The translations under genes were made by a program, and so were the position numbers. A DNA stretch of 64,000 bases from a virus. Shown here one piece after another: positions 1 through 64,000 of the stretch. Location of the stretch: the IMG/VR virus record IMGVR_UViG_3300008453_000627. One strand, given 5' to 3'. The stretch's first letter is position 1. Every line of letters begins with the position of its first letter. Below the pieces are notes generated by a model. It did no database searches, was not told the DNA's origin, and worked only from the letters and a program-made list of their open reading frames with translations.

Positions 1-93
1 GTAATTGTCACCTGCTACGGTAGCAGGTGCAGGTTGCGCTGTTGGATTGGGAAAGTAATAAATGGTCACAGTGTTATATTTACCCTATTAAAT

Positions 94-1893
94 TTATGAA
101 GATCTTACAGTCAAATCTAGAATATCAAAGTATCCAAGGCCAGTGTCATAGCAAATGTATATGGCAGCGTTGACATCGTCATAATAATAGTCGCCAGGTT
201 TAAGATCACTTAAACTCAATCCGTTAGCAGCATCTGCATTGGTATACATCTTAGGAGCGGAAGTTGTTTGTAAAGAACCATCTGGAAACACAAGGCCAGT
301 GATTCCAGTTCCATCTGTATAGGCAGGCATGCCCACACTTCCTATATAGAAATTCTTTGCTCTAACAGGTATCGCATCTCCTGCAGAATCTGTTATATCT
401 AAACTGCCGTCGGCGTTTATTGAAATTACATTGCCGCCGAGATAGATGCTGTTGCCGCTTATATAAATTTCACCCCATGCAGCAGTGGGAGAACCCAAAC
501 TCTGTAGTCCATCGGTTGCAGGCACAATGCTATAGCCTGTTTCGATGGTGATAGTGCCGCTGCCATCACTTACCATCCCCGGAACAGCACTGCCGGTATA
601 GCCAATACTGCCAGTGTAGCCAGTGTCACCAAATGATCCAGTATAACCAACTGATCCATCAACACCGGCTGATCCAGTGTAACCAACACTGCCAGTATAG
701 CCAATATCACCTTGGCTACCAACAAAACCCGCACTACCAACAAAACCCGCACTACCAACAAAACCCGCACTACCGGTATAACCTATATCACCTTGGCTAC
801 CTGTGTAACCTTGACTTCCGCTGTATCCTATACTACCTGTATAGCCTTGGCTACCTGTGAAACCTAAATCGCCCTTACTACCTGAGAATCCGATCTCTCC
901 TTGTTCTCCTTGGCTACCTGTATAGCCTTGGCTACCTGTATAGCCTTGGTCACCTCGACTACCGGTGAAGCCTTGGTCACCGGCTGGACCTGTGATGTTT
1001 CCTACATCAACCCAAATAGTCCCATTCCATATCCAAAGATGACCGGTATCTTCCGTAATGTATCCATCACCGATATCCCCAGTATATGGTGCCGGAAGAG
1101 ATACATTATCTGCAACCGTTCCTAATAAAGTAACACTTGTTCCATCGGCCCCTCGGCTACCTACATAACCTACATCACCTTGACTACCTACATAACCAAT
1201 ATCACCTCGACTACCGGTATAGCCTATATCGCCCCGACTACCTACATAACCTACATCACCTTGACTACCTACATAACCAATATCACCTCGACTACCGGTA
1301 TAACCCTCACTACCAGTGTAACCAATATCTCCTTGGCTACCGCTGTAACCAACATCGCCTTGTGAGCCAGTATAACCAACATCACCCTGACTGCCTACAA
1401 ATCCAATATCGCCTTGACTACCAACGAATCCAACATCGCCTTGTGAGCCAGTGTAACCTAAATCACCTTGGCTTCCTACAAATCCAACATCACCTTGAGA
1501 TCCAGTAAATCCTGCACCTTGTGACCCGGTATAACCAACATTGCCTTGACTACCTGTGTAACCTTGAGGCGCTTGAACTACTCCTATATCGACCCATTGA
1601 TCGCCGTCCCAAAGCCAAAAATTTCCAGTATTCTGAACAACTAGCGTGTCTCCAACAGCACCTTGGTACGCAACATCTAGATCAGATTGTAATGGCACAC
1701 TGCCAATTACATTTAAACTAACTCCATTTCCACCCGTGCCTTGCGCATATATAGGAAGGCCGCCAGGAGTAATCCCGTCGCTTAATCTCAATTCTCCCGT
1801 GTCGACATTGAAGAAGATACTACCTTCGTCGCCGATGTATTCTGCAATTTCGCTCTTGACTAAACCTGCTTTTATCTTTCGAAAGAATGCCAT
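94..1893 (-). CDS. tail fibre protein with collagen-like G-x-x repeats
   Basis: 599 aa; long runs of the nonapeptide GYTGSQGDxG (collagen triple-helix type); non-repetitive C-terminal domain; sits in the fibre module. Confidence 0.7.
   Translation of the reverse strand: MAFFRKIKAGLVKSEIAEYIGDEGSIFFNVDTGELRLSDGITPGGLPIYAQGTGGNGVSLNVIGSVPLQSDLDVAYQGAVGDTLVVQNTGNFWLWDGDQWVDIGVVQAPQGYTGSQGNVGYTGSQGAGFTGSQGDVGFVGSQGDLGYTGSQGDVGFVGSQGDIGFVGSQGDVGYTGSQGDVGYSGSQGDIGYTGSEGYTGSRGDIGYVGSQGDVGYVGSRGDIGYTGSRGDIGYVGSQGDVGYVGSRGADGTSVTLLGTVADNVSLPAPYTGDIGDGYITEDTGHLWIWNGTIWVDVGNITGPAGDQGFTGSRGDQGYTGSQGYTGSQGEQGEIGFSGSKGDLGFTGSQGYTGSIGYSGSQGYTGSQGDIGYTGSAGFVGSAGFVGSAGFVGSQGDIGYTGSVGYTGSAGVDGSVGYTGSFGDTGYTGSIGYTGSAVPGMVSDGSGTITIETGYSIVPATDGLQSLGSPTAAWGEIYISGNSIYLGGNVISINADGSLDITDSAGDAIPVRAKNFYIGSVGMPAYTDGTGITGLVFPDGSLQTTSAPKMYTNADAANGLSLSDLKPGDYYYDDVNAAIYICYDTGLGYFDILDLTVRSS
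570..1560. repeat. 27-bp periodic coding repeat (collagen nonapeptide units) inside the tail fibre gene
   Basis: repeated ggttatactggtagtcaaggtgatrtngg-type units visible in the DNA; the + strand ORFs here are mirror-frame artefacts. Confidence 0.6.
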
Positions 1894-1911
1894 TTTCGCT
1901 CCTGGCTATTC

Positions 1912-2181
1912 TTATCTAGTAAAAGGGCTTCTTCTTGGACTTAATGGAGGTGCCGGTTCTGATTCGTCTTGTGTTAAGTCGTTTATTACCGGACTTGATT
2001 TACCTACGGCAGCTTTTTTCAGTTCTATATCTTGTTGCAATGGAGGAACCATAGTTGGATTAAGATCTAGCTCTTGAGGATCTTTGGCATCCTCATCACC
2101 TGCCATGTCGATTTCAGGATCACCGTCACCGTTGATCTTGATAGTAATTGGCACGTTAATTACAAATTCTCTTGCTCTCAT
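1912..2181 (-). CDS. hypothetical protein
   Basis: 89 aa ORF between fibre genes, same strand. Confidence 0.4.
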   Translation of the reverse strand: MRAREFVINVPITIKINGDGDPEIDMAGDEDAKDPQELDLNPTMVPPLQQDIELKKAAVGKSSPVINDLTQDESEPAPPLSPRRSPFTR

Positions 2182-2185
2182 AATA

Positions 2186-2479
2186 TTATTTATCGTTAAT
2201 TGGAGGCCAATTTTCGGCGCTTTCTACTTCACTAAAATCTAACAGAATCCATTGATTTCTTTTTAAGTTCCAGCACCACATATGATACTCGTCCTCGTAT
2301 TCGTAGGGTTTAGTGTTAATGTCGCAAAACTCTGGATTTAAAGTAAGCAACATTACAGATTTTATGCTTTCATTGCTGGTATTATTTTTCAACTCAACCA
2401 GCAATATTTCTTCTTCTAAAACACTTGGCATAACTTTTGCCAGCATTTCATAACTGTCGGGTAAATTAATTTCTTCCAT
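2186..2479 (-). CDS. hypothetical protein
   Basis: 97 aa ORF, compact spacing with neighbours. Confidence 0.45.
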   Translation of the reverse strand: MEEINLPDSYEMLAKVMPSVLEEEILLVELKNNTSNESIKSVMLLTLNPEFCDINTKPYEYEDEYHMWCWNLKRNQWILLDFSEVESAENWPPINDK

Positions 2480-2534
2480 ACAGTATTTAACGCAGGAAAT
2501 TGTTCAGGATAAAAAAGCGGGTTTCCCCGCTTTT

Positions 2535-5500
2535 TTAAGCTTGTGCTTCTGTCCAAGAAATTCTGCTGGCAATAGCATAGTTTTCTGAACCAATATTCCT
2601 AGCACTGATCAACAAAACATCAGGTCCGTTTGGAAAACACCAGTTGGGATTAGATCCGTCACCGCTAATTATACTAGTTCCCAGATCTCTAACATCAGTA
2701 AGTTCGATGTTGGTATTGTTAAACTGTCTAGTTCCGCCGCCGAATTCAGTATAAGTGCCAAAAATTCTATCTCCGCCGGTAAAGGCTCCAGTAGCAGCAG
2801 TATTAGAGCCTGTACTGCCAGAACCGTTAAAATAGTACACTTGTGCAAGACTTCCTGAACCTACTGTACTTGTTTGCCAGTTCGATGCAGATGTCCAACC
2901 TCCGCCCGTGATAGTAGCAGGATTTAAAATACCTTCAATCAAGAATGTACCTTGACTGTAAATGCTCAGTTCTTTTAGGGTTAGTTGCATACGATTAACC
3001 AGTTCACGAATGCCATAATTACGTCCAGTGCCTGAATCTACGCTTGGTGAAATTCTAATCATTAGCAATGGACGTTGTTCGCCTTGTGCTACAGTTAAGT
3101 ATCGTAACATACCAGCAGTAAATCTAATTTCTTTGTCAACATCATATCTACCATCCATGATAACTGACACACCCCAATGGCTTACCACAGGAGCACAATC
3201 ATTATAGGCATATTGTACGCTGACCTGTTCAACTCCTAGACCACCAACACCTACATCTGGTGTAAAGGTATATGTACCTACACCTCCTCTTGTTGGAATA
3301 CCAGTGGCAGTAAATGTTCCAGTAAAATCAACACCTGCTGTTGTATAACTGGTTCTTCTGGTTAAACCAGTTAGCGGATAACCTCTAGCTGTAGAGTTGT
3401 ACGCTCCTTTGCCAGTATATCTAACAAGTTCAGCATTAGTTGTATCTTGAACAAATACATAACCTTCGCTTGGCCAAAATTCTGCATCTTCTACATACAA
3501 TGTTGTATCACCGGATTGCAATGCACTACCTCTTGTGCCTACGGCACCCGCAACTAGTCTACTGTTGTATCCATAGTTTGCAACTTCAAATCTTGCAGGT
3601 AAGTTACCGCTGCGCATGTAAGCTGAAGTATTGATGTTGTTGTTGGCAACTTTATGACAGTAAACAATGTCCCCCATAGGGCCACGGAATCCATAACGTA
3701 TAAATCCAGCACCGTACCATGTGTAGTCGATGTAGGCCATTTGCATTTTACCAACATCAAGAGTATATCCGCTAGGTCCTGTTCCGTCCATCTTATCTAA
3801 ATTCCATTTGCTCTGCGGGAAATAGAAATTTTGTGTTTTTAGATACTTTGCTTGAGTTGCCTGTGCTGTAGGTCCTCGATAAACAGGTTGGATTCTTAAA
3901 TCAGTATCAGAAGTGATTTGAACAATTTCGTAACTTTGTCCTTTGATAACAATTTTATCACCTACGATTAACTGTTCTCTAAACCTGGTATTAGTTCCTG
4001 TAACAAGACCTGAGTTTTGTGTGCAAGTTACTTTTCCAAACATTTCTTTAATACTTTGACGTCTTGCAGCAAACAGTGTTTGACCGTCATATTCAAAGTA
4101 GAAACCGTTTTGTTCATCGTACATGCCAGAACGAACAGTAGAACCCTTCCATGCTACGCAAGTAGCATAAAGTTCTACACCGCCTGGTGCAATATCTACG
4201 AACCCGCTGTCGGCAGTCATTGACACTGTAAATTCTTTTGTGCTGACAATTCCAGTTACAGGAAAAGTTCCGTTGTAAGGGTTTGATCCCGATCCTACTC
4301 TGATACCTTCTAATCTTACACTTGCACCAACTTGCATTATGTGATCCTGGAAAGTTTTAACGTTTACAGTTTTAGTTCCAGCACCTGAACTGCTGGCAAC
4401 TAAGCTGTCTATATCAAAAGTAGGTGTAAACTTAACACCAGTTGAGAACTGCATAGACTTACCAGACTGATAGCGGAAGTATCTACGAGTTTGACGAATA
4501 ATCTGTACACCAATTAAGTTAGTGCCTGTAGTAATGGATACACCACCGTCTGTAGCTCTATGTTGAACGTAACCTTCGGGTCTTGTGTAAAGTCTAGCAC
4601 TGCCCGGAATACTAACTGCACCTACAGTGTAAAACGGACTCGAAAATACCATAGTAGTTGGCGTTTCTAAAGTATGAACAGTCCAATTTCCGTTTGGGGG
4701 GTTAGTTGTCGAAGTCAATCCTAAAGTTGTGATTGCAGTTGCTGGCAATAGTCCATGAGGGTTAACAGTTGTAATTGTTACATCACTACCGTTGATAGTG
4801 ACTGCACCAGATGTTGCACCTGTAAGGGTTGAGTTTAAGAAAATATCAGTACCGTTAATTTCAACAATGAGGGAGTTAGCTGGCACGTTGGCTGCAACAA
4901 GGTTAGTGTTGACATACACTTCTGTAACACTGTCTAACCTTACATGTCTACCACCGCTGGCATTACCTGCAAAAGAAACGTTACCACTTACGTTACCTGA
5001 GTTAGTGTTAGACAATGTAATTGTTGTACCGCTGATATCGGTGACATAAGCAGCGGCGTTAATACCTGTTCCTGAAACTTTTAAACCTTTGACAATACCT
5101 GCATTACTACCAACCGTAATTGTACTTTGTCCAATAATACCTGATCCTGTGGTTACTATGGTAGTAAACGGAGAAACGGTCGGTGTTGCTAATGCAACAG
5201 GTGCAGTAGTAACACTCTGCATAGGAATACCAGAAAAGTCGTATATGCCGCCGCCTGTTAAAGTTGTTAGACCAATATCAAAAATGCTACCGTTAACTTG
5301 TCCTTTTGCAAGATAAGTTAATGTTGTTCCGCTGGCAGTTTGTACAAAAAATGTTCCTTCTGCAAGTTGATTTGTAGTTTCATTAATTGAAATAACATCT
5401 CCAGCAACTAATCCGTGAGCAGTGCTGGTTGTTACAGTCATAGTAGAATAAGGACTAGCATTATTACCAACAACATCTGCAATATCAAAGGTGTTAGCTC

Positions 5501-5975
5501 CAGATCCTTTAGGGAATAAACTATGATAGTTCTGCACCATTGAAAGATTTTCCCATTTGCTGGGCTGTACAGAATATTCAAAATCCGTATCAATCATACT
5601 TTGCGGAGTAGACACACGCATCTTATCAACAGGATCTACCAGCACTTCAGAAGCACGAATTTTAACACTATCACGCATGTCTTCAACGTATACAAGTAAT
5701 TTGTCTGAGCTTGAATGACTTGTAGTATCTAACTTTAGTGTTATTGTAGTAACACCTTCATAATTGTTTCCAATGTTAGTTAATTCTTCAGTTAGAGAAT
5801 GTGTTACAGACACCGCGCCTCTAGTAGCATCTGCAAAGTTATAGATAATTTCGTTTCTAGTTGTATTTGTAATTAGTAAAATTCTATCAATATCTATTTT
5901 ACCCATTAACTTTACTACACCTGTATTTGCTGCACCAGGAGTGTATGTATAGTTTGTAATTCTTGTTTTTGCCAC
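2535..5975 (-). CDS. large tail fibre / structural protein (gp34/gp37-like size), GTG start
   Basis: 1146 aa, Ser/Thr/Gly/Asn-rich beta-structure-like sequence; the start codon reads GTG (…tcttgtttttgccac on the + strand); adjacent to other fibre genes. Confidence 0.6.
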   Translation of the reverse strand: MAKTRITNYTYTPGAANTGVVKLMGKIDIDRILLITNTTRNEIIYNFADATRGAVSVTHSLTEELTNIGNNYEGVTTITLKLDTTSHSSSDKLLVYVEDMRDSVKIRASEVLVDPVDKMRVSTPQSMIDTDFEYSVQPSKWENLSMVQNYHSLFPKGSGANTFDIADVVGNNASPYSTMTVTTSTAHGLVAGDVISINETTNQLAEGTFFVQTASGTTLTYLAKGQVNGSIFDIGLTTLTGGGIYDFSGIPMQSVTTAPVALATPTVSPFTTIVTTGSGIIGQSTITVGSNAGIVKGLKVSGTGINAAAYVTDISGTTITLSNTNSGNVSGNVSFAGNASGGRHVRLDSVTEVYVNTNLVAANVPANSLIVEINGTDIFLNSTLTGATSGAVTINGSDVTITTVNPHGLLPATAITTLGLTSTTNPPNGNWTVHTLETPTTMVFSSPFYTVGAVSIPGSARLYTRPEGYVQHRATDGGVSITTGTNLIGVQIIRQTRRYFRYQSGKSMQFSTGVKFTPTFDIDSLVASSSGAGTKTVNVKTFQDHIMQVGASVRLEGIRVGSGSNPYNGTFPVTGIVSTKEFTVSMTADSGFVDIAPGGVELYATCVAWKGSTVRSGMYDEQNGFYFEYDGQTLFAARRQSIKEMFGKVTCTQNSGLVTGTNTRFREQLIVGDKIVIKGQSYEIVQITSDTDLRIQPVYRGPTAQATQAKYLKTQNFYFPQSKWNLDKMDGTGPSGYTLDVGKMQMAYIDYTWYGAGFIRYGFRGPMGDIVYCHKVANNNINTSAYMRSGNLPARFEVANYGYNSRLVAGAVGTRGSALQSGDTTLYVEDAEFWPSEGYVFVQDTTNAELVRYTGKGAYNSTARGYPLTGLTRRTSYTTAGVDFTGTFTATGIPTRGGVGTYTFTPDVGVGGLGVEQVSVQYAYNDCAPVVSHWGVSVIMDGRYDVDKEIRFTAGMLRYLTVAQGEQRPLLMIRISPSVDSGTGRNYGIRELVNRMQLTLKELSIYSQGTFLIEGILNPATITGGGWTSASNWQTSTVGSGSLAQVYYFNGSGSTGSNTAATGAFTGGDRIFGTYTEFGGGTRQFNNTNIELTDVRDLGTSIISGDGSNPNWCFPNGPDVLLISARNIGSENYAIASRISWTEAQA

Positions 5976-5990
5976 TTTGTTTTTCCTTTA

Positions 5991-6620
5991 TTAGACACCA
6001 AATACGATTCCAGCAACTAAAGACTGGATATCAACATATTGTTTTGTTGTGATTGAGTTTGCACTTGTTCCTTGAGCGCTGACAGTTGCGCCGCTGGCTG
6101 CAACAATGTTTACAACACCTGTGCCGTTGGTTGTAATGTCAATGTTTCCGTTTACACCGTCGTAAATTCTTACGCTGCCTGAGTTTGTTCCGGAGTTTGT
6201 ATTTAAAATCAAATCTCCAGTTCCATTTGTTGTTAATGTTGCATTGGCATTTGAGTCACCAATTCTAACAGTATCCGAAGTTAGATAAACATCTCCTGTT
6301 CCGTTAGGAGCAAGTTCTATGTTTCCGTTGACTCCTTGTACAATCCTTACTGTTCCGCTGTTGGTACCTGAATTAGTTGTTAACAATAAGTCTTGAGTGC
6401 TGTTTGAAGTTAATTGCCCAGCAGCACTACCGCTACCTATAAATAGTGTTCCGCCTACACTTAGAGTAGAAAGAGATCCTAGTGCAGAAAAAACAATGGC
6501 TGCAGGTGTTAATTTTTTAGTTTCAGAAGAACTAACATCTGCGATTGGTAAAAAGTCGGCATTTGCGTCTACATCTATTTGGGCTAGTAAGTCTAACTCA
6601 CTTATCTTACGATCTGGCAT
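5991..6620 (-). CDS. tail fibre protein (repeat-containing)
   Basis: 209 aa; N-terminus MPDRKISELD…; internal repeats NSGTNSGTVRIxxGVNGNIxxxxNGTG. Confidence 0.6.
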   Translation of the reverse strand: MPDRKISELDLLAQIDVDANADFLPIADVSSSETKKLTPAAIVFSALGSLSTLSVGGTLFIGSGSAAGQLTSNSTQDLLLTTNSGTNSGTVRIVQGVNGNIELAPNGTGDVYLTSDTVRIGDSNANATLTTNGTGDLILNTNSGTNSGSVRIYDGVNGNIDITTNGTGVVNIVAASGATVSAQGTSANSITTKQYVDIQSLVAGIVFGV

Positions 6621-6693
6621 TGGAAATCTCCGGGTAAATCATATAGTATAATATTTAGCAATACTGCATTTAGTTTTTTAGGTTATATATAGA

Positions 6694-6722
6694 TTGACTT
6701 TGATTACAAGAAAGTATACAAT
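6694..6722 (+). promoter_or_regulatory. sigma70-like promoter (TTGACT-N17-TACAAT)
   Basis: ttgact 6694-6699, 17-nt spacer, tacaat 6717-6722, ATG at 6730. Confidence 0.45.
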
Positions 6723-6729
6723 ATAAATT

Positions 6730-7005
6730 ATGCGTATAAAACCAGGAGAATCTTTTGAAAGTTGGGCAGCTCGTGTCCAACAGTATGAATACGGATATGC
6801 ACTTCAAAGTATTGCAGAAGGGCATAATATTGACGAAGTATTTGAATCGATGGCTAAAAGAATACAACAAAAACTTATGCATCCTGTTATTGTTGCTCTT
6901 AAAAACAAACCTGTTGAGTTTGATTCTGAAGCCAGCAAAAAGGCCTACAAAGAGGCCTATTTGAATAAAAATGGTCCTAAATCAGACCATGTTAGTGAAG
7001 ATTAA
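6730..7005 (+). CDS. hypothetical protein
   Basis: 91 aa, lone + strand gene with its own promoter. Confidence 0.5.
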   Translation: MRIKPGESFESWAARVQQYEYGYALQSIAEGHNIDEVFESMAKRIQQKLMHPVIVALKNKPVEFDSEASKKAYKEAYLNKNGPKSDHVSED

Positions 7006-7436
7006 TTACACCAGCTTTGTTTAGCATCACCGTAATATTCACGTGCCAGACCATTTTGAATTAGTCCTGCACGAACGCTTTGTCCGTTAACAATAATGTC
7101 GCCTAGTACACGACCTCCAAACTTGTCCCATGCATATAAGGTAACTTGAATCTTGCCGCCTTGTGAAATAAGCTGTGTAGTAAACTTGCTGGCCAACTGT
7201 GCTCGTTGGTTTTCTTGCGGGCACTGTGCTCTGTGGCCTTTCTCTGGAGTGTCGACTCCAAAGATGCGAACTGCTAACTCAGGCTTCAGCGGCGCTGGAA
7301 GAAAAGGTGCAGAGATAACAATAGTGTCACCGTCACTTACACGTAGAATCTGTGCATCGTAAGTTGCGCCTTTTGGTGTTTTCTGCGCTATAGCCAACAT
7401 TGGCACAGCCAACAATAATAATAAAAGCTTTTTCAT
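7002..7436 (-). CDS. secreted thermonuclease (staphylococcal nuclease/SNase-like)
   Basis: signal peptide MKKLLLLLLAVPMLAIA; DGDTIVISAP…RIFGVDTPEKG motifs typical of the SNase fold. Confidence 0.7.
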   Translation of the reverse strand: MKKLLLLLLAVPMLAIAQKTPKGATYDAQILRVSDGDTIVISAPFLPAPLKPELAVRIFGVDTPEKGHRAQCPQENQRAQLASKFTTQLISQGGKIQVTLYAWDKFGGRVLGDIIVNGQSVRAGLIQNGLAREYYGDAKQSWCN

Positions 7437-7465
7437 AATAGTCCTTAATAAGCTACTATTATTTA

Positions 7466-7885
7466 TTAAAAACTATTGTTAACCCAACCTACTTTTTTGC
7501 CTTCAGCAATCCGACGATCATGTTCAGAAACAGAGCTAGGATAACGCCAAGCCCAACAAGCGACAAGTCCCATAAAAATTGCGGTACTGATAACTCCAAT
7601 TGGTTTTACTCCTGTAAAGAACATGATGATTAAACTGGTAGTCATCATAGCAACCATGAAATATTTCATCTTTAACGGAAACACACGTTTCTCGCCCCAG
7701 TTAGTTAGGAATGGTCCAAACAGTTTGTGATTGTACAACCAATCGTGCATACGTTTATTGCCTTTGGCAAAGCAGTAAGCAGAAAACACAACAAAAGGAC
7801 TATAGGGGATGCCTGGTGTGACAACCCCTATATAGGCTAATCCTAAACTGAAAAATCCCAATATGTTCCAAAACAATTTTTTCAT
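7466..7885 (-). CDS. YbaN/DUF454-like inner-membrane protein
   Basis: 139 aa; GIPYSPFVVFSAYCFAKGNKRMHDWLYNHKLFGPFLTNW matches the YbaN family pattern; TM segments. Confidence 0.6.
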   Translation of the reverse strand: MKKLFWNILGFFSLGLAYIGVVTPGIPYSPFVVFSAYCFAKGNKRMHDWLYNHKLFGPFLTNWGEKRVFPLKMKYFMVAMMTTSLIIMFFTGVKPIGVISTAIFMGLVACWAWRYPSSVSEHDRRIAEGKKVGWVNNSF

Positions 7886-8397
7886 AGATTCATGTATTCC
7901 AACCAGTTATTGTGCCGCACATGTATAGGCTGCTTCTTACGCTTGTTGACCAGTTCCCAAAAGTCAGGCTTATGAGGCTTAAACTTTGGTACGATCTTCT
8001 TGTTGTTACCTTTGTTGGCGTTACATGGGCCACAGGCGCAGACTGTGTTTTCAAACGTAGTCTTACCGCCGTGACTTGTTGGTACAACGTGATCAAGTGT
8101 ACACTTGCTCTTTTCCAAATGATCACCGCAATAGGCACATTTGTAATTGTCGCGTAAAAACACATTAGATTTTGAATATCTAACAGTGGTCTTTGGCTTC
8201 ATGTATTCAGTTAGCATCATAACGCTAGGCACAGGGGTTTCCCATGAGGCGCTATGAACTATCCAACCGTCGTGCCATTCCAGTACACGGGCCTTTTCCA
8301 AGACCATGTACTTGATAGCATCTTGCCAAGTTAGTGTGCTCAAAGGCAAGAAACTAACTGGCTGTGCATCGCTGTTTAATAGTAAAGTGTCGCTCAT
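7882..8397 (-). CDS. HNH endonuclease
   Basis: CAYCGDHL…LDHVVP…N…CACGPCNANKG (HNH and Zn-binding motifs). Confidence 0.75.
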   Translation of the reverse strand: MSDTLLLNSDAQPVSFLPLSTLTWQDAIKYMVLEKARVLEWHDGWIVHSASWETPVPSVMMLTEYMKPKTTVRYSKSNVFLRDNYKCAYCGDHLEKSKCTLDHVVPTSHGGKTTFENTVCACGPCNANKGNNKKIVPKFKPHKPDFWELVNKRKKQPIHVRHNNWLEYMNL

Positions 8398-8450
8398 GAT
8401 TATACTTCTGAGTTTCGTTTATAATATGCTATTATAAACTCAAAAAGTAT

Positions 8451-9002
8451 TTATGCCAAGAGGTTTTGAGCGAATTCTGATCCGGCTAACTCAATAGACT
8501 CAGTCCATTGTGCCTGTGTTTGATAACCAAATACTATCTCGGGATTAGATGTAGCAGTTAACCAACTTTGATTGCGATCATAAGGAGGGTGGCCTTCTAG
8601 TTCGCCAGCTAACTGTCCTTTAGTCCAACCGCATAGTCCTACAAATATTCTCCATTTTAAAGGAGTGTAACCCATAGCCATTTTAGTTAATATTTCTTGG
8701 CTGGAACTAATACTAAAGTGTTTATTAATACACATCGTATTATCGCATACCCAATCATTAGTATGCAACATTGTTAATGCTTTTGCATTAACTGGTCCTC
8801 CAATATGTACCATACCTGGTAAATCTAAAATAGCATTGTTTTGTCTAGCAAATTCTTTAATTGACACTTGGCTTGGCTTGTTTAAAACAAGTCCAACACT
8901 TCCGTTGTTGTGATGTTCTGTTAACAGAACAACTGTCTTTTGAAAAAAGTTTCCCTTTACGCTGGGAGGAGCAATTAATAAGTTTCCTACTAAGTTTTTC
9001 AT
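8451..9002 (-). CDS. AlgH/YqgE (UPF0301) family protein
   Basis: MKNLVGNLLIAPPSVKGNFFQKTVVLLTEHHNNGSVGLVLNKP is the signature N-terminus of YqgE/AlgH. Confidence 0.65.
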   Translation of the reverse strand: MKNLVGNLLIAPPSVKGNFFQKTVVLLTEHHNNGSVGLVLNKPSQVSIKEFARQNNAILDLPGMVHIGGPVNAKALTMLHTNDWVCDNTMCINKHFSISSSQEILTKMAMGYTPLKWRIFVGLCGWTKGQLAGELEGHPPYDRNQSWLTATSNPEIVFGYQTQAQWTESIELAGSEFAQNLLA

Positions 9003-10408
9003 GCAAAGATTGTGCCGCCGATTTGTGTTCCGCCGTCTGCTTTAAGTTTATGTAAATATCCAATTGTTGTTCCAGGGCCGTATGCTCTTGGATCTGCCGC
9101 AGTAAATCTATATATATCCTTAGGAGCACTAGGTAGTATATTAATGGCTCCGTCTACAATCATACCAAGCTTTGCCTTTGATGGTCCCTGTACATACCAC
9201 TTGCTGGGATTTCGGTCTTTTGGTGTACCAGTAACTGCTTGGAATTGATTTTCTTGGTTCAGTATATGGTTAACTGTCCTGCCGCCGCCGTAACCTTTAC
9301 GTGTTCTATTTAAAATAACAGCCATGACATAAGCACATTCTTTAGTATTATTACTTGCTTCTGCACCAGTTGCCTTAACAAGATCAGTCCATTCGTCATC
9401 AGACATATTACGCCCTAAGAACTTTTCTGCTGACTGTCTTGCTTCACCTATCTTTTCGTTATCAAGTTTTACATTTGATGTGCTAGAAGCAGCGTCTACT
9501 TCTTTATTACCTTTTCCAGGTTTAACATCTGCTTCAGTGCTTTTTGTAAGTTTAGCAACTATATCAGGTTTTGTTTTTAAAACATTATTAAGAGCTAAAA
9601 TAGTTTCGGGTCCTGGATCACCGTCAACTGCAATACCTGCAGCCTTTTGAAAATCTCTAATTGCTTTACTAGTTTCAGGGCCTCTAATTCCATCTACCCC
9701 GAATCTAGGTAAAGGGTAGCCTAGTGCAACTAAAGCCTTTTGCATGTCTGCTACTGCTGGCCCTCTGTTCTTATTAGGAAGAACAACCGCAAACTGAGTA
9801 TCTGTTGGCTTGCCGCCGACAGGAGGAGTTTCAGGTCTTGTTGTTGAAGATCCGAATATTCTTCGAGTTTCGTCAGCAGCTTTCCTATAAACACCAAATT
9901 GATAATGTATACCATCGTTCTGCATTGGACTTCCGTCGTAGTCAATGACTTTAACACCTACTGCACTTTTAAGTGCATCTCGAACTTCTTTTTGGAAATC
10001 CCCAGCATAGTATTTTGTTTTCTTGTTATCGCCGCTAGGAAACAACATAAACACAATGTTAGCCACGCCTTGCGCTTTGACAGCGTTAACAACATTCATT
10101 ACATCACCTACAATTTTACTTGCAGGAGGTAATTTTATTTTACCTTGACTAGTAAGGTTTTGCTTTACTACATCAGCTGTATCGTTAGCACCAACAGAAA
10201 TTAACACGTTGGCACCTTTAGGGATTTTAACAATGTTTGCCAACATTTCACGGCCTACACCTCTGCCATGTGCGGCTGCTCCGTTGACTGCTAAATTGCG
10301 AGCACCATCTAACCCTGCTGTTGTTCCTACACCTCTTGCATGACTATCACCTACTGTGTAGAAATCATCAGTTTTGGCTTCTGTTAGTTTGAATTCGTTA
10401 AATCTCAT
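8999..10408 (-). CDS. multidomain cell-wall hydrolase (GDSL/SGNH-like N-term + PG_binding_1 + SleB-like hydrolase C-term)
   Basis: N-term FYTVGDSHARG; central PGPETSKAIRDFQKAAGIAVDGDPGPETILALNN peptidoglycan-binding repeat; C-term NTKECAYVMAVILNRTRKGYGGGRTVNHILNQENQFQAV resembles SleB/Hydrolase_2. Confidence 0.55.
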   Translation of the reverse strand: MRFNEFKLTEAKTDDFYTVGDSHARGVGTTAGLDGARNLAVNGAAAHGRGVGREMLANIVKIPKGANVLISVGANDTADVVKQNLTSQGKIKLPPASKIVGDVMNVVNAVKAQGVANIVFMLFPSGDNKKTKYYAGDFQKEVRDALKSAVGVKVIDYDGSPMQNDGIHYQFGVYRKAADETRRIFGSSTTRPETPPVGGKPTDTQFAVVLPNKNRGPAVADMQKALVALGYPLPRFGVDGIRGPETSKAIRDFQKAAGIAVDGDPGPETILALNNVLKTKPDIVAKLTKSTEADVKPGKGNKEVDAASSTSNVKLDNEKIGEARQSAEKFLGRNMSDDEWTDLVKATGAEASNNTKECAYVMAVILNRTRKGYGGGRTVNHILNQENQFQAVTGTPKDRNPSKWYVQGPSKAKLGMIVDGAINILPSAPKDIYRFTAADPRAYGPGTTIGYLHKLKADGGTQIGGTIFA

Positions 10409-10686
10409 TTACGTGTGCCCCAATCAGGAATCTTACCGCCGTATTTCTTTCCCTTGACTTTATGTCCGCCCATAGTCATGCGACTCTCTGGGTCTTTGCC
10501 CATCAAATGACTTTTATTACCTTCTCTAGCACGTAGTCCCTGGCTTTTGCAGCTGGCAAGGTTACTAGCACCTAGTTCTTTATTAGATTTAGCACTATTA
10601 CACAATGCTCTGCTGGCTTTTTCGTCAATAGCACTTAGTTCTTCTTGGGTTACGAATTCGTCGATTTTCATAAGAGTATTTATCAA
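10405..10686 (-). CDS. hypothetical protein
   Basis: 93 aa, start/stop overlaps with flanking genes. Confidence 0.4.
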   Translation of the reverse strand: MINTLMKIDEFVTQEELSAIDEKASRALCNSAKSNKELGASNLASCKSQGLRAREGNKSHLMGKDPESRMTMGGHKVKGKKYGGKIPDWGTRK

Positions 10687-11510
10687 GCTTCTAAGTCAAT
10701 CCATTCGTAAACGTTAAGCCACTGACGTTTGCCCACAGTTTCTTTTAAGTGTTTTAGATTAGCACAGGTGTTTTGGCGCCAGCGTTGTTTTTCGCTATCA
10801 GGCACTTCTATAGTGCGTATTTCTACACCTTCTTGTTCTGCAATATATTCAGCAATGTCTAAAAAGCTGTGCGGTAATCCTGAACCGCAGTTCCAAATGC
10901 CGCTGCCTACTACGGTATTCATAAAATCTGTATGCAAACGGCAAACATCACCTACCCATGTCCAGTCACGTTTAACATGCTCTGCATTTTCCCATACTTC
11001 TATGTAGCCCTCTTTGCGGGCTTGTTGGCGCCATTTGTAAATAGCATTAGCACGCCTGCCGCGAATGTGCATCCATTTACCGTATACATTAAAGTAACGG
11101 AATCCCTGTACTAGTATTGCAGGTTTCTGTTGGAACACCCAGCGATCGAATAGATACTTGCTCCATGCATAGGCTGTCTGCGGATGGCAAGGTGCATACT
11201 CACTAAAGTCTTTAGTATTGCCATAGACACTGCTAGAACTTGCATACTGTAGATGTACACCGTTTTCATTACATTCTTTAAACAATCGTTGACTAAATTC
11301 AAAGTTTTGATGCAGTACTTTATCTACATCTGTTTCAGTCATGTCGGCAATCGCACCCAAATGTATTACCCATTTATAACTTCTTACATCTGGAAAATCA
11401 CTATCTCCCCATTCCCAACCGTCTACATGATAACCTTGTTGGTGTAACCAACTCATCATGTTTCTGCCGATAAAACCTTCATGACCTGTTACTAGCACTC
11501 TCATAATCAC
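10683..11510 (-). CDS. hldD: ADP-L-glycero-D-manno-heptose-6-epimerase (HldD/RfaD)-like NAD-dependent epimerase
   Basis: VLVTGHEGFIGRN Rossmann motif; YASSSSVYG, YAWSKYLFDRWV, GFRYFNVYG, KRDWTWVGDV closely parallel E. coli HldD blocks (YASSAATYG / YGYSKFLFDEYV / GFRYFNVYG / KRDFVYVGDV, recalled from memory). Confidence 0.7.
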   Translation of the reverse strand: MIMRVLVTGHEGFIGRNMMSWLHQQGYHVDGWEWGDSDFPDVRSYKWVIHLGAIADMTETDVDKVLHQNFEFSQRLFKECNENGVHLQYASSSSVYGNTKDFSEYAPCHPQTAYAWSKYLFDRWVFQQKPAILVQGFRYFNVYGKWMHIRGRRANAIYKWRQQARKEGYIEVWENAEHVKRDWTWVGDVCRLHTDFMNTVVGSGIWNCGSGLPHSFLDIAEYIAEQEGVEIRTIEVPDSEKQRWRQNTCANLKHLKETVGKRQWLNVYEWIDLEA

Positions 11511-11588
11511 CTCGCTTAGGTATTTACGCTTTTATTTTTAAGGCAATAAAAAAGCCCCTTGCGGGGCTTTGACTTGAACTAGCTATTA

Positions 11589-11861
11589 TTAAACAGCCAT
11601 GCCCAATGCTTTTGCCATGTAGCCTAATGCTACGATTTCACGGCTTGGCTTGCCAAGTTCGTATTCTGTAACAGTAACACCGTTACCTGCGGTACGTGTG
11701 TTAGAGTAAACAGCATAACCATGCTGACGAATGCGGCTTGCTTCTGCGCTGATGTTTTTAATACCAAAACGCTTTTCTGCCTGTGCTGGAGTGATCTTCT
11801 CACCTTCGCAAAGTGCGTTAAAAAGCTTAAATGTTTTAGTGTCTTTGTTAATACGTTTCAT
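11589..11861 (-). CDS. hypothetical protein (possible HTH)
   Basis: 90 aa ORF. Confidence 0.45.
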   Translation of the reverse strand: MKRINKDTKTFKLFNALCEGEKITPAQAEKRFGIKNISAEASRIRQHGYAVYSNTRTAGNGVTVTEYELGKPSREIVALGYMAKALGMAV

Positions 11862-11956
11862 AGTAGTTTCCTTTTAATAAAACTAGCTTACCAGTGCTAG
11901 TAAGTTTCTATTATATAATGTTTAAGATAAAAGGTCAAACAGAACGGTTAAGTTGT

Positions 11957-12325
11957 TTAGTTTTGTTTGCTCAAACCCATAGCTTCTGCTTGATCAGCAG
12001 GAATGTGTCCTGCAAAGTTTTGGCCGGGGAAACGTTGTCTTACCACTTCCAGTGCTTGATCCAATGTAGTGCCTTGTCCAAGGAACTCACCGTTGTCCTT
12101 GGCATACAAATAGAAAGATCCTTTTTCATTTTGAACTTCGATTTCTCTTACATCAGTCAAAGTCTCTGTATCGTTGTCAGCTTCTTTAGCTGTTTGATAT
12201 TTTTTGAGAAGCTCTACCATTGTTTCTGGCTTTTCTAACATGCGATCTAGTATGTGCTTACTAGCACGAAACCAACCGGCCATGTAACCAAAAACAAATA
12301 TCAAAAAGATGAGAAAAATATCCAT
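11957..12325 (-). CDS. membrane protein (N-terminal TM)
   Basis: MDIFLIFLIFVFGYMAGWF hydrophobic N-terminus. Confidence 0.5.
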   Translation of the reverse strand: MDIFLIFLIFVFGYMAGWFRASKHILDRMLEKPETMVELLKKYQTAKEADNDTETLTDVREIEVQNEKGSFYLYAKDNGEFLGQGTTLDQALEVVRQRFPGQNFAGHIPADQAEAMGLSKQN

Positions 12326-12379
12326 TGCGGCTTTCTATATAGATTTAAAAGTTAATTATAATGTCAAATGGCAAAAATG

Positions 12380-12745
12380 TCAACTGCCTGTATTCCATTT
12401 TAGGGCCCAATAGGTATAGTCTCGGGCTTGCAGTCTAGCAGTGATCTTATATTTATAACCATATGATACTTGATCAACCATTCTATGCCAAATAGGTTGA
12501 TCCACTGCATGTTGCATGATCCACTGTCCTTGTTCGCTCTCTTGCCATTTCCATAAGGGCTCGGCAGCATATAGATCAGGATCTTCTACATCACCCAATG
12601 TAAAAGTGTGAACTATAACTTCTTTTATTTCAACGATCTTGTCATCCACAATGTTAAACTGATTCTTCAGATTGGATAAGTTTGAGGAATATTTCATAGT
12701 TGTCCCGAGCCTTCCTGAGTCCCGGATATTTTTCGCATAGCTCAT
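12380..12745 (-). CDS. member of the [FW]x[LI][KR]W[SN]-tail paralogue family
   Basis: ends …RDYTYWALKWNTGS; start uncertain (overlaps 12654..12995; internal Met at 12697). Confidence 0.4.
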   Translation of the reverse strand: MSYAKNIRDSGRLGTTMKYSSNLSNLKNQFNIVDDKIVEIKEVIVHTFTLGDVEDPDLYAAEPLWKWQESEQGQWIMQHAVDQPIWHRMVDQVSYGYKYKITARLQARDYTYWALKWNTGS

Positions 12746-12995
12746 CTATTTTATCCTCTTCTGCTTTTTTCTTTTTGGCCCAATCTAAAATGGAAACAGC
12801 TTCTCCAGTCAGTTCAATATTGGCATAGCTCATATCCAATTGTTTCCACATGTTACCATCATTGACTTCCATACAGTTCATGTTGCTGTTGTAGCGCACC
12901 ATGCCGGCACCTACTGCACCTGGACTGATGTAGGGATTGCTTGGGTGCCCGCCACTTACAGTGATATACTGGCCTCCGGTTAAACCTCTGATCAT
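12654..12995 (-). CDS. hypothetical protein
   Basis: 113 aa ORF. Confidence 0.45.
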   Translation of the reverse strand: MIRGLTGGQYITVSGGHPSNPYISPGAVGAGMVRYNSNMNCMEVNDGNMWKQLDMSYANIELTGEAVSILDWAKKKKAEEDKIDELCEKYPGLRKARDNYEIFLKLIQSEESV

Positions 12996-12996
12996 A

Positions 12997-13209
12997 TTAA
13001 CTCCATTGTAATAAAAAGAGATCAGCGTCTCTATCTTTTCTAAAATCCACGTAGGCCAAATCTCTCAGTACCCATCTGTCTCCTGCAGGTCCGTAATGTT
13101 TCTCTAGCCATTTAACTGGTGCATATGTAGGTCCTTTGGCACGTTGCTTTAGGTCGCCTAAGTATATTGTTCTCATCCTTCGTCTCCGCTCCATTTTAAA
13201 ATAAACCAA
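12997..13209 (-). CDS. paralogue family member (…DADLFLLQWS)
   Basis: 70 aa; conserved C-terminal motif. Confidence 0.5.
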   Translation of the reverse strand: MVYFKMERRRRMRTIYLGDLKQRAKGPTYAPVKWLEKHYGPAGDRWVLRDLAYVDFRKDRDADLFLLQWS

Positions 13210-13385
13210 TCACGCTGGCTTTCTTTTCTGAAACTCCATAACACTTCAGTCATGCGTTGACCTACCCCTTGAGGACTTTGAGCCCATTCATCCATCTCTT
13301 TAATCTTTTCGGAAGTAGCTTCCTCTTTGTCTAATACTACGCCCGGCAGTCTAAACAAACCTACATCGCAGGTTTTCATTTTCAT
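13173..13385 (-). CDS. paralogue family member (…RDWFILKWSGDEG)
   Basis: 70 aa; conserved C-terminal motif. Confidence 0.5.
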   Translation of the reverse strand: MKMKTCDVGLFRLPGVVLDKEEATSEKIKEMDEWAQSPQGVGQRMTEVLWSFRKESQRDWFILKWSGDEG

Positions 13386-13395
13386 TGAGGTTTCC

Positions 13396-14349
13396 TTAAC
13401 ACTGATCTTTTCCTATAATAGATAATTTAACGTCCGAGATAGATCGCACATCTACATTATATAGAGGAACTGTAACAGATATCAAGTCCTTTTGAAAAGT
13501 CTTTACTCTAAGATCATCGATACTGGCTTGTCCATAGAATCTATCCAATGGTAATCTTACACAGGCAGAATGTATGTTTTGACCTGATCGATTAAACGAT
13601 ACAACTAACATTGGCGACTTACGTTCAAAAGTTTTTTGCAGTAGTTGTAACGAAGACTGATCGTTAAAGTAATAACTTTTTCTAGCATTTGGTTTAAAGA
13701 TGTTGTCATCGTTAGGCGCGGAGGCAATCATCACTGTAGATGATGCTGTACTTTTATCTCCGTCCTGTGTTCTAGCTAGAACCTCGTGCAATGATTTGAT
13801 AAACCCTTCGCTCCAAGTCACAGAAACTTGTGCAATAAAATAAGGTTGCCTATTTGAATCTATTTTAAAATCAGAGTTCTTAAGCTGTACATCAAAAGAT
13901 CTAGATGGATAGTATTCCACAGCCTTTGCCACAAGGCGGTCTCCTTGTTGTTTAGTCTGCTGATAGGATTCAATTCGCTCGCCAAGTGCAACACCATCTA
14001 CTGCACTGTCAGTACGATTTTTGGTTATGATTCTATTTTTGAGCTTGCTGTCAGCGACCCATACATCTGCTTCTACGATATATTGTCTGCCTCGTTGTTC
14101 TACAGAAATTACTTTGAACTTGTCAACATAGCCTGAACTAAAGTCAAAGATCTCGTCCTTGACTAGACTGTCGTTGCGTACTACAGTTTCACTTAGTATC
14201 AGTGTACCTACTTTAGCTTCTATTGCACGTTGAAAAGCATGACGCCTTGCGGCATCTTCTGTTGAGCCTACTCCTACAGATCTTACAGGATTAGACAAAA
14301 CATTCGATGACAGCAAGGCTAAAGTGCAAGTTACAATGAACTTGAACAT
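13396..14349 (-). CDS. secreted/periplasmic protein
   Basis: signal peptide MFKFIVTCTLALLSSNVLS; 317 aa. Confidence 0.55.
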   Translation of the reverse strand: MFKFIVTCTLALLSSNVLSNPVRSVGVGSTEDAARRHAFQRAIEAKVGTLILSETVVRNDSLVKDEIFDFSSGYVDKFKVISVEQRGRQYIVEADVWVADSKLKNRIITKNRTDSAVDGVALGERIESYQQTKQQGDRLVAKAVEYYPSRSFDVQLKNSDFKIDSNRQPYFIAQVSVTWSEGFIKSLHEVLARTQDGDKSTASSTVMIASAPNDDNIFKPNARKSYYFNDQSSLQLLQKTFERKSPMLVVSFNRSGQNIHSACVRLPLDRFYGQASIDDLRVKTFQKDLISVTVPLYNVDVRSISDVKLSIIGKDQC

Positions 14350-14354
14350 AGTAC

Positions 14355-15005
14355 TTACCTAAACTTACTTTTGAGATAGTTACCTGCTCGTTCGCTGTCT
14401 TTATCCCAACGGATAGTAACTGCTACAGTTTGTCTATCTACAACCTTTTCTTCTGCTACATAGATACCTTTAAGGATACCAGAAGCATTAACTCGAATAG
14501 TTTCTGTAACATTTCTAGCAATGTCGTTAGAGTTTTCTCTCACAGCCCAATTAGTTTCTTTGGCTGCATCCTCGTCGGACAGTTCTACTTCCTCGCCAGA
14601 GATACGTTGTTTAACACGATCATTGGCTTTTTCAATGTTCTTGCTCAATGTGTTAACAGTCGTTGAGCTAGTAACATCTTCGTGTATGAAGTGACGCAGT
14701 TTGGCTTTGGCTTTGGCTGCACCTACTCGGAAAGCCAGTTCTCTATTAACTTCGCTGTTACCGTTTGATGTTGCGTAGGCTGTGACTTCAATAGCTTTGA
14801 AGTCGCCTTTAACACAGGTACGCTCACTCCAGCCAGTACCCCAAAAGCAGTCCCATTCAATCTTAACACCTTGTCGTTTAAAACTAGAAGTTAGCTTCTG
14901 ACTGCCAATTGCTGATACTGATGCAGGATCTACAGACTTGGTACCAGCACAGCCTGCAATCATTGAACAAACTATAATAGCCGTAAAAACTAGCGGTACT
15001 TTCAT
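14355..15005 (-). CDS. lipoprotein
   Basis: MKVPLVFTAIIVCSMIAGCAG lipobox; 216 aa. Confidence 0.6.
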   Translation of the reverse strand: MKVPLVFTAIIVCSMIAGCAGTKSVDPASVSAIGSQKLTSSFKRQGVKIEWDCFWGTGWSERTCVKGDFKAIEVTAYATSNGNSEVNRELAFRVGAAKAKAKLRHFIHEDVTSSTTVNTLSKNIEKANDRVKQRISGEEVELSDEDAAKETNWAVRENSNDIARNVTETIRVNASGILKGIYVAEEKVVDRQTVAVTIRWDKDSERAGNYLKSKFR

Positions 15006-15130
15006 TTTGCCATCTCCTGTGATTGAGTTTTAACTGTGTCAATGCCTTTGTCTAACATACGAGCAATGCCGGAGAATCCAACGGTTGCCAGTACCAAACC
15101 AAAAACTGTGCCTAAAATAAATGCCTTCAT
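15002..15130 (-). CDS. small single-TM peptide (42 aa)
   Basis: MKAFILGTVFGLVLATVGFSGIARML…; its stop overlaps the lipoprotein start (ATGA); not in the ORF track (<60 aa). Confidence 0.4.
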   Translation of the reverse strand: MKAFILGTVFGLVLATVGFSGIARMLDKGIDTVKTQSQEMAK

Positions 15131-15197
15131 TGAGAGCCTCTTTGTTACAAACATAAGTTATTATACAATCAAAAAGACATTTTGTCTATTCTTTTGG

Positions 15198-15611
15198 TTA
15201 TCTGGATAGTTCCAAAAGCATTTTATATTTCTCGTAGGCTTTTTGAACTGCGGGATTTTTATTACGAACACCCATTTCGTTAAATGTTTCGTTTTCTATT
15301 TTTTTGAATCTGAAGTTTTCCCGTTCAAGTTCTTCTATTTCCTGTTCACGCTTAACTAGACGTTCATAGTGTTCTTCACTGACATAGACTTTAAGTAGAG
15401 GTTCTTTTTCAATCTCTTGCTGATACGGAATGTTAGCTTCGCTCCAGGATCGGTAACTAATCGGAGCCGACCTGTGTCTGTAATGCCGTTTACTTTTTTC
15501 TACATGCATTTGAAAACGCTTGCGAAAGCGTTCTTCTACAACTTCCCAAGTCTCTAATGGATTGTGGTCTTTGGAGTAGTAGTAAAAATCTTTTGGAAAG
15601 TTTATAGCCAT
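15198..15611 (-). CDS. hypothetical basic protein
   Basis: 137 aa. Confidence 0.5.
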   Translation of the reverse strand: MAINFPKDFYYYSKDHNPLETWEVVEERFRKRFQMHVEKSKRHYRHRSAPISYRSWSEANIPYQQEIEKEPLLKVYVSEEHYERLVKREQEIEELERENFRFKKIENETFNEMGVRNKNPAVQKAYEKYKMLLELSR

Positions 15612-15856
15612 TTTAGTTTAAACCAGTTAGCATGTTTTTCTTCTTTGAACACAAACTCTTTCTCACCTTGCCAATTTCGGTATCGGCTAACCCATGCGTC
15701 TTTAGGAAAAGATTGTTCGCACCATAAGTTTAGTGCTTTGAAGTGAGCATCATTGCCAAACTCTTGATTGTCTTTTTCCCAATTCCAAACATTGGCACGA
15801 TCAACATTAACTACGTGCCAGCCCTGTCGAAAGTAATATCTAAATCTCTTAGCCAT
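15602..15856 (-). CDS. paralogue family member (…HANWFKLKWL)
   Basis: 84 aa, Trp-rich. Confidence 0.5.
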   Translation of the reverse strand: MAKRFRYYFRQGWHVVNVDRANVWNWEKDNQEFGNDAHFKALNLWCEQSFPKDAWVSRYRNWQGEKEFVFKEEKHANWFKLKWL

Positions 15857-16091
15857 TAATGTAGTCCTTTAGAACAAGATCATTCCCATATTTTAATTTT
15901 AGCATAGTCTCTTGTTTTTCACAAGTGGTAATGACATCTATCTTATAGCCTGTTACAACTTTACTAACCATCTGTCCTTGTGTATAGACTTTATTAGTCA
16001 GTGCTTCTACTTTAATATCTACTTCTAATCCTTTAAGCCAAATAATATCATGATCTTCTAGTTTTGGAATTGCCAGTGCCCATGTATTCAT
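15849..16091 (-). CDS. hypothetical protein
   Basis: 80 aa. Confidence 0.45.
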   Translation of the reverse strand: MNTWALAIPKLEDHDIIWLKGLEVDIKVEALTNKVYTQGQMVSKVVTGYKIDVITTCEKQETMLKLKYGNDLVLKDYING

Positions 16092-16471
16092 TAACTACTC
16101 CAACGCATGATAAACAGGGTTCGATCACGTTCGTTGCGGAACCAAAACTTACGGTTGTTCATGTACCAACGCTTTAATGGTTCGGGTGTTAGATCTTTAG
16201 TTTCGTTCCATATGCTACCAGTTTCGCCAAAAGTATCTGAGCACCAAATTTCCATTTCCAACCAACTGCCGCCAATAGGCTCTACACAATGATATCGGGC
16301 ACCGTAGACAGTGCCTTCGCTTAACATTAGATCTTCAACTGGTTTTTTCAATAAGTCTTTCATTAATCGATCAATAGCCTTTGCTGTCCAATAGCTTTTA
16401 CCTGTGTTTCTTCCGGACATCATTATCTTAAATTCATCACCAGACTTTAACTCCATTTTAGTTTGGCCCAT
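16091..16471 (-). CDS. paralogue family member (…RTLFIMRWSS)
   Basis: 126 aa. Confidence 0.5.
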   Translation of the reverse strand: MGQTKMELKSGDEFKIMMSGRNTGKSYWTAKAIDRLMKDLLKKPVEDLMLSEGTVYGARYHCVEPIGGSWLEMEIWCSDTFGETGSIWNETKDLTPEPLKRWYMNNRKFWFRNERDRTLFIMRWSS

Positions 16472-16752
16472 GTTACCTCTTTGTCCGTAGCTAGATAAAT
16501 CTTTAGTTCATTAAACTCTGTGTGCCAACACCAATGGGGATTGACCGGAAATCTGTCTTGATGACTCATTGTGAGCCAATGTTCTCTATCACAACTGGCA
16601 CCCCAGGTAGACCAACACCATTGCCTTAGTTGATCAAATTCCGCCATCCTCGCTGCTCTATCAAACTTTCCAGGATTACTTTTAACTTCTATTAGATAAG
16701 CAAATCGTTCACTGCCCGTATGTCGCTTGTCTGTTTTTCTTATTTGAATCAT
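16447..16752 (-). CDS. paralogue family member (…VTWAKLKWS)
   Basis: 101 aa, Trp/Cys-rich. Confidence 0.5.
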   Translation of the reverse strand: MIQIRKTDKRHTGSERFAYLIEVKSNPGKFDRAARMAEFDQLRQWCWSTWGASCDREHWLTMSHQDRFPVNPHWCWHTEFNELKIYLATDKEVTWAKLKWS

Positions 16753-16964
16753 GAATACTTTAGTGCAAACAATGTCGCATGTTTTTCTGTGTAAAAAGTA
16801 AAGATAGTCTGTTTGGGTACTTCACCGATCATTTCATCCCATCGGCTTTGATTAAAAGCAAAGTCAAAGTCTTTACCCTGAGTCAATCCTTGCGCTTTTA
16901 GTTCCTTCACAATAGACAATACTTCATCGGGCCTCTTGTGAAAGATAGCAACTTCAATTGTCAA
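16749..16964 (-). CDS. paralogue family member (…HATLFALKYS)
   Basis: 71 aa. Confidence 0.5.
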   Translation of the reverse strand: MTIEVAIFHKRPDEVLSIVKELKAQGLTQGKDFDFAFNQSRWDEMIGEVPKQTIFTFYTEKHATLFALKYS

Positions 16965-17430
16965 CTGTATGATCCCGTGTTAAAGCACACACAGTTACAA
17001 ATCTTTCAAAGGCTTTCTTAGCTGAAGGATGTTGCATCAACTTGTCTGCTTCCTCTTGCATAGCCTTGACTGCTTCTTCAGCAGCCTCTCGGGCGCTTGG
17101 CCATTCTAAACAACGAGCTTCTTCACCAAACTCTTTAACTAGATTTTCCCAAGCCTTGCGTTGTCCTTCTGTTAAAGGTGCCGACTTTGGGCGTAGGTCG
17201 CTAGCTCGCATCAGGGCCTTGCTGACAGCATCTTCGGCAACACGCCCTGCGGCAATCATAGCGGCATAGTTAGGATCAATATTGTAACGACGACTCTGTC
17301 CGCCAGGATAGCACATAACAATGTGTGTTCCCTTAGGGAAAGCATCCATTAGAACTTGATCGTATTCGTACACTGGCTTGTACTTACGGCCTACCTTTTC
17401 ATAGAAGATTTTTTTCATCGAGCTTTCCAC
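16954..17430 (-). CDS. hypothetical protein
   Basis: 158 aa. Confidence 0.5.
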   Translation of the reverse strand: MESSMKKIFYEKVGRKYKPVYEYDQVLMDAFPKGTHIVMCYPGGQSRRYNIDPNYAAMIAAGRVAEDAVSKALMRASDLRPKSAPLTEGQRKAWENLVKEFGEEARCLEWPSAREAAEEAVKAMQEEADKLMQHPSAKKAFERFVTVCALTRDHTVDN

Positions 17431-17945
17431 GCTTCTGCACGAGCCTTCATACCTTCTGGATCACGCTTATAATCTTCGATAGCTTCAGTCAATGCGTCAG
17501 TGATCAACTGATTGAAAGTGATGTCACGTTCGTGTGCGATCTTCATGTATTTGAGCAGTTCTTCATCTGAGAACTCTACAGGAACGCTGACTCGAGTGTC
17601 GTAGTCCTCGCCTTCACGAATAGCTAGACATTTTTGAATAAAGTCATCATCTACTTCTAAGGTAACATAGTCAGTATCATCCCAAGCAGTATCATCTGCA
17701 CCAACAGGCAGAGCATACCCCTCTGCAAACATGCGATAGGCTCTGTTATTTCGATAGTCATGAGCCTGTACTTCAAAGACTTTTTGAGTGTCAGTATCAA
17801 AGATTACAGTAAAGCTGAATCCTTCCTGCTCACCATTCCAGCTGTCTAGGCTATAGACTGACTCACCATAACGATTATTATAGTAGTTACTGCCTTCAGT
17901 AATACGATAGTCGACAATTTCCATCCATTCTTTTAGAGTGATCAT
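17415..17945 (-). CDS. hypothetical acidic protein
   Basis: 176 aa. Confidence 0.5.
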   Translation of the reverse strand: MITLKEWMEIVDYRITEGSNYYNNRYGESVYSLDSWNGEQEGFSFTVIFDTDTQKVFEVQAHDYRNNRAYRMFAEGYALPVGADDTAWDDTDYVTLEVDDDFIQKCLAIREGEDYDTRVSVPVEFSDEELLKYMKIAHERDITFNQLITDALTEAIEDYKRDPEGMKARAEAWKAR

Positions 17946-18277
17946 TTGATTAGTTCCTTTTCTCTTTGGGTTACAAAAACTTTAGTGCCAACGTTGCGAA
18001 TACCATCTGCCAACTCTTGCGGCATATCATTTGCATACTCCGCTAATTGCTTTTGAGTTACGCTGGACCAAAAGGTCCATATCTCAGGAAAACGTTGCGG
18101 ATTAGCTTTGGCCCTCATAATTAAATGATGTGCGGGCATATGATAGCTTTCGCCTTTAAGCGAAGCCCACATTTTCTTTTTGTCAATGTCGCTTAGATTA
18201 ATGATACACTCAAACCCAAGCGAATCAAAGTATGCTAAGTAGAGTTGGCTTTTATCTTCCATACTGATATTATACAC
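17942..18277 (-). CDS. hypothetical protein
   Basis: 111 aa. Confidence 0.5.
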   Translation of the reverse strand: MYNISMEDKSQLYLAYFDSLGFECIINLSDIDKKKMWASLKGESYHMPAHHLIMRAKANPQRFPEIWTFWSSVTQKQLAEYANDMPQELADGIRNVGTKVFVTQREKELIK

Positions 18278-18317
18278 TAATTCAGCAGGTAAGTCAATGT
18301 ATTATGGACTCAAAAAT

Positions 18318-19412
18318 TTACTCAAAACTGTTTGGTTGAATAAACCTAAAATAGTCTTCGTCTTTCTTACTTCTGTTTAAGTCAGTATCTATTAACTTGT
18401 AAGCTGGTCGTAGTCCATGTAGTCTAGGAAAACTTAACATTTTGCTTTTAGAAGCATATTCTGGTATATCAAGTATATCGATAACCATTTCTTTTATGTG
18501 AGGTTTAAATTTATCAACACCCATAAAACTTGTTGGAAAGTCATAGTGAAGTTTAAAACTCCATTGTTGGAATTCTTTTGTATTGTAAAACTGTACCAAT
18601 CCTGATTCTAGTACATCTTTAGGGAGATCTTTTGCTAAGTTCAAAACTCTAAGCATTAACGCATCCCAGGTAAAAACTATTTCATACCACCATACTAGAA
18701 GCGCCATATTGGTAATTGGCATGGGCGCCTGTTCTCCTACTTTAATAAGTAGCTCTGACACTTTAACAAGATCTGAACCTTTGGGGTTTTTGTAATGTAA
18801 ATATGAACTTACTTCTTTTAGATTAATTTCTGAGTAGGGATCTTGTGAACCTTTATACTTTAAGTATTCTGTTTTTCCAAAAAGTTGATCAGCGCCTTCT
18901 CCCATAACTGTTATTCTATTGTCATTCCAATAGTAACTATGATCATATGAGGAAATAATGTCAAAGTTTTCTTTTCTAATAAAGTTATCCCATAACCAAG
19001 GGTTTTCGTCTATGCTTTCTTTTGAACAGCATATTTCCAGGATTTCACTTGCTTTACTGGCACCATAATAATCTATAAATGCGGCAAAAATTCCAGAACT
19101 ATCTACACCTCCGCTGTAAAAAAGTCTAAACTTTTTTCCAGTTGCTTGATGCAACTTATCTAAAGTTTTCATTTGTTCAGCGGCACATTCCCTAAAGCTT
19201 AGATTAAAATTAGGATTAAACTCTGGTAAAGGATTGTAGCTTTTTACTGCAAACGGAAACTCTATTACTCCGCTTCTATCATGAAGAAATAAATTAGAAT
19301 CAAAAGAACCAGCTAATGTTTTAAAATTGTCAATGCCTGGTATATCATTAAACAATGGATTTTTACTATGCAAAATAGGAAAAATTGAATAATATAATAA
19401 TTGGTCAGTCAT
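18318..19412 (-). CDS. PP-loop ATP pyrophosphatase family protein (asparagine-synthetase-like)
   Basis: SGGVDSS PP-loop motif (FRLFYSGGVDSSGIFAAF). Confidence 0.5.
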   Translation of the reverse strand: MTDQLLYYSIFPILHSKNPLFNDIPGIDNFKTLAGSFDSNLFLHDRSGVIEFPFAVKSYNPLPEFNPNFNLSFRECAAEQMKTLDKLHQATGKKFRLFYSGGVDSSGIFAAFIDYYGASKASEILEICCSKESIDENPWLWDNFIRKENFDIISSYDHSYYWNDNRITVMGEGADQLFGKTEYLKYKGSQDPYSEINLKEVSSYLHYKNPKGSDLVKVSELLIKVGEQAPMPITNMALLVWWYEIVFTWDALMLRVLNLAKDLPKDVLESGLVQFYNTKEFQQWSFKLHYDFPTSFMGVDKFKPHIKEMVIDILDIPEYASKSKMLSFPRLHGLRPAYKLIDTDLNRSKKDEDYFRFIQPNSFE

Positions 19413-19998
19413 AGATACCAGCTGATAAAAATGTTCTTCTTATGTTTTCAATCATTTCAGATGATTCTTCAATTGTTGTTATTTTGTTTATCTTGTTCTT
19501 AAACATAGATGCAATAGTAAATGCTCTAAAATTATCTCTAAAAACAGATTCGCTTAATAAGGTTAATTCTTTCCTAGCAAATTCTTCAGTCATTTCAGTT
19601 AACTCGGCATATTCTTCTAATGCTCTACTATTAGATAATGCGTGTTGAATATAAATCTCGTCTCCGTGATTAAATCCAATTTTATTACTTAACAAATACG
19701 TTCTTTGTTGTTTGAGCAGTTCTTCATAGCAGGGTTTACGGACTCTGACTAATTTCATTTTTTCTTTTAGAACACTAAAGTTTTTTAAGCTTACGACTTT
19801 AGGCTTTCCTAGATCTAAAAATATTCCCATTTCTACGCCATTGTCTAGTTGTTCTTTTATAAAAGCAGCTACACCATTATTTTCAAACGTTTTTATATAT
19901 CCGTCTATAAAACCAGACCGGAGGTTGTTTAACAAATAAACATCCTCCGATACAGCTACAATACATTTAGAAATGTGATCTTGTAGATAGTACAACAT
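19405..19998 (-). CDS. hypothetical protein
   Basis: 197 aa. Confidence 0.5.
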   Translation of the reverse strand: MLYYLQDHISKCIVAVSEDVYLLNNLRSGFIDGYIKTFENNGVAAFIKEQLDNGVEMGIFLDLGKPKVVSLKNFSVLKEKMKLVRVRKPCYEELLKQQRTYLLSNKIGFNHGDEIYIQHALSNSRALEEYAELTEMTEEFARKELTLLSESVFRDNFRAFTIASMFKNKINKITTIEESSEMIENIRRTFLSAGIYD

Positions 19999-20906
19999 TA
20001 TTTTTTATTAGATAATTTTTCTGGCCAATATTTCACCCAACGATCAAAAGTCTCGTTAGTTTCTTTTAGACTTAGATTGGCAGCAGGACAAAAATCTCTG
20101 TCGTATAAATTTTGTAGTTTAGGACCAGCTGCCGCTGAAGCTTTGGTAAAAATTTCATGTAATTCTTTAACTATGTTAGGATCTACATCTTTTCTAACAT
20201 ACATAGCGTAAGTTCCGATCATTCCTGCAGATCCTTTAAATCCTTGACTGTTGAACGATTTCATGTTTTTATAATCTTTAGTACCAGAGCTACCAATTAC
20301 ATTTAGTTTTCCTACTTCAACATGTTGCATTGCTTCGGCAGGTAGTTCAACATTGAGATCTAATCTACCAGCTAGTACTTCTAATGTTCCGGGAACAGTT
20401 CCTGCTGGAAAAGGAACAATGTCAACTTGAACACCGGGCAACATTATTTGTAATTCTCTAGCCATTGCTTCAGTTATACTACCTAAGTTGGCTCCAATAG
20501 TCAAACGTTCCTGTTTTCTAAGTTCGTCTAGAGTTTTGTATTTAGAACTTACTATTAGATAAGGCTGTCCTGAACATTCAATGAACGCAGGCTTAAAATC
20601 TTCTACTCTATGACTCTCATTTGGATAGTATACAGGTCTAGAGAAAAAGCTACTAGAGCTTGTTAAGATAGCCAAGCTGTTATGCTCTTGCACATGTCTT
20701 GCAGCCACGAAGCCGCCGGCTCCTGGTTTATTTTCCAATATGAATTTGTATTTTGTCTGTTGTTGGTTAGCTTCAGCTATGATCACTCTTACAAAGTTAG
20801 CTTGATTAGACCCAACTGAGAATGGCCAAACGATTGGAACTACCTGACTAGATGCAAATGCTGTTGATGCAAATAGCATCATAAAAATACTTAAAAGTTT
20901 TTTCAA
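19998..20906 (-). CDS. TctC/Bug-family periplasmic solute-binding protein
   Basis: signal peptide MKKLLSIFMMLFASTAFA; ENKPGAGGFVAARHV motif typical of tripartite tricarboxylate transporter receptor (UPF0065/Bug) proteins. Confidence 0.65.
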   Translation of the reverse strand: MKKLLSIFMMLFASTAFASSQVVPIVWPFSVGSNQANFVRVIIAEANQQQTKYKFILENKPGAGGFVAARHVQEHNSLAILTSSSSFFSRPVYYPNESHRVEDFKPAFIECSGQPYLIVSSKYKTLDELRKQERLTIGANLGSITEAMARELQIMLPGVQVDIVPFPAGTVPGTLEVLAGRLDLNVELPAEAMQHVEVGKLNVIGSSGTKDYKNMKSFNSQGFKGSAGMIGTYAMYVRKDVDPNIVKELHEIFTKASAAAGPKLQNLYDRDFCPAANLSLKETNETFDRWVKYWPEKLSNKK

Positions 20907-21018
20907 TTTAAACTCTCCTTTACGTTAATTATCAAAAATTTTTATATGGATCATTAATTGTGAACAAAAGAAAGCCTCCTTAATGGAGGCTTGAATTATA
21001 GTATAGCGTTTCTAAATA

Positions 21019-21237
21019 TTAGAAAGGAAGTAAACTCTTTTTTGGATTTATAAATGTAGCGGCAGCTTCTGCGCCTTTGGCTCTTACATGGGGATCCGGA
21101 CTGTTGAGCATTTCGTTTATCAATGCAGTCTTAGCCATGTTGCTCATAGTTTGATCACGGCTAATGCTTTTTTCTACTTCTGGATTTGTAGCGCAACCTG
21201 CTAAAATCAACACAGATGCTAATAACAATGTTTTCAT
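21019..21237 (-). CDS. small lipoprotein
   Basis: MKTLLLASVLILAGCATN lipobox. Confidence 0.5.
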   Translation of the reverse strand: MKTLLLASVLILAGCATNPEVEKSISRDQTMSNMAKTALINEMLNSPDPHVRAKGAEAAATFINPKKSLLPF

Positions 21238-21238
21238 A

Positions 21239-21514
21239 TTATGTTTCTTTTAATTTAAATTTAATGTCTTTGTGTTTAACTATGATAAACAACAATACTT
21301 TACCGTCCACTTGCATAGGCAAGTCCAAATGAATTGTTACTTCAGGACCGTCGATATCGTTGATCTTACGGTCATTACCTACAGTACCTACAAAAGGTAT
21401 TTTCTTGTAGTAACCAAACACTCGATCACCCATATCCCAAACAGGTTTATGTCTATTATTATTAAAATAATCTGCTAATGAAGGCATAATATTATTTAGT
21501 AACGTTGAACTCAT
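21239..21514 (-). CDS. hypothetical protein
   Basis: 91 aa. Confidence 0.45.
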   Translation of the reverse strand: MSSTLLNNIMPSLADYFNNNRHKPVWDMGDRVFGYYKKIPFVGTVGNDRKINDIDGPEVTIHLDLPMQVDGKVLLFIIVKHKDIKFKLKET

Positions 21515-22346
21515 TTACAGTAAATGTTCCCTTGCCAGAAAATGCCTCCATACCAAGTTGCATGGAGTGCAGATAATAAGTCGAAGGGAGTAAGTTTCTT
21601 GTAATGATGTAATCGAAAAACGGCTTTAAAGGAATAGATCCTTTGAAATATCTATTTTGAGATACAAAAGCCAAACTAACCAGTCGTTGTCCGTTTACAC
21701 TTGATTCCCAAAACTCTACCCAATAGGTATTACCGTTAACTACGATTGTATCGTATAAGTTTTGTGGGCTGTTGCTCAACGGATGCAAGTTAATACCCAT
21801 TTCAACTAACGGAGCACGATCCATAAACTTAGTTGAACTAGGATCTACTGCAAAGCTATAGAATGTTTGAGTGTATCCAGAATAGTTAACTTCTACATCA
21901 TGATGGACTGTGGCATTACCAATCTGTGCAATGTTAATAGGATCAAGGGATTTAGTGCCCATCCAGGAATGGGGATTGCTAAATCCTGCATCTGGAGTAT
22001 AGGTAACATTGGTGTAGGATCTTACAGCATCGCTACCTGGAGTAGTAGGCCATTCAATATCAAAGACAGCTTTAATACCTGTAGTTGTTAGACTGGCAGA
22101 CTTAATGCACGTAGTCCAATCTAACAAAGATTGTTTATTCCAAGTATTAGTTGAAGCAGTATAGTTACCTAGAGTTTTAGTGTAGTCGTTACCGCTCCAT
22201 GGATTAGGAACGTTTTTTGTTGCACATCCGCTAACTACTTCAGGCAATACGACTACTGGCGCACTTTCTGCAACTGGCGCACCTCCGCCTCCTCCGCCGC
22301 ATCCTGCTAACAGCAGAACAGATAATAAAATGCCAGTGTACTTCAT
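21492..22346 (-). CDS. lipoprotein with Gly-rich linker
   Basis: MKYTGILLSVLLLAGCGGGGGGAP…. Confidence 0.55.
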   Translation of the reverse strand: MKYTGILLSVLLLAGCGGGGGGAPVAESAPVVVLPEVVSGCATKNVPNPWSGNDYTKTLGNYTASTNTWNKQSLLDWTTCIKSASLTTTGIKAVFDIEWPTTPGSDAVRSYTNVTYTPDAGFSNPHSWMGTKSLDPINIAQIGNATVHHDVEVNYSGYTQTFYSFAVDPSSTKFMDRAPLVEMGINLHPLSNSPQNLYDTIVVNGNTYWVEFWESSVNGQRLVSLAFVSQNRYFKGSIPLKPFFDYIITRNLLPSTYYLHSMQLGMEAFSGKGTFTVNEFNVTK

Positions 22347-22483
22347 TTAGGGTTTCTCCATTCTTCTTTAGCTAACTTGGCTTCATGCCAGATCTTTTTA
22401 AGTATTTGCCAAACGGGATTCCAAAAGAAACCTAAAGCAAACCCATAGGCAAACGGGCCAATCCAGTTTATAACGTCTGTCAC
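22343..22483 (-). CDS. small hydrophobic peptide (46 aa, GTG start)
   Basis: (V)TDVINWIGPFAYGFALGFFWNPVWQ…; GTGA/ATGA overlaps with neighbours; below the ORF-track cutoff. Confidence 0.3.
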   Translation of the reverse strand: MTDVINWIGPFAYGFALGFFWNPVWQILKKIWHEAKLAKEEWRNPK

Positions 22484-22653
22484 AGTCGTACTTTTCTTAA
22501 TGTGTAGTTAAGCCAGATCAATGCGGCAGTGATTATGGCCCAGAACCAATCTCCTGAGGCAAGATTAATTAGTAGCGTCTGTACTAAGAATCCAATAACG
22601 AACCATGTGATAGCATCCTGGTTGCTAACATACCAATTTTTAATATAGCTCAT
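22480..22653 (-). CDS. small 2-TM membrane peptide (57 aa)
   Basis: MSYIKNWYVSNQDAITWFVIGFLVQTLLINLASGDWFWAIITAALIWLNY…; ATGA overlap with upstream gene. Confidence 0.4.
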   Translation of the reverse strand: MSYIKNWYVSNQDAITWFVIGFLVQTLLINLASGDWFWAIITAALIWLNYTLRKVRL

Positions 22654-22940
22654 TCACTATCTCCTTTTTCGTTGTAAATTTCATATCTATGTTCTGCATA
22701 GTTCCAATGTCTAGTATCATAGAACTGTGCTCTAAGGGCATAACTAAACAGACCTAGTCCTACTGTTAGTCCTGCGTGATCTGTGCGTACTGAAAATCTA
22801 GTTTCTAGTTCAACAATAGTTTCACAACGATAGACTTCAATTTCCCATGCTTTGTGTTTGAATAACTTTCCGCCCCATGATCGAAGAGGTTCAAATCGAT
22901 CACTCCATGGATTGTTGATTACAAAGTTTAGAACTAACAT
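22650..22940 (-). CDS. hypothetical protein
   Basis: 96 aa. Confidence 0.5.
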   Translation of the reverse strand: MLVLNFVINNPWSDRFEPLRSWGGKLFKHKAWEIEVYRCETIVELETRFSVRTDHAGLTVGLGLFSYALRAQFYDTRHWNYAEHRYEIYNEKGDSE

Positions 22941-22941
22941 T

Positions 22942-23145
22942 TTAATCTCCGCAGTCTATGCGCCATGGGCATCGGACTAACATCATTGTTGAACAATCAT
23001 CTTCGCCCCAACATGCCGGAGCTTCATTGCCACGGCGGGCTTTAATCTCTTCAAGTATTATAACACGAAACTCGTGCTTTGCAAGTCCTTCGTTGCTCAT
23101 TCGGGCTTCTTTATCTAACAGTTCTTGCATTGTTGTCATACACAA
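22942..23145 (-). CDS. hypothetical Cys-containing protein
   Basis: 67 aa. Confidence 0.4.
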   Translation of the reverse strand: MCMTTMQELLDKEARMSNEGLAKHEFRVIILEEIKARRGNEAPACWGEDDCSTMMLVRCPWRIDCGD

Positions 23146-23195
23146 TTATAACACAAAAGAAAAGGGCCGTCAAGGCCCTTGTTCTTCTTTTTAGT

Positions 23196-24020
23196 TTACT
23201 TACCAACGTTTACATTAGTGCCTGCACCAATCACCAAAGTGTTACCCTTGAATGTTGCAATAGCCTTAGCTGTCTCAAGAGCCGCATCGGCTTGCTTCAT
23301 ACGAGCCTGTGCATCCATGTACTGAATAGCGCCTGCGTTTTGTGCAAGAGCCGCAATTCGTCGGGCTTCTGCTTCGGCAGTCTTAACTTCAATTTCTTTC
23401 TGCTTGAGTTCATTCTTTGAACGAACCAATTCGTTAGCACTTGCTACAACTGAATCAGCAGGGACTACGTTACGAATCAACACTTGGCTGATAGTGATAC
23501 TACCGTCCAACTTTTCTTCAGCAAGATTTCGAATAACTTCTTCTTTGATAAAGTTCTCCATATCGCTACGATTGTCAGCCATATCCAATGCCTCGTACTT
23601 ACGAGCTGCCTTGTAGATAGCGTTACGAGAATTTTGAACAATGTAGTTATACATTACGTAGGTATCGCCTTTGAACTCAGCGTGGAAACTCTTGTTCTTA
23701 GTTGAATACAATTCGGACACTTGTTGTGGATTAATGTTATAAACAACTACAGCATCAAAGTCCTTCATTGTGCTGTTATCTTTGGCAACCGGAGTCATAT
23801 TCTCCAATGTTACATTGACATCCTTGATCGGAAAAGTCAATACATCGCCGATCAATACTTGATTGAACGAGCCAGGCAGCAACTCACCTGATTGAACTTG
23901 TTTGTCAAAGCCAACTCGAACTCCAACCTCACCAGTCTCAATTCGAGTACAAGCAGAAGTCAATGCAACTGCGCCAATAATCAAACTCAATTTAACAATA
24001 CGATTCATGTGTAACCTCAA
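23196..24020 (-). CDS. SPFH/band-7 (stomatin/prohibitin-like) lipoprotein
   Basis: lipobox LTSAC; ETGEVGVRVGF…SPFH-type N-domain; C-terminal Ala/Glu-rich coiled coil (KQKEIEVKTAEAEARRIAALAQNAG). Confidence 0.7.
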   Translation of the reverse strand: MRLHMNRIVKLSLIIGAVALTSACTRIETGEVGVRVGFDKQVQSGELLPGSFNQVLIGDVLTFPIKDVNVTLENMTPVAKDNSTMKDFDAVVVYNINPQQVSELYSTKNKSFHAEFKGDTYVMYNYIVQNSRNAIYKAARKYEALDMADNRSDMENFIKEEVIRNLAEEKLDGSITISQVLIRNVVPADSVVASANELVRSKNELKQKEIEVKTAEAEARRIAALAQNAGAIQYMDAQARMKQADAALETAKAIATFKGNTLVIGAGTNVNVGK

Positions 24021-24193
24021 AATAACATTACCAAAATAAACATTAGCACAATTGCTACTGTTGAACTAATTATAGCATACAAACCGGCTTTTGTAAAGTC
24101 CAACGCCTGTTTTCCTGACATCTTTTGAACTGCTAGGATTGCCAACCATGTCAATCCTGTTAGCATCAAAAACAGAAAAATAACTCTAATCAT
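24017..24193 (-). CDS. small 2-TM membrane protein (58 aa) translationally coupled to the SPFH gene
   Basis: MIRVIFLFLMLTGLTWLAILAVQK…AIISSTVAIVLMFILVMLF; its stop overlaps the SPFH ATG. Confidence 0.45.
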   Translation of the reverse strand: MIRVIFLFLMLTGLTWLAILAVQKMSGKQALDFTKAGLYAIISSTVAIVLMFILVMLF

Positions 24194-24196
24194 TGT

Positions 24197-25213
24197 TTAG
24201 CCTTTAGTTGGAAAGGGCCATGCCGCTGAGTGAGCCGATGCTACAAAGGTTGGTCTAACGGGCTTTGGCTCATAACGATAGCGTTCTGGAGTACCGTCTT
24301 CTCGATCTTGTGTACCAGCATCAAATCCATCTTCATACGCAGTAGTTTCACGGTAGCCAAAATATTCGCTGTCGTTAAATCCTTTGTCATAGAAGCCATC
24401 ACTGTAGCCTTTGCTGAACGGACCGTGATTAACCTTGGGTTCTGGAGCAGGTGCTCGAACAGTTTCAGTACCATTGGCGTTGCCCTGAACTGAACGATCA
24501 AAAGCCTTACTCGGTTCTACACCCAACTCACCGATAACTTCATAGCGGCAAGCACGGCCTTTAGCACCACTGTAGTCACTTGGGATTGAAACAACATCGG
24601 CCGGATCAATCTTGACAATAACAGTTCGACTGTCACTGCTACCAAAGTGATCCAAATAGCTCATACCGCAGAAGTGCAGACCAGTTGAGCAAGTTTGATC
24701 CTTGTTGTCATCAACTTTGTAGCGTTCCATTTCCACAACAGTACCTGGAGCATTGTTCATAGTACCTGAATGGATATCCAAAAAGTCTTTGCGGACTTTC
24801 TTGTAGGCCAAGAAGTGACCATCTGGAGTGATTGGTAAGTTGTTCTTTTCCAAGAAGCCATAGAGTTCGTCCACTGAACGCTTACTAGGGTTCTTCAACA
24901 GGTTGTGCATGAACAACGCCATTGGCTCAATGCTGAAGCCTTCTTCCAACATGGAGATCATACGTGTAGCCATAACGCCTGCAAAGGGTTCACCTTTCCA
25001 GTAGAGCGTATCACCTTTGATACTGATATTGCCCTGACCGTAGTTTAGAACAACCTTAACTGGATCGATAATGTTTTTAACAGTATCCCAATCGTTGTCT
25101 ATAATGGCGTCAACTACCTTTTGATAACTGACATGTGTTTTGGCCACAGTGTGCGGTTTGCTGTCAATGACCACTGTGACATTGCTGCCTTGAATAATAT
25201 ACGGATAACTCAT
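24197..25213 (-). CDS. rIIB: rIIB protein
   Basis: long colinear match to T4 rIIB (recalled from memory): …DGHFLAYKKVRKDFLDIHSGTMNNAPGTVVEMERYKVDDNKDQTCSTGLHFCGMSYLDHFGSSDSRTVIVKIDPADVVSIPSDY… vs T4 …DGYFYAWKVVRSNYFDCHSNTFDNSPGKVVKMPRTRVNDDDTQTCSRGLHVCSKSYIRHFGSS…. Confidence 0.9.
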   Translation of the reverse strand: MSYPYIIQGSNVTVVIDSKPHTVAKTHVSYQKVVDAIIDNDWDTVKNIIDPVKVVLNYGQGNISIKGDTLYWKGEPFAGVMATRMISMLEEGFSIEPMALFMHNLLKNPSKRSVDELYGFLEKNNLPITPDGHFLAYKKVRKDFLDIHSGTMNNAPGTVVEMERYKVDDNKDQTCSTGLHFCGMSYLDHFGSSDSRTVIVKIDPADVVSIPSDYSGAKGRACRYEVIGELGVEPSKAFDRSVQGNANGTETVRAPAPEPKVNHGPFSKGYSDGFYDKGFNDSEYFGYRETTAYEDGFDAGTQDREDGTPERYRYEPKPVRPTFVASAHSAAWPFPTKG

Positions 25214-25214
25214 T

Positions 25215-27392
25215 TTAGATTCCCTTTTTTGAATCGATAAGATTTACATACTCAGCGATATCGCTCGCTTCAACGCGGTAAGTGCTCAGGTTGTTCAACA
25301 AAGGATACCTACGGACCACTTCGTTAAGTTGTTGTTGATATTTTACAGTCAGCGCATCTGGGCTAAGGTTAGCGTTTGGTGCAAACTTGCGGAATAAGTT
25401 TTTCATATTATACTGGTTACCAGTAAACTTGTCAACACCTTTAAACTCCAAAATCATCTTAGTGTATGGGCTGTTGGCATCAATTTTATCCACTACACCT
25501 TTTGGCAAGTCAAAGATATCTCTATTGTCCAAATTAGCTTTAACCAAACTCATCAACAGTTTACTTACGTCCTTGCCATTCAGCTTGGCTGCAATGTGAT
25601 CCTCAAAGTTAATCCAATTCTTCATCTTCTTAACTTCTTCAATGTCAGCTTTACGAACACCGTAGATAGTGCCATTGAACAGGCCCGGCATGCTGTTTAC
25701 ATCATCGTAGAGTTCTTTGCCGCTAGTATAACCTTTGGCACTGAGCATTTGGAATCCGCTCAATGGCACATAGTAATGGGTTACGGCAGGATCAAAAGCA
25801 CCTGCTTTACCGGCATCACGCCAAACCATATCTTCATCTGTGCGACGATAGTTGTAACCACCTTGACTACGCTTCTCCAACTTGAGAATACTCACGTTGC
25901 GACCCAAAGTTTCACGTTCACGTTGCTTCAATGTACTTGCGGCAAAGCGTCGAGCAGTAGGAGGTTCTTGGATACCGGCAAAGAATGCCTTAGTATCCAT
26001 GTCTTTGGTCTTGTCAGCCTTTTCCAGAATCCAAATAACACGACTGTAAACATCGCAACCAGTTTCCTTGTAGTGATAACGAGCACGTTCACTTGCACCG
26101 GTCTTCAAGTCGTTAATAACAAAATGACTGTCGGCATCGACGCCTACATGCCATTCTTGCCAAGTGATATAATGTCCGTTGGCATCTTTAGCATGATTCG
26201 GAGCATACTCAGTATGACTCTTGTTGTTACTGACAACTTTACTACCACGGCTCTGTCGCAGTTGTTTGATTACAATGTTGTAAGTAGAGGCCAAGTCTTC
26301 AACTTTGAAATCAAAGCGAGCCAAACGGTTGTACTGTTTGTCATTGTAAGTAGGCAGGGCAGTGTCTGTAGCATACTTGGCCACAGCCGCAGTCCAAAGG
26401 CGATGCTCTTTCTTCTTGTACAAGAACACAGCACGATCCCAAAGGTTCTCAATAGCATCTGCTTCCTTAGCAAGGACCAATGTCAGTGCGGCATTGACCT
26501 GCTCCAACTTTCGGTTAATGGCTGCAACGGTTGACGGAATGTAGCTAAGACCTTCGCGGCTTGCTTGGAAGTCCAATTCGCCAATATCAAAGTGCATTTC
26601 CAAACCACAACTCAACAATGCTCTCAACTCAGGATTGATAGATTGATCAGCGGCTGGTACATCAATCGGGTAAGCAATATTGCCCATAACGGCTGCACTA
26701 CTACTGCTAGTCTTGAAACTATGCACACCGGGAACAATGTCTCGGCTTTCATATTCAGCATCAACAAAACTAAAGTCTCCGTTGCCCGAAACAACTGGAC
26801 GGAGTGCAAAGTGTTTGTACACAATGCGGGCCTCTTGACGGAACTTGTCAAAGTCGTAGCGACTGGTAACTGCAAACTTAACTTCAACACCTGCTGGTTC
26901 GTCAGTAGCTTCTTCCATCATCTGTGCAATGCTGGGCACACCGGCTTCGTTAATGAAAGCAGTGTAGATACCTTTGCGGCCGTTTTGGATAGCAGTTACA
27001 GTGAAGTTATCAGTGTAGCTAAAAGGAGACTTAGAACCAAGACCAAGAGCGCCGATGAAGGCGTTGCTATTAGTCTTAGTACTTTCAAAGTAGGTTGTAT
27101 AAATGTTGGTAACTTGTTCATGTGAAAGTCCAGTGCCATAGTCACGAATACTGAAGTGCGGTTCCAATGTGTTAGGCAAATGCACATCAAACGGTGTAGT
27201 GGCATTGCCAGCTGCCGCATGACTGTCCACAGCGTTGCAACTGAGTTCTCGGATCACTGCTCGGATCTTGTTGGCATACAAGCCCGATGAAAGAATGGAA
27301 AATGCTTTGGCTGAGTTGCGAATACGGAACTCGCCAATCTTGCCGACGTTAGAAACAATAGCTTCGTTAGCAGGAGCATTGTTGAGGATCAT
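25215..27392 (-). CDS. rIIA: rIIA protein
   Basis: 725 aa (the length I recall for T4 rIIA); N-terminus KAFSILSSGLYANKIRAVIRELSCNAVDSH parallels T4 rIIA [31 protein letters not shown]; directly upstream of rIIB as in T4. Confidence 0.9.
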   Translation of the reverse strand: MILNNAPANEAIVSNVGKIGEFRIRNSAKAFSILSSGLYANKIRAVIRELSCNAVDSHAAAGNATTPFDVHLPNTLEPHFSIRDYGTGLSHEQVTNIYTTYFESTKTNSNAFIGALGLGSKSPFSYTDNFTVTAIQNGRKGIYTAFINEAGVPSIAQMMEEATDEPAGVEVKFAVTSRYDFDKFRQEARIVYKHFALRPVVSGNGDFSFVDAEYESRDIVPGVHSFKTSSSSAAVMGNIAYPIDVPAADQSINPELRALLSCGLEMHFDIGELDFQASREGLSYIPSTVAAINRKLEQVNAALTLVLAKEADAIENLWDRAVFLYKKKEHRLWTAAVAKYATDTALPTYNDKQYNRLARFDFKVEDLASTYNIVIKQLRQSRGSKVVSNNKSHTEYAPNHAKDANGHYITWQEWHVGVDADSHFVINDLKTGASERARYHYKETGCDVYSRVIWILEKADKTKDMDTKAFFAGIQEPPTARRFAASTLKQRERETLGRNVSILKLEKRSQGGYNYRRTDEDMVWRDAGKAGAFDPAVTHYYVPLSGFQMLSAKGYTSGKELYDDVNSMPGLFNGTIYGVRKADIEEVKKMKNWINFEDHIAAKLNGKDVSKLLMSLVKANLDNRDIFDLPKGVVDKIDANSPYTKMILEFKGVDKFTGNQYNMKNLFRKFAPNANLSPDALTVKYQQQLNEVVRRYPLLNNLSTYRVEASDIAEYVNLIDSKKGI

Positions 27393-27431
27393 TTGGAACC
27401 TTTCTGTGTGTGTTTGTTACGCTATGTATCT

Positions 27432-27460
27432 ATTATAGCGTCATTCACAGAAATAGTCAA
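27432..27460 (-). promoter_or_regulatory. sigma70-like promoter for rIIA (TTGACT-N17-TATAAT on the minus strand)
   Basis: minus strand reads ttgactatttctgtgaatgacgctataatagatacatag…, the same leader as the early cassettes. Confidence 0.5.
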
Positions 27461-27467
27461 CTAAAGA

Positions 27468-27914
27468 TTAACCAAAACTGAACATTCCGTTGCCAAATGT
27501 TTCCACTTCTTTAAATGTATAATCATATGTTAATGCATTATGTTGTACAATGTTTTTTTCAACAATTGGCCTAAGATGCTCTTGTCCGCACAACAATCTT
27601 TCACGGCATAGATCCACGTTATCCTGCATCATATCAACACCAAAGATGGAGCTCAGGGCTTGCTCAAATGTTGAACCATTTTCAATCTTTCTAATCAATA
27701 CTTCGCTAAGAAACTGTCCGTCACCGCAACTGTTATCTATAAAAGATTTATTTGGATCTGTAAACACTTCTTGCGGGAACTCGTCCAATATAACCATAAC
27801 CAATTTAGTAGGAGTAAACACTTCTTGAGTAGCTTTCACTCGAAGTTTGTTACGATCTACTCCGCTCATATACTCACGGTTACGACAGTGTGCAATTACT
27901 TGTTCTAAAGTCAT
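27468..27914 (-). CDS. MTase-like protein carrying only the AdoMet-binding half (motifs X, I, II; no catalytic motif IV)
   Basis: EVFTPTKLV (motif X FxTP) … DNSCGDGQFL (motif I) … IFGVDMMQDNVDL (motif II-like); ends before any (D/N)PPY; ATGA-coupled to the upstream MTase gene. Confidence 0.55.
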   Translation of the reverse strand: MTLEQVIAHCRNREYMSGVDRNKLRVKATQEVFTPTKLVMVILDEFPQEVFTDPNKSFIDNSCGDGQFLSEVLIRKIENGSTFEQALSSIFGVDMMQDNVDLCRERLLCGQEHLRPIVEKNIVQHNALTYDYTFKEVETFGNGMFSFG

Positions 27915-29002
27915 TTGAATGAGTCCTCAATTGTTTTGATTTGTTTCTTTGTCAAGTTAAAGATTTTGTAAAGATCCTGATCTGTAAAAGTCTTGTCAAT
28001 AACAATCTTTGGAACCCAAGTAATTTGCGGATTGTCAAGAGTTGTGCTAGTTCTAGTTCTCTGTAAAATCCAAGAGACTAGTTTACTATGCCAAAAGCTT
28101 TTATACCAAATTAGTGCTTGCTCTGCTTCTGCTTGTGTAGCAAACTCAGCAAAGACTCTATAACCTGTTTGACTTTTATAGTTAGGCTCCATAACTTTGA
28201 GTTGATTCAAAGGAATGATTTCAAAGTTTTCTTTACGATACGAAGTCATAATTCGCCAAGCATTTGTATTGCCTTTGCCGCCTCCGTGAGTTTTCCAAGG
28301 AGTAGTTGGCTTGAGCTTGTGCAGAATACTCAACTCGTCAGGATTGACAGTATACAAAATTGTTTTGTCAAAATCTAAAATATCAGTTTTATAGCCTGTG
28401 TCGCTGTCAATTAGTTCAATTTTACCGACATGACCTTTTCTACAAAAAACTGTGCAGGTTTTAACTTTGGCAGTTTCAAATGTATCATAGGGATTAATTA
28501 CAATTTTGTAAACACCTAGTTTCTTTAAACTGGCTCGCACACTCTTACCTAACTTGTTGTCAGGTTGTGTAAACCAATTTGCTTGAATAACAAAGAATGT
28601 AAATTCGGGAGGATTCGTTGCAAACTGCTCTAAGAATAATTGATAGATTGGATTTCGGCCGGCTGACCCATCATTGTAAGGAGGGTTACCAACTGCAATG
28701 TTTACATTCATAGTAAGTTGATCTGCCAAGGCTTGTACTTGATACTTGCCTTTTAATTTTCTTTTATTTATTGCATAATCTACTGCTATAGAATCTTCTT
28801 CAAATCCTCTTACTCGTTTGGCAATGTCTTTGTCCTTCACACCAAGTTTAGACATACGTTGTTCAATTGCACTGACAATTTGACCTCCAGCAATAGCAGG
28901 ATCATGAATAGTAACTGTTGGATCTATTAGCATGTTAACTGGAATCTCATTGGTTATTAGTTCTGTAATAAAGTGCATACCAAACTTCAATCGATCTCTC
29001 AT
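27911..29002 (-). CDS. N6-adenine (amino) DNA methyltransferase, gamma-class TaqI-like, with degenerate AdoMet-binding motif
   Basis: NIAVGNPPYNDGSAGRNPIYQLFLEQF (motif IV NPPY plus downstream block similar to M.TaqI GNPPYGIVGEASKYPIHVF); N-terminal IHDPAIAGGQIV looks like a decayed motif I. Confidence 0.65.
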   Translation of the reverse strand: MRDRLKFGMHFITELITNEIPVNMLIDPTVTIHDPAIAGGQIVSAIEQRMSKLGVKDKDIAKRVRGFEEDSIAVDYAINKRKLKGKYQVQALADQLTMNVNIAVGNPPYNDGSAGRNPIYQLFLEQFATNPPEFTFFVIQANWFTQPDNKLGKSVRASLKKLGVYKIVINPYDTFETAKVKTCTVFCRKGHVGKIELIDSDTGYKTDILDFDKTILYTVNPDELSILHKLKPTTPWKTHGGGKGNTNAWRIMTSYRKENFEIIPLNQLKVMEPNYKSQTGYRVFAEFATQAEAEQALIWYKSFWHSKLVSWILQRTRTSTTLDNPQITWVPKIVIDKTFTDQDLYKIFNLTKKQIKTIEDSFK

Positions 29003-31236
29003 GACTTGTCTTTCTCTAAGAGACGTACCATATTTGTGTTGATAATGTTGCGCTCAAAAAGATCATTGATAATCTCAAAGTCAATTCCAAAGTGCTTTCT
29101 CACTTCTTGTTGTTTGATTTTGTCTTTGCTGATCTTCTCAATTGCTTCTTGTATTGTAACAGAATTCGAGCCGTATGTCAAGATGTCAAGATTCTCAACC
29201 AAAGTGGTAATCATCTTTTTGGCTTCGGCTAGCGTTTTGATAGGTGCAGTTGCCTTTGATGTTGATCCATTAGAGGAAGCTTGTCCATTTCTAGTTTTAC
29301 CAACTGCGGCCGCGGCTGTTTTGGCAGCTTTGTAGACATCAGCATTGCCAGCAGCCAGTGCTTGGATTTCGGCTGCTGTCAATTTGGATAGGTCACTGAT
29401 CTTACCAATTACACGACTTAACCGTCCGTTTTCGATTAGTTGTTCAAGATACTCATCTCTAAAGATTTTGACAGAGCCATCCGCAGTGCATCGGAAGATG
29501 TCCAAAGTTTTAAGAACTTCTGCAAGAGCTTGCCTAATATCTTTGTCATGTCGCTTTTGATAGTTCTCAGCTGTGATTAATACTAGGTCGTCAAACTTGT
29601 CATCCCTGTTAGGGTCAAAGCTAAGACTAACAATGCGTCCAATTTTGCTTTCGGTATGCGGAGTAAGTGCTCTGCTGATCTTTTGGATAGTAGCTCCTGC
29701 ATCACCTGCATCATAAGCCAAATACAATTCTGTAATCTCTCCAACTGAGAAACTACGTTGTGCCATACCTGCACTTAGAATAAGAACATTTTGATTGTTG
29801 CGTTTGGCTTTATCAATTTCTTCTTTGACTTTAGATTCTGCTGTACGATTTTCCATTTCATCGCCAGACACTGTGACAATGCTGTAACCTTTTAGCGCAT
29901 CTTTAGCCATTTTACTAACTGTAGCAAGATCACCGTTGGCAATGCCCATGCTTCCAGGAAGGAACATCATAGCAACACGTTGATCAGGTACTTCATTAGT
30001 CTGTAGATCAATATTCAAATTGTCTAGTCCGTGCTTCCCTTCAAAGACTGACTGTAAGATGTTAACCCAAAGACCTTTAGCTTTAATAGGCTTGGCTGCA
30101 AATTTACTCCAGCTGGCCAGCTCTTCTCTGTTGAGGTTTGGATTTTGTTCTAGTGTTAGATCAACAGCGGATTTCAAATCCATCTGATACAATTCAATAT
30201 CAACAACTAAGTTATGTCGCTTAGGGTCTACTTTAAAATGCTTTAGTCTAGTAGCAGTGTCTTTGCTTTTAAGTTTCTTTTCAATAACTAGTTCTGGATA
30301 CGTTACGCTCAAGAAGTGATCAGGCACCCAAGTGCTGACTGCCTTGTCACTGTTAGTGCCAGTCATAAGAAACAGTACATCGTCCAGATCTATTGCATTT
30401 TGCAAAGGCAATACTTGTCCTTGTTGATGAACTCCATAGTCTGCTTCATCAACAATGATCAATCGTTGTTGTGTCTGTGCAAACAAAAAGTCGATCTTTT
30501 CCTGGCGGCGGCCGCCGGCACACATACTTAAAAAGGCAACCACTTGTTTGTTTTGAGCAAGTGCCGAAGACACTACTTCTTGATAGTCTGGATCAGCAGT
30601 ATCGATAAGCACGTAGTCTTTAAACTGTTCAAATCCACTTAGGTCTTTTTCAAAGCTTGTAAAGCTAGTTAGCACATAGCTGACAACCACTGTGAGTTTG
30701 ATTTCAGTTTCTTTGATCAAGACCCCTGAAAAGATTGTCTTTCCAAAACGAGCGCACAGTTCAGCTAAGAATATGCGGTCTCCCAATTTAATTTTATCTA
30801 AGGTCTCTTCAGCTGCCGATGCTTGATTCCGTGTCAAGCCAACAAGAGGCAAAGGTTGATCAGACTTCTTTAGAAAACTGTCAACTCGTAGCTTAACTTC
30901 ACTAGCCGACAGTTCATGGATTTCTCCAGTGCTGCCTTTTCTAAAACCAATGTATGGTCTAATATAGTCATCCATACGACTACGTTGGTAATATCGATTT
31001 ACCTTCTTAGCTAGTTCTGTTACATCCCAAATAGTTACTAATTGGATAGTACCGTCTGAGATCAAATCTTTCCTAACGCCTAAAGAACTTTTAATGCGTT
31101 TCCAAACTTCTTTCTCAGGATCTTGGTCGCTAAAGACCCAACGCTCTCCAAACTTGCACTCGTCAGGCTTGTCTTTTTCATACCAAAGGTAGCAGTACAT
31201 GCGATCCATTTTATTCTCCTGACTCTTCTTGTTCAA
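28999..31236 (-). CDS. SF2 helicase-like ATPase (Walker A LCARFGKT, DEAD box IIVDEADYG) with an uncharacterised ~150-aa N-terminal domain
   Basis: 745 aa; motif I AELCARFGKT, motif II VDEAD, TGT motif III-like; N-terminal YCYLWYEKDK…DDYIRPYIGF…GEIHELSASEVK could be a nuclease-type domain. Confidence 0.55.
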   Translation of the reverse strand: MNKKSQENKMDRMYCYLWYEKDKPDECKFGERWVFSDQDPEKEVWKRIKSSLGVRKDLISDGTIQLVTIWDVTELAKKVNRYYQRSRMDDYIRPYIGFRKGSTGEIHELSASEVKLRVDSFLKKSDQPLPLVGLTRNQASAAEETLDKIKLGDRIFLAELCARFGKTIFSGVLIKETEIKLTVVVSYVLTSFTSFEKDLSGFEQFKDYVLIDTADPDYQEVVSSALAQNKQVVAFLSMCAGGRRQEKIDFLFAQTQQRLIIVDEADYGVHQQGQVLPLQNAIDLDDVLFLMTGTNSDKAVSTWVPDHFLSVTYPELVIEKKLKSKDTATRLKHFKVDPKRHNLVVDIELYQMDLKSAVDLTLEQNPNLNREELASWSKFAAKPIKAKGLWVNILQSVFEGKHGLDNLNIDLQTNEVPDQRVAMMFLPGSMGIANGDLATVSKMAKDALKGYSIVTVSGDEMENRTAESKVKEEIDKAKRNNQNVLILSAGMAQRSFSVGEITELYLAYDAGDAGATIQKISRALTPHTESKIGRIVSLSFDPNRDDKFDDLVLITAENYQKRHDKDIRQALAEVLKTLDIFRCTADGSVKIFRDEYLEQLIENGRLSRVIGKISDLSKLTAAEIQALAAGNADVYKAAKTAAAAVGKTRNGQASSNGSTSKATAPIKTLAEAKKMITTLVENLDILTYGSNSVTIQEAIEKISKDKIKQQEVRKHFGIDFEIINDLFERNIINTNMVRLLEKDKS

Positions 31237-31424
31237 GTTTAAAGCATTCAGCTTCAGTTATTGTGTCAAAAGGATCCGATTGATAAGCACAATTTCCAAA
31301 CGGATCATTGAAGTAAACGTAATACTTGCCGTTGTCTTCTCGAATTTTAAGCTCATCCATACAGTGTCCTTTTCTGTGTATATGCTATTATACAAGAAAA
31401 AACAATATATGTCAAGTATTGATG

Positions 31425-32189
31425 TTAGAAACCCAAATGCACTTTTTCGTTTATGTTTGGATCAAAATCTTTAACAATACGTTTTATTATATCGTATTGT
31501 TCTCCAGGATTTTGTTTTTGATTTAAGTTTTGGGCGATCTTATCGTTGAGCCCTAGCAACCTCTGCTCCATATCGCCTAGTTCAAAGCCAAACTTAGATT
31601 TAAGATCGGAGTTGAATAAATGCAGATGTGCTTTAATATCTCCATGTCCATCATGACATGTATGATTAAAGTTTGTGTTGACGTTAAATGGAAATTTTCC
31701 AATTACTGGAAGATTGTTCCTGTAAAGGTTTTCAAATTCTGGTAGTTGGTCTGATGCTTCATAACCAAAGTCTGGACTAGCTTGGTAGTCATAGAATGTA
31801 AACTGATAACCAATATTAAACATTCTATTAGCTGATATAATAGCTGTAGAATTTTTAACAATGTCGTTATTCCAGTGCCAGTGTTTGTTAATAAAAGATT
31901 TATCGAATCTAGGATTATTAAAAACACTGCCTCCATCGCCCCATGCTGTAGTGAATCTATCTTCTCTAGTCCAAGTGCTCCATTGCACTAGAATCAAATC
32001 TCGATCCGTAAATTTGTTCTTTAAATCGCACTCTAGCATTTTGTGCATTATAGCAACATTGCCAATGCCTTCTTTGCCCCAGTTGTAAACAGGAGGAGCA
32101 TTCTTACAGTAACCTACTATGTCAGCCCATGTAGGCCATTTGTATTTTGTAAAACTGCAACCAAAAATAAAGATTCTATCGTAATTCAT
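31425..32189 (-). CDS. SGNH/GDSL-like hydrolase paralogue (GCS variant)
   Basis: N-terminal IFIFGCSFTKYKWPTWADIVGY resembles GDSL block I with Cys replacing Asp; paralogous to 50493..51398. Confidence 0.45.
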   Translation of the reverse strand: MNYDRIFIFGCSFTKYKWPTWADIVGYCKNAPPVYNWGKEGIGNVAIMHKMLECDLKNKFTDRDLILVQWSTWTREDRFTTAWGDGGSVFNNPRFDKSFINKHWHWNNDIVKNSTAIISANRMFNIGYQFTFYDYQASPDFGYEASDQLPEFENLYRNNLPVIGKFPFNVNTNFNHTCHDGHGDIKAHLHLFNSDLKSKFGFELGDMEQRLLGLNDKIAQNLNQKQNPGEQYDIIKRIVKDFDPNINEKVHLGF

Positions 32190-32239
32190 AAAAATATTTA
32201 TTTAGGTCAAAAGAAAGCCCGGACTAATCCGGGCTTTGT

Positions 32240-33346
32240 TCAAAATGCATCGTAGTAGTGAAAAGTCTTTTCTTTGACTCGATCAAGTACCACACGATCA
32301 CCATCGGCATTGACAAATACAAACTTACCAGCTTGCGGATCAATTTGTTTTAGATCCTCTTGAGTAAACCTTGCACCTTCCCAATTCCAGTCTGCTTCAA
32401 ACGGATCGTCTGCATCAGTAACAGTGTTGTTAGACTTTACATCTTCATAGACTTTATAGTCAATGTTGATGCGATTGGTCAGAGGGTTACCTACCCAAAC
32501 ATCCGATTCAATCAAGTCATTTGGAATATCCAATCCTTTGACTTGCAGTCCAACCTTGTATCTGCTTTCGCCGCTGAACTCCGGCTTGGCATTCAGCATA
32601 CGCATTGCTTGGCTAGCAGTTTCATTGTATCGATTCATTTCTTCAACCAATGCTTTCAGCATGTCAAAGTTGAACTGATCAAACATAGCAGCCACACGGC
32701 ATACGCTTTCAGTTTGAGAAAGGTTCTTCAAATTGTCTTGGCAGTATTCAATAATGAAATCCTGCTCCAAACCTTTGAAGTCCAACGAGTAGAAGATACG
32801 ACCAGGACGGTTACGCATATGGCTATCAATGCGCCACTTGTCATTACAGGTCAGAATAAACAATTTCTTGCTTGGGTAGACACCGTCCAACAGCGTCAGC
32901 ATCTTTTCCTGATCATCCTTGTCATAGACTTTTTCGAATTCGTCAAACAAGATCACAGTAGGTTGTTCAATCATCTGCATGAAAGCATTGAAGCCTTCAC
33001 CGCACCATGGCTCGTTGATAACGATAGTTGGCACTCCTGCATCGGCAGCTCTGACTGCCAGCATCTTAGCCAACAGAGTCTTGCCAGAACCTTTTTCACC
33101 TGTAAGCAGTACACCAGTAGATGCAGTGCGGTCATTGAATGTGTTGAGGATACGGTCAGTGTTGCGAACTGTGTCACCGTAGATTTTGCCTCGCACTTCA
33201 AAATTTTCAATTGCTTCCAAATAGAAGCAACCTGCCATCTTGTCGAACTTGACAGTGTAAGTTCCTGCTGGCAAGGATTCGTGTAGGTCCATAGCCTCTT
33301 TGGTAGAGACGTTGAATCGTGTGCCAGATTTCAAAAAGTAAGTCAT
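32240..33346 (-). CDS. AAA+ ATPase with C-terminal extension
   Basis: Walker A GEKGSGKT, Walker B ILFDEFE, NRPGR sensor/Arg-finger region. Confidence 0.7.
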   Translation of the reverse strand: MTYFLKSGTRFNVSTKEAMDLHESLPAGTYTVKFDKMAGCFYLEAIENFEVRGKIYGDTVRNTDRILNTFNDRTASTGVLLTGEKGSGKTLLAKMLAVRAADAGVPTIVINEPWCGEGFNAFMQMIEQPTVILFDEFEKVYDKDDQEKMLTLLDGVYPSKKLFILTCNDKWRIDSHMRNRPGRIFYSLDFKGLEQDFIIEYCQDNLKNLSQTESVCRVAAMFDQFNFDMLKALVEEMNRYNETASQAMRMLNAKPEFSGESRYKVGLQVKGLDIPNDLIESDVWVGNPLTNRINIDYKVYEDVKSNNTVTDADDPFEADWNWEGARFTQEDLKQIDPQAGKFVFVNADGDRVVLDRVKEKTFHYYDAF

Positions 33347-33857
33347 TTAACTAAGCCTAAATGTTTGTTGCTATGCGAGTATTATACAATAAAAACAAGG
33401 GCCTGTATAGACCCTTGTTACATCTTATTTGCGAGAGTTAGCTCGAACTTCATCAAAGGTTATTTCTTTGACAAGTTTACCATCGCAGTAGACAGTTTCC
33501 AACATGTTGGTGTAAGGACCAAAGCCACGATCACTCCAACCTTTTGGTTGATCAACTGCACTGACCCATTCGCCTCCACTCTTCCAAAGAGTAACGCAAC
33601 CTGCTTTGGATTTCTTACCTGGGTCGGTAATAGGATCCTTTTGATATTTTATTTACACAAAAAAGCCCAGGGCTTAACCATGGGCTTCTCTGTATTTTAC
33701 TAATGCTAATTGCCTAGCTAAAAATAGTTTCCAACGAATATGTTCGGGCAGTTCTTCATCGTTATCAACGATTTTACTATCCTGAACTAATTCTGGACGG
33801 CGATATGAAACGTGAAGGGCTAATTCTTCACAGAAACAATCTTCGCCGTCTTCAAGA

Positions 33858-34100
33858 TCACTTCTTAGCTGGAGCTGCGTCAGCAGGCTTTTTGTCGTCC
33901 TTTTTAGCGGGAGCGGCTTTGGCTTCGCTTTTAGTGTCTGCTTTGGCAGCAGGTGCGCTGGGTGCAGGAGTACTAGCAGCTGGAGCCGGTGCAGTAACAG
34001 CAGGCTTAGCTTCCACTTTCTTTTCTTCTTTCTTAGCTGGTGCTTGAGCAAAAGCAGTAGCGGCAAACATAGTAGCGATTAAAGTTGCGATCAATTTCAT
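33858..34100 (-). CDS. secreted Ala/Lys/Pro-rich low-complexity protein
   Basis: signal peptide MKLIATLIATMFAATAFA then AP/AKK repeats; the overlapping 130-aa ORF 33674..34066 is mostly the alternate frame of this low-complexity DNA. Confidence 0.5.
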   Translation of the reverse strand: MKLIATLIATMFAATAFAQAPAKKEEKKVEAKPAVTAPAPAASTPAPSAPAAKADTKSEAKAAPAKKDDKKPADAAPAKK

Positions 34101-34183
34101 GATAAGTTTCCTTTTTGGTTAATGTAGAAATTTATATCCTACATATATATAACGCGGTAGCCCCTTTAATCGTTTACACAATA

Positions 34184-35188
34184 TTATTTAATTTGTGTCC
34201 AAACACGTTCACGTATTTGCTTTGTTAGTGCATCCGGTAATGGAACATAGTCTAAATCTATGGCATCCTTTTTACCATTCTTAAATGCCCAATCAAAGAA
34301 CTTTAATACTTCATCGCTAGTGGCTTTGTTTTTTGGCTCTTTGTACATAATGATAAAACTTGCTGAACTGACAGGCCAGGCATTAGGATTCTTTTGATCC
34401 ACAATACTCAATCCCATACCCGGAATACTGAACCAATCAGCACCATCGGCTGCGGCAGCAAATGTTAAATCATCTGGACTTACATACTTGCCTGCTTTGT
34501 TTTGTAGCTGTAGAAACACCATGTTGTTCTTTTTAACATAGGCATACTCTACATAGCCAATTGATCCTTTGATACGGTTCACGTTGGCTGCAACACCCTC
34601 ATTGCCCTTGCCACCTACTGAATTGGCAGCTGGCCATTTGACTGCGGCACCGCGACCCACACGGGCCAACCATTCAGGGCTTACTGTGCTTAGATAGTCT
34701 GTCCAGTTGAATGTAGTGCCACTTCCATCAGCACGATGCACAATGGTGATTTCAGTGTTGGGCAAGGCCTTGCCCGGGTTTAATGCTGTTAATTTTGGGT
34801 CATTCCAACGGGAAATCGTGCCCATAAACACTTCAGCCATTACAGGCCCTGTGATGCGTAGTTCTCCGGGCTTGATGCCGTCTAGATTGATCACGGGCAC
34901 TGTGCCGCCTATGATTGCGGGGAACTGCACTTGGCCTTGCTTATCTAAGTTCTCGCCACTTACGGGTGCATCTGTAGCGCCAAAGTCCACTGTGCGAGCA
35001 TTGATTTGACGTATGCCGCCCGATGATCCAATTGATTGATAGTTTAGTGTTCGGCCAGTAGCGTTCTTGTATCCTTCGGCCCATTTAGAATAAACGGGGA
35101 ATGGAAAGGTAGCACCCGCACCCACCATGTCCGTAGCACCAGCTGTGATGGCCACAGAGGCCAGTAACATTGACAGTAATCGTTTCAT
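34184..35188 (-). CDS. pstS: phosphate ABC transporter substrate-binding protein PstS
   Basis: signal peptide; GAGATFPFPVYSKWAEGYKNATG…LNYQSIGSSGGIRQI…DFGATDAP matches the PstS phosphate-binding signature. Confidence 0.85.
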   Translation of the reverse strand: MKRLLSMLLASVAITAGATDMVGAGATFPFPVYSKWAEGYKNATGRTLNYQSIGSSGGIRQINARTVDFGATDAPVSGENLDKQGQVQFPAIIGGTVPVINLDGIKPGELRITGPVMAEVFMGTISRWNDPKLTALNPGKALPNTEITIVHRADGSGTTFNWTDYLSTVSPEWLARVGRGAAVKWPAANSVGGKGNEGVAANVNRIKGSIGYVEYAYVKKNNMVFLQLQNKAGKYVSPDDLTFAAAADGADWFSIPGMGLSIVDQKNPNAWPVSSASFIIMYKEPKNKATSDEVLKFFDWAFKNGKKDAIDLDYVPLPDALTKQIRERVWTQIK

Positions 35189-35281
35189 GTAAGTCTCCTT
35201 GTGTGTTTGTTCTTACACAATATTTAAACTCAATATGATTACAGTTGTGTTACAAACAGTGCGTTTTGGCTCTTTTGAGCA

Positions 35282-35620
35282 TCACAGTATGTGCTTACAG
35301 CTCTTTCTAAACTGAAAACCAGTACAGGTACAGCTGGGTCTAGCGCCCATAGTAACAGTATAAATCTCACCCTTTGAACCCTTGACGGTCTTAGTTTGAT
35401 TGGTGTCAGTGTGCGTGTATGCTTGCCCATTGATTGAAATGATCCATGCACGAGGTATGACCCGCACGGGCCAGTCTGCAATGCCCGTGCTGAGTGCAAT
35501 AGCGTCCTCGCCAACATGCTTTAAATGCACAACCTCGCCCTGATATTCAACAGTTTCGGGAACGGCAAACTGCCATAACTCTTTACGTGCCCATTGGGGA
35601 TTACGAACAACAACCTGCAT
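35282..35620 (-). CDS. SWIM zinc-finger protein
   Basis: C-terminal SCTCTGFQFRKSCKHIL (CxC…CxH SWIM motif); start placed at MQVVVRN (35620) downstream of a promoter; ORF track extends to 35722. Confidence 0.5.
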   Translation of the reverse strand: MQVVVRNPQWARKELWQFAVPETVEYQGEVVHLKHVGEDAIALSTGIADWPVRVIPRAWIISINGQAYTHTDTNQTKTVKGSKGEIYTVTMGARPSCTCTGFQFRKSCKHIL

Positions 35621-35654
35621 AAGAGATCCTCTGTAATAACAATAACGATAGCCT

Positions 35655-35683
35655 ATTATAGCAGAGAATAAACTGTGTGTCAA
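35655..35683 (-). promoter_or_regulatory. sigma70-like promoter (TTGACA-N17-TATAAT) for the SWIM gene
   Basis: minus strand ttgacacacagtttattctctgctataat then GAGGA SD and ATG. Confidence 0.45.
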
Positions 35684-35866
35684 CCTATAAATATCTGTAT
35701 GCAATTGAGCAAACAACAACAAGAAACTTATAACGATCTAATGACGATATTAAAAACACAGGGCAAGCCCTATTTGTTTGGTTGGTTGTTGGGCGTAATT
35801 ATAAGTTTATCAACACACGATCCAAACTTACGCAGACGGATCAAAAAGAAAGCAACAGAACAGTAA

Positions 35867-36168
35867 AGGCCCCGCTGCGCTATACTATATGATCTTGCTC
35901 AGGTATTCTACGTAGTGTAGGATCAATCATCAAAGCCCAAAACTCCATTGACTCGTGTATATAGAACCTAATGACTCCTGGAACAGCAGAAGAGCTCATC
36001 CAACCTAAAGGAGCAACAGCAGTCCATAACTGCTCTTGTGTAATAGAGTCAGCAGTAGATTCATAACAGCGTATATACATGCACGTATATATCAATTTTG
36101 GCTGTGTTAACGTATAGGCCCCGCTGTGCTCTAGTGTATATACTGGTATAGCTAAAGGCCCCGCTGCG
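35867..36168. repeat. 3 x AGGCCCCGCTG(C/T)G direct repeats each followed by TATA-rich sequence
   Basis: copies at 35867-35879, 36116-36128, 36156-36168. Confidence 0.5.
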
Positions 36169-36234
36169 GATATGTATACGTGTATTGACTGTATATAGAT
36201 AGATGCGCTAGGGTGAGGCACAGTAAAGAGGCTG

Positions 36235-36339
36235 TGTGGATAACCCCTGAGAGGCCTGTGGATAACTGTAGAATAATTGTCGAGGCCTGTGTAAAGACTG
36301 TTGATAACTGTAGAAAAACTGTGTATAGACTGTGGATAA
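36235..36339. promoter_or_regulatory. cluster of DnaA-box-like 9-mers (TGTGGATAA = complement of TTATCCACA), putative replication origin element
   Basis: TGTGGATAA at 36235-36243, 36257-36265, 36331-36339 and TGTTGATAA at 36299-36307, all same orientation within 105 bp of non-coding DNA. Confidence 0.5.
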
Positions 36340-36502
36340 CTTTGAAAATTATTGATTTTTATTCAGAGTATTTTAACTATGCCTGTCTGCCCCTCACTGT
36401 AAAAAAAATTTTCTACTGTATAGCGGCCGCAGACCTGCCTGAAAATGGCGCATAATCCTGATTCTGTTGCACTTTTTTGCACTTTATCACACTGTGACCT
36501 TA

Positions 36503-36616
36503 CTGTATATACTGTGTGACTCTACTGGTCTGATATATACTGTATATACACTGTGTACGTCTTAGCTCTATACACTAGCAGTACGGTGTCAGAGTGTGTT
36601 AGACTCTTGTATATAC
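36503..36616. repeat. 3 x (c)TGTATATAC(A)CTG iteron-like direct repeats
   Basis: copies starting 36503, 36540, 36608; more TGTATATAC-like palindromes at 36136-36200. Confidence 0.45.
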
Positions 36617-36638
36617 ACTGCACTACCGGGAGATCACT

Positions 36639-36854
36639 ATGCATGACTTTAATCTACTAGCACACTTTCGATATCCTACACACTTTGCCTATGTATTTCA
36701 GCATGAACTATCAGGTCAAATACACTGTTTAAAATACAATCAGCGATCAATAGACTGGACCTACTATGCATATGAGCAGTGGGATCAATGTAAAGAATAT
36801 ATGATCGAGGCATTACCCCAGGGAGTTTGGGGATTTACTCCTGATTCAGAATAA
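36639..36854 (+). CDS. hypothetical protein
   Basis: 71 aa; GGGAGA SD; first + strand ORF after the strand switch. Confidence 0.45.
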   Translation: MHDFNLLAHFRYPTHFAYVFQHELSGQIHCLKYNQRSIDWTYYAYEQWDQCKEYMIEALPQGVWGFTPDSE

Positions 36855-36858
36855 AAAG

Positions 36859-36904
36859 TTATTCACAAAGTTATACACAATAGCTGTTGATAACCTGTGG
36901 ATAA
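36859..36904. promoter_or_regulatory. second DnaA-box-like cluster (convergent TTATTCACA, TTATACACA / TGTTGATAA, TGTGGATAA)
   Basis: boxes at 36859-36867, 36871-36879 (forward) and 36885-36893, 36896-36904 (reverse). Confidence 0.4.
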
Positions 36905-37178
36905 CTTTCTGAGATTTCAGCAGGGGTCAGCCAGCCATTGTGGTAATACTTTTGTGTTAAGGTAAAACCTTTCGCGCACCCTCGCCGTCCATCCCGCTTT
37001 ATAGTGCTTCGAACCTTTCTTGTTCAGCTGTGCTGTTTTCTTATTATGCATTAATTATAGCACCGTTTGGCTCAACCGTCAACCGGTAACCCTATAACCC
37101 TTAAGGGCTTTGGGTCTTTGATTGCGCTGTGAGCCAAAAGACAGTACAATATACACTTAAACAGCAAAAAGGAACACA

Positions 37179-37430
37179 ATGCAAAACGTATACACTGCAA
37201 ACACTGCAAAAGCTAAACTTGTGTTTAACAAACAAAAAGAAACGTATACTATTGTTATAGCTTTTAACGTTACAGAAACTAACGCAAACGGCAAACTAAA
37301 GTTTCCGCCTCGTGCTAAATGCGACTTTGTTAGCGGAGAATTTGTATACGAAAGTTTGCAAGCAGACAAAGAACGTATACTTTCAGTTGCACACAAGCAA
37401 CTGCGTACAGATTTAATAGAATTTGTTTAA
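37179..37430 (+). CDS. hypothetical early protein
   Basis: 83 aa; promoter-like TTGATT…TACAAT upstream; terminator hairpin downstream. Confidence 0.5.
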   Translation: MQNVYTANTAKAKLVFNKQKETYTIVIAFNVTETNANGKLKFPPRAKCDFVSGEFVYESLQADKERILSVAHKQLRTDLIEFV

Positions 37431-37435
37431 TTTAA

Positions 37436-37460
37436 CCCTACAGCCTGTAAGGGCTTTTTA
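37436..37460 (+). terminator. rho-independent terminator
   Basis: CCCTACAGcctGTAAGGG hairpin followed by CTTTTTAT. Confidence 0.5.
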
Positions 37461-37468
37461 TAGCGCAT

Positions 37469-37497
37469 TTGACACTGTAGCCAAAATGCGTTATAAT
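37469..37497 (+). promoter_or_regulatory. early promoter cassette (TTGACA-N17-TATAAT)
   Basis: ttgacactgtagccaaaatgcgttataat. Confidence 0.55.
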
Positions 37498-37520
37498 AAG
37501 TTTTTAACAAGGAGCACAGT

Positions 37521-37673
37521 ATGCAAGACGCTATTAGCACAAAAGATAAACTAACTAGTTTAATGTTGCAAATGCAAGACATTATTATGCAAGATTATGA
37601 GGATAATGTGGATATACAAGATGCATTTAATGCATTAGCAAGTGCTTTTGATTATTATATAGATGAAGAATAA
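37521..37673 (+). CDS. small acidic protein (50 aa)
   Basis: MQDAISTKDKLTSLMLQMQDIIMQDYEDN…; AAGGAG SD; below the ORF-track cutoff. Confidence 0.4.
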   Translation: MQDAISTKDKLTSLMLQMQDIIMQDYEDNVDIQDAFNALASAFDYYIDEE

Positions 37674-37691
37674 TATTATATAATAACAAAG

Positions 37692-37714
37692 ACCCTGCGA
37701 TGTGTAGGGTCTTT
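37692..37714 (+). terminator. terminator-like hairpin
   Basis: ACCCTgcgatgtgtAGGGT then TCTTT. Confidence 0.4.
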
Positions 37715-37716
37715 AG

Positions 37717-37745
37717 TTGACAAGCTAGCCAAAAGGCGCTATAAT
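37717..37745 (+). promoter_or_regulatory. early promoter cassette
   Basis: ttgacaagctagccaaaaggcgctataat. Confidence 0.55.
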
Positions 37746-37775
37746 AGAAGCTTAAACAGTAACAAGGAGCTGATC

Positions 37776-38036
37776 ATGGCAAAAGGACTTTTTCAATTCA
37801 TCGGTGTGTCGCGTCATCCCAATGGTGAAGTGGCGGTTCGTTACGCTAACGATGCAGGTCGTGTGCGTGTGCTGGCTCGCAATGGTCACACTGACATTGA
37901 GTTTATCGAGCTTGAGCGAGCAGAACATGTTGAAGAAGCAATGTCTGCACTGATGGACTTTGTTGAAGACAACGAGCGTATCGATCTGTTGGATGTAGTG
38001 TTCAACGAAGCAGAACGTGTTGGCTTTACTTTTTAA
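37776..38036 (+). CDS. hypothetical protein, paralogue of 44133..44507
   Basis: FIGVSRHPNGEVAVRYANDAGRVRVLARNGHTDIEFIEL vs VVGTSKLNGEMKVRFANDVMRVKVLAKHGHTDINLIEL. Confidence 0.55.
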   Translation: MAKGLFQFIGVSRHPNGEVAVRYANDAGRVRVLARNGHTDIEFIELERAEHVEEAMSALMDFVEDNERIDLLDVVFNEAERVGFTF

Positions 38037-38045
38037 GGAGACTGT

Positions 38046-38396
38046 ATGCGATACTATGACGAGATTGGCTCTTTTGAGCGGGACGGGTTCTTTATCATCG
38101 TAGACAAGAGCTATGAGGACATTGATCCCTGGGACCAGCTTTCAGAGTGTTTTGATGACAGAAAGCAACTGTACGCAGACATTGAGCGTGGCAAGTACGA
38201 TTGGTTCATGTTGCGTGTTCGTGCTATGCTAGACGGGCACGAGCTGGGCTGCTCTTACTTGGGCGGTTGCTTGTACGAAGACGCTCGCGAAGTGCTGACA
38301 GATGGCACTGTTGAAGATCAGCTGATCGAAGTGTTGTTCGAAGCTCGCCAAGAAGTTAAACGATTACGGGAGAAGTTTGATGCGATTGCCCTTTAA
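38046..38396 (+). CDS. hypothetical acidic protein
   Basis: 116 aa, coupled to upstream gene. Confidence 0.5.
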   Translation: MRYYDEIGSFERDGFFIIVDKSYEDIDPWDQLSECFDDRKQLYADIERGKYDWFMLRVRAMLDGHELGCSYLGGCLYEDAREVLTDGTVEDQLIEVLFEARQEVKRLREKFDAIAL

Positions 38397-38613
38397 TGAA
38401 GTACTACAGTGGGCAGGCACTGCCTGCTTCATGGTTATGTATACAACTATGAGCTTCTTCAAAGAACTGCATACACTGCAATTAATTGCCGGATGCATGG
38501 GCGGAGCACTGTTTTTGGTGTGGTCGTTGCGTGTTGCAAATAAACAACAGACCATTGTTAACGTTACCGGAGTAACCATTACGCTCATAGGGTTATATAA
38601 AGCACTTGGTTGA
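38377..38613 (+). CDS. small membrane protein
   Basis: 78 aa, two hydrophobic segments, overlapping start. Confidence 0.45.
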   Translation: MMRLPFNEVLQWAGTACFMVMYTTMSFFKELHTLQLIAGCMGGALFLVWSLRVANKQQTIVNVTGVTITLIGLYKALG

Positions 38614-38638
38614 CACCCTAGCCAAAAGGTCGTATAAT
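38610..38638 (+). promoter_or_regulatory. early promoter cassette
   Basis: ttgacaccctagccaaaaggtcgtataat + acatacatagacaacaaaggagc leader. Confidence 0.55.
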
Positions 38639-38665
38639 ACATACATAGACAACAAAGGAGCTGAT

Positions 38666-38899
38666 ATGCGCGATTACACTGTGAAGCTGTTGGAAATGAT
38701 GGACGAGGGCTTGATCTCTGCAGAAGCTGTGGCAGAGATGGCTTTGGCCTACATGAGCGAAGATGACGTCAAAGACATGGTGCGAAGCAACGATCTTATG
38801 CCTTGGATGGAAAACGACGAAGAGGATGAAGACGAAGAGGAAGAGTGGACTCCGGACAATGCGGACTTCAACGATCCAGGTTCACGCCATCACTATTAA
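38666..38899 (+). CDS. hypothetical acidic protein
   Basis: ORF-track start 38606 is a TTG inside the promoter; the first ATG after the SD is 38666 (MRDYTVKLL…). Confidence 0.5.
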   Translation: MRDYTVKLLEMMDEGLISAEAVAEMALAYMSEDDVKDMVRSNDLMPWMENDEEDEDEEEEWTPDNADFNDPGSRHHY

Positions 38900-38908
38900 G
38901 GAGCGACT

Positions 38909-39190
38909 ATGAAACAAGACTACACACTGTATATCTACAAGGCAGACAAGCGGTGTAAGGCAGGTGAGCGCCTGTTCTCTACAACTGTTTGGACTGGCAC
39001 TGACGACAACGGTATGCGCCGAACTGTGGCAGAGCTGTTTGATCTCTATCCGCCCAGCAAGGGTTGGCGCTTTGATTGGACTCCCAGCATGAAGACTGTT
39101 CGCAACTTAATGTCGGGCAAAGAGATCCAGATCCCGCATGACACACCTCGTTCATGCGATCCTTCAAGCGAACTCTATTGGACCATGTGA
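38909..39190 (+). CDS. hypothetical protein
   Basis: 93 aa, AAGGAG SD. Confidence 0.5.
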   Translation: MKQDYTLYIYKADKRCKAGERLFSTTVWTGTDDNGMRRTVAELFDLYPPSKGWRFDWTPSMKTVRNLMSGKEIQIPHDTPRSCDPSSELYWTM

Positions 39191-39354
39191 TGAAGAACGA
39201 GATTGAAAGATTGAACTTTGTCATCTGGGCTAAGGATCGTTTCCCGGGCTTTACTACAGATTCTAAGCAATACGCCAAAGCCAATCGGGCCTGGCGGGCT
39301 GTGGCTCGTAAAGACCCTATGGTTGACAAGGTTATCAAAACCTGCTATAATTAA
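39190..39354 (+). CDS. hypothetical protein (54 aa)
   Basis: ATGA-type overlap at 39190 (MKNEIERLNF…); track start 39154 overlaps previous gene. Confidence 0.4.
   Translation: MKNEIERLNFVIWAKDRFPGFTTDSKQYAKANRAWRAVARKDPMVDKVIKTCYN
39323..39351 (+). promoter_or_regulatory. early promoter cassette embedded in the 3' end of the preceding ORF
   Basis: ttgacaaggttatcaaaacctgctataat. Confidence 0.5.
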
Positions 39355-39381
39355 GGCTTAAACAGTAACAAGGAGCGATAG

Positions 39382-39648
39382 ATGAAAGCACTACAAGAGT
39401 TCATTGCACAGAAGAATCACTGGAACAGCTTCTTCAACGGCGAGCAGTATGAGATTCGCACTGCCAAAGGTCGTCAGCGTGTCGCAGACATGATTGATGC
39501 GGCCCTTAGTCCTGAGAACTTGACCTGCGATGGGGAACTTCCTCGCGCAGAGGTCAATCGGAGATATAAGGAGCTGATGACTGCGGCCAAGCAGTTGAAG
39601 AAGCTGGACCCTGCCGTTACATTCTACGAATACGAAACGGAGATCTAA
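39382..39648 (+). CDS. hypothetical protein
   Basis: 88 aa. Confidence 0.5.
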   Translation: MKALQEFIAQKNHWNSFFNGEQYEIRTAKGRQRVADMIDAALSPENLTCDGELPRAEVNRRYKELMTAAKQLKKLDPAVTFYEYETEI

Positions 39649-39649
39649 G

Positions 39650-39856
39650 ATGAAAGCCTATGTAACAACTATCCTCCGTCAGGAGTTGGAGGTGCCCGAA
39701 GGCACTACACGAGAAGAGATCTATGACTTCTTTGGCGAGTTCCAATCGTTTAGAACTGCGTTCCAAGGTGTTAGCGGCAATGGTATTACCATTGTTGACT
39801 TGATGGTCTTAGAGGAAGAAGTAACAGAACTTGGAGAGGAGAGCTTCGATGTCTAG
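39650..39856 (+). CDS. hypothetical acidic protein
   Basis: 68 aa. Confidence 0.5.
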   Translation: MKAYVTTILRQELEVPEGTTREEIYDFFGEFQSFRTAFQGVSGNGITIVDLMVLEEEVTELGEESFDV

Positions 39857-39992
39857 ACAAGAGCTTGTTGATCTTGTCTTGGAGCAGATTGCTCAAGACG
39901 TAAAGAACGCAGACTTTACAGCTATTGAAGAGCTGTTACACTTTGTGCCAGAGTCTAACCTTAAATCATACTTGTCAGAAGGACCATACTAA
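39849..39992 (+). CDS. small protein (47 aa)
   Basis: MSRQELVDLVLEQIAQDVKNADFTAIEELLHF…; overlaps both neighbours by coupled start/stops. Confidence 0.4.
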   Translation: MSRQELVDLVLEQIAQDVKNADFTAIEELLHFVPESNLKSYLSEGPY

Positions 39993-39993
39993 T

Positions 39994-40560
39994 ATGCCAA
40001 ACTGGTGTAACAACAGCGTAGAGATCTACCACGATGACCCTAAGATGATTGAGCGGGTGCGAACTGCGTTCAATGGTGAAGGCCTGCTACAAGAGTTCAT
40101 TCCTGTACCAGAAGACCTGCGTAATATCGTAGCAGGATCAGTTCCTGTTGCAGAAGAAGCAGAACACAAACTCAAAGAAGAGTTCAACCGTATCACATAT
40201 GGTTACACTAACTGGTATGACTTCTGTGTCAACGAGTGGGGCACTAAGTGGGAGATTGGTGCTGATGGTAACCCTGCACAGGACATCCCAGGCGGATTGC
40301 TATTGGGCTTTGAATCAGCTTGGGCTCCTCCTTGTGCAGCCTATGAGAAGCTGACAGCTATGGGTTTCCGTATTAAGGCTATGTATTTTGAGCCAGGTAT
40401 GGCATTTGCAGGCATTTGGGAAGACGGTTTCGATGACTACTACGAGTATGGTGGCATGGACTCTACTCAGATTGCCGAGGCGTTGCCTCCAGAGTTAGAC
40501 GAAGCATTTGGTATCTCAGAAGATGTAGCACAGTGGGAAGAAGAGAACAAGGAAGACTAA
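39994..40560 (+). CDS. hypothetical protein with MPNWC N-terminus (possibly DUF1281-like)
   Basis: start placed at ATG 39994 (TAATATG coupling), MPNWCNNSVEIYHDDPKMIERV…. Confidence 0.45.
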   Translation: MPNWCNNSVEIYHDDPKMIERVRTAFNGEGLLQEFIPVPEDLRNIVAGSVPVAEEAEHKLKEEFNRITYGYTNWYDFCVNEWGTKWEIGADGNPAQDIPGGLLLGFESAWAPPCAAYEKLTAMGFRIKAMYFEPGMAFAGIWEDGFDDYYEYGGMDSTQIAEALPPELDEAFGISEDVAQWEEENKED

Positions 40561-40576
40561 TACTTTTTGCTTACAA

Positions 40577-40607
40577 AAACCCGCCGATTGTGCGGGTTTC
40601 TCATTTG
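40577..40607 (+). terminator. rho-independent terminator
   Basis: AAACCCGCcgattgtGCGGGTTT then CTCATTT. Confidence 0.5.
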
Positions 40608-40616
40608 TGCTATAAT
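40588..40616 (+). promoter_or_regulatory. weak-35 promoter (TTGTGC-N17-TATAAT) overlapping the terminator
   Basis: tataat 40611-40616 + acatgcttacacaacgcaataggagc leader. Confidence 0.4.
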
Positions 40617-40646
40617 ACATGCTTACACAACGCAATAGGAGCAAAC

Positions 40647-40994
40647 ATGCAAGCAGTCATTTTTAACACAGCAGGGGACGGCTACTGGAGCCGCACTGCA
40701 AAAGCAGTAGAGATAGTTGACATGCGGATGGGCTATGTTAGCGACGACAAAGAGTTTGGAGAGCTGTGCGTGTATTTTAACACAGCAGATTGGGACGTTA
40801 ATGTAGACGGTCTCATTTATACAGACAGTGAGTTTTTACACGAGCTGAACGCATTTTTAGTTGAGCAGGGCTTGTGTGCTGTAACATATAGCGAGCAGGG
40901 TATGCAGGGCGACAACTATGTGTCGCTAGACGTTGAAGACGAGTTTATTGCACTGTGGGAAGCTAAGTTTAACACAGTACTGGAGGCAATGTAA
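40647..40994 (+). CDS. hypothetical protein
   Basis: start at ATG 40647 after SD (MQAVIFNTAGDGYW…); track start 40533 is upstream of the promoter. Confidence 0.5.
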   Translation: MQAVIFNTAGDGYWSRTAKAVEIVDMRMGYVSDDKEFGELCVYFNTADWDVNVDGLIYTDSEFLHELNAFLVEQGLCAVTYSEQGMQGDNYVSLDVEDEFIALWEAKFNTVLEAM

Positions 40995-41230
40995 TGATTA
41001 CAGCAGACAAGCTAGCCCTACTGACTAACATGCCTGCGGTGATGTTGACAACAGGCATACAGGCTGCAGGCTACAAGAAGGACAAGTTCACAAAGAGCAA
41101 GTTCCTGGGCATAACCAATGCCGGCCTGTTCTGCTACACTGCTACCTACATTGAAGACAATGCAGAGCAGGAGTGCAAAGTCTTTGTCAAGTATGACCCT
41201 ACAGCGGATAGGGTTTCGGTTGACTACTGA
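40994..41230 (+). CDS. hypothetical protein
   Basis: 78 aa, TAATG overlap. Confidence 0.5.
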   Translation: MITADKLALLTNMPAVMLTTGIQAAGYKKDKFTKSKFLGITNAGLFCYTATYIEDNAEQECKVFVKYDPTADRVSVDY

Positions 41231-41248
41231 GCCAAAAGGCCTTATAAT
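41220..41248 (+). promoter_or_regulatory. early promoter cassette
   Basis: ttgactactgagccaaaaggccttataat + acatacatcgacaacgcaattaggagc. Confidence 0.55.
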
Positions 41249-41281
41249 ACATACATCGACAACGCAATTAGGAGCGAAACT

Positions 41282-41551
41282 ATGCTAACAACTAAACAAG
41301 TCCGTGCTATTATCGCACAACATTCCACCAGCACCTACGGAGTGTACACAAACAAAACTAAATCCGACGCTTCAAATATTCGTCGTGTCAAGTGTTATTT
41401 CCGGGGTAATACTAAACTGCTAATCGCACTGCAAAAAGCAGCCGGCAAACAAAACGTTACACTTACAGAAGGTGGAGACAGTTACTACAGCGGCGGGCCG
41501 GGCATTATTGTTAAGTGCGTTTTAGAAGACGCTACAACTGCTCCTTTTTAA
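41282..41551 (+). CDS. hypothetical protein
   Basis: 89 aa. Confidence 0.5.
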   Translation: MLTTKQVRAIIAQHSTSTYGVYTNKTKSDASNIRRVKCYFRGNTKLLIALQKAAGKQNVTLTEGGDSYYSGGPGIIVKCVLEDATTAPF

Positions 41552-41562
41552 TAACCCTTCGG

Positions 41563-41591
41563 TTGACAGGGTTACCAAAAGACGCTATAAT
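41563..41591 (+). promoter_or_regulatory. early promoter cassette with -35 inside a stem-loop (AACCCTtcggttgacAGGGTT)
   Basis: ttgacagggttaccaaaagacgctataat. Confidence 0.55.
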
Positions 41592-41622
41592 ACATACATC
41601 AACAACGCACTAAGGAGCAAAG

Positions 41623-41889
41623 ATGAGCAACTATCCTAACATGAGTTACTGCATGAACGAGAACACACTGCTGGCGCTGAAGCAGGTGCTGGACGCTATG
41701 CAAGAGGAAGGCCCGCAGTTCCTGCGTGAGCTGTCGCGTGATGAGCGCCGTAGCTTTGAGGCACTGTTTAACATGTGCGAAGACTTTATGTCGCTGAGCG
41801 AGGAACTGCAAGCAGAGTACGAGCAAGAAGAGCGTGATGGCCAGCCCGACGAAGCGCAAGAGTGGGCAGACTTTGATCCGGAGTGCTAA
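41623..41889 (+). CDS. hypothetical acidic protein
   Basis: 88 aa. Confidence 0.5.
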   Translation: MSNYPNMSYCMNENTLLALKQVLDAMQEEGPQFLRELSRDERRSFEALFNMCEDFMSLSEELQAEYEQEERDGQPDEAQEWADFDPEC

Positions 41890-41900
41890 AGGGTTTTTGG

Positions 41901-41929
41901 TTGACGCATTAGCCAAAATGCGTTATAAT
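41901..41929 (+). promoter_or_regulatory. early promoter cassette
   Basis: ttgacgcattagccaaaatgcgttataat. Confidence 0.55.
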
Positions 41930-41954
41930 TAACACTTAACAACAAAGGAACAAA

Positions 41955-42140
41955 ATGAATAACGTGTACATTGTACAAGGTCTGGGCTTCGGAGACTACG
42001 AGAACTGTTTTTACAACTTGCAAGCATTTGCTACTAAAGCAGCCGCACTGAGCCACATTGCTGTTTTGCAAGCAGAGGACGAATCTAACGACAGCGGCCC
42101 GCAAGAGTACACTGTAGAGGAAGTGTTATTCACCCTGTAA
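41955..42140 (+). CDS. hypothetical protein
   Basis: 61 aa. Confidence 0.45.
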   Translation: MNNVYIVQGLGFGDYENCFYNLQAFATKAAALSHIAVLQAEDESNDSGPQEYTVEEVLFTL

Positions 42141-42154
42141 GCTGTAGGGTCTTT
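42132..42154 (+). terminator. terminator-like hairpin
   Basis: ACCCTgtaagctgtAGGGT then CTTT. Confidence 0.35.
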
Positions 42155-42156
42155 GG

Positions 42157-42185
42157 TTGACATAAGCGCCAAAAGGCCTTATAAT
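42157..42185 (+). promoter_or_regulatory. early promoter cassette
   Basis: ttgacataagcgccaaaaggccttataat. Confidence 0.55.
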
Positions 42186-42216
42186 ACATACATACTGAAA
42201 CACAAAGGAGCTTGAA

Positions 42217-42642
42217 ATGGGAACACGAAGCACTATCGCACTTGAATTTGCAGACGGCACAGTAGAGCAAGTCTACTGTCACTGGGACGGTTACTTGAGC
42301 AACAATGGACAGATCCTTGCTCGTTACTACATGGACCCGTTCAAAGTCAAAGAACTGCTGGCGCTGGGAGCGTTCTCTAGCTTAGAGGATACTGTTGAGG
42401 GAACTAAGACAGGCGCTTATCATCACTGGCGCGGTGAAGAGATTGTAATCAACAAATACAAGAACGCAGACGAATACTTTGACTGCTCACAGCAAGAAGA
42501 GTACGACTACATCCTGCGCAATGTCAACGGCAAAGCCGTTTGGTTCGTTCGTTATTACGAGTCAGAGAACACTTGGATGCCGTTGGAAGAGGCGTTTATC
42601 GACGAGCAAGATCGTATTGCACAAGAGGAGACAGAAGAATGA
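42217..42642 (+). CDS. hypothetical protein
   Basis: 141 aa. Confidence 0.5.
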   Translation: MGTRSTIALEFADGTVEQVYCHWDGYLSNNGQILARYYMDPFKVKELLALGAFSSLEDTVEGTKTGAYHHWRGEEIVINKYKNADEYFDCSQQEEYDYILRNVNGKAVWFVRYYESENTWMPLEEAFIDEQDRIAQEETEE

Positions 42643-42824
42643 GCGCGATTAAAGATTTGAGTTATGATATCCAAGAGATGTTCATTGACGGTGCGGATGC
42701 TACACATATCGCATTCATGTTGAAGGTTCCGTTGGATGAAGTTCAGAAGGTGTTGAATAGCTTTGGGGTTAGTGACGAGGATATTGTTGCAGACGAACCT
42801 TATAGTCCCTACAACGGAGCATAA
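42639..42824 (+). CDS. hypothetical protein (61 aa)
   Basis: ATGA overlap start (MSAIKDLSYDIQEMF…); track start 42540 overlaps upstream gene out of frame. Confidence 0.45.
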   Translation: MSAIKDLSYDIQEMFIDGADATHIAFMLKVPLDEVQKVLNSFGVSDEDIVADEPYSPYNGA

Positions 42825-42834
42825 ACCCTACAGG

Positions 42835-42863
42835 TTGACGGGTTTCTCCTTTGGTGTTATAAT
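42835..42863 (+). promoter_or_regulatory. early promoter cassette, -35 in stem-loop (AAACCCtacaggttgacGGGTTT)
   Basis: ttgacgggtttctcctttggtgttataat. Confidence 0.5.
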
Positions 42864-42887
42864 TGATACATGAAAAGGAGAAAAGCA

Positions 42888-43010
42888 ATGCAACTGACAA
42901 TACCCGTGCGTCGCCCAGTGTGTCGCACTCCTATTAAACCCAAACAGGCGCACAAGATAGCAACTCGTTATCAACGCAAGCCAAAGCATAAAGGACGCAC
43001 ACATGATTGA
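42888..43010 (+). CDS. small basic protein (40 aa)
   Basis: MQLTIPVRRPVCRTPIKPKQAHKIATRYQRKPKHKGRTHD; SD AAAAGGAG; overlaps next start. Confidence 0.35.
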   Translation: MQLTIPVRRPVCRTPIKPKQAHKIATRYQRKPKHKGRTHD

Positions 43011-43242
43011 GATTACAATCGAAGGACTGAATGCACGTCAACGTGCCCTGGCTGACATCATCTGGGCATGTGACAATCAAAAGCAGGTCAACGAGTTTAT
43101 TCGCAGCCTGCCTACGATTCGACTGCAAGACGAAGCAAAGACCATCGTAAGCCTTATGATTATGGCAACTGTAGAACAATGCTACGATGGCATAGGCGAT
43201 ATGCCCGAAGCACAACAACTGATCGATAAGGTCCTAAAATGA
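43003..43242 (+). CDS. hypothetical protein
   Basis: 79 aa. Confidence 0.5.
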   Translation: MIEITIEGLNARQRALADIIWACDNQKQVNEFIRSLPTIRLQDEAKTIVSLMIMATVEQCYDGIGDMPEAQQLIDKVLK

Positions 43243-43364
43243 AATCAACTATCTATTACAGCAAACGAAACTTCACTACAGATACTCTGCCCGAAGTTAC
43301 TAAGAGCAAACTGGTCTATGACTTTATTGCACTCTTAGCCGTTATGAAGGTTTGGGCACGGTGA
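43239..43364 (+). CDS. small protein (41 aa)
   Basis: MKSTIYYSKRNFTTDTLPEV…; ATGA overlap. Confidence 0.3.
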   Translation: MKSTIYYSKRNFTTDTLPEVTKSKLVYDFIALLAVMKVWAR

Positions 43365-43375
43365 GCCGCCTTGCA

Positions 43376-43618
43376 ATGTACGGCAGGCCCTATGTGATCT
43401 TTAATCCTGCTAATCAAGATCATAGGAAATGGTTTGCCAACTTTAATAAGACAGGTGCATGGGGTTCGTGTCCAGTTCGATTCGTAGTCAACGACGATCA
43501 CGGCGATTTGATCACTATGATCCAGCGCGAATTGATCCAATATTACGTGGACAAAGAGTTCTCTAAACCCAGTACTGTTGCAAAAAAACAACGGCAAAAA
43601 AGCCTAGTTTTTGGTTGA
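43376..43618 (+). CDS. hypothetical protein
   Basis: first ATG of ORF 43352..43618 (MYGRPYVIFNPANQDHRKW…); track start is TTG. Confidence 0.4.
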   Translation: MYGRPYVIFNPANQDHRKWFANFNKTGAWGSCPVRFVVNDDHGDLITMIQRELIQYYVDKEFSKPSTVAKKQRQKSLVFG

Positions 43619-43643
43619 CACTGGCGCCAAAAGGCGTTATAAT
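43615..43643 (+). promoter_or_regulatory. early promoter cassette
   Basis: ttgacactggcgccaaaaggcgttataat. Confidence 0.55.
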
Positions 43644-43675
43644 TGATACATCAACAACGCACTAAGGAGCACTAA

Positions 43676-44026
43676 ATGACAGCAGTAGCATTTGACGTAG
43701 AGGCAGTTCAGAACGCAACTAACGAAGCCGCAATGGCCGCTCGTACCGCAGTGAAACAAGCCTATGCCGCACTAGGTGGCGATCGTGGCCCTTGTGGCTT
43801 TGCTTGGGTTAACGTTTGGGGCGTCCGCTCTAACAGCAAGCTCGGCAACGCACTCAAGGCCGCAGGCTTCCGCAAGGACTACACGGGTGCATTGAGTCTG
43901 TGGAATCCAGGCAAAGCGGCTGCTCAAAGCATTGACATTCTGGAAGCAGGTGCCTATGCTTACGCAGAGGTTTTGAAAGAGAAGTTGGGTTTGGAGAAGG
44001 TCTACGCAGGTTCGCGTATGGATTGA
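43676..44026 (+). CDS. hypothetical protein
   Basis: 116 aa. Confidence 0.5.
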   Translation: MTAVAFDVEAVQNATNEAAMAARTAVKQAYAALGGDRGPCGFAWVNVWGVRSNSKLGNALKAAGFRKDYTGALSLWNPGKAAAQSIDILEAGAYAYAEVLKEKLGLEKVYAGSRMD

Positions 44027-44051
44027 TTTTGCCAAAAGGGGTTGACCGCAA

Positions 44052-44080
44052 CCCCGATTGGTGTTACAATAGAAACATGT
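44052..44080 (+). promoter_or_regulatory. promoter (TTGACC-N17-TACAAT) with long hairpin-containing leader
   Basis: ttgaccgcaaccccgattggtgttacaat; leader has ATGTCCaaaaGGACAT hairpin. Confidence 0.45.
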
Positions 44081-44132
44081 CCAAAAGGACATAAGGCAAT
44101 TAACTTAAATTAACTTGAAAAGGCAAAATAAA

Positions 44133-44507
44133 ATGGCAACAGATAAACTGTTTACGGTAGTTGGTACTTCTAAGCTCAATGGTGAGATGAAGGTTCGCTT
44201 TGCGAACGATGTGATGCGTGTTAAGGTGCTGGCAAAGCACGGACACACTGACATTAACCTTATTGAGTTGGATACTCCAATGACCAAGCTTGAGGCTGTA
44301 AAAGTTCTCAAGACTGCGGACGAGTTCCAAGGCGCCGCAGAGCAAAGCGCAATCGCTGACTATCTCGATCGCAAGGACGAGACACCCGCCAAAGCTACAA
44401 AGGCTGTGGCACCTGCTAAGACTGCAACGGTCAAGGCTCCCAAAGTCAAAGCTGCTATCAAAGCATCTAAGATTGACACTAGCGAGATGGAAGACGCTCC
44501 ATTCTAA
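44133..44507 (+). CDS. hypothetical protein, paralogue of 37776..38036, Ala/Lys-rich C-terminal tail
   Basis: start at first ATG 44133 (MATDKLFTVVG…); track start 44115 is TTG. Confidence 0.5.
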   Translation: MATDKLFTVVGTSKLNGEMKVRFANDVMRVKVLAKHGHTDINLIELDTPMTKLEAVKVLKTADEFQGAAEQSAIADYLDRKDETPAKATKAVAPAKTATVKAPKVKAAIKASKIDTSEMEDAPF

Positions 44508-44546
44508 TCTACAGCACCGTATCGCTGAGCATCATAAATACACTCT

Positions 44547-44741
44547 ATGCGATACGGTGTTTCCCAATCAAACGATTATCAACAAGTTGGCGCAGTGGTC
44601 ATCAGAGACTTCCTTAGTGAACCTAAGGGCCGAGTCCTTTGCGTGATCGCTCGCGACAACCTCTACGAAGCAGAGCAGACAGCACAATACCTCTGCGATT
44701 TATTAAACAAAGAAGAAAAACATGCCCTGGGTTCAGTATGA
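44547..44741 (+). CDS. hypothetical protein
   Basis: 64 aa; the ATG lies at the base of an 11-bp inverted repeat. Confidence 0.45.
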   Translation: MRYGVSQSNDYQQVGAVVIRDFLSEPKGRVLCVIARDNLYEAEQTAQYLCDLLNKEEKHALGSV

Positions 44742-44922
44742 AGTTTGGAGTGTCGACGAACTTGGACACGAAGAAATCATTGACACAACTAACAGTCTAA
44801 AAGAAGCAAATCAATTGGCGGATGTAACGCTAAATGATGTTGACAACGGCATTGTAGAGTGTATAATATACAAAGAGACAGAAGGCGAGCTTGAAGAAGT
44901 CGCTGTGGTAGTTAGGGATTGA
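44722..44922 (+). CDS. hypothetical acidic protein
   Basis: 66 aa; contains the tRNA-cluster promoter in its 3' part. Confidence 0.45.
   Translation: MPWVQYEVWSVDELGHEEIIDTTNSLKEANQLADVTLNDVDNGIVECIIYKETEGELEEVAVVVRD
44840..44867 (+). promoter_or_regulatory. sigma70-like promoter (TTGACA-N16-TATAAT) upstream of the tRNA cluster
   Basis: ttgacaacggcattgtagagtgtataat inside the coding sequence, 60 nt before tRNA-Leu. Confidence 0.45.
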
Positions 44923-44927
44923 TCAAT

Positions 44928-45012
44928 GCTCGGATGGTGAAATAGGTAGACACAAGAGACTTAAAATCTCTCGCTGAAAGGCGTGCCGGTTCGATTCCGG
45001 CTCCGAGCACCA
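44928..45012 (+). tRNA. tRNA-Leu (anticodon TAA), class II long variable arm
   Basis: acceptor GCTCGGA/TCCGAGC, anticodon loop CTTAAAA, T-loop TTCGATT, variable arm cgctgaaaggcgtg, encoded CCA. Confidence 0.8.
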
Positions 45013-45056
45013 AGAATACCAAAGTAAATTTACAGGGAATACCAAAGTAAATTTAT

Positions 45057-45133
45057 CTGACTGTAGCTCAACTGGATAGAGCAACAGCCTTCTAAGCTGT
45101 AGGTCGGGGGTTCGAGTCCCTCCAGTCAGGCCA
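45057..45133 (+). tRNA. tRNA-Arg (anticodon TCT)
   Basis: acceptor CTGACTG/CAGTCAG, D-arm TAGCTCAACTGGATAGAGC, anticodon loop CTTCTAA, T-loop TTCGAGT, CCA end. Confidence 0.8.
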
Positions 45134-45138
45134 GTTTA

Positions 45139-45216
45139 GGGCCTCTAGCTCATGTTGGTTAGAGCAGTGGACTCATAATCCATTGGTGCGGAGTTCGACT
45201 CTCCGGGGGCCCACCA
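45139..45216 (+). tRNA. tRNA-Met or Ile2 (anticodon CAT), elongator-type G1:C72
   Basis: acceptor GGGCCTC/GGGGCCC, D-arm TAGCTCATGTTGGTTAGAGC, anticodon loop CTCATAA, T-loop TTCGACT, CCA end. Confidence 0.75.
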
Positions 45217-45236
45217 TTCATCTAAAGGAGCACATT

Positions 45237-45410
45237 ATGGCAGGCAAAGCGAAATCAATATACCTTACAATCTTGCCCAAAGGCAAGCATATGAGCGTTT
45301 TTAAGAAGGTATTCTTCGAAGCCAAATCCTATAACGAATACGTCAAGACCGACGAATTCAAAGCCAAATGGCCCAAAGAAGAGTTCGACATTGTAAAAGA
45401 AACCTATTAA
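45237..45410 (+). CDS. hypothetical basic protein (57 aa)
   Basis: AAAGGAG SD then ATG 45237 (MAGKAKSIYLT…); the track ORF start overlaps tRNA-Met and is rejected. Confidence 0.45.
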   Translation: MAGKAKSIYLTILPKGKHMSVFKKVFFEAKSYNEYVKTDEFKAKWPKEEFDIVKETY

Positions 45411-45418
45411 CCCTTTGG

Positions 45419-45447
45419 TTGACAGGGTCTTTGTTTGGTGCTATAAT
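45419..45447 (+). promoter_or_regulatory. early promoter cassette (stem ACCCTttggttgacAGGGT)
   Basis: ttgacagggtctttgtttggtgctataat + acatacatagacaagcaaggagc. Confidence 0.55.
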
Positions 45448-45474
45448 ACATACATAGACAAGCAAGGAGCTGAT

Positions 45475-45690
45475 ATGGGATACAAGGTTGTAGCAGATCG
45501 AGAGCAGATGGACATGATGCGTGTCAAATACGGTCCACGCAAGGGCTTAGAAGGCCCCTTCAACTTCTCCGGCAGAGTGTTGTATTATGACAACAAAGAG
45601 GGTCAGTACTACGATCCTACTACAGACTTCTACGTAGAGGAAGACGAAATGTCCATGATCCGTGAAGGGTTTTTGACACAGTTCGCTTGA
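45475..45690 (+). CDS. hypothetical protein
   Basis: first ATG 45475 (MGYKVVADREQ…); track start 45415 is TTG within the promoter. Confidence 0.5.
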   Translation: MGYKVVADREQMDMMRVKYGPRKGLEGPFNFSGRVLYYDNKEGQYYDPTTDFYVEEDEMSMIREGFLTQFA

Positions 45691-45715
45691 CAGCCTGACT
45701 GTTTGGCGTTATAAT
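45687..45715 (+). promoter_or_regulatory. early promoter cassette overlapping the upstream stop codon
   Basis: ttgacagcctgactgtttggcgttataat + agatacatagacagcaacaaggagc. Confidence 0.55.
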
Positions 45716-45747
45716 AGATACATAGACAGCAACAAGGAGCGAACCAA

Positions 45748-46041
45748 ATGGCTAAACTATTGATCCAAACCCAAGTGTACGAGAACTACGGTACGGCTGA
45801 TGAGCCTTACTGGAAACCCAAAGGCGGTGCAGACTACGTGGTCAAGAAGTTCAAAGACTTCAACAAGGTCACTGAAACTGTGATGGCCCTGCGCTCACAG
45901 ATCGAGCAGGACAACGAATACTACCGCGAGCACATCATCAACTTCGAAGTTGTGGCCAACGACTACATGACAGACTTTGAGAAGGATCAGTGGGAATACG
46001 AAGGCAAAATCACTTATCCCGCAAAGGAGTTGGCATGGTAA
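45748..46041 (+). CDS. hypothetical protein
   Basis: 97 aa. Confidence 0.5.
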   Translation: MAKLLIQTQVYENYGTADEPYWKPKGGADYVVKKFKDFNKVTETVMALRSQIEQDNEYYREHIINFEVVANDYMTDFEKDQWEYEGKITYPAKELAW

Positions 46042-46130
46042 TCAATCAAGCAATCATCAATCTGCTGATCGTGCTGGCGCCGATCTGGATCATGGGAATA
46101 GCCCTACTGGTTGACTGGTTATTCAATTGA
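46035..46130 (+). CDS. small hydrophobic peptide (31 aa)
   Basis: MVINQAIINLLIVLAPIWIMGIALLVDWLFN; ATGGTAA overlap; contains the next promoter -35. Confidence 0.3.
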   Translation: MVINQAIINLLIVLAPIWIMGIALLVDWLFN

Positions 46131-46139
46131 GTATATAAT
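46111..46139 (+). promoter_or_regulatory. early promoter cassette
   Basis: ttgactggttattcaattgagtatataat + acatacatagacaagcaaggagc. Confidence 0.5.
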
Positions 46140-46166
46140 ACATACATAGACAAGCAAGGAGCGAAG

Positions 46167-46388
46167 ATGATTAGAGAGCACATTGAGATGGATACACGAC
46201 ATGGTGGTCCATACGATCGCGGTACAGCCGACAGCTACTACCGCAGAAGCTATAACCCTCACTATTACAAGGGCGACACTGGTAACTCACCTCGTGTAAC
46301 GCTCAAAGACATGACACCCGACGAGATCGTGGCCTACACCGCAGGCTATCGCGACAACGAAGATGAAGGCAACTTCAAAGAGTATTAA
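46167..46388 (+). CDS. hypothetical protein
   Basis: 73 aa. Confidence 0.5.
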   Translation: MIREHIEMDTRHGGPYDRGTADSYYRRSYNPHYYKGDTGNSPRVTLKDMTPDEIVAYTAGYRDNEDEGNFKEY

Positions 46389-46399
46389 TAACCCTTTGG

Positions 46400-46428
46400 T
46401 TGACAGGGTTACCAAAAGACGTTATAAT
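46400..46428 (+). promoter_or_regulatory. early promoter cassette (stem AACCCTttggttgacAGGGTT)
   Basis: ttgacagggttaccaaaagacgttataat. Confidence 0.55.
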
Positions 46429-46453
46429 TAACACATAGCAACAAGGAACTAAG

Positions 46454-46687
46454 ATGAACAAATATCAGAAACAAGCATTGGTAGATATGGGCAAGGTCGC
46501 CCTGGCAGTTGTAGCAGGTATTGCCGCAATTAACGCCGTGATCATGCTGGGCATGTCAGCAGGTGATGTAGCCGGCGCGATCAGTTTGGTGGCCATGGGT
46601 TACTGTGTCTATCAACTCTACTTGATCCGTGTGGGTCAGCTGGAGAGCCAGGATCGTTTGAACGACATTGAGAAGAAGTACAAATAA
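46454..46687 (+). CDS. small membrane protein
   Basis: 77 aa, two TM segments. Confidence 0.5.
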   Translation: MNKYQKQALVDMGKVALAVVAGIAAINAVIMLGMSAGDVAGAISLVAMGYCVYQLYLIRVGQLESQDRLNDIEKKYK

Positions 46688-46696
46688 CCCTAGTGG

Positions 46697-46725
46697 TTGA
46701 CAGGTTATCGTTTTGGCAGTATAAT
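46697..46725 (+). promoter_or_regulatory. early promoter cassette
   Basis: ttgacaggttatcgttttggcagtataat + acatacatattaacacaaaagggagc. Confidence 0.55.
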
Positions 46726-46758
46726 ACATACATATTAACACAAAAGGGAGCGACCCAA

Positions 46759-47142
46759 ATGGCTAAAGTAAATTATGACAAGTTTGCCTCGTTTGACATT
46801 AACGAGTGCTGTGATCACTTTGACAGTGAGAAGCAGAGCAACTGGAAGAAGATTGGCAAGTTCATCGTAGCAGATGGACAGGACTATGCCCATATTATGG
46901 AAACAGAGTTTGACTTTGAAGATGTAGGCAATGGCGAGTATGCGGCCTTTGAGGCAGGTGTTAAGTATGCACTGACCAAGATGAACATTGCTTTTGAAGC
47001 GGCTGCTGTAGACTTGCAGATCTGCGAGGTAGACTTGGTAGAGAGCATGGGCTTTATGATGGTACGTTGCGATGACGAGCCAGAGGACTTTGTCAAGCGG
47101 GTTATGAAGAAGCCTGTTATGATGGTAGACAGCTGGTGCTAA
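46759..47142 (+). CDS. hypothetical acidic protein
   Basis: first ATG 46759 (MAKVNYDKFASF…); track start 46693 is GTG within the promoter. Confidence 0.5.
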   Translation: MAKVNYDKFASFDINECCDHFDSEKQSNWKKIGKFIVADGQDYAHIMETEFDFEDVGNGEYAAFEAGVKYALTKMNIAFEAAAVDLQICEVDLVESMGFMMVRCDDEPEDFVKRVMKKPVMMVDSWC

Positions 47143-47202
47143 CAGTTTGCCAATGTGTCAGCCTATCACTAGACCCTGCAACACGCCCGGGCACTTCGTA
47201 GG

Positions 47203-47231
47203 TTGACACAAAGGCTTTTTGACAGTATAAT
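47203..47231 (+). promoter_or_regulatory. early promoter cassette with ~125-nt leader
   Basis: ttgacacaaaggctttttgacagtataat. Confidence 0.5.
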
Positions 47232-47360
47232 AGAGACATAGTAAGAAGCAAGGCGATCCTCAAATGTAAGAACCCAGCAGAGATGCAAAAAGGGTTGTAA
47301 CCAAGGGATACGAAGCGAGTTTGGAGACTCGGCCTAAGCCAACATGCACAGGAGCGAACC

Positions 47361-47555
47361 ATGCAAGTACACTTTATCAACACAGGAACCAAAGAAGACT
47401 TTGGCTTTAGAGAAGTCAACGTAGAAGCCTTCAAGTTGGATCACGACAATGCTCCTTATTGCATCGTTAGCAATCCATTTTTCCCGGGCGAAAGTCTACG
47501 TGCAGAGTACAACTTCTATAACGATTGCCTGCAATGGGTGGTTGACATAGATTGA
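47361..47555 (+). CDS. hypothetical protein
   Basis: 64 aa, GGAGCG SD. Confidence 0.5.
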   Translation: MQVHFINTGTKEDFGFREVNVEAFKLDHDNAPYCIVSNPFFPGESLRAEYNFYNDCLQWVVDID

Positions 47556-47570
47556 TTTTGACAGTATAAT
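47542..47570 (+). promoter_or_regulatory. early promoter cassette embedded in 3' end of upstream ORF
   Basis: ttgacatagattgattttgacagtataat + agacacatcaacaacgcaaataggagc. Confidence 0.55.
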
Positions 47571-47602
47571 AGACACATCAACAACGCAAATAGGAGCGAA
47601 CT

Positions 47603-47881
47603 ATGAACGTACAGCAGATCAATACAGCCCTGGTAACAGGTTCTTTCACCAACGATCAACTGGCAAGTGTGATCGATGCAGTCAAGTTTGCTCGTAGCCG
47701 TTTGGCACAGACTACAAAGAGCACTCTGCGAGTAGGCGACAATGTCAACTTTACCTCTAGCAAAACCGGACAGAACATGACAGGTTTTGTTACAAAGATT
47801 GCCATTAAATATGTAACAGTCAAAACAATGAACGGCTTGTGGCGTGTGCCAGCTAACATGCTGAACAAGGTTGAAGCCTAA
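47603..47881 (+). CDS. hypothetical protein
   Basis: 92 aa. Confidence 0.5.
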   Translation: MNVQQINTALVTGSFTNDQLASVIDAVKFARSRLAQTTKSTLRVGDNVNFTSSKTGQNMTGFVTKIAIKYVTVKTMNGLWRVPANMLNKVEA

Positions 47882-47899
47882 TTACAGAACTAATAGAGC

Positions 47900-47928
47900 T
47901 TGACAACAGGCTCTATTGATGCTATAAT
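47900..47928 (+). promoter_or_regulatory. early promoter cassette with -35 in loop of 8-bp hairpin (AATAGAGCttgacaacagGCTCTATT)
   Basis: ttgacaacaggctctattgatgctataat. Confidence 0.55.
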
Positions 47929-47958
47929 TACTTTTTTAAACAACATTGGAGCGAAACA

Positions 47959-48816
47959 ATGCCAGGATATCGTGTAGTAAAATTGGACGAGCAGAGCAAC
48001 AAGACTATCCCTCAGCGTAGTACTGTAGAGCCTATTAGCAAAGAATCAGATGCAGAGATCATGGAGCGTATGCGTGAACGCTTTGAGATCCTTGACGACA
48101 TGACCCGTGCGGTTAAAAAGGGTGCAGTACGTGCTATGATTGTAAGCGGTGCACCGGGTGTGGGCAAGAGCTTTGGTGTTGAGAAAGTACTGAGCAAGCA
48201 TCAACTCCTCGCAGACGTAGCCAACGATCAAAAGCTCAAGAAGTTTGAGATTGTCAAAGGCGCTATGTCAGCTATTGGACTGTACAAGAAGCTGTACGAG
48301 TACAGTGACTCTAAGTGTATCCTTGTGTTCGATGACTGCGATTCAGTACTGTTGGACGACATTGCACTCAACATCCTTAAGGCTGCATTGGATACAAGCA
48401 AGAAGCGTACCATCAGCTGGAACACAGACAGCCGTAGTTTGATTGCAGAAGGTGTGCCCAATAGCTTTGAGTACAAGGGCGGTGCTATCTTTATTACTAA
48501 TATTAACTTCCAGAACATCAAGAGCAAGAAGCTTCAGGATCACTTGGCAGCATTGGAAAGCCGTTGCCACTACATTGATCTTACGATCCATACAGAGCGT
48601 GACAAGATGTTGCGTATCCGACAGATCGTAGCTGATGGCATGCTGGCAGAGTACGAGTTCACAACAGAGCAACAAGCAGAGCTGGTAGAGTTTGTAGATG
48701 CTAACAAGAAGCGCCTGCGTGAACTGAGCTTGCGTACAGTACTTAAGACTGCTGACTTGATCAAGAGCTTCCCAGCTAAATGGCAACGTGTAGCAGAGGT
48801 TAGCCTTATGCGCTAA
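47959..48816 (+). CDS. AAA+ ATPase (early gene; DnaC/IstB-like features)
   Basis: Walker A GAPGVGKS, Walker B ILVFDDCD, FITNINF…ESRCHYID sensor region. Confidence 0.65.
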   Translation: MPGYRVVKLDEQSNKTIPQRSTVEPISKESDAEIMERMRERFEILDDMTRAVKKGAVRAMIVSGAPGVGKSFGVEKVLSKHQLLADVANDQKLKKFEIVKGAMSAIGLYKKLYEYSDSKCILVFDDCDSVLLDDIALNILKAALDTSKKRTISWNTDSRSLIAEGVPNSFEYKGGAIFITNINFQNIKSKKLQDHLAALESRCHYIDLTIHTERDKMLRIRQIVADGMLAEYEFTTEQQAELVEFVDANKKRLRELSLRTVLKTADLIKSFPAKWQRVAEVSLMR

Positions 48817-48893
48817 TGCATACAGCTAGCAGGGCAGCTTGAGCCCTGCACACTGTACTAGAGCACAGCATACACAAAGCTCTAGACAGTGCA

Positions 48894-48932
48894 GTTAGAT
48901 CCAGTTCGATTCGCTCCCGACAGTGATCTAAC
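48894..48932 (+). other. hairpin 1 with loop motif CGATTCGCTCCCG
   Basis: GTTAGATC…(23-nt loop)…GATCTAAC. Confidence 0.4.
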
Positions 48933-48958
48933 AGGGACTGCTGTGAAGCAGACCTTTG

Positions 48959-49000
48959 AACCCCATGATCCGATTCGCTCCCGGTCATGGGGTTTCTTTT
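48959..49000 (+). terminator. strong hairpin (10-bp stem) + T-rich tail; loop shares CGATTCGCTCCCG with hairpin 1
   Basis: AACCCCATGAtccgattcgctcccggTCATGGGGTT tcttttc. Confidence 0.5.
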
Positions 49001-49121
49001 CATCGATGAGGTCAGGGGGTCGGGGCGACCATCGGGGTGAGGTGAGGGGGTCGGGGCTTAATAATGATATTTGTAATACTAAATTATTACGGCTTAGTGG
49101 TGCTAAATCACCAGGCAGAAT

Positions 49122-49299
49122 CTGTAAGTACTTCTCTTATATTTTTTGCGCGGCAGATTTTTAACCCTGCAGGACCCATTTCAGGGAAGAGACTCGCAGG
49201 CGATTCTTTACTGTAAAACTACCTTGAAGAAACTCTAAGTACTTCCCTAAAAATTTTTGCGCTAAATTTTTTTTTGGTCTGCAGACCCCATTTGGGCTC
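49122..49299. repeat. two ~65-bp imperfect direct repeats (CTsTAAGTACTTCyCT…TTTTTGCGC…CTGCAGrCCCCATTT)
   Basis: copy 1 ~49122-49187, copy 2 ~49234-49299, in a 480-bp non-coding convergent gap. Confidence 0.45.
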
Positions 49300-49729
49300 A
49301 GTCCCACATCGTGCGGAATTCACCGTAACTGCGTATTGCTGTATATGTTGCTTCAGCTAGAAATTCAAAGTGTTTATACAGTGCTCTCACAGCAGGAAAA
49401 TCCCCCTGCTTTAAAACCATTTCGTAACAGCCCTGCCCCATGTCTACATAGTAACTGGCAGCAATTCCTCTACGTTCTCCCAACTCTGGAAACACTGCAC
49501 GAGTGAACCAACAGGTATTGCCCAATGCCAATGCTTCTGCGGGTGTACGCAAAGTCATATAGCGTTCAGCGTAGCTAGGCTCGGGTTGCCATGGGTTTTT
49601 ATCCATCTTTTCAGCTAACAGTTTAGCTTCATACACTGTAACAAAGTCTGGTATTGCCCAGCCTTGACGCTGATATGTAGTTTCCAATATATTTTTTATA
49701 CCCTTTTCTGCTGTATAGTTCATAGCCAC
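49298..49729 (-). CDS. hypothetical protein
   Basis: 143 aa. Confidence 0.5.
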   Translation of the reverse strand: MAMNYTAEKGIKNILETTYQRQGWAIPDFVTVYEAKLLAEKMDKNPWQPEPSYAERYMTLRTPAEALALGNTCWFTRAVFPELGERRGIAASYYVDMGQGCYEMVLKQGDFPAVRALYKHFEFLAEATYTAIRSYGEFRTMWD

Positions 49730-49758
49730 TCCATATTGTATATTTAATAAATATTTTT

Positions 49759-50412
49759 ATGAAATTTGCCGTATACGGTGACAGCTTTGTTGATGGTGTT
49801 GACCGCAATTCACAAACCTGGGCAGCACAGCTAGCTGTCAAAATGGGTGCCGTCAGTATAGACTATTACGGTTGTGCTGGCAGCAGCTTTTATTGGACTT
49901 ATCAACAGATACTGGCCACAGCTCAACCATACGATCATATCATAGTAGCTGTTACTGAACCTGTACGCTTTCCTATCAAGGTAGAAAACCATTTTGTCAC
50001 TGGTCCACCCGGTGTAGACTCAATTACCAGTTTTAAGAAAAAAACTTACCTGTTGGGTTGGTTTATGATCAGTGATTTTGACTATCTAGTCACTGTGCAA
50101 AATCTCATGATCAATGACATTAAACTGCGCTTTCCACGCAGCCGATTCATAGCCTGTTTTCCCAACAGCTTTGCCAGTGATTTTAATCTACTGCACATTA
50201 ACTCTATAGCTAAAAAAGCTTTGGGTGTTGATCGTGTAGATCCCGCAATACTAGAAGAAAAGTCCGCTACACTGTGCCATATTCCTCAACCTTGGCACAG
50301 TGCCCTAGCTGACTATTTGTACAACACTGCTGAGCCTAACGTTGCTGACTGTACTGCTGATCTGTTTCCCCCTTTGGGTTCCAGCAGTCTTTATTATAAT
50401 ATACGTAGATAA
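49759..50412 (+). CDS. SGNH/GDSL hydrolase
   Basis: MKFAVYGDSFVDG (block I GDS), …NYGCAGSS (block II). Confidence 0.6.
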   Translation: MKFAVYGDSFVDGVDRNSQTWAAQLAVKMGAVSIDYYGCAGSSFYWTYQQILATAQPYDHIIVAVTEPVRFPIKVENHFVTGPPGVDSITSFKKKTYLLGWFMISDFDYLVTVQNLMINDIKLRFPRSRFIACFPNSFASDFNLLHINSIAKKALGVDRVDPAILEEKSATLCHIPQPWHSALADYLYNTAEPNVADCTADLFPPLGSSSLYYNIRR

Positions 50413-50492
50413 TAGCCTTAAAAAATCGCTTTTGGCGCTGGCGCTTCGCGCCGCTTCGCAGCAGGCCTGGGCCGCAACCCGCTAAATATTTC

Positions 50493-51398
50493 ATGAAAAA
50501 GAACATCTACCGACCCCAGGTCTACAATCAAGAAAATGACATCAAGTATTTGTCCAGCACAGCCTTTCCCTATAAATTTGCCGCTACTAACATTGAACAG
50601 TTGCTCACAGGATTTGGTCAACGCTATGGACTAGTAGAACTCAATGACTATGGAGATCGGGGTGCAGAAGGTCTGGCCAATTGGACACGCAACAGCTACA
50701 ATCAACAGTTTGCACATGATCCTAACTTTGAATATAAAAACAATTCTTGGGGATTTAGATGCGATCATTCGGGGCAAGCTGTGGACGTTTGGGCCTTTGG
50801 CTGCTCTGTTACCTATGGTGTAGGAGTTCCGCGGGAATATCGCTGGACTGATTGGCTCACCAAGCTTACTGGGCTCACTTGTGCCAACTATGCTGTCACG
50901 GGACTCAGTACCAATGAAATGGCACGTATGTTCATTCAACTTGCTAGATTTCAACAGCCAAAACATGCTGTGTTTCTATTGCCCGACTACAGTAGAATCA
51001 TGCTGAGTGCAGTGACCAATGGACAGTTGGATCACTTCAATGCCTTTGGCAACTACCAATATTCACATCCCATGCGTCTAGTGCCCGATAGGTTCCAAGC
51101 TTGCGAAACTTACTACAGCTTGCCCTTGACCAATCATGTTGAGCTGTTTATCATGGATCTGCACGCCATTGCCACTGCGGCTGAAGCTCGAGGCATCGAC
51201 GTGACGTTTGCTTCATGGGACAGCAGAGCCAACAGGTTTATACATCAACAGGACTTCAGTCACTATGGAATCAACTGTGCCAAACTGGCTTATGTTGAAC
51301 GGGATGTGCTGGGTCGAGATCAAAGTCACCCGGGGCTCTATTACCATAAAACACTGGCGGAAACTATAGCCCCCGTGATCAAAGATCATCAGTGTTGA
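50493..51398 (+). CDS. SGNH-like hydrolase paralogue (GCS variant)
   Basis: VWAFGCSVTYGVGVPREYRWTDWL parallels 31425..32189 IFIFGCSFTKYKWPTWADIVGY. Confidence 0.5.
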   Translation: MKKNIYRPQVYNQENDIKYLSSTAFPYKFAATNIEQLLTGFGQRYGLVELNDYGDRGAEGLANWTRNSYNQQFAHDPNFEYKNNSWGFRCDHSGQAVDVWAFGCSVTYGVGVPREYRWTDWLTKLTGLTCANYAVTGLSTNEMARMFIQLARFQQPKHAVFLLPDYSRIMLSAVTNGQLDHFNAFGNYQYSHPMRLVPDRFQACETYYSLPLTNHVELFIMDLHAIATAAEARGIDVTFASWDSRANRFIHQQDFSHYGINCAKLAYVERDVLGRDQSHPGLYYHKTLAETIAPVIKDHQC

Positions 51399-52827
51399 GA
51401 TTGTTCAACAAGCTACGCAGTTTTGAACTGCCCACTTCTGCTCGAGGTTTAGCTAGATCAAATCCTTCTTTGGGACTGGCACGTTCCCAACTGGCTGTTG
51501 GTTCTGTAGTCACTGTTGAGCTACGCTGTAAACTGTTCAGTATGGCTGAACTCTTTTGCGTTACCATTGGTGTGCTGTCATCGCTTTGTTCTTCACTGTT
51601 GGTAATACGCAGTGTGTCAATGTCAAAGTCCAGATCAATTTTCTGTCCAACACCGCTTGAACTACGAGTTTTCATCAGCTGTATTTGATACTTGCCTCGC
51701 TCACGCATAGCACGGCTGGTAAAGATACCAAATACGTTGTCAGCAGTTTGAATCTTACTAAGTCCGCCACTAATGTGACTGTGATCAAATTCAACTTCTT
51801 CTACAGCACCCCTGTTAAGCTGTGCCGCTGTGACAAATACACACTGCTTTTCCATTGCTAGATTACGCAGTTCTTCACTCACATACTTGTCTTTAATAAA
51901 CAAGTTTTCTGCTGAAATTTTCTGTCCTGCGGGCATGAGCAAGTCCAAATAGTCGACTAATAATACGTCACAACGCTTGCCCGTTTTAACTTCATACTCT
52001 TTCAAGTAAGCACGAACATCGTTGGCAGTTTTACCCGAGGGCATATATTTGATTTGAAATGATCCTGACTTCTTGCCAATGATGCGAACCTTCATTTCAA
52101 CTTCATCAATTTGTTTAAACACTTCTCTAGTTGAAATACCAGTGACCATTGAGTCTACACGCATTGAAACTAACTCTTCCGAAAGTTCCAGTGTTAGATA
52201 GATAACATTCATACCTGCTAGTGCATAGTTAACACCTAGGTTGGCCAGGAACAAGCTTTTACCTGCACCCGATCCGCCAGCAAAGATGTTAAGTTCACCT
52301 CTGTTGAATCCGCCAAACAGTTTCTGATCTAGGGCGGCCCAGCCAGTGCTCATCTGTCCGTTTTTGTCTTTGATCTTCATCAGTCGAGCACGGGGATCAG
52401 CAAAGTAATCAGTGCCCATGTCTTTTTGCAGGCCCACTTGCACAGCCTTTTTAACTAGATCTTCTACTGAACCGTATTCGCCCTTTTCCAACATGTCAGC
52501 GGCTTTGAGAATGGCTTTCTCTAGGCCTTTGTGACGGATAAATGTTTCAAAGTCTGTGAGCAGCCAATCATAATGTGCTTCAGTTAGTCCCGGAGGAATT
52601 TCAAATGCATTACTAGTGGCTGCATTGATAATTTCTACTGTGGGTATAACTGAATGCTCGTCAACATAGTCTTTTAAAAACTTGGCTGCTGGTTGTAGTT
52701 TACGATCAAATAGTGCGTCATCCCAAATGCCTTGGCAGCGAACAAATGTTTCTGCATCTCCCAGCATCATCTCCAAATAGAGTTTTTGTATTTCGAATCC
52801 GTAGTCTGCGTTTTGTCTTGTGGTCAT
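51379..52827 (-). CDS. 41: DnaB-family replicative helicase (T4 gp41-like)
   Basis: 482 aa; GWAALDQKLFGGFNRGELNIFAGGSGAGKSLFLANL Walker A and RecA-like core; adjacent to primase as in T4. Confidence 0.8.
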   Translation of the reverse strand: MTTRQNADYGFEIQKLYLEMMLGDAETFVRCQGIWDDALFDRKLQPAAKFLKDYVDEHSVIPTVEIINAATSNAFEIPPGLTEAHYDWLLTDFETFIRHKGLEKAILKAADMLEKGEYGSVEDLVKKAVQVGLQKDMGTDYFADPRARLMKIKDKNGQMSTGWAALDQKLFGGFNRGELNIFAGGSGAGKSLFLANLGVNYALAGMNVIYLTLELSEELVSMRVDSMVTGISTREVFKQIDEVEMKVRIIGKKSGSFQIKYMPSGKTANDVRAYLKEYEVKTGKRCDVLLVDYLDLLMPAGQKISAENLFIKDKYVSEELRNLAMEKQCVFVTAAQLNRGAVEEVEFDHSHISGGLSKIQTADNVFGIFTSRAMRERGKYQIQLMKTRSSSGVGQKIDLDFDIDTLRITNSEEQSDDSTPMVTQKSSAILNSLQRSSTVTTEPTASWERASPKEGFDLAKPRAEVGSSKLRSLLNNLNTDDL

Positions 52828-52842
52828 TGTTTATTATACACT

Positions 52843-54312
52843 TTATGTAAACACTTTAACACCGTAATGGCTCTCAAAGTTTCGAGCATCCGAAACATCA
52901 TTAACCATGGGCTTGCCCTTGATATTTAGGCTAGTGTTCAACAATATAGGACAACCCGATGCTGCATACCATTGTTCTAACAACTGTCTTATTCTACTGC
53001 CGTCTGCCGGTACAGTCTGTACACGACTAGTGTTGTCCCTATGCACGATAGCAGGAAATAACTGAGGATGAATACAACGACTGATGAACTGCATATGCCT
53101 ATTGTCACTGCTAGCACCAGGGAGATCAAAGTATTGATCAGCCAACTCCTCCAAAACCATTGGCGCAAAAGGTCTGAATTCTTGTCTACGTTTGATTGCA
53201 TTTACTGTGTCCTTAATATCAGGTCCTCGGGGATCTGCTAGTAAACTACGATTGCCCAGGGCACGAGGACCAAATTCTGCGCGGCCTTGAGCAACTCCGC
53301 ACATCTTATCTTTGAGCAAATGTTCTAAAATTGCTTCAGTTGATTGAGTTGGTTCTATATTGTAACCTAGGCTACAAGTTTCCCAGCCGATGTGTTCTTT
53401 GTTTCTTGCTAGAACTGCACCTATAGCTGAACCTGCATCTCCGGGATTAGGCATAATCCAAACGTTTTTAAAGTATTTGTAAGCAATAGGGTTAGCTAGG
53501 CAATTAAGAGCACAGCCTCCCATTAGCACTAGATTATCACTAGGAACAAAACTTTTTGCTGACTGTAATATCTTTTCAAACTGTGTTTCGTAGATAGCCT
53601 GAGTAGCTGCTGCAATATCAAACGTGTCATTAACAGTAAGATCAGGCGCCCAATCTAAGCAACCGCGGTGTAGATTCTTTTTAAAACTAACTAAAGTTTC
53701 TCCATCTTTTTCAAAGAAATCTTCCAGTATTCTGTTGTACAGTCGTTTAGGATTTCCGTAAGCAGCCATACCCATAAGAATGTATTCTTCTTCGTTAGGT
53801 TTTAAATTGCATCTTTGTGTCATTGCTGAATACCAAAGACCTAGGCTATCCGGATATGTTTGCTTATATACTTGCTTTAGTCCTTTTTCACCGCCATGCC
53901 ACATTGTTAGAGTTTCAAACTCACCAATTGCATCTATGACTACTACCGCAGCTTCTTTGAACGGGCCTGTATAAAAACCTGCGGCTGCATGACTTTCATG
54001 ATGCCATTGAGTATAGATAGGAGCACTAATACCATAATTGTTCAAATATCGTTTGATATTATTGCTTTTATGATTTAGACCTTGTCCAGCAGTAAATTGC
54101 CTTAGAGTTTTTGCCCAAGGCTTTTCATACCATACAACTTCTTTAGGATAGCCGTAATGGCTGGCAGCATACTGAACTAGACTGTCGCAAAGATCTGCAT
54201 CGTTCTTTTTTCCGCTGAATCGCTCACTGTGACTAGCGAACAATAACTTGTTGTCATCAAATACAGCCAATGCTGCATCATGACTATTTGCTGATATTCC
54301 CCAGGTAATCAT
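52843..54312 (-). CDS. NodU/CmcH-family carbamoyltransferase
   Basis: N-terminus MITWGISANSHDAALAVFDDNKLLFASHSERFSGKKNDADL is the carbamoyltransferase signature; 489 aa. Confidence 0.8.
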   Translation of the reverse strand: MITWGISANSHDAALAVFDDNKLLFASHSERFSGKKNDADLCDSLVQYAASHYGYPKEVVWYEKPWAKTLRQFTAGQGLNHKSNNIKRYLNNYGISAPIYTQWHHESHAAAGFYTGPFKEAAVVVIDAIGEFETLTMWHGGEKGLKQVYKQTYPDSLGLWYSAMTQRCNLKPNEEEYILMGMAAYGNPKRLYNRILEDFFEKDGETLVSFKKNLHRGCLDWAPDLTVNDTFDIAAATQAIYETQFEKILQSAKSFVPSDNLVLMGGCALNCLANPIAYKYFKNVWIMPNPGDAGSAIGAVLARNKEHIGWETCSLGYNIEPTQSTEAILEHLLKDKMCGVAQGRAEFGPRALGNRSLLADPRGPDIKDTVNAIKRRQEFRPFAPMVLEELADQYFDLPGASSDNRHMQFISRCIHPQLFPAIVHRDNTSRVQTVPADGSRIRQLLEQWYAASGCPILLNTSLNIKGKPMVNDVSDARNFESHYGVKVFT

Positions 54313-54491
54313 TTGTAAATAAAAGGATCTCGTTTACGTAGTTCTGCTATACGTTTTTTAAATGCTTGATGTTCTTTGTAAGAACGAATAGGGTGCATAA
54401 CCCATCTTAATAAACTTCTTAATGTATCCATTTTTTCATCCTCAGTTGTATTTTTAAAGGCATTGATTCTTTTGCCTTTAGCACTGACCAT
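54309..54491 (-). CDS. small hypothetical protein
   Basis: 60 aa; overlaps the primase gene end, start uncertain. Confidence 0.3.
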   Translation of the reverse strand: MVSAKGKRINAFKNTTEDEKMDTLRSLLRWVMHPIRSYKEHQAFKKRIAELRKRDPFIYK

Positions 54492-55399
54492 AGCGCATAG
54501 AGTTTTCCATATCGCTTGGTTGCGTCATTTAAGTCTTTAATATCGTCATCCCAATCGGGCATACTAACTGACCAACCCCATTCTAATGCCTGCTCAATCA
54601 TTTTAATTCCAGGTTGATCTTTGTCCGGGATTACAATAACTTCTTTCTGCAATCTACTTATCAAATGTTTTTGTTGAGGTCCAATTTCATTGCTCATAAC
54701 TGCTACACCGTCAACGCATATAGCATCTAGAGGACCTTCTGTTACCAACACAAAGTTTCTATCCCATGTTTGATTGTCTAGATTAAACACATAACCTGGC
54801 TGTTGTTCGCTAATGTATTTGATTGTCTTGCGATTTCTAATCAAACGTGCAGTGTATCCTACTAGTCTCTTTTGATAGTAAAATGGCACAATTAATCTAT
54901 CATTAAATCCAACTTCATCAGTCCAATGCCAATCGTAATCGTCAACTGTATATCCGCGGCCAATAAGATATTCTAATACTGGAATAAGTTCTTCAGGCGG
55001 ATCAACAAGCCATTCTTTAATGGGTTTAGTGCCCATTGGCAATGCTTTGTCAAAGAACACTGGAGTTAATAATTGGTGTTCTGCAGGATTAACTTCGTCT
55101 TTTAATCTAAGTGCTTCAAATGAACATTTAGTAATTAAGTCATCCGGAACACTCATCCAGTTTAATAGTTTTTTAAACTTGACTGTAAGCGGCCTACCAG
55201 GTTGCCAACTGGCTTTGAATCCGCAGTTGAAACAGTGATAGGTAACACCTTCAGTAAACATAACGCCGCCGCGTTGACGTCTGTCTTGTTTGTCGCCATT
55301 ATGATGACAGCAAACGGCATTGAAGCTTATCCAACTGCTAGGAGTAGCTTTTCTTTTAGGAGGTAGATATGCCTGTACTGTTTCTATAATAACACTCAT
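54419..55399 (-). CDS. 61: DNA primase (T4 gp61-like; Zn-ribbon + TOPRIM)
   Basis: CCHHNGDKQ…CFNCGFKA zinc ribbon; TOPRIM VLVTEGPLDAICVDG…IPDKD. Confidence 0.8.
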   Translation of the reverse strand: MSVIIETVQAYLPPKRKATPSSWISFNAVCCHHNGDKQDRRQRGGVMFTEGVTYHCFNCGFKASWQPGRPLTVKFKKLLNWMSVPDDLITKCSFEALRLKDEVNPAEHQLLTPVFFDKALPMGTKPIKEWLVDPPEELIPVLEYLIGRGYTVDDYDWHWTDEVGFNDRLIVPFYYQKRLVGYTARLIRNRKTIKYISEQQPGYVFNLDNQTWDRNFVLVTEGPLDAICVDGVAVMSNEIGPQQKHLISRLQKEVIVIPDKDQPGIKMIEQALEWGWSVSMPDWDDDIKDLNDATKRYGKLYALWSVLKAKESMPLKIQLRMKKWIH

Positions 55400-55408
55400 A
55401 AAAACATT

Positions 55409-56233
55409 TTACAGTGTTATAGCTACTCTGTCAATCTTTCCGGTGTTATTGCTTATTGGAGTAAAGTAAACTCTAGCCCATGTTAGTTCTCTATTATATC
55501 CATTTATTGGAGTATAAGTTTTAGTTAGATTTGATGTGCTAGTTGTCACACTAAAAGTCTCAATGGTGGTCCAGTTAGTAGCCGAATTGATAACAGGATC
55601 TTTGGTAAACTGTACAACAACTTCTCCTGCTAGCCCAGTAAGACTAAAGTTAAAAGTAACAGAATCGTTGGCTGATTCTGTTATAAAATTTGGTTGATTA
55701 ATTTCTACAGCGTCACTATAGTGTCTAATGATGTATGGAGGTAATCCTATTACTGTAGGATCAGTAACTGCAATAAAGTTTGTTATATATCTAGTTGGTG
55801 TTGGAACATCCATAATAGTGCCAACTAGTTCCATATTACCTTTTGCACCAAAGTGTGCGTCTGCGTATAATATAGTTTTAGTCTCATCTTCGTTTAGTCT
55901 ATAGATACTAAACTGCAAGAACTGAGGAGTTAGTTCTGTTAGGTCTGCTTCGGCAATAGTTGCTGTAGCCAGTCCTGTTGTAGCAGATGGAGTTACTGCA
56001 ACATCAGAAATTAACAAACCGTTAGTGTCAGTAACGATCATATGTAAATCCATTTCACTAATGTCAATACGTTTTTGATCTGAATTTTTAACATCAATAG
56101 TTAGAACGTTATCAACGCCCTGATAAATTTTTACTCGATTTTGATACACAATGTTCCACCTTGTAGAGAATAAAGCCAAATCAGCAACTACATTAATTCG
56201 ATTTGGATATAAATAACTTGAAATTTTTTGCAT
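55409..56233 (-). CDS. hypothetical protein
   Basis: 274 aa. Confidence 0.5.
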   Translation of the reverse strand: MQKISSYLYPNRINVVADLALFSTRWNIVYQNRVKIYQGVDNVLTIDVKNSDQKRIDISEMDLHMIVTDTNGLLISDVAVTPSATTGLATATIAEADLTELTPQFLQFSIYRLNEDETKTILYADAHFGAKGNMELVGTIMDVPTPTRYITNFIAVTDPTVIGLPPYIIRHYSDAVEINQPNFITESANDSVTFNFSLTGLAGEVVVQFTKDPVINSATNWTTIETFSVTTSTSNLTKTYTPINGYNRELTWARVYFTPISNNTGKIDRVAITL

Positions 56234-56261
56234 TTGAATTGGAGCCCTTGTATATATTTAT

Positions 56262-56639
56262 ATGGTAAAACTAAGAGACAACATAGAAGAACAGTTCCCC
56301 TTTATTAGTGTTTTAAACTATGGAGAGGATGAATATGTAGGTATAATAATAAATCAAGACCAGTATGTTACTAGCTTCTATGATTTAGAGTTAATAAAGA
56401 CCCAAGACCAGAAAACTAGTTTATTAGAACTTGGGGAAGTCTGGTGGTGGGAAAGTAACCGCCAAATACCTATTAATATATTCTTACGTAAAGAGGTTGA
56501 ACCCTTTAAATATTGCATCAAAACCTTTAACAGCAAAGATGTGCGTATTATTCTAGGGCCAGTAGTAAACCTAATGAATCTTACTCTCAAACGTATTAAA
56601 CGTAAGAGTGTACAGTTAGTTAGGCGCCCCCCACGCTAA
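56262..56639 (+). CDS. hypothetical protein
   Basis: 125 aa, isolated + strand ORF. Confidence 0.4.
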   Translation: MVKLRDNIEEQFPFISVLNYGEDEYVGIIINQDQYVTSFYDLELIKTQDQKTSLLELGEVWWWESNRQIPINIFLRKEVEPFKYCIKTFNSKDVRIILGPVVNLMNLTLKRIKRKSVQLVRRPPR

Positions 56640-57195
56640 TCTGTTCACAAATTAAATTTATCTGTACTACTACTGCCATTGCATAGGCTACTGCATGAGC
56701 CTTCTTAAAGTAGTACTCACCGTCCTCGGGCTTTGTCCATATCTCCGTCATCACCGTAGTCCAATCTTTCCCAATCAGATAACGTTTCGCGGGTCTTATC
56801 ATAGCTAGTACTGCCGCCAACTGTTCTACACTCTGAGGTTTCATTTCTCTGAGAATAGAACCATGTCCGTTGACGTGAAAGAGCAAGCTGTTGAAATTGT
56901 CGTCTAAAAGTAGATCCCATAACGGCTCCTGATTCATAAGATATTGTAAATGTTCTTCATTTCTAATATCTTTATAAATGTTAACATTTAAGAAATCAAT
57001 TTTAAAATAGCCTCTTTTTTCGGCTTCTTTATATTCTATACCAGCAAGGTTATTAATAGGATCGTAAGGAATACTTTGCAAGTAAATTCCTGTATTATGA
57101 GAAATAAACTTGTCTTCTTCAATCCTACTGGCTTTTATGTGCTTAATAATACCAAGCACATGTGTTCTGTCTGGAAAGTCGATATCAATATCCAT
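56620..57195 (-). CDS. hypothetical protein
   Basis: 191 aa. Confidence 0.5.
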   Translation of the reverse strand: MDIDIDFPDRTHVLGIIKHIKASRIEEDKFISHNTGIYLQSIPYDPINNLAGIEYKEAEKRGYFKIDFLNVNIYKDIRNEEHLQYLMNQEPLWDLLLDDNFNSLLFHVNGHGSILREMKPQSVEQLAAVLAMIRPAKRYLIGKDWTTVMTEIWTKPEDGEYYFKKAHAVAYAMAVVVQINLICEQISVGGA

Positions 57196-57902
57196 TATAA
57201 CCCTATTTCTGCAACAATGAATTTTATTAGTGAAATATCTTCTTTATTTTTCTTAAACTTTTTAATCCATACTTCCGGATTGATTGCACTTGCAATAGCA
57301 TTAAGTTGTGTATCATCCATATTGTCTAACAGGATTCTTCCAGACTTACAATTTAATAATAGCCATGGACTAATTTTTCCGTCTTTAATATCAAACATTG
57401 CTCTGCTTGTGCTTACTTTTAAAAAGTATTCACTCCATATAGTTTCAACAGCTTGTTCTTTAGACCATGCAACCATATGTTTAATACTTCTATCTAGTGC
57501 AACATCGGCAGGTTCTGTGTGAATTAATTCTAATGCATATTTTTCATACAGGGCATCTCTGCACCAATGATCTAATTTGACACCACTTCGAATTACCCAG
57601 TCAATATAGTGATCTGGATATAAAGGATTTACATTACTTACATAACTGCCAAACTTAACAAAGGCGTTATAGTAGGGACTTTTAGCAAACTCTGCATACG
57701 TCTTATCACCCTTTGACTGTTGACTCATCTTAAAGAATCGGTTAAAGGCATCATATCCTATACGCACTGCCTTGTCGTCTTTTTGTAAATGTCTACGCTT
57801 TTGTTCGCACACGTGAGTAACTAAGGTACTTTCTTTTGTGTACCCGTGTCCACAATATTGACAGATATACGGCTTAGTTTTATTCACTTTTAATTGTAAC
57901 AT
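57195..57902 (-). CDS. C2H2/C2HC zinc-finger protein
   Basis: YICQYCGHGYTKESTLVTHVC classic C2H2-type finger at the N-terminus. Confidence 0.55.
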   Translation of the reverse strand: MLQLKVNKTKPYICQYCGHGYTKESTLVTHVCEQKRRHLQKDDKAVRIGYDAFNRFFKMSQQSKGDKTYAEFAKSPYYNAFVKFGSYVSNVNPLYPDHYIDWVIRSGVKLDHWCRDALYEKYALELIHTEPADVALDRSIKHMVAWSKEQAVETIWSEYFLKVSTSRAMFDIKDGKISPWLLLNCKSGRILLDNMDDTQLNAIASAINPEVWIKKFKKNKEDISLIKFIVAEIGL

Positions 57903-58376
57903 TTAAAATAACTTGTCAATTTCTTTATCAGAATATCCATGTTGTTCGGCTAACGACTTGAGTTCTTTAAGAGTCATTATCTGGCTCAGCATCTCAAGTT
58001 CATCTTGTTTTCTATTAGGATAAACTGCTAACAAAAACTTTAGGCGTTTGGTATCGCCTTTCTTTTGTTTGAAACCTATCCATTGATGAAAGAAGATTTT
58101 CTTACTGTCATGACTACACATACACAGTAGTTGCCATAACAGCTTAGGATGTTTTTGCAGTGTGTTCCAGTGTTTGTTAAAGTACTCGTTCACAGCTAAA
58201 ACAAAGTGTTCTTGAACTTCTCTTTTTTGATTAGCCGCATTACTAACATAGCGATTAAGAATGAACAGTTCACTCTTTAGAGACTTTTGTTGATCAGCAT
58301 CTAACTCATTCCAGAGACTTTTTGCTCCTAGATCAACTGCTGCCAATTTGTCTTTTAATTCAATCTTCTCGCTCAT
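57903..58376 (-). CDS. hypothetical protein
   Basis: 157 aa. Confidence 0.5.
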   Translation of the reverse strand: MSEKIELKDKLAAVDLGAKSLWNELDADQQKSLKSELFILNRYVSNAANQKREVQEHFVLAVNEYFNKHWNTLQKHPKLLWQLLCMCSHDSKKIFFHQWIGFKQKKGDTKRLKFLLAVYPNRKQDELEMLSQIMTLKELKSLAEQHGYSDKEIDKLF

Positions 58377-58665
58377 CTTCGATCTCTGTTGGTGGTAATA
58401 TACCGTTACTACGTTTGTCTCTATGTGCCTCTACATCTTGAAACAGTCTTTGTTCTTGCACTGTTTCTTCGCCAAAAAACTTACGTGGGTTGCCGCACAT
58501 AACACAGTTAGAGTCGCCGCAAGTAGTTGCATGTACTTTGGCTAATCTGTGTTCTGGACCAGTTGGAAAGCCGTGAGCTTTAGCAATCTTGCTTTGTTTC
58601 TTTACAGCATTTTCGTCTTTGAGCAAACGCTTTGAATGCTTGAATCGATCTTCTTCTGTACTCAT
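58360..58665 (-). CDS. hypothetical Cys-rich protein
   Basis: HATTCGDSNCVMCGNP possible Zn-binding. Confidence 0.45.
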   Translation of the reverse strand: MSTEEDRFKHSKRLLKDENAVKKQSKIAKAHGFPTGPEHRLAKVHATTCGDSNCVMCGNPRKFFGEETVQEQRLFQDVEAHRDKRSNGILPPTEIEDERED

Positions 58666-58928
58666 TCTGGATTATCCTTTGATAGTCTGTATATCATTAT
58701 AGCACGATCTAATGCCTTTTGTAAAGCAGGATTGGTAGGAGCAGCACGGTGAATTTCACCCCATAGCTTACTGTCCATTAGATGATCATGTAACGGGCGT
58801 CCATCGCTTGTGCGAGGGTCAAACTCCCAGCCAACTGGGTGCCGATCAGTTTTGCCAAACTCTCTAGCATACGTCACACCATCGGCACGTTCGTATATGT
58901 AAGTAGCTCCAGGTTTTAATGATCCCAT
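58662..58928 (-). CDS. hypothetical protein
   Basis: 88 aa. Confidence 0.5.
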   Translation of the reverse strand: MGSLKPGATYIYERADGVTYAREFGKTDRHPVGWEFDPRTSDGRPLHDHLMDSKLWGEIHRAAPTNPALQKALDRAIMIYRLSKDNPE

Positions 58929-59434
58929 TATAATAATTTATCTAATTGAATGACTTCTTGCTGACGTGAAATTTCTTTGACAAAATAACAACACAATGCT
59001 TTAGGTTCAGTTCCTAATGGCACTGCGAGTAATTGTCCGTTTTTCATTTTAGGAAAGTACCATTTGACATCGTTATAAAAATTAACAATTTCAATTTTCT
59101 TAAATTCTAATCTAAAACTGCTTAATGGATTAAAACAAAATGCATCGAATCCTCTATCATTTAAACTGGTCAACGGAAGTATTTCAATATCACAGTTGCT
59201 TTGATTGTCTCCGATGGCAATGCTCCAATCTAACGGCATAGCAATTTCTTGATCTCCTATTTTTAATACCATTGCTGGGCTATTAAAGCTTTCAAGAAAA
59301 ATTAAAGGCTGAAAGAAAAAGTCAGGTTCTTGAGGGTTGCTGTTGTCTAATACAGCGAATCTCATACTGTCATCTACCTCTTCGGGTAAATTATTTAAAT
59401 CAAAGGGTATGTTGTCTAGGGTTAATATTTGCAT
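58928..59434 (-). CDS. hypothetical protein
   Basis: 168 aa. Confidence 0.5.
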   Translation of the reverse strand: MQILTLDNIPFDLNNLPEEVDDSMRFAVLDNSNPQEPDFFFQPLIFLESFNSPAMVLKIGDQEIAMPLDWSIAIGDNQSNCDIEILPLTSLNDRGFDAFCFNPLSSFRLEFKKIEIVNFYNDVKWYFPKMKNGQLLAVPLGTEPKALCCYFVKEISRQQEVIQLDKLL

Positions 59435-59475
59435 AGTTGTTATAATACAACACTTTTAAGGAAGTGTCAACCTTT

Positions 59476-60933
59476 TTACCATTTAATCTTTTCAAGAGTA
59501 AACGGATACTTTGCATCTTTATAGAATTTTTTACGTTCTGTCAAATGTCTTTTTGCATACTTGCAAGTTGATGTGATATCCCATACTTGCACGAAATCTT
59601 TATCGTCTGCCTTTCTTATGCCGCGGCCAATGCTTTGGATAACTCTAACAAACGACTTGCCAGGTTCCAACAGAACCAAGTTAAAGATCCTAGGAATATT
59701 AATACCAACAGCCGCGACACCATAGGTCGCGATAATAATTTTGTTCGTACTTGTTCTAACTTCGTCATATTCTTCCTTGCGGTCTTTTGTCTTAACTTCA
59801 CCAGATATAAAAACACTGTCAGGCAATTCATTAACAAAAAATTTACCTGAGTCAATTCTATTAACAAGAACTAATGTGTTTCCTGTTTGTGAAATAGTTT
59901 TGACTAAGTTACTTAGATATCTCATACGGTCTTCGTCTGTAACTAGATATTTGTTTTCGTCTGCATAGCTTTTAAATTCAGGTATATCTACTAACTGTAA
60001 AACATTAACGTGACAGCTAGCAAGCACTCCTGCTTCTTGTAGTTCATGTGCCTTGACGCTGCCTAGCACTGGTCCTATGCTGGCAAAAATACTTTCAAAT
60101 TCTGCAGGGTCTTTAGGCACAGTGCCAGTTAATCCCCATCGAATACAAGAATTATGTACGTTCTGTGTAAGTAAGTTTTTAAGCACATCAGCCTTGGCCA
60201 TGTGTACTTCATCTACCATTACAGTTCTTACATCTTCTAAGAATTCTGCTAAACTTAAAATATCTTGTTGATGATTTTTACTTTTCTTGTCAAGTATGTT
60301 TAAGCTTTGCCAAGTGCAAATTGTATGAGTTTTGTTAAGATCTTTTCGGTCACCATAATAAACTCCGACATCAAGTCCTACGTTGATAAAGTCTTCTTCT
60401 GTTTGTTCAACAAGACTTTTATTTGGAACAATAGTGATGGTTCTTCCGTAAGGCTCGCATAGTTTTGCCAATGTAGCAGTGGTAATAGTTTTACCAAAAC
60501 CAGTGGCAATTTCTTGAATACATTGCGGATTTTCTAAGAATGTGTTTATTACTGCTACTTGGTCTTCTCGCAGTCTAATTGGTTGACCTGCAAATCTATG
60601 TCCGCTAGGCCAACATTTATCTCCCCAAAAATCAACTTCAATTTTAGGAAATTGAATTTTTACAGGATGCCGATTATCTTCTATTTCTTCAATGTCAACA
60701 TTGCTATTTTCTAGAATTTCCAGTATACGAGGTAACTGACTTAGGTAACCGTTTCCGCCTAATCCAAATAAACTGACAGTGCCGTCCCATCTACCTAATC
60801 TATATGCAGGATGATACTTTGCATAGCCAACTTCATATTTGAACTCGTTAGCTAACTTCCTACGAATTTCTACAGGAAGGCCTTCAATTTTAATGTTTAC
60901 TTCATCTCTAATAATTAACTTACACGATTGCAT
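59476..60933 (-). CDS. SF2 DNA/RNA helicase (UvsW-like)
   Basis: 485 aa; motif I ATGFGKT, motif II MVDEVH, conserved helicase C-domain; size and context like T4 UvsW. Confidence 0.65.
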   Translation of the reverse strand: MQSCKLIIRDEVNIKIEGLPVEIRRKLANEFKYEVGYAKYHPAYRLGRWDGTVSLFGLGGNGYLSQLPRILEILENSNVDIEEIEDNRHPVKIQFPKIEVDFWGDKCWPSGHRFAGQPIRLREDQVAVINTFLENPQCIQEIATGFGKTITTATLAKLCEPYGRTITIVPNKSLVEQTEEDFINVGLDVGVYYGDRKDLNKTHTICTWQSLNILDKKSKNHQQDILSLAEFLEDVRTVMVDEVHMAKADVLKNLLTQNVHNSCIRWGLTGTVPKDPAEFESIFASIGPVLGSVKAHELQEAGVLASCHVNVLQLVDIPEFKSYADENKYLVTDEDRMRYLSNLVKTISQTGNTLVLVNRIDSGKFFVNELPDSVFISGEVKTKDRKEEYDEVRTSTNKIIIATYGVAAVGINIPRIFNLVLLEPGKSFVRVIQSIGRGIRKADDKDFVQVWDITSTCKYAKRHLTERKKFYKDAKYPFTLEKIKW

Positions 60934-62089
60934 GGACTTCCTTATCTAAGGGTTGAGTAACTCCGTAGTATACTATCAAATCAACATCAGAGCAATATAC
61001 ATAACTTTTGTTTGATTTAAAACTTGAAGTGAAACTAATTACTGTTTGCGGTTTCCATTGTGATTTTATCATAAATTTTGGTATTTTATTGTTACTAATA
61101 CCTACCACAGTAGTTGTTCCTGTCAAGTCTTTATTGTAAGCTAGTGCATTTATTTCTTGATTGAATTTTTCTGAATCACTTTCTTTATTGTATCTAAAGT
61201 AAATACCAATGTCGTCGCCTAGGTTAAGTTCTTTAACTGCATTTTCAACAAATTTTAGATTTTTTTTATCTTTTAAAGATTGATGACCATCAAAAATTAG
61301 CATCACTGGAAATCTTTTTAAATTTTTAAGAGAAGACATTAGTTCAGTAAATCCAATGTCAGCACCTACAAAAATTTTTCTAGACTCTCTATTTGCAATT
61401 TTGTTTTCTAGGGAATTTTCTTGGATTTTTTGGGTATTTTTGTACTGATACCGAATTTTTCGGTCTTGCAATAATTGCAAGTTTGTTAAGTAATCTTCCC
61501 CTAAACTAGATTTTACTGCATTTTTTGTTTTTTCATTTTTTAAATCAAAAATGTCAAATGGGTCTTTTGTGTTTTTTTGTATTTCTTGAATTTCTTGGAA
61601 AAAATTGGTGATTTTTTCGTCTATTTCGAAATTGTCATTCTTAAAGGCATCGACTACTAACGTTAAATTTTCTTCAGTAAGGTTAATTATATATTTTGAC
61701 CCTGAAGTAACAATGTTACCTTTTAACAAGATGTTAAGTGCTGAAATTTTTTCTCGAAATTTTGTGTTATAACTAAATTCAACCACAAAAGAGTCAGCAG
61801 ATTCGGCTGGGATGTATATTTTTTTGATTTTTTTGATTTCTCTAAAAGACTTCGACCACATTTTTTCTTCTATGACATTTTGCACGTCTGGGATGATGGA
61901 AGTCATTGGTGCTATATTTTCTTTTATGATTTTTATCAAAAGATTTCCTTGATTTTCCGTCAAGAAAACTCCGAAAGTCAGCTGTTTTTCCAAACTTAAC
62001 AAAATACGTTTGTCTTTGTTCGGTATAGCTTGCTGTACTGTCTTAATATTAGCGGCGATAAGGGGTAATAGTGAATCAACTGTAGACAT
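60920..62089 (-). CDS. hypothetical protein
   Basis: 389 aa, Lys/Asn-rich. Confidence 0.5.
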   Translation of the reverse strand: MSTVDSLLPLIAANIKTVQQAIPNKDKRILLSLEKQLTFGVFLTENQGNLLIKIIKENIAPMTSIIPDVQNVIEEKMWSKSFREIKKIKKIYIPAESADSFVVEFSYNTKFREKISALNILLKGNIVTSGSKYIINLTEENLTLVVDAFKNDNFEIDEKITNFFQEIQEIQKNTKDPFDIFDLKNEKTKNAVKSSLGEDYLTNLQLLQDRKIRYQYKNTQKIQENSLENKIANRESRKIFVGADIGFTELMSSLKNLKRFPVMLIFDGHQSLKDKKNLKFVENAVKELNLGDDIGIYFRYNKESDSEKFNQEINALAYNKDLTGTTTVVGISNNKIPKFMIKSQWKPQTVISFTSSFKSNKSYVYCSDVDLIVYYGVTQPLDKEVHAIV

Positions 62090-62098
62090 TGTGCTATT

Positions 62099-62854
62099 TT
62101 ACATTCTTTCAATGTCTTCTTCAACACATATTTCGCCATGTTGAACTTCTAAAATGTGACAAGGTTCAGAAAAATGGTTAAATCCTCGATGCCATACTGA
62201 CTGTCCTATAACGTAGCTATGATTTTGTTTAATAGTATCAATGATAGATTCGTCATGTCTTAATATTTCTACTTGACAGTTGCCTTTTAACACATACCAA
62301 TGTTCAGCTCGGTTAAAATGGCGTTGCATACTCAAGCTTTTTCCAGGTTCTATTACTAATTCCTTAACTTTACATCCTTTTAGGTCATGTAACGTCTTAT
62401 AGTAGCCCCAAGGTCGAATTGTAGTCGGGGCTTGCCATTCTTTTAAGATCCAACTGCTTGAATTTTTCTTATCTTCGCCGCCTACGCCAAACGCAAAACT
62501 TAAACGAGGATCTTGTACCTGCATTTCTGGAATATTTCCTTCAGTTCTATCTCCGCCGTTGGCAAAAATAATCTCATCGTTAGGAAATAACTCTAAAGTT
62601 TCTTTGATAAATGTTCCGCAGCCGTTATCTGGGTCATCAGCTACCATTACGGTCATGTCGACCATTTTTAAATTTCTAATAATTGCATCACGTTCCCAAA
62701 TAGGCAAAAAAGGCCTGCCTTTTTTACGGGCAAGCCATGAGTCTGAGTTAAGGCCTACAATTAGTTTGTCACCTAACTTTTTTGCTGATTCAAAATATGC
62801 AATATGGCCAGAATGTATGGGATCAAACCCTCCGGTGACTAATACTATCTTCAT
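62099..62854 (-). CDS. HldE-domain-II-like nucleotidyltransferase (heptose-1-P adenylyltransferase-like) fused to a C-terminal cupin domain
   Basis: MKIVLVTGGFDPIHSGHIAYFESAKKLGDKLIVGLNSD…ANGGD parallels E. coli HldE C-domain ([30 protein letters not shown]…ANGGE, from memory); C-terminal WGYYKTL…MQRHFNRAEHWYVLKG cupin. Confidence 0.65.
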   Translation of the reverse strand: MKIVLVTGGFDPIHSGHIAYFESAKKLGDKLIVGLNSDSWLARKKGRPFLPIWERDAIIRNLKMVDMTVMVADDPDNGCGTFIKETLELFPNDEIIFANGGDRTEGNIPEMQVQDPRLSFAFGVGGEDKKNSSSWILKEWQAPTTIRPWGYYKTLHDLKGCKVKELVIEPGKSLSMQRHFNRAEHWYVLKGNCQVEILRHDESIIDTIKQNHSYVIGQSVWHRGFNHFSEPCHILEVQHGEICVEEDIERM

Positions 62855-63306
62855 AAACTTGCATCTTCCATACCAGCAACTCGCAATTTAATAATGTTAG
62901 ACAGTTGCCATTGTTTAATATCAAGACCCTTGGTTATACCTAGCCATTTATTACGAAGTAGAGCAAATTCATTTATAATTTTCTCCATATCGATGACATC
63001 TGCTTCACCATCTACATACTTTTCCACATCTCGGGATGTCAATGCACGTTGATAAGTCTCAAGATATTTACGAAACAAAGAACTGCGAAGCCTTCGCAGT
63101 TCAATATTCAAGTATTCTAAAATTGCTTCAATTTCTTGAAGCTGACTAAATCTTTGTTCCACAACACCGGGCATACCGGCAGCTGCCTTTTCTATATTTC
63201 CCGTTATACGAGTATCACTTCTTGCTGCCTGTAATTCGGCTTCGAAGTATGCAACGGCGTCTGGAATATTAGAGATATCCTTAGATACTTTTGTGTACCA
63301 AGACAT
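62851..63306 (-). CDS. hypothetical protein
   Basis: 151 aa. Confidence 0.5.
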   Translation of the reverse strand: MSWYTKVSKDISNIPDAVAYFEAELQAARSDTRITGNIEKAAAGMPGVVEQRFSQLQEIEAILEYLNIELRRLRSSLFRKYLETYQRALTSRDVEKYVDGEADVIDMEKIINEFALLRNKWLGITKGLDIKQWQLSNIIKLRVAGMEDASL

Positions 63307-63560
63307 TAGTCTTCGTCCTCATCAAAGTCCCAATTGTCTTCTGCTTCTGCTTCTTCATCATCTAGACTATCTTGTCCTAGATAATATTCGATTGCATCAT
63401 CTAGTGATTCATCATATCCGATTGAATCCTTTAATGTTTTATCACTAATGCCATGATCTGCCAACAAGTCAACATATCGTTCAGCAAGTGATTCTAGTGT
63501 TTTTTTATCTGCGTATTCTTTAAATAACAGCCAGATATCTGCGATTTGATTCTCATTCAT
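63306..63560 (-). CDS. hypothetical acidic protein
   Basis: 84 aa, D/E-rich tail. Confidence 0.5.
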   Translation of the reverse strand: MNENQIADIWLLFKEYADKKTLESLAERYVDLLADHGISDKTLKDSIGYDESLDDAIEYYLGQDSLDDEEAEAEDNWDFDEDED

Positions 63561-64000
63561 GATTTACAATTTCTCCGGTTTCAGGATCTACATTAGATTG
63601 TACTACGGCCGAGTCGTCGAATTCAAGCATGATTTTGTCCAATCCGCCTTCTTCATTGCGATCCCATTCCTTGCGATACATCTTTAACTCTGTACCATCC
63701 TTAGAAACGTATTTAAGTCTGTTGCCATCTTTTGTGAGGATACCTTTTGCTTCACACAGGTCAACTAATCCGCTGTACGGACTCATACCTGTAGCATAAG
63801 GAATTTCAACTTGAACTGATTCAAAAGGTTTAGCATAACGTGTCTTCATGATCTTACATGCGGCACGAATACCATTTACAGTTGTAGTCTTGTTGCCATC
63901 TGCGTCGGTTTTCAATTTCAATTTACGCATAGCAATAACAATACTAGACGCATAAATGAAACCTTGTCCGCCTGAAATCTTGTCATCTGGATCAAACATA
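63553..64000 (-). CDS. RecA/UvsX-like recombinase, C-terminal part (gene continues beyond window end)
   Basis: ISGGQGFIYASSIVIAMRKLKLK resembles the RecA GGNALKFYASVRLDIRR core-end region; ORF open to the window edge. Confidence 0.5.
   Translation of the reverse strand, partial: MFDPDDKISGGQGFIYASSIVIAMRKLKLKTDADGNKTTTVNGIRAACKIMKTRYAKPFESVQVEIPYATGMSPYSGLVDLCEAKGILTKDGNRLKYVSKDGTELKMYRKEWDRNEEGGLDKIMLEFDDSAVVQSNVDPETGEIVNHE

Follow-up and report, generated by a model that had tools for sequence, protein, structure and literature searches.

The window, by which we mean the whole 64,000-nucleotide stretch of viral DNA analyzed here, comes from an uncultured aquatic jumbo phage of the T4-like clade. 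Megablast of two of its segments against GenBank phages returned no match, and the phage is without a close cultured relative; the top match of its helicase (55%) is in Pseudomonas phage PA5oct. Three genes called in the first-pass annotation are present as open reading frames, all on the minus strand (Table 1): an HldD-like epimerase, a nucleotidyltransferase–cupin fusion, and a carbamoyltransferase. The family similarities of the three proteins lie far beyond chance. The genes are unlinked in the window, with spacings of 42 kb and 8 kb.

Table 1. Features of the window discussed in the text, with the basis of each assignment.
Feature	Position	Strand	Basis
HldD-family extended-SDR sugar-nucleotide epimerase, diverged "window-type" paralogue	10683..11510	-	TIGR02197, PDB matches, alignment
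93-aa ORF, conserved downstream partner of the epimerase, overlapping its stop codon	10405..10686	-	
Intrinsic-terminator-like hairpin AAAGCCCCGCAAGGGGCTTTTTT	11548..11570	-	direct sequence reading
O-carbamoyltransferase, TobZ/NovN/GdmN/NodU family	52843..54312	-	PF02543 + PF16861
Fusion, nucleotidyltransferase domain (residues 1 to ~140), HIGH/GCT superfamily "type B"	62435..62854	-	GGFDPIHSGH, NGGDR, NIPE, GVGGEDKKNSSSWIL
Fusion, cupin domain (residues 144–251), type-II phosphomannose-isomerase-like	62099..62425	-	RPWG + Q177-x-H179...E184...H222

The epimerase is 275 residues long from its listed GTG start, although the true start is likely the ATG at 11504, because orthologues begin "MRILVTG". 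The blocks GFRYFNVYG and KRDWTWVGDV, from which it had been called HldD-type, do occur in the protein and can be aligned with E. coli HldD. Its top profile is heptose_epim (TIGR02197; E = 2.7e-55, 187.7 bits), which leads other families by ~40 orders of magnitude, with galE far behind at 5e-14. Similarly, the four top PDB matches (1eq2, 2x6t, 4ej0, and 3sxp) are all HldD (9e-32 to 5e-16), ahead of the next family at 3e-12. The protein is ~30–34% identical to HldD; the SDR motifs GHEGFIG (GxxGxxG), YASSSSVYG, and YAWSK align with those of the E. coli enzyme, the Ser116/Tyr140/Lys144 triad of the extended-SDR fold is intact, and N169 (FRYFNVYG), R209, and D210 (KRD) are kept.

However, the window protein also departs from HldD. 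Its scores lie below the equivalog cutoff of TIGR02197 (187.7 against 274.6 bits) and the cutoff of NF008360 (130.6 against 452 bits), and ~30 residues are deleted from the NADP lobe. In addition, the position of Lys178, the second catalytic base in the two-base mechanism of E. coli HldD, is occupied by Arg, as it is in 71 of the 71 orthologues checked; Lys178 is retained in eight of eight cassette-type paralogues and in the cyanophage T4-GC 308 proteins. As judged from its sequence, the epimerase is a member of the HldD clade, as first annotated, but a diverged paralogue within it. Identity across 80 IMG/VR relatives is 70–80%. In some relatives a more canonical HldD-like paralogue, with the Lys kept, adjoins the epimerase, and since the two types co-occur they may do different jobs.

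The hairpin just upstream of the epimerase would, from its sequence, separate the gene from the preceding HTH gene. The 93-residue ORF, which had no match in a Pfam search, has a homologue on the downstream side of the gene at 78 of 80 epimerase loci; at the remaining two the contig ends ~1.3 kb or less from the epimerase. It is between these two genes that the accessory heptose genes of relatives are inserted: a nucleotidyltransferase, a kinase, and a second HldD in 8 of the 80 loci (with a small cupin as well in three), while a GmhB-like gene is carried in 4 of the 80. The best NCBIfam matches of the inserted genes are rfaE_dom_II (6e-38, full length), rfaE_dom_I (4.5e-50), heptose_epim (1.7e-68), and GmhB (7.9e-42), and the small cupin is homologous to the cupin of the fusion. 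We note that the epimerase is the first gene of a transcription unit that also encodes two other proteins; we take their N-termini, MKIDEFVTQE and MRFNEFKLTE, to resemble T4-type capsid-targeting sequences.

The fusion (251 residues) consists of a GCT/HldE-II-superfamily nucleotidyltransferase followed by a cupin of the type-II phosphomannose-isomerase (PMI) kind. Its slot follows UvsX–UvsY, and its start codon overlaps the uvsY stop. The N-terminal half had been likened to the nucleotidyltransferase domain of HldE, and its top profile is in fact rfaE_dom_II (TIGR02199; residues 2–76, 8e-19), but the likeness to HldE-II holds at the family level only. The half scores 67.9 bits against a cutoff of 181.5 and covers only profile positions 12–88 of 144, whereas phage type-A nucleotidyltransferases cover positions 13–142 at 130 bits; identity to E. 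coli HldE-II is 22–33% for the former and 36–40% for the latter. The half has the HxGH motif of the HIGH-superfamily fold, is without RPxN, KGGDY, and STT, and carries motifs of its own (NGGDR, NIPE, and GVGGxDKKNSSSWIL). It is equally close to TagD/TarD, ECT, and Fom1, and structurally it is inseparable from glycerol-3-P, phosphoethanolamine, and phosphonate cytidylyltransferases. Compared with HldE-II/HldC, with which it aligns over residues 2–76 only, its fusion partner is a cupin rather than a PfkB kinase, and the window offers no coupling to a PfkB heptose-7-P kinase or to GmhA/GmhB. By sequence, the half forms its own "type B" subfamily and is not an HldE-II orthologue; what stands of the original call is a GCT-superfamily nucleotidyltransferase fused to an isomerase-type cupin. 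The closest cultured homologues, in S-SSM7 and P-TIM68, are sited between gene 43 and uvsX. In S-SSM7, and probably also in relatives of the window phage, the type-B protein coexists with a canonical HldE-II-like type-A nucleotidyltransferase, and its substrate may therefore not be heptose-1-P.

Two other roles for this half were rejected. An NMN/NaMN adenylyltransferase, suggested by GGFDPxHxGH, is disfavored by the scores of NadD/NadR (1e-3 to 1e-6) against rfaE_dom_II (1e-17 to 1e-19). A CMP-Kdo synthetase does not agree with the family chemistry, since GCT-family enzymes act on phosphate acceptors.

The cupin half matches PF01050 (MannoseP_isomer) over residues 144–251 and profile positions 11–114 of 116 (2.4e-22; 79.8 bits against a gathering threshold of 23.6), and has both RPWG and the Q-x-H...E...H motif, with invariant metal ligands. 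A phmmer search of this half against PDB sequences gave nothing useful. Some ManC-type cupins are reported to lack PMI activity. AlgA, ManC, and XanB (TIGR01479) have a homologous cupin and likewise combine a sugar-phosphate isomerase with a sugar-1-phosphate nucleotidyltransferase in a single chain; however, their nucleotidyltransferase has a GT-A-like NTP_transferase fold, whereas that of the fusion is a HIGH/Rossmann-like GCT, and the fusion is half the size.

The fusion family is found at no fewer than 594 viral loci, with more than 8,000 database matches, and no assayed member of it was found. Homologues are also present as cellular genes in SAR11 and SAR86 chromosomes, in SAR86 at the edge of a polysaccharide island; within 10 kb of these SAR11 and SAR86 genes there is no HldD-like, carbamoyltransferase, kinase, GmhA, or GmhB gene. 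In 96 viral loci, the genes following the fusion include GT8-like transferases (47), the families cl204 (41) and cl201 (29), and FkbM methyltransferases (20). Profile searches of cl204 and cl201 against the PDB gave no match, and the GT8-like family gave weak ones (E = 0.08–0.24). SDR and carbamoyltransferase matches near the fusion in four related loci (L316, L276, L337, and L342) had suggested direct clustering of the three genes, but this was rejected because the SDRs inside these islands are generic (24–28% identity).

The carbamoyltransferase (489 residues) lies between a primase (54419–55399) and a DnaB-type helicase (51379–52827). It had been described as NodU-type. It does belong to the NodU/TobZ/NovN family of O-carbamoyltransferases, which depend on ATP and carbamoyl phosphate, with Carbam_trans_N and Carbam_trans_C both above their Pfam thresholds (131.6 and 159.2 bits), but at 133.5 bits against a cutoff of 1000 for the NodU equivalog NF041651 it is not NodU itself. 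Its PDB matches are NovN (3e-42), GdmN (1e-39), and TobZ (9e-33), and it matches phrog_1601 at 9e-96. The S-CAM3 cassette enzyme is 28% identical to it (E = 1.5e-50, 170 bits). The phage 5-hydroxymethylcytosine (5hmC) carbamoyltransferase (Yang et al., eLife 2021) shares its Carbam_trans_N/C architecture and aligns over the whole length, but at 25.6% identity and 90 bits, below NovN (148 bits), GdmN, TobZ, and the cyanophage enzymes; the window enzyme is thus closer to sugar and natural-product O-carbamoyltransferases. Its slot is conserved in relatives, where a bona fide KdsA lies nearby. An apparent loss of the gene in two near-identical contigs (L003 and L005) was rejected: the gene is intact there and had been omitted from the gene table.

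All three genes are jointly conserved across the clade of the window phage, each in a fixed genomic slot. In a 266-kb contig, carbamoyltransferase and epimerase are 43 kb apart, as in the window, and in diverged relatives the fusion and the carbamoyltransferase are syntenic at ~9–10 kb. The related loci, examined with flanks of 10 kb, reveal these slots as landing pads that receive a kinase, a GmhB-like phosphatase, a canonical HldE-II-like nucleotidyltransferase, a second HldD, a small cupin, KdsA, GT8-like transferases, and methyltransferases. The window itself holds no kinase, GmhA, or GmhB, as first reported, either by tblastn with E. coli and cyanophage enzymes or by Pfam searches of 40 further ORFs. 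The heptose-specific profile matches all fall under their equivalog cutoffs.

Homologues of all the window activities occur in the cyanophage cassette T4-GC 303–308 (P-SSM2, S-SM2, S-SSM7, and S-CAM3). In P-SSM2 (PSSM2_308–313), S-CAM3 (gp153–148), and S-SM2 (SSM2_200–211), a carbamoyltransferase, a type-A nucleotidyltransferase, a PfkB kinase, a HAD phosphatase, a small cupin, and an epimerase adjoin one another, flanked by tail-fiber and virion structural genes. In contrast to this contiguous six-gene arrangement, the three window genes are dispersed and without the kinase and the HAD phosphatase, nucleotidyltransferase and cupin are fused, and the nucleotidyltransferase is closest to T4-GC 1357, not 304. 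A partial cassette stands beside the epimerase in relatives of the window phage. The co-occurrence of the cassette genes was recognized by Sullivan 2010 and Iyer 2021.

We propose, with a probability of roughly 0.5, a modular toolkit that would make and tailor a nucleotide-activated sugar, probably for a host envelope glycan, with the three genes as its conserved minimal core. That they share one sugar pathway, as suggested earlier for the epimerase and the fusion, is probable from gene arrangement, because their homologues lie side by side in the cyanophage cassettes and because canonical heptose-pathway genes are inserted beside the epimerase orthologue in relatives. In this pathway, the cupin half would convert a ketose phosphate (sedoheptulose-7-P or fructose-6-P) into a manno-configured aldose phosphate. 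Neither the cyanophage cassettes nor 2.66 Mb of phage loci yielded a homologue of the SIS-type GmhA, so that the GmhA/PMI step would fall to the cupin; a small cupin co-occurs with the cassette. The phosphate would be moved to C1 by host enzymes in the window phage, and by the phage kinase and HAD phosphatase in relatives. The nucleotidyltransferase half may then make the NDP-sugar, in which case the fusion would mirror the bifunctional PMI-GMP enzymes AlgA and ManC, which likewise fuse steps 1 and 3. The HldD-like SDR would epimerize, or oxidize and reduce, a side-chain carbon, and the carbamoyltransferase would O-carbamoylate the sugar. The window phage would need host enzymes for at least two steps.

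A precedent for the last step is WapO (PA5005), the putative 7-O-carbamoyltransferase of LPS core heptose II in Pseudomonas (PMC8005017), where L,D-heptose is paired with O-carbamoylation by a Carbam_trans-family enzyme. The comparison is by description, and WapO differs in its setting, a core-OS cluster on the chromosome that also encodes heptosyltransferases and kinases; the phage loci yielded none of these. The most likely destination of the product would be a host cell-envelope glycan (LPS core or O-chain-like), and the surface would be altered during infection. Against this explanation stand the Arg in place of Lys178, the distinct subfamily of the nucleotidyltransferase half, and the want of a heptosyltransferase: no WaaC/WaaF homologue was found in the phage loci, and glycosyltransferases of every kind are absent from the window. 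We also note that two of the three genes lie in the replication/recombination module, which would fit DNA modification too.

Alternatively, the genes may serve no single pathway: the phosphate used by the fusion would not be that of a heptose, or not of a sugar at all (for example, on the way to an NDP-mannose or to a head group of alditol/phosphonate type), while the epimerase and the carbamoyltransferase would tailor different host metabolites, as parts of a general "glycan AMG" repertoire. The wide spacing in the window, the equal closeness of the type-B half to TagD/TarD, ECT, and Fom1, the bacterial homologues standing apart from HldD-like, carbamoyltransferase, kinase, and GmhB genes, and the generic SDRs of the islands are all consistent with this. 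However, in three cyanophage genomes the epimerase and carbamoyltransferase homologues adjoin, along with a small cupin and a type-A nucleotidyltransferase, the three genes are conserved together in the clade, the 43-kb spacing of carbamoyltransferase and epimerase recurs in the 266-kb contig, the fusion and carbamoyltransferase keep their synteny in diverged relatives, and the cupin is specifically PMI-like. We consider this explanation unlikely.

Quite unlikely, in our estimate, is virion glycosylation, in which a sugar nucleotide, possibly carbamoylated, would decorate the capsid, tail fibers, or packaged proteins and so alter adsorption or shield the particle. The tail-fiber and structural genes around the cyanophage cassette point this way, as do the presumed capsid-targeting-like N-termini in the epimerase transcription unit and the mycobacteriophage precedent as cited in PMC12619734. 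The window, however, is without a glycosyltransferase, the fusion and carbamoyltransferase have replication rather than structural genes as neighbors, and the homologues in SAR11 and SAR86 are genes of cells.

The carbamoyltransferase and the fusion could instead hypermodify DNA, with carbamoylated 5-hydroxymethylpyrimidines or an unusual sugar protecting it from host nucleases. A phage enzyme with Carbam_trans_N/C turns 5hmC, in DNA and dNTPs, into 5-carbamoyloxymethylcytosine (PMC8670742). In addition, both slots are conserved within the replication/recombination module, with the fusion start on the uvsY stop and glycosyltransferase islands following it in relatives, and T4 gene 42 and β-gt lie between gene 43 and uvsX, the site of the S-SSM7/P-TIM68 homologue. 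T4 imm and sp, which act in superinfection exclusion, are also inside the replication cluster, however, and gene position therefore does not discriminate. Moreover, Yang et al. found a hydroxymethylase ~3 kb or less from the 5hmC carbamoyltransferase, whereas the window and the 10-kb flanks of 80 related carbamoyltransferase loci contain no thymidylate-synthase-like hydroxymethylase. Homologues of ThyA, gp42, ThyX, MazG, and β-gt are likewise missing from the window and from 3.67 Mb surrounding these genes at 261 related loci. The lack of a ThyA-like gene nearby weakens a DNA role; the carbamoyltransferase is nearer to the S-CAM3 enzyme and NovN than to the 5hmC enzyme, and the island genes (GT8-like, FkbM methyltransferases, SDRs, and KdsA) are typical of polysaccharide synthesis. 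We regard such hypermodification as improbable, and very improbable a replication-coupled form in which the fusion and the glycosyltransferase/methyltransferase islands by UvsX/UvsY, together with the carbamoyltransferase, would add sugar and/or carbamoyl to a modified base, which would make an uncharacterized nucleotidyltransferase–cupin family, found also in SAR11 and SAR86, the donor source in a very large clade of aquatic jumbo phages.

If our main reading is right, the window would represent the irreducible core (cupin–nucleotidyltransferase fusion, HldD-like SDR, and O-carbamoyltransferase) of a modular phage glycan toolkit, which hundreds of aquatic jumbo and T4-like phages would expand at fixed genomic hot spots, and the fusion may replace PMI or GmhA together with the pyrophosphorylase. 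The first-pass annotation had considered such enzymes unusual for a phage. This is unsupported, because aquatic phages of the T4-like and jumbo kinds widely carry the gene set and the theme has been published with the same reading (Sullivan 2010, PMC3037559; Iyer 2021, PMC7824862; Zaragoza-Solas 2020, PMC7029224). The finding is real but ordinary for such viruses, the toolkit, of a heptose/mannose-type sugar nucleotide, being already known from ocean T4-like phages, and it does not overturn current views. The cassettes have been annotated for twenty years, with host surface, virion, or DNA as candidate targets. Some of their RefSeq labels are wrong: in the cyanophages, a HAD phosphatase is listed as "phosphoheptose isomerase" and a PMI-like cupin as "cysteine dioxygenase", and a nucleotidyltransferase of 138 residues is named bifunctional HldE.

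The three genes singled out by the first-pass annotation, which had proposed an ADP-heptose pathway, are all present on the minus strand: an HldD-like epimerase (275 aa), a fusion of a nucleotidyltransferase (NT) half with a cupin half (251 aa), and a carbamoyltransferase (489 aa). We give roughly even odds, a probability of about 0.5, to the reading that these genes make and tailor a nucleotide-activated sugar in one pathway; ADP-heptose specifically is less probable than that. A heptose pathway is plausible and, at the epimerase locus, strongly backed by the cassettes of relatives, but the NT half falls outside the HldE-II orthologues, and as a paralogue the epimerase is atypical.

Coordinates of the genes under study and of other features in the window
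Feature	Position	Strand	Remarks
Staphylococcal-nuclease-like gene	7002-7436		small accessory run 7002-9002
DUF454 membrane protein	7466-7885		same run
HNH endonuclease	7882-8397		same run
AlgH-like DUF179	8451-9002		6e-35; same run
93-aa ORF	10405-10686	minus	start overlapped by epimerase stop
Epimerase	10683-11510	minus	275 aa
Intrinsic-terminator-like hairpin	11548-11570		precedes epimerase
TctC-like tricarboxylate receptor, periplasmic solute-binding	19998-20906		6e-12; signal-peptide-like N-terminus
Lipoprotein-like protein, weak GH12 domain	21492-22346		close to SPFH/Band-7 and rIIA genes
SPFH/Band-7 protein	23196-24020		close to rIIA homologue
rIIA homologue	25215-27392		phrog_612, 3e-129
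Three overlapping genes, 148 / 363 / 745 aa	27468-31236	minus	faint methyltransferase-like matches: AprA MT2-like 4e-3, Eco57I methylase 1e-3
PstS-like phosphate binder, periplasmic solute-binding	34184-35188		PBP_like_2, 2e-32; signal-peptide-like N-terminus
Three-tRNA cluster (Leu-TAA, Arg-TCT, Met-CAT)	44928-45216		inside plus-strand block
Carbamoyltransferase	52843-54312	minus	489 aa
Fusion	62099-62854	minus	251 aa

The top NCBIfam model for the epimerase is ADP-glyceromanno-heptose 6-epimerase (2.7e-55), although its 187.7 bits lie below the cutoff of 274.6, and rfaE_dom_II is the best match to fusion residues 2-76 (8e-19), over the first half of the profile only. Pfam places the epimerase in the NAD-dependent epimerase/dehydratase family, the runner-up NCBIfam family is GalE (5e-14), and HldD accounts for all four of the best solved structures. 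When aligned with E. coli HldD, the enzyme keeps the dinucleotide motif, S116, Y140, K144, N169, and R209-D210, but its NADP lobe is short by ~30 residues and Lys178 is replaced by Arg. This Arg is found in 71/71 window-type orthologues from IMG/VR relatives, and Lys in all eight "second" HldD-like genes adjoining window-type epimerases. Judged by sequence, the enzyme belongs to the HldD clade in the broad sense, yet is a distinct paralogue whose exact reaction is uncertain. The listed start is a GTG at 11510; because orthologues begin "MRILVTG", the true start is likely the ATG at 11504.

The epimerase occupies a fixed slot. Its pairing with the 93-aa ORF is conserved: across 80 loci (70-80% identity), 78 have a homologue of that ORF downstream, and the two exceptions sit within ~1.3 kb of a contig end. 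Eight loci carry a cassette inserted between the two genes, made up of a type-A NT (one of two NT subfamilies), a kinase, and a second HldD, preceded in 3/8 by a small cupin. The small cupin occurs by itself in one additional locus, and a GmhB-like phosphatase in four. Top NCBIfam matches of the inserted genes are rfaE_dom_II (6e-38, full length), rfaE_dom_I (4.5e-50), heptose_epim (1.7e-68), and GmhB (7.9e-42). None of these modular accessory genes, nor those described below for the other two loci, was found in the window, and the initial observation that kinase, GmhA, and GmhB are missing from it holds.

We note similar N-termini, on the minus strand, in the 469-aa protein at 8999-10408 (MRFNEFKLTE), the 93-aa ORF (...MKIDEFVTQE), and 1912-2181 (MRAREFVINV); the pattern recurs in relatives (MKAKEFLPE, MRANEFTE, MRLNEFITDE), and we take it to resemble the T4 capsid-targeting sequence of internal head proteins. 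In the 469-aa protein, a peptidoglycan-binding domain is accompanied by a weak SGNH/GDSL region and a weak match to cell-wall hydrolases; the protein may be a packaged, ejected lysin.

On the NT half of the fusion, the next models are glycerol-3-P cytidylyltransferase and archaeal PPAT (~1e-10). Alignment sets apart the two NT subfamilies. Type A shares motifs and 36-40% identity with E. coli HldE-II; it includes the T4-GC 304 proteins of cyanophages and the NTs from relatives' cassettes. Type B has its own motifs, 51-60% identity within the group, and 22-33% to HldE-II; to it belong the fusions of the window, SAR11, and SAR86, along with two stand-alone T4-GC 1357 proteins, from S-SSM7 and P-TIM68. 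The cupin half (residues 144-251) is matched by PF01050, the type-II phosphomannose-isomerase cupin (2.4e-22), with RPWG and the metal ligands Q-x-H...E...H invariant among 43 homologues. The architecture parallels that of PMI-GMP enzymes, in which an isomerase is fused to a pyrophosphorylase, although the NT folds are unrelated.

A UvsY-like gene precedes the fusion, its stop codon overlapping the fusion start. Of 96 viral fusion loci, 62 have UvsY and 55 have UvsX upstream, 47 have a GT8-like gene directly after the fusion, and the families cl204, cl201, and FkbM methyltransferase occur in 41, 29, and 20, respectively. The window and a few relatives have a minimal locus of UvsY, fusion, a 389-aa ORF, and helicase. 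Downstream of the fusion (loci L010-L023, L270-L349), cl204 (~300 aa) often has 2-4 paralogues per island, and cl201 (~270 aa) has a WMDAD motif. Neither has a Pfam or PDB match; from context, both are probably novel glycosyltransferases.

Over its full length, the fusion shares 45-53% identity with proteins encoded on large contigs of SAR86 and Pelagibacteraceae, one of them a complete SAR86 chromosome. The SAR86 homologue borders a polysaccharide island and the SAR11 homologue adjoins polA amid housekeeping genes; the 10-kb flanks of the cellular homologues contain no gene for an HldD-like protein, carbamoyltransferase, kinase, or GmhB. GenBank PBPT01000016.1 (335 kb, labelled MAG: Candidatus Neomarinimicrobiota) has UvsX, UvsY, and helicase ordered as in the window; it is a related jumbo phage that was wrongly binned with a bacterial MAG, and its fusion is surrounded by a glycan island of 12 genes.

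Phage genes of this kind, initially thought unusual, are neither unusual nor new. T4-GCs 304, 305, 307, and 308 were described as co-occurring putative LPS genes (Sullivan et al. 2010, PMC3037559); epimerases, cupin isomerases, PfkB kinases, HIGH nucleotidyltransferases, glycosyltransferases, and carbamoyltransferases were reported in jumbo phages (Iyer et al. 2021, PMC7824862), and rfaE and GT8 genes were listed in pelagimyophages (Zaragoza-Solas et al. 2020, PMC7029224). In P-SSM2, S-CAM3, and S-SM2, homologues form one cassette of carbamoyltransferase (absent from the S-SM2 stretch), type-A NT, PfkB kinase, a ~110-aa "phosphoheptose isomerase", small cupin, and HldD-like epimerase. The "phosphoheptose isomerase" (T4-GC 306) contains a DxDGT motif, and its matches are to HAD phosphatases of capsule biosynthesis; no SIS-type GmhA was found in these cassettes. 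The small cupin (T4-GC 307, annotated "cysteine dioxygenase") is homologous to the fusion cupin (hhalign 95.6%, E 1e-8). RefSeq naming of the cassette products (L007, L008, L009) looks wrong: T4-GC 307 is PMI-like, a 138-aa NT is labelled a bifunctional kinase/adenylyltransferase, and the S-CAM3 NT ORF (locus 9001-9399) has no annotation.

The domain families, the conservation of catalytic and metal-binding residues, the fixed slots of the genes, and the modular nature of the accessory genes are shown directly by the data. In the pathway we propose on top of these, the cupin half would convert a ketose phosphate to a manno-configured aldose phosphate, standing in for GmhA or PMI, because no SIS GmhA was found in 2.66 Mb of phage loci. 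The sugar-1-phosphate would come from host enzymes in this phage, and from phage kinase and phosphatase in relatives; the NT half would activate it, and the HldD-like SDR and carbamoyltransferase would tailor the product. Its destination would most likely be a host envelope glycan. Carbamoyl-heptose is known from the Pseudomonas LPS core, where it is credited to the putative carbamoyltransferase WapO (PMC8005017).

The window carbamoyltransferase contains both Carbam_trans domains, and its best structures, NovN (3e-42), GdmN, and TobZ, are all O-carbamoyltransferases. It is flanked by a Toprim primase-like gene and a DnaB-type helicase, an order retained in most relatives. Of 80 loci, 16 have a small cupin nearby and 15 a KdsA-like gene; that of PBPT01000016.1 clears the Kdo-8-P synthase NCBIfam equivalog cutoffs (334 bits vs 242). 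The fusion-carbamoyltransferase spacing of ~9-10 kb is maintained in diverged relatives, and on one 266-kb contig the carbamoyltransferase-epimerase spacing is 43 kb, as in the window.

Such a replication-module position is suggestive of DNA modification, which we nevertheless consider quite unlikely. A phage carbamoyltransferase is proven to convert 5hmC to 5-carbamoyloxymethylcytosine, and such genes adjoin ThyA-like hydroxymethylases (Yang et al. 2021, PMC8670742). However, the window enzyme shares only 25.6% identity (90 bits) with it and is nearer to NovN and the S-CAM3 cassette enzyme (170 bits), and neither the window nor the 3.67 Mb surrounding these genes in 261 related loci contains a ThyA, gp42, ThyX, MazG, or β-gt homologue. 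The T4 slot between gene 43 and uvsX holds gene 42 and β-gt, and exactly there, between gp43 polymerase and UvsX, S-SSM7 (SSSM7_186; L264 8983-9447) and P-TIM68 (gp149; L265 6986-7447) carry a stand-alone type-B NT with 51% identity to the window NT half. But imm and sp also lie in that T4 region, and position therefore does not discriminate between envelope-sugar and DNA-modification readings.

The window (40.9% G+C) encodes tail-fibre and virion proteins, rIIA, UvsX, UvsY, helicases, primase, PstS, and three tRNAs, and has no megablast match among GenBank phages. Its replicative helicase is 55% identical to that of Pseudomonas jumbo phage PA5oct and 47% to that of Agrobacterium phage Atu_ph07, contigs with an identical fusion protein and the same surrounding gene order come from freshwater metagenomes, and diverged relatives reach 265-383 kb. 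Together, these observations identify the source as an aquatic jumbo myovirus, uncultured, whose replication genes are of the T4 type.

The PstS-like and TctC-like genes are probably nutrient-uptake auxiliary genes. No family match was obtained for the 338-aa gene (24197-25213) that lies downstream of rIIA, and the three overlapping genes could be a DNA methyltransferase or helicase module. The tRNAs lie in a ~13-kb plus-strand block (about 36.6-49.2 kb) of many small ORFs without family matches. At 33365-36455 and 41599-43597, the longest ORFs overlap on both strands, with odd, low-complexity or Leu/Cys-rich translations, and these may be non-coding or RNA-gene regions.

What the first reader, a model, noticed from the sequence alone, without database searches (positions are those of the whole stretch)
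27468..31236. Helicase-like ATPase plus a split/duplicated N6-adenine methyltransferase next to rIIA
Three co-directional, translationally coupled genes sit immediately upstream of rIIA on the minus strand. (1) A 745-aa SF2-type ATPase (LCARFGKT, VDEAD) has an unassigned N-terminal domain whose D…EIHELSASEVK spacing could be a PD-(D/E)xK nuclease. (2) A 363-aa gamma-class MTase has a canonical NPPY catalytic motif but a decayed AdoMet motif I (IHDPAIAGGQIV). (3) A 148-aa protein carries textbook motifs X (FTP), I (CGDGQFL) and II but stops before any catalytic motif. The two MTase ORFs are joined by an ATGA overlap, so the AdoMet-binding and catalytic functions appear to be partitioned across two polypeptides, or a duplicated half is decaying. 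A helicase/nuclease plus adenine MTase pairing resembles Type I/III/ISP restriction-modification logic, or an anti-restriction self-methylation module. I do not recall this arrangement from T4.
Basis: partly seen in the sequence, partly recalled or inferred. Interest (0 to 1): 0.7.

Follow-up and report, generated by a model that had tools for sequence, protein, structure and literature searches.

The report
Translocase-coupled adenine methylase with detached cofactor-binding subunit
Next to rIIA this T4-like phage carries an early operon for a DNA-motor protein, a complete adenine DNA methylase and a highly conserved stand-alone "half methylase"; related phages use the same small protein as the missing half of a truly two-piece methylase.

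Summary
Three minus-strand genes are joined by ATGA overlaps, sit behind a perfect sigma-70-type promoter and lie upstream of rIIA. All three are under strong purifying selection (dN/dS 0.04-0.10), so nothing here is decaying.

- **745-aa ORF.** It probably starts at ATG 31209 (736 aa). It is an SF2 ATPase whose model resembles Snf2/Rad54 and restriction-enzyme translocases. It has a family-restricted N-terminal domain of unknown fold.
- **363-aa protein.** It models at pLDDT 93.5 as a complete gamma-class N6-adenine DNA methylase. Its "decayed" motif I has the same pattern as that of active M.TaqI.
- **148-aa protein.** It is the most conserved part (>6000 stand-alone relatives). In 31 of 32 distinct related loci its gene directly follows the large-subunit gene.

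Sister lineages have a large subunit that starts at NPPY with no AdoMet half. This includes cyanophage P-SSM2 genes 036/037. Aeromonas phage 65 has the two parts fused in permuted order. The helicase partner appears only with long large subunits, and in some lineages it is fused to them.

Best reading: a DarB-like methylase-helicase dyad plus a detachable AdoMet-binding subunit, used for anti-restriction self-methylation. A restriction-like role is not excluded.

The parts
31387..31415 (-). Sigma-70-type (T4 early-like) promoter of the operon, TTGACA-17-TATAAT
   Evidence: 12 of 12 consensus match. Strong promoter-like sites lie at the equivalent place upstream of the helicase gene in relatives L052, L016 and L018. 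Function is inferred, not shown.
28999..31209 (-). SF2 ATPase/translocase-like protein (736 aa from ATG 31209; the maximal ORF reaches TTG 31236)
30841..31209 (-). N-terminal domain of the ATPase (about 120 aa), family-specific, fold class unresolved
   Evidence: Invariant in 57 sequences: Y16 W18 E26 K28 G30 W70 D89 D90 R93 H107; D71 in 56 of 57 (745-aa numbering). Model topology is beta-beta-alpha-beta-alpha. Only 143 proteins among 1.84 billion representatives carry it; nearly all listed matches lie at or near the N-terminus of this helicase family, its split N-halves or helicase-methylase fusions. No hit in Pfam, PADLOC, PHROGs or PDB. hhalign against the I-TevI GIY-YIG domain gave probability 0.07%.
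29596..30837 (-). Two RecA-like ATPase lobes (Walker A ARFGKT, motif II DEAD, motif III TGT, motif VI QK..R)
   Evidence: The motif residues are invariant in alignment A1. Secondary structure comes from the model.
29153..29181 (-). Internal promoter-like site TTGACA-17-TACAAT (TG-extended), about 150 nt upstream of the methylase start
   Evidence: 11 of 12 match. Both hexamers are kept in L052, L016 and L017 and nearly so in L018 (TTGACT), while the spacer varies. It lies in conserved coding sequence, so this may only reflect protein constraint.
27911..29002 (-). Large methylase subunit (363 aa): complete gamma-class N6-adenine DNA methyltransferase with a C-terminal target-recognition region
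   Evidence: AF2 pLDDT 93.5, pTM 0.90, with strands beta1-beta7 of the class I fold. Foldseek PDB matches: CamA E 2e-12 (TM about 0.6), M.BseCI, M.TaqI, HsdM, BpuSI, BrxX. Pfam Eco57I 19.7 bits, below the 25.3 cut-off; many homologues carry PF07669. dN/dS 0.07.
28712..29002 (-). N-half of the large subunit (residues 1-97): its own motifs X, I (IHDPAIAGGQIV), II (VRGFEE) and III (LADQL)
   Evidence: It is a paralogue of the small protein: the small-protein HMM hits the equivalent region of relatives (L024 E 2e-9). It models with block-mean pLDDT mostly 94-98 (77 for residues 1-10, 82 for 91-100), packed against the catalytic half. Motif I has the same pattern as M.TaqI's LEPACAHGPFL. It is the least conserved part across loci (22% mean identity). 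It is absent or replaced in other lineages. Locally it is under purifying selection (dN/dS 0.10).
28676..28687 (-). Catalytic motif IV, NPPY (residues 106-109)
   Evidence: N106 is invariant and P107, P108 and Y109 are nearly invariant in the family. A few relatives have NLPF instead.
27468..27914 (-). Small subunit (148 aa): free-standing AdoMet-binding half of a gamma-class methylase (motifs X, I, II, III only)
   Evidence: phrog_4376 E 8e-20, and it matches the C-terminus of phrog_11371. It aligns to M.BseCI residues 11-107, E 0.002. More than 6378 homologues; the top 120 are 146-187 aa and at least 69% identical. In 31 of 32 distinct loci its gene directly follows the large-subunit gene, with a gap of -94 to +9 nt. 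Mean pairwise identity 62%, against 48% for the catalytic half. dN/dS 0.09.
27432..27460 (-). Separate promoter of rIIA (TTGACT-17-TATAAT); marks the 3' boundary of the operon
   Evidence: 11 of 12 match. It is conserved in L052.

Best explanation
This is an early-expressed phage operon for a motor-coupled DNA adenine methyltransferase. It is a gene-neighbourhood form of the DarB-type methylase-helicase dyad.

**Proposed roles**
- The 736-aa SF2 ATPase translocates on double-stranded DNA.
- The 363-aa protein is a TaqI/EcoKI-like (gamma-class) N6-adenine methylase with its own target-recognition region.
- The 148-aa protein is an AdoMet-binding half-domain that binds the catalytic half of the large subunit.

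**How the two-piece enzyme arises**
- In the minimal relatives (large subunit of 261-270 aa, starting at NPPY) the small protein supplies strands beta1-beta3 in trans. The Rossmann fold is then assembled from two polypeptides whose genes lie in permuted order: catalytic half first, cofactor half second.
- The window shows the fuller state. The large subunit still carries its own N-terminal cofactor half, and that extra half occurs only where the helicase partner is present.
- Three states exist: N'-C followed by N (window), C followed by N (short forms) and C-N fused (Aeromonas phage 65). They look like stages of circular permutation by duplication.

**Likely purpose**
Rapid methylation of phage DNA early in infection, to escape host restriction.

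**Shown**
- The folds, motifs and gene order.
- Conservation, purifying selection and the existence of fused and split variants.

**Inferred**
- That the proteins bind each other.
- That the substrate is DNA.
- That the motor aids methylation.
- That the purpose is anti-restriction.
For: - **Large subunit is a DNA methylase.** The fold is complete and confident, and the best matches are DNA adenine methylases.
- **Small subunit is the N-terminal half of such an enzyme.** Its cofactor motifs are invariant.
- **The pairing is near-universal.** In 31 of 32 distinct loci the small gene follows the large one, overlapping or abutting.
- **Short forms depend on the small protein.** Short large subunits start at NPPY (MIPHAAIGNPPY, MLNAVWTCNPPY) and still carry the small partner. 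The same holds in P-SSM2 036/037, S-CAM7 75/76 and S-SKS1 215/214.
- **A fused permuted form exists.** Aeromonas phage 65 p301 and ZPAH1 orf67 have NPPY at residues 12-13 and the small-like half at 283-385.
- **Helicase and methylase belong together.** The helicase gene is found directly upstream wherever enough upstream sequence is held for the long forms, and never upstream of short forms. The two are fused in L032, P0355, P0464 and viral proteins of 1138-1336 aa.
- **The ATPase resembles dsDNA translocases**.
- **It is not the replication or recombination helicase.** The phage encodes a gp41-like and a UvsW-like helicase elsewhere.
- **All three genes are under purifying selection**.
- **A promoter is present upstream**.
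- **Published precedent.** EcoKI/TaqI-like methylases are coupled to SWI2/SNF2-type ATPases in one polypeptide or as neighbours in phages and plasmids, with P1 DarB protecting DNA from type I restriction (PMC5512222). Permutation-by-duplication intermediates have been reported in DNA methylases (PMC3320104).
Against: - Contact between the small and large subunits is therefore inferred only from gene linkage and from the fused and short forms.
- In the window the large subunit already has a complete fold. The canonical docking site for the small protein is occupied, and its role here is unclear.
- One lineage (L027/L028) has helicase plus a long large subunit and no adjacent small gene. The small protein is therefore not always required.
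- Domain order is the reverse of DarB: helicase before methylase.
- The invariant charged residues of the N-terminal domain could form a nuclease site, which would point to a restriction-like role.
- No methylation data and no recognition sequence are available.
Confidence: 0.55

Rival explanations
1. It is a restriction-modification-like machine of Type ISP or Type III logic, split over three genes. The N-terminal domain of the ATPase would be a nuclease, the motor would deliver it along DNA, and the methylase would mark phage DNA as self. Unmethylated host or competitor DNA would then be cut.
For: - In fused relatives the domain order is N-domain, SF2 ATPase, gamma-class methylase, recognition region. 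This matches Type ISP enzymes.
- LlaBIII, SauUSI, EcoP15I Res and HsdR are among the structural matches.
- There are weak to passing ResIII Pfam hits.
- The N-domain has many invariant acidic, basic and His residues, including E/D20, E26-x-K28, D89, D90 and H107, plus the nearly invariant D71, on a beta-hairpin/alpha scaffold.
Against: - No nuclease family is detected by Pfam, PADLOC, PHROGs, PDB profiles or hhalign against a GIY-YIG domain.
- Many relatives carry the methylase pair with no ATPase at all.
- The methylase-helicase dyad of P1 DarB works without a nuclease (PMC5512222).
Confidence: 0.2
2. In this long-form system the 148-aa protein is not part of the active site. It acts as an independent AdoMet-binding regulator or adaptor, for example tuning methylase activity, bridging the methylase to the motor, or pairing with another partner. 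The 363-aa enzyme would be self-sufficient.
For: - The large subunit models as a complete fold with TaqI-like motif I.
- L027/L028 lack an adjacent small gene.
- In ACG-2014f the small gene stands apart from the nearest methylase gene.
Against: - The small gene overlaps the large one in 31 of 32 distinct loci.
- Its cofactor motifs are invariant.
- Short and fused forms show that the same domain does complete a methylase.
Confidence: 0.15
3. The methylase acts on RNA or protein rather than DNA. NPPY enzymes include rRNA and release-factor methylases, and the ATPase would then be an RNA helicase.
For: - NPPY is shared with HemK-type and RNA methylases (general knowledge).
Against: - All top structural matches of the large subunit are DNA adenine methylases, and they include the C-terminal recognition domain.
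- The ATPase matches dsDNA translocases best.
- The Pfam family is Eco57I/N6_Mtase.
Confidence: 0.05
4. The 148-aa ORF, or the N-half of the 363-aa ORF, is a decaying duplicate or a frameshift artefact.
For: The two are paralogous, and the N-half is the least conserved part across distant loci.
Against: - dN/dS is 0.09 for the small gene and 0.10 for the N-half.
- There are more than 6000 stand-alone homologues of constant length.
- The same stop/start overlap is present in independent assemblies.
Confidence: 0.02

Closest known systems
DNA methylase-helicase dyad of phages and plasmids; archetype P1 DarB (Iyer et al. 2017, PMC5512222)
   Same: An EcoKI/TaqI-like adenine methylase is coupled to an SF2 ATPase of Snf2-like structure. 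The coupling is by conserved neighbourhood here and by fusion in relatives. It is carried by a phage, and the proposed role is protection of phage DNA from restriction.
   Different: The order is helicase then methylase, not methylase then helicase. It is not part of a giant polyvalent virion protein, and there is no LPD36 domain. It has an extra family-specific N-terminal domain and a third, small AdoMet-half subunit that DarB lacks. Sequence similarity to DarB was not tested.
Type ISP restriction-modification enzymes (LlaGI, LlaBIII)
   Different: No Mrr/PD-(D/E)xK nuclease is detectable. The proteins are separate here and about 400 aa shorter in total. A small extra subunit is present. The system is phage-encoded and early-expressed.
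Gamma-class N6-adenine DNA methyltransferases (M.TaqI, M.BseCI, CamA; Pfam Eco57I/N6_Mtase)
   Same: The motif order X-I-II-III-IV is followed by a recognition domain. It has NPPY and a TaqI-like motif I. The fold match has TM about 0.6.
   Different: Sequence identity is only 10-15%, and the window protein scores below the Pfam cut-off. It is accompanied by a separate duplicate of the cofactor half. Sister forms lack the cofactor half altogether.
Circularly permuted (beta-order) amino-methyltransferases and the permutation-by-duplication model (Jeltsch 1999, as summarised in PMC3320104); permuted EcoKI-like Dam in jumbo phages (PMC7824862)
   Same: The fused relative in Aeromonas phage 65 has the order IV...recognition region...X-I-II-III. 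The window's N'-C followed by N is the predicted partly duplicated intermediate.
   Different: Here a stop codon separates the halves, so the permuted enzyme is made of two polypeptides.
Naturally split C5-cytosine methyltransferase M.AquI (alpha and beta subunits; cited in PMC5944983)
   Same: One methyltransferase is built from two separately translated polypeptides.
   Different: M.AquI is a C5 enzyme split between motif VIII and the recognition domain. Here an amino-methylase is split between motifs III and IV, with permuted gene order.

Membership tests
Gamma-class N6-adenine DNA methyltransferase (TaqI/EcoKI-like) | Linear order of motifs X, I, II, III, IV-VIII, then the target-recognition domain | tested here: met
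   For the 363-aa protein: motif X helix at residues 10-19, motif I at 31-42, motif II at 64-70, motif III around 92-96, NPPY at 106-109, and a C-terminal domain from about 190 to 363.
Gamma-class N6-adenine DNA methyltransferase (TaqI/EcoKI-like) | Catalytic (D/N)PP(Y/F) motif IV | tested here: met
   NPPY is present. N106 is invariant and P107, P108 and Y109 are nearly invariant in 52 homologues.
Gamma-class N6-adenine DNA methyltransferase (TaqI/EcoKI-like) | AdoMet-binding motif I loop | tested here: met
   DPAIAGGQIV has the same P-A-x-A-x-G pattern as LEPACAHGPFL of active M.TaqI. Actual cofactor binding was not tested.
Gamma-class N6-adenine DNA methyltransferase (TaqI/EcoKI-like) | Score above the curated Pfam cut-off (Eco57I PF07669 or N6_Mtase PF02384) | tested here: not met
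   The window protein scores 19.7 bits against a cut-off of 25.3. Many homologues, and the fusion P0464 (51 bits), do carry PF07669.
Gamma-class N6-adenine DNA methyltransferase (TaqI/EcoKI-like) | Class I Rossmann-like methyltransferase fold matching solved DNA adenine methylases | tested here: met
   pLDDT 93.5. Matches: CamA E 2e-12, M.BseCI, M.TaqI, HsdM.
Gamma-class N6-adenine DNA methyltransferase (TaqI/EcoKI-like) | AdoMet-dependent methylation of adenine N6 in DNA | not testable with these tools
   This needs an enzyme assay or methylome sequencing.
Methylase-helicase dyad (DarB-like) | EcoKI/TaqI-like adenine methylase linked to an SF2 ATPase in one polypeptide or in a conserved neighbourhood of a mobile element | tested here: met
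   Neighbourhood is conserved wherever upstream sequence is held for the long-form loci. Fusions occur in L032, P0355, P0464 and BFVD proteins.
Methylase-helicase dyad (DarB-like) | The ATPase belongs to the SWI2/SNF2 clade (helical inserts after strand 4 of lobe 1 and strand 1 of lobe 2) | tested here: inconclusive
Methylase-helicase dyad (DarB-like) | Methylase N-terminal to helicase, LPD36 domain, packaging into the virion | tested here: not met
   The order is reversed, with the helicase gene or domain first. LPD36 and packaging were not tested.
Type ISP restriction-modification enzyme | N-terminal Mrr-like PD-(D/E)xK nuclease | tested here: inconclusive
The N-domain has no detectable family. 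An invariant E26-x-K28 with E/D20 on a beta-hairpin leaves a nuclease possible.
Type ISP restriction-modification enzyme | Single polypeptide: nuclease, SF2 motor, gamma-class methylase, recognition domain | tested here: not met
   There are three separate genes in the window. Single-chain versions, without a proven nuclease, exist in relatives.
Type III restriction-modification (Mod + Res) | Beta-class Mod methylase, and Res with a C-terminal PD-(D/E)xK nuclease | tested here: not met
   The methylase has gamma order. The C-terminal region of the ATPase is an all-helical bundle. Only the generic ResIII ATPase lobe matches, and weakly.
   E113 is E in 35 of 57 sequences and K115 is K in 21 of 57. 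The segment lies in a helix of the model.
GIY-YIG / T5orf172 nuclease (my own lead) | Sequence or profile similarity to GIY-YIG domains | tested here: not met
   Pfam scans of 17 members at E up to 10 gave nothing. hhalign against I-TevI residues 1-97 gave probability 0.07%. Only the beta-beta-alpha-beta-alpha topology resembles it.
Naturally split (two-polypeptide) methyltransferase | The two gene products together contain exactly one set of motifs X-VIII | tested here: not met
   The window's large subunit already has X-IV, so motifs X-III are present twice. The feature is met in short-form relatives (L008, L009, L013, L020, L022, L034, L037), P-SSM2 036/037 and S-CAM7 75/76.

The most novel reading that the evidence does not exclude
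The 148-aa protein defines a large, previously unnamed family of free-standing AdoMet-binding subunits found in T4-like and jumbo phages, with more than 6000 sequences. These subunits complete catalytic methylase halves in trans. This would make naturally two-polypeptide, gene-order-permuted N6-adenine methylases common in aquatic phages. The window would capture a functional intermediate of circular permutation by duplication, in which the enzyme carries two cofactor-binding halves. One half may be dedicated to docking or regulating a DNA translocase, giving motor-gated methylation, or methylation plus cleavage if the orphan N-domain proves to be a new nuclease.
Probability: 0.35. Interest if true: 0.75.

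Novelty: new variant of a known kind. Interest (0 to 1): 0.6.

Why it matters
**Evolution of permuted enzymes.** All stages of a long-standing model, circular permutation of DNA methyltransferases by duplication, can be seen side by side in living phages. These are the full enzyme plus an extra half, split halves in permuted order, and the fused permuted enzyme. Each stage is directly testable by complementation.

**Annotation.** Thousands of "hypothetical" 130-160 aa phage proteins, and their NPPY-first partners, would be re-annotated as halves of one methylase. This includes genes in the model cyanophages P-SSM2, S-CAM7 and S-SKS1. It affects predictions of phage methylomes and of resistance to host restriction.

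**Mechanism.** The strict link between the long large subunit and a Snf2-like motor extends the DarB-type methylase-helicase theme to T4-like phages and, as fusions, to giant viruses. It also offers a small, separable system for asking what the motor contributes to methylation.

**Possible new domain.** The orphan N-terminal domain, with 10 invariant and one nearly invariant residue, is a candidate new catalytic domain.

Tried and rejected
- **Near-identical DNA in 50,697 phage records:** none found.
- **Sequence searches of the 745-aa and 363-aa proteins and their profiles against PDB:** nothing useful.
- **NCBIfam:** only noise.
- **PADLOC:** only generic Type II methylase hits, for the small protein.
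- **AlphaFold of a linker-joined large+small construct with a paired alignment:** Complementarity could not be modelled.
- **Profile of the small protein concatenated to the catalytic half, in gamma order, against PDB:** it matched M.BseCI only over the small part (residues 11-105). It did not run through the junction, so there is no sequence-level proof of colinearity.
- **GIY-YIG/T5orf172 idea for the N-domain:** no support from Pfam, PHROGs, PADLOC, PDB or hhalign.
not conserved.
- **afdb50 fold library:** unavailable.
- **Viral-contig scan with the single 363-aa protein:** found nothing. The profile found only 3 loci.
- **Literature searches for a described split amino-methylase or for this trio:** found only general reviews and C5 examples.
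- **Rejected readings:** sequencing frameshift, pseudogene, and ordinary replication/recombination helicase. The phage encodes gp41-like and UvsW-like helicases elsewhere.

Full report
**1. What is in the sequence**

Three minus-strand ORFs occupy 27468-31236: 745 aa (from TTG), 363 aa and 148 aa. Both junctions are ATGA overlaps, where the stop of one gene shares bases with the start of the next.

rIIA (phrog_612, E 3e-129) and rIIB follow immediately downstream.

The first gene most likely starts at ATG 31209, giving 736 aa:
- an AGGAG lies 7 nt upstream of that ATG;
- homologues are 733-741 aa.

Promoter-like sites:
- A perfect TTGACA-17-TATAAT lies at 31415-31387. Equivalent sites sit upstream of the helicase gene in relatives.
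- rIIA has its own site at 27460-27432.

So the trio looks like a separate early-type transcription unit. This is an inference from consensus matches only.

**2. The 736/745-aa protein**

Homologues and selection:
- It has 615 or more full-length homologues, none with a Pfam domain.
- dN/dS is 0.04 against a close relative.

Structure:
- With a 57-sequence alignment AlphaFold gives pLDDT 83.9 and pTM 0.78. The model has an N-terminal alpha/beta domain of about 120 aa, two RecA-like lobes and a C-terminal helical bundle.
- Walker A, DEAD, TGT and motif VI residues are invariant.
- Pfam gives only a sub-threshold ResIII hit. Distant family members pass that threshold.

The phage encodes a gp41-like replicative helicase and a UvsW-like helicase elsewhere in the window. 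This protein is therefore not the ordinary replication or recombination helicase.

**3. The N-terminal domain**

- Y16, W18, E26, K28, G30, W70, D89, D90, R93 and H107 (745-aa numbering) are invariant in 57 sequences. D71 is D in 56 of 57.
E113 is E in 35 of 57 and K115 is K in 21 of 57. The segment lies in a helix of the model.
- A profile of the domain finds only 143 proteins among 1.84 billion representatives. Nearly all listed matches lie at or near the N-terminus of this helicase family, its split N-halves, or helicase-methylase fusions.
- It matches nothing in Pfam, PADLOC, PHROGs or PDB.
- My own GIY-YIG lead got no support.

The density of invariant charged residues suggests a catalytic or ligand-binding site. 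Its nature is unresolved.

**4. The 363-aa protein**

- With 52 sequences AlphaFold gives pLDDT 93.5 and pTM 0.90. The model is a complete class I methyltransferase sheet, including the N-terminal strands beta1-beta3.
- Foldseek against PDB returns DNA adenine methylases: CamA (E 2e-12, TM about 0.6), M.BseCI, M.TaqI, HsdM, BpuSI and BrxX.
- The "decayed" motif I, HDPAIAGGQIV, has the same pattern as LEPACAHGPFL of active M.TaqI. I confirmed the M.TaqI sequence against the PDB entry.
- Motifs II (VRGFEE) and III (LADQL, compare TaqI's LADFL) are also present.

In this window the large protein is therefore a complete gamma-class enzyme on sequence and model evidence.

**5. The 148-aa protein**

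- It aligns to residues 11-107 of M.BseCI, covering motifs X, I, II and III.
- It belongs to phrog_4376, and it matches the C-terminal third of the 383-aa phrog_11371.
- It has more than 6378 homologues. The best 120 are all 146-187 aa and at least 69% identical.
- FTPT, CGDGQFL and GVD are invariant or nearly so.
- Across 21 loci the mean pairwise identity is 62% for the small protein, 48% for the catalytic half of the large subunit and 22% for the N-half of the large subunit.
- Against the close relative L052, dN/dS is 0.09 for the small gene, 0.10 for the N-half and 0.06 for the catalytic half.

Neither copy of the cofactor half is decaying.

**6. Comparative anatomy**

I collected about 50 loci from encoding-contig look-ups, viral and metagenome scans and annotated phage records. 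I scored them with HMMs of the three proteins.

Results:
- **(a) The small gene follows the large gene.** This holds in 31 of 32 distinct loci with enough sequence, with a gap of -94 to +9 nt. The exception is L027/L028.
- **(b) The large subunit comes in several forms.**
  - 355-407 aa with an N-half like the window's.
  - 326-341 aa with an unrelated N-terminus.
  - 373-392 aa with a different glycine-rich N-half.
  - 261-270 aa that begin a few residues before NPPY.
- **(c) The helicase tracks the long forms.** Short forms never have the helicase upstream. Long forms have it wherever enough upstream sequence is held. In L032 the helicase and large subunit are one 1140-aa protein, still followed by the small gene. 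Further fusions of 1120-1340 aa occur in metagenomes, in an uncultured Caudovirales phage and in Hokovirus.
- **(d) Known cyanophages carry the minimal pair, unannotated.**
  - P-SSM2 036 (193 aa, MKFTLAIGNPPY...) plus the overlapping 037 (132 aa).
  - S-CAM7 75 (NFPF at residue 19) plus 76.
  - S-SKS1 215 plus 214.
  - S-CAM7 isolate 0809CC03 also has the full trio, with the helicase split in two.
- **(e) A fused permuted form exists.** Aeromonas phage 65 p301 and ZPAH1 orf67 (386 aa) have NPPY at residues 12-13 and the small-like X-I-II-III half at 283-385.

**7. Interpretation**

The short and fused forms make the parsimonious reading clear. The small protein is the beta1-beta3 cofactor half, and it pairs with the beta4-beta7 catalytic half. 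The break lies exactly between motifs III and IV, where the two halves of the sheet meet.

The three states are N'-C followed by N, C followed by N, and C-N fused. These are what the permutation-by-duplication model predicts. That model is said to have documented intermediates among DNA methyltransferases (PMC3320104, citing Jeltsch 1999).

Naturally split methylases are known for C5 enzymes such as M.AquI (PMC5944983). My searches found no described split amino-methylase. That is not proof of absence.

The link between an EcoKI/TaqI-like methylase and an Snf2-like ATPase in phages and plasmids is already described as the methylase-helicase dyad. P1 DarB is its anti-restriction archetype (PMC5512222). 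Permuted EcoKI-like Dam enzymes are noted in jumbo phages (PMC7824862).

The window is therefore a new variant of a known kind.

**8. What remains open**

- In the window the large subunit already has its own cofactor half packed in the canonical place. How the small protein acts here is unknown. It may compete with the N-half, bind elsewhere or bridge to the motor.
- The strict co-occurrence of an N-terminal extension with the helicase suggests that the extension serves the motor partnership. This is inference.
- If the N-domain of the ATPase is a nuclease, the trio and its fusions would resemble a Type ISP enzyme. The operon could then attack unmethylated DNA. I give this 0.2.

**9. Verdict**

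- Novelty: a new variant of a known kind.
- Interest: 0.6.

Noticed in passing
window 31425-32189 (254-aa ORF) and 31211-31360 (49-aa ORF), minus strand: Both ORFs lie between the AAA ATPase gene and the operon. They are absent from the otherwise syntenic close relative L052, where the AAA gene is followed directly by the promoter and helicase. The 254-aa protein has no Pfam or PHROG hit.
   Followed up: partly
L001 (S-CAM7), L014/L031, L023, L024/L025/L029, L028: The helicase homologue is split into two ORFs (about 280-340 aa plus about 415-465 aa) in several independent lineages. In L024 the halves are separated by about 370 nt. The break falls after the first RecA lobe.
   Followed up: no
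L002 10251-11438 and L004 10228-11451 (335-343 kb jumbo-phage-like contigs): The large methylase subunit keeps the N-half and the small partner. Its catalytic/recognition half is replaced by a different sequence (GNPPYQDADDSGG..., GNFPFTESPGD...). This suggests swapping of specificity modules.
   Followed up: no
L027/L028: This is the only lineage found with a split helicase plus a long large subunit (350 aa, DPEIAGGQIV) but no small gene downstream. The next gene is an unrelated 240-aa ORF.
   Followed up: partly
L048 282-1994: An unusual order: a weak large-subunit-like ORF (321 aa), then a small-subunit gene, then the start of another large-subunit gene.
   Followed up: no
protein P0439 (4217 aa): A giant protein carries 16 repeated matches to part of the helicase N-domain (profile positions 23-67).
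   Followed up: no
window 29153-29181, minus strand: A TG-extended TTGACA-17-TACAAT site lies inside the 3' part of the helicase gene. Its hexamers are kept in L052, L016 and L017 and nearly so in L018, despite saturated synonymous divergence. It could be an internal promoter for the methylase pair, or only a result of protein constraint.
   Followed up: partly
window 34184-35188 and 33858-34100, minus strand: A PstS-like phosphate-binding protein gene (judged by eye from the translation) lies next to an 80-aa Ala/Lys/Pro-rich ORF with a signal-peptide-like start. L002 also has a PBP_like_2 gene near its trio.
   Followed up: no
window 23196-24020, minus strand: An SPFH/Band 7 protein gene (Pfam E 1.5e-17) lies just downstream of rIIB. 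L052 has the same arrangement.
   Followed up: no
window 51379-54312 and 59476-60933, minus strand: A gp41-like DnaB-type helicase, a Nol-like carbamoyltransferase (auxiliary metabolic gene) and a UvsW-like helicase. They help place the window in a T4-like phage.
   Followed up: partly
window about 36000-50000: GC content rises to 45-47% and the GC and AT skews change sign. This is consistent with a block of plus-strand genes flanked by minus-strand blocks.
   Followed up: no
BFVD hits: Giant eukaryotic viruses (Hokovirus, 1324 aa) and an uncultured Caudovirales phage (1138 aa) carry single-chain fusions of a structurally similar helicase with an Eco57I-type adenine methylase.
   Followed up: no

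Follow-up and report, generated by a model that had tools for sequence, protein, structure and literature searches.

The DNA analysed here is a 64-kb stretch of viral sequence (the window), and the region under study reads as a conserved control module that heads the early-gene block of an uncultivated jumbo phage family. The nearest cultured relative of this family is Pseudomonas phage PA5oct (PA5oct/Atu_ph07 jumbo lineage), and a DNA similarity search with the module itself and the 12 kb around it found no match to any cultured phage. The phages carrying the module appear to be lytic jumbo phages that are widespread in freshwater. Relatives anchored on pstS/ATPase (L001-L100) were considered and set aside, since they share the gene but lack the module, and the DNA homology ends at 35257.

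Features of the module

The feature extends further to the right than was first described, as a second cluster of DnaA boxes (36859-36904) and a leftward promoter (37082-37054) also belong to it. Its parts are:

35655..35683, minus strand: perfect sigma-70 promoter TTGACA-17-TATAAT, with TG; drives the leftward gene block
35867..35879, plus strand: first copy of the GC-rich motif (AGGCCCCGCTGCG), immediately past the stop codon of the small minus-strand gene
35880..36080, minus strand: conserved small gene, encoding 66 aa when read from the ATG at 36080; as a mechanical ORF it extends to a GTG at 36221
36116-36128 and 36156-36168, plus strand: GC-rich motif, copies 2 and 3
36235..36339, minus strand: DnaA-box cluster 1, one shared orientation throughout
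36235, 36257 and 36331: exact TTATCCACA of cluster 1, in reverse orientation
36299: one-mismatch box TGTTGATAA of cluster 1
36309 and 36320: two-mismatch sites of cluster 1
36340..36376, no strand: AT-rich tract adjoining cluster 1; the 50 bp at 36325-36374 have 22% GC, the minimum of the module
36362..36397, no strand: 'anchor' GAGTATTTTAACTATGCCTGTCTGCCCCTCAC, the non-coding word with the strongest conservation in the module
36467..36496, plus strand: phased 10-bp repeats TTGCACTTTT, TTGCACTTTA and TCACACTGTG; 3 copies here, 3-4 in relatives
36504..36617, no strand: GTATATAC palindromes at 36504, 36541 and 36608; more at 36071 and 36135
36639..36854, plus strand: conserved 71-aa early gene, just past the right edge of the region first described
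36859..36904, both orientations: DnaA-box cluster 2, two tandem pairs with gaps of 3 bp and 2 bp
36859 and 36871: forward boxes TTATTCACA and TTATACACA of cluster 2
36885 and 36896: reverse boxes TGTTGATAA and TGTGGATAA of cluster 2
36973..37014, minus strand: conserved element GTTCGAAG..GGGATGGACGGCGAGGGTGCGCG (minus-strand sequence), just downstream of the leftward promoter
37054..37082, minus strand: conserved leftward sigma-70 promoter TTGACG-17-TATAAT, with TG; fires into cluster 2
37469-37497 and 37717-37745, plus strand: two perfect rightward sigma-70 promoters that head the early genes

The preliminary description had taken the region for about 1 kb of non-coding DNA, which it is not, because the conserved small gene at 35880-36080 lies inside it. 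The 66-aa product of this gene shares 57% amino acid identity with L269 and 42% with L271, and its counterpart in L425 and L428 has been called as a gene of 69 aa. Thus, of two ORFs previously dismissed, the one at 35880-36221 is conserved over its C-terminal 66 aa, whereas the one at 36213-36455 has no homologue and is not a gene. The 71-aa protein retains 30-47% amino acid identity in 13-15 relatives, with P0001-P0003 being 71-96% identical, and neither it nor the 66-aa protein has a Pfam, PHROG or NCBIfam family hit. Similarly, divergent sigma-70 promoters had been proposed; the leftward one (35683-35655) is perfect, but the region first described holds no strong rightward promoter, the perfect ones being found only at 37469 and 37717. 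The unit of promoter, TTCGAA and GGGGGTGGACGGCG occurs in 19 of the 27 covered variants, and the DNA downstream of the conserved promoter at 37082 is G/C-rich and conserved in sequence rather than AT-rich. Rfam searches over 35000-38000, and likewise of L415, gave nothing at E <= 1.

The GC-rich 13-mer AGGCCCCGCTGYG is present in three copies (starting at 35867, 36116 and 36156) against 0.02 expected, all of them in this region as reported before, and the motif RRGRCCCCGCTGYR recurs in 2-3 copies at the same place in relatives. This motif was considered as one half of a terminator hairpin. Some relatives do have a GGGGTT 3' partner followed by a T-run, but a general terminator role was rejected because the window copies have neither. 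The palindrome TGTATATAC and its near copies, of which at least six had been claimed, are found at seven positions (35956, 36071, 36135, 36190, 36504, 36541 and 36608), and all five copies of the 8-mer GTATATAC in the 64 kb fall within 35600-37200. A role of GTATATAC or TATATAC as a promoter word used throughout the phage was rejected because both are almost confined to the module, as was a LexA box reading of CTGTATATAC, which departs from the CTGT-N8-ACAG pattern. The anchor was inspected by eye on either strand as a sigma-70 or sigma-54 promoter, a reading that was rejected because hexamers and spacings are inconsistent among relatives, and RNAalifold found no consensus structure on either strand of the anchor block. 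A putative hairpin after the anchor and a single near-consensus IHF word at 36345-36357 were noted by eye.

DnaA boxes in the window and in related modules

The exact 9-mer TTATCCACA occurs four times in the window, against 0.66 expected from shuffled sequences, and all four copies are located within 670 bp (36235-36904), where a total of eight boxes with at most one mismatch could be identified. The earlier statements that boxes matching the E. coli consensus are mostly found here, that they are far beyond chance and that four of them share one orientation within 105 bp are therefore borne out; the array so described is cluster 1, and cluster 2 had been missed. The right half of cluster 1 forms a run of four sites spaced 10-11 bp apart. 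The boxes of the window fit GTTATCCACAG, the R1/R4-type word of E. coli in its extended form, and in L425 and L431 the two one-mismatch boxes of cluster 2 are exact. In a five-way alignment of close relatives, the boxes stand out as conserved islands between diverged spacers. Cluster 1 is kept in the clade of the window (L332, L349 and L419-L432) and is missing from more distant relatives.

Among 34 distinct variants of the module, we counted 97 exact boxes in 45 kb as against a single one in 192 kb of flanking DNA, an approximately 400-fold enrichment, and three or more boxes are present in 22 variants (about two thirds). This is strong comparative evidence that the arrays have been under strong selection in two thirds of the related modules. 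About eight of the 34 variants, or a quarter, have no box or only one while retaining the remainder of the module. The box-holding variants have 3-15 boxes in variable orientation at three alternative positions, and the placement of the boxes relative to every other element of the module varies among relatives. Thus, repeats of the same kind do recur in related phages, as the preliminary description had suggested checking, though not in a fixed architecture. Variable number, place and orientation, together with box-less variants, are as expected of an accessory element, which the boxes would then be.

In most cases, the boxes of an array form tandem pairs separated by 2-3 bp. Among 115 pairs of same-orientation neighbours, 54 are spaced 11-12 bp and 32 are spaced 22-23 bp apart. 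At the place of cluster 2, relatives hold 4-8 boxes, and in nearly all variants this cluster combines both orientations. The largest number, up to 15 boxes, is seen in L312, and the arrays of the L312 subgroup comprise 8-14 boxes in a single orientation. In L279 and L280, the convergent 71-aa gene is followed, immediately past its stop codon, by the array, and where a variant has both an array and the conserved leftward sigma-70 promoter, the array lies downstream of the promoter. An intrinsic terminator occupies the spot of the boxes in three of four box-less variants versus about three of 15 box-holding ones, a difference that is not significant given few and related variants. A BLAST probe also detected paired boxes in cultured phages, among them T5-like, N4-like and Lactococcus 949-like ones, where they lie in unannotated gaps.

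Possible roles of the boxes

That the module recruits or titrates host DnaA is a sound inference, because the boxes match the consensus, form conserved islands and are enriched about 400-fold. With a probability of roughly 0.4, we propose from the sequence comparisons that the boxes are accessory landing pads for host DnaA, acting like the untranslated early region of T5 and not like oriC, with the arrays most likely serving as a transcription barrier and a sink for DnaA. In published E. coli data, 'double DnaA box' pairs are the form that E. coli DnaA needs or occupies in vivo, and host DnaA should hence load on the tandem pairs as soon as phage DNA enters the cell. Judged by their surroundings, the arrays lie in transcribed DNA, and cluster 2 is flanked by the rightward 71-aa gene and a conserved, near-perfect leftward promoter; DnaA bound there would therefore stop RNA polymerase coming from either side and keep the early transcription units separate. 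Cluster 1 and the arrays of the L312 subgroup are one-directional and so cannot be two-way barriers. More speculatively, every new phage genome would bring 8-14 strong sites, so that host DnaA would be soaked up and the occupancy of the sites would drop in the course of replication. The anchor, the GC-rich motifs and the GTATATAC palindromes fall outside the landing-pad explanation.

The main rival, which we consider doubtful, is a first-round replication origin, at which DnaA on phased arrays between divergent promoters would help to open the DNA or, alternatively, a DnaA-stalled leftward transcript with a G-rich 5' part would serve as an R-loop primer, as at T4 oriF/oriG and ColE1, the phage's own helicase being loaded thereafter. 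Such an origin would be consistent with the 11-bp phasing of the arrays and their two orientations, as in oriC, with the 78% AT tract that abuts cluster 1, with the order of conserved perfect promoter, conserved G-cluster GGGGGTGGACGGCG and boxes, and with the direct repeats (three copies each of the GC motif and of TTGCACTTT) as candidate iterons. The phage also has helicases of its own, one DnaB-like and one with ResIII and DEAD-box domains, and an origin would also be well placed in a strand-switch gap with strong divergent promoters on either side. However, the variants with no or one box keep the other parts of the module, the boxes shift relative to every other element, and L349 and L431, which belong to the window's own clade, have not kept the AT-rich tract, nor do arrays elsewhere in the family have a consistent AT-rich neighbour. 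A search of both module ORFs and of the larger ORFs in the early block turned up no DnaA-like or Rep-like protein. The element behind the promoter is conserved base for base, which argues for a sequence-specific partner rather than mere R-loop propensity. The site does coincide with the strand switch and the cumulative GC-skew minimum, a check that had been proposed earlier; but minus-strand genes to its left (1-35 kb) and right (51-64 kb) have the same skew of about -0.09 and there is therefore no replication signal, the skew following gene orientation and transcription only. Also, the comparable boxes of T5 are not at an origin, as T5 origins map near the genome centre (Davison 2020, bioRxiv 10.1101/866236). 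The oriC-like interpretation is thus not supported in the form that the preliminary description gave it, in view of boxes that vary or are absent in relatives, an AT tract that is not conserved, a skew that follows gene orientation and the lack of an adjacent initiator gene.

It is unlikely that the module is instead a DNA-entry or genome-end element, situated close to where a linear genome has its leading end or a terminal-repeat boundary; there, DnaA at the membrane would retain the incoming DNA, make it pause or shield its end, and the GC motifs and anchor would serve in packaging or end recognition. The 39-kb terminal repeat of PA5oct has small rightward early genes and a small minus-strand first gene, the same layout as here, but a search of this repeat found no box cluster, anchor, GC motif or leftward-promoter element. 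Left ends of contigs fall within 200 bp upstream of the anchor more often than expected (7 observed versus 2.0; P = 0.003), and further ends were seen nearby, yet even relatives that are 96% identical have their contig ends anywhere between about -440 and +130, and repeats or strain variation can break assemblies equally well. A fixed physical terminus at the anchor was ruled out because of this scatter over about 600 bp. In T5-like records, paired boxes are found 4-6 kb from the record end, inside the terminal repeat where that is annotated, and several N4-like Pseudomonas phage records have them within about 1.3 kb of the end. A comparable proposal exists for T5 (Davison 2020, bioRxiv 10.1101/866236), but that model is itself a hypothesis, and the placement of boxes here is not fixed as it is in T5. 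It is still more improbable, to the point of being a slim chance, that the 9-mers are bound by a phage-encoded protein or kept for another reason, their match to DnaA boxes being coincidental. Other repeats specific to the module (GTATATAC, the GC motif and TTGCACTTT) clearly need other partners, and the two small conserved proteins without family hits are encoded within it. Against this stand the 97 exact matches to a universal consensus, often with GTTATCCACAG flanks, pair gaps of 2-3 bp that equal the spacing required by DnaA, and variants (TTATCAACA, TTATTCACA and TTGTCCACA) that are mostly single changes as tabulated for DnaA and variant boxes of T5; moreover, no DnaA-like DNA-binding domain was detected among the ORFs scanned.

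Returning to the landing pads, a lytic jumbo phage might even use DnaA in its own programme, as a transcription-primed first-round origin or as a copy-number timer, although we put this forward tentatively and on sequence grounds. In such a timer, DnaA barriers would keep early units apart and dissolve as replicating genomes soak up DnaA, and the depletion of DnaA would also stop initiation by the host. We know of no T4-related or jumbo phage for which such capture of a host factor has been shown, and the general question is raised why host DnaA should be recruited by lytic phages that have a replisome of their own. Ready-made comparisons are provided by the natural variation of the family, in which relatives have 0, 4, 8 or 14 boxes and the boxes occupy three alternative positions.

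Comparison with known systems

Like an E. coli-type oriC, the module has clusters of TTATCCACA-type boxes with 11-bp phasing (2-bp gaps), sets of opposite orientation and, in the window, an AT-rich tract beside one array. Unlike oriC, the family lacks a conserved unwinding element, a fixed geometry and a skew signal, about a quarter of relatives do without the boxes, and the phage is lytic with its own helicase. With T4 oriF/oriG and ColE1/pBR322 it shares a strong promoter whose initially transcribed stretch is G-rich and conserved, and in pBR322 the promoter is likewise followed by one or more DnaA boxes downstream; in contrast to oriF/oriG, the promoter is of the sigma-70 type and not MotA-dependent, and the DNA downstream is G/C-rich with no AT-rich unwinding element. 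P1 oriR and iteron plasmid origins resemble the module in having short direct repeats between flanking DnaA boxes, but no Rep initiator gene is present here, only the 66-aa and 71-aa ORFs. E. coli datA and DARS and the DnaA-box clusters of B. subtilis are non-origin chromosomal elements that tune DnaA for the host's own cycle, and the DARS core, like the module, has closely spaced boxes of opposite orientation. The module resembles such elements in packing several predicted high-affinity boxes into under 1 kb, more than the 4-5 taken as the minimum for a sink: eight with at most one mismatch at 36235-36904, and up to 15 boxes in L312.

The closest anatomical likeness is to the T5-like phages, in which the untranslated early DNA has been known to contain paired DnaA boxes since 1987; the use of DnaA boxes by a phage is thus less unusual than the preliminary description had held. 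Their injection stop signal region has consensus or one-mismatch pairs with 2-3-bp gaps in long untranslated DNA of the first-step transfer, strong sigma-70 early promoters around, including at a strand-switch gap, and A/T-rich palindromes built on CTGTATA..TATACAG near the boxes, and it is conserved among relatives with diverged genes. On re-reading the T5 sequence, boxes at 6121 and 6194 were found in the strand-switch gap between divergent early promoters, pairs were located at 9437/9449 and 9498/9510, and CTGTATAAATATACAG palindromes adjoin the boxes. The pair word itself is nearly identical (TGTTGATAAgtcTGTGGATAActt in T5 and TGTTGATAAccTGTGGATAActt in the window). On the other hand, the T5-likes have eight boxes in fixed places, whereas number, place and orientation vary here and the boxes are lacking in some relatives. 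What the T5 boxes do is a hypothesis, and full-text literature searches found no experimental test of their role. T5 has no sequence or gene homology with the phage of the window, and common descent is not supported. The same device would thus have arisen, or have been kept, in a family unrelated to T5.

Repeats, genes and promoters of the early control region

The DnaA boxes, GC-rich 13-mers and palindromes listed in a preliminary description of 35620-36640 are all present in the sequence, and the control region at the head of the early-gene block (the module) carries the following elements.

36235, 36257 and 36331, reverse orientation: exact DnaA box TTATCCACA
36299, same array: DnaA box TGTTGATAA
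36309 and 36320: two-mismatch DnaA-box sites
36859-36904, both strands: DnaA-box cluster 2, two forward and two reverse boxes in tandem pairs with 3-bp and 2-bp gaps
35867-35879, 36116-36128 and 36156-36168: GC-rich 13-mer AGGCCCCGCTGYG, three copies against 0.02 expected
35600-37200: palindrome GTATATAC, five copies, all within this interval
35683-35655, leftward: perfect sigma-70 promoter
37082-37054, leftward: near-perfect promoter, beyond cluster 2
37469 and 37717, rightward: perfect promoters

The exact box TTATCCACA occurs four times in the 64-kb window against 0.66 expected from shuffles, and all four copies lie within 36235-36904, which bears out both the claimed excess far beyond chance and the concentration of the consensus box here. 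The right half of cluster 1 (36235-36339) holds four sites at 10-11-bp spacing, counting the two-mismatch sites 36309 and 36320. Cluster 2, just outside the coordinates described earlier, had been overlooked; together with the leftward promoter at 37082-37054 and the conserved small genes, it extends an observation that is otherwise confirmed. The reported divergent sigma-70 promoters are reduced to the perfect leftward one at 35683-35655, with nothing comparable rightward inside 35620-36640.

The supposed 1 kb of non-coding DNA in fact holds a conserved minus-strand ORF at 35880-36221, one of two ORFs earlier judged probably not to be genes. It has homologues at 42-57% amino acid identity across its last 66 residues and probably starts at the ATG at 36080; gene calling in closer relatives gives a counterpart of 69 aa. 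The earlier judgement stands for ORF 36213-36455, for which no homologue was found. Just beyond the right edge, a 71-aa ORF (36639-36854) is found at 30-47% identity in 13-15 relatives, and three homologues reach 71-96%. In the window and its relatives the GC-rich motifs always have the same orientation and as a rule enclose the small minus-strand gene: one lies just beyond the stop codon and two precede the start. Certain relatives, though not the window, extend the motif to a weak hairpin and T-run.

The module and its genomic setting in relatives

A scan of public contigs, viral and metagenomic, with the GC motif and CTATGCCTNTCTGCCCC as probes recovered relatives that collapse to 34 distinct module variants and share rightward early genes with the window at 30-88% amino acid identity. 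The main type comprises, in order, two or three RRGRCCCCGCTGYR copies, usually flanking the small minus-strand gene; a word of ~33 bp (the anchor; window 36362-36397); three or four phased TTGCACTTT/TCACACAATT repeats; the 71-aa gene; and near-perfect divergent sigma-70 promoters, back to back. Of 27 covered variants, 19 have TTCGAA within 8-10 nt after the leftward promoter and GGGGGTGGACGGCG ~14 nt further on; the window copy (37014-36973) is diverged. A nearly invariant TGTTCGAACATAGTGGGGGTGGACGGCG lies at the start site of the near-perfect leftward promoter (window 37054-37082) and at the equivalent place in L144, L267-L269, L273, L279, L280, L282, L285 and other related contigs, box-less variants included. 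This element has no match in Rfam; with its promoter, it could represent a small RNA, a promoter-proximal pause, an antitermination site or an R-loop start.

The anchor, GAGTAWYCATTnnnRCTATGCCTSTCTGCCCCWC, is non-coding and occurs in about 40 contigs; no other part of the module is as strongly conserved. It fits neither a promoter consensus nor any RNA family. It is followed by a variable stem that flanks AAAAATTTTT and whose changes seem to compensate, but RNAalifold gave the stem no support. An extended anchor-like word, GTATTTGCGCTATGCCTCTCTGCCCCAC, occurs in anchor orientation at ~3650 of a gammaproteobacterial MAG contig (L415, CANGBB010000004.1), ~100 bp from a remnant resembling a tRNA 3' end; no further module element lies near it, and ARAGORN and Rfam were negative. 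In the 200 bp on the upstream side of the anchor, seven contigs end where 2.0 would be expected by chance (P = 0.003; L285, L298, L314, L347, L365, L398 and L407, with further ends in L419, L421, L423 and L424), but the ends scatter, so the excess may stem from repeats or strain variation and not from a physical end of the genome.

Genes in the window include rIIA and those for a PstS-like protein, a DnaB-like helicase, a second helicase carrying ResIII and DEAD-box domains, and three tRNAs; a comparison with 50,697 records of cultured phages gave no DNA match. Judged by helicase identity, the cultured phages closest to it are Pseudomonas jumbo phage PA5oct (55%) and Agrobacterium phage Atu_ph07 (47%). 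The tRNA-Leu(TAA), tRNA-Arg(TCT) and tRNA-Met(CAT) cluster (44928-45216) is kept in relatives (L144, L280, L267 and others) with Arg and Met swapped, and PA5oct likewise lists these anticodons consecutively. A probable fibre or decoration protein of 599 aa has six collagen triple-helix repeat stretches (94-1893, minus strand; Pfam E = 9e-40). The PstS-like gene (34184-35188) shows 83-91% identity in the best 80 of 328 matching viral stretches (L001-L080), yet DNA similarity breaks off abruptly at its end (35257); it appears to be an auxiliary gene in wide exchange and not a marker of relatedness.

Possible roles of the DnaA-box arrays

Exact boxes number 97 in 45 kb of the 34 modules against one in 192 kb of flanks, and 22 of the 34 variants have at least three. 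Both clusters are kept in the window's clade (L332, L349, L419-L432) as conserved islands amid diverging spacers, and the boxes at 36859 and 36871, each with one mismatch in the window, match the consensus exactly in L425 and L431. Among 115 adjacent same-orientation boxes, spacing is 11-12 bp in 54 and 22-23 bp in 32; the former corresponds to the 'double DnaA box', with gaps of 2-3 bp, which E. coli DnaA requires if it is to bind in vivo (PMC11317965). From these sequences we strongly infer that host DnaA would bind the arrays, and that they are bound by something else appears very improbable. The arrays lie upstream of the anchor (window clade), directly after it (a subgroup with 8-14 same-orientation boxes, among them L312, L359 and L393) or after the 71-aa gene (most others), and inverted sets are reversed in polarity between clades. 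The largest arrays, of 6-14 same-orientation boxes at +160 to +430 from the anchor, are those of L312, L314, L359, L366, L368, L370, L387 and L393, which in L312 make up a repeat of ~44 bp based on TGTGGATAAccTGTGGATAA. Boxes are missing from about eight fully covered variants; these still keep the anchor and GC motifs, and seven of them also have a strong leftward promoter.

Our best reading, with a probability of about 0.4, is that host DnaA loads onto these accessory arrays and would thereby insulate early transcription units; soaking up of DnaA as phage genomes multiply might be a side effect or a second purpose. Cluster 2 sits where the 71-aa gene from the left meets a conserved strong promoter firing from the right, has both box orientations in nearly all cases, and in L279 and L280 begins directly after the stop codon. 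DnaA bound within transcribed DNA is a known roadblock, according to work cited in PMC11317965. An intrinsic terminator occupies the position of cluster 2 in three of four box-less variants against about three of 15 box-holding ones, which lends the barrier reading weak support. The main rival, a DnaA-assisted or R-loop-primed origin, seems rather unlikely. A 78% AT tract adjoins cluster 1, but is lost in L349 and L431, and GC skew does switch sign at 36 kb, but is about -0.09 for minus-strand genes at both 1-35 kb and 51-64 kb, so that it follows transcription. Given also the three array places, the box-less variants and the lack of an initiator-like protein among the larger early ORFs and both module ORFs, we do not file the region as the oriC-like origin first proposed and retain from that interpretation the probable recruitment of host DnaA. 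The failure of these oriC-defining features lowers 'origin' more than 'DnaA helps start replication here'.

A role in DNA entry or at a genome end, by analogy with a proposal for T5, is less likely still. The closest precedent for the arrays is found in T5-like phages, analysed by Davison (2020, bioRxiv 10.1101/866236), who places the T5 origins near the centre of the genome. A re-reading of T5 puts box pairs 9437/9449 and 9498/9510 in the injection stop region and boxes 6121 and 6194 in the strand-switch gap, between early promoters that diverge. N4-like Pseudomonas phages often have box pairs within ~1.3 kb of the record end; the 39-kb terminal repeat of PA5oct, crowded with small rightward early genes, has no such box cluster. 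None of these explanations accounts for the anchor, the GC motifs or the GTATATAC palindromes, which, being module-specific, must have partners of their own.

Comparison with T5 and other cultured phages

A BLAST probe of the box pairs matched 339 cultured-phage records, nearly all in unannotated gaps among the matches listed, with no PA5oct-like or Rak2-like jumbo phage among them. About 190 are Klebsiella, Salmonella or Escherichia phages, and those further down the spread of matches listed all have T5-sized genomes, several being named T5 relatives; others include N4-like Pseudomonas, Lactococcus 949-like, Pseudoalteromonas H101 and Limnohabitans DC31 phages and gokushoviruses. Literature searches for paired DnaA boxes in lytic phages yielded the T5 case only. 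PA5oct itself is transcribed by the host's RNA polymerase, from promoters of the sigma-70 type. In T5 the boxes lie beside CTGTATAAATATACAG palindromes, and the pair TGTTGATAAgtcTGTGGATAActt is almost identical to window 36885-36907. Paired DnaA boxes in untranslated early DNA of lytic phages are of a known kind, functionally unexplained; what is new is their occurrence within a conserved control module, not described before, in a family of uncultivated jumbo phages.
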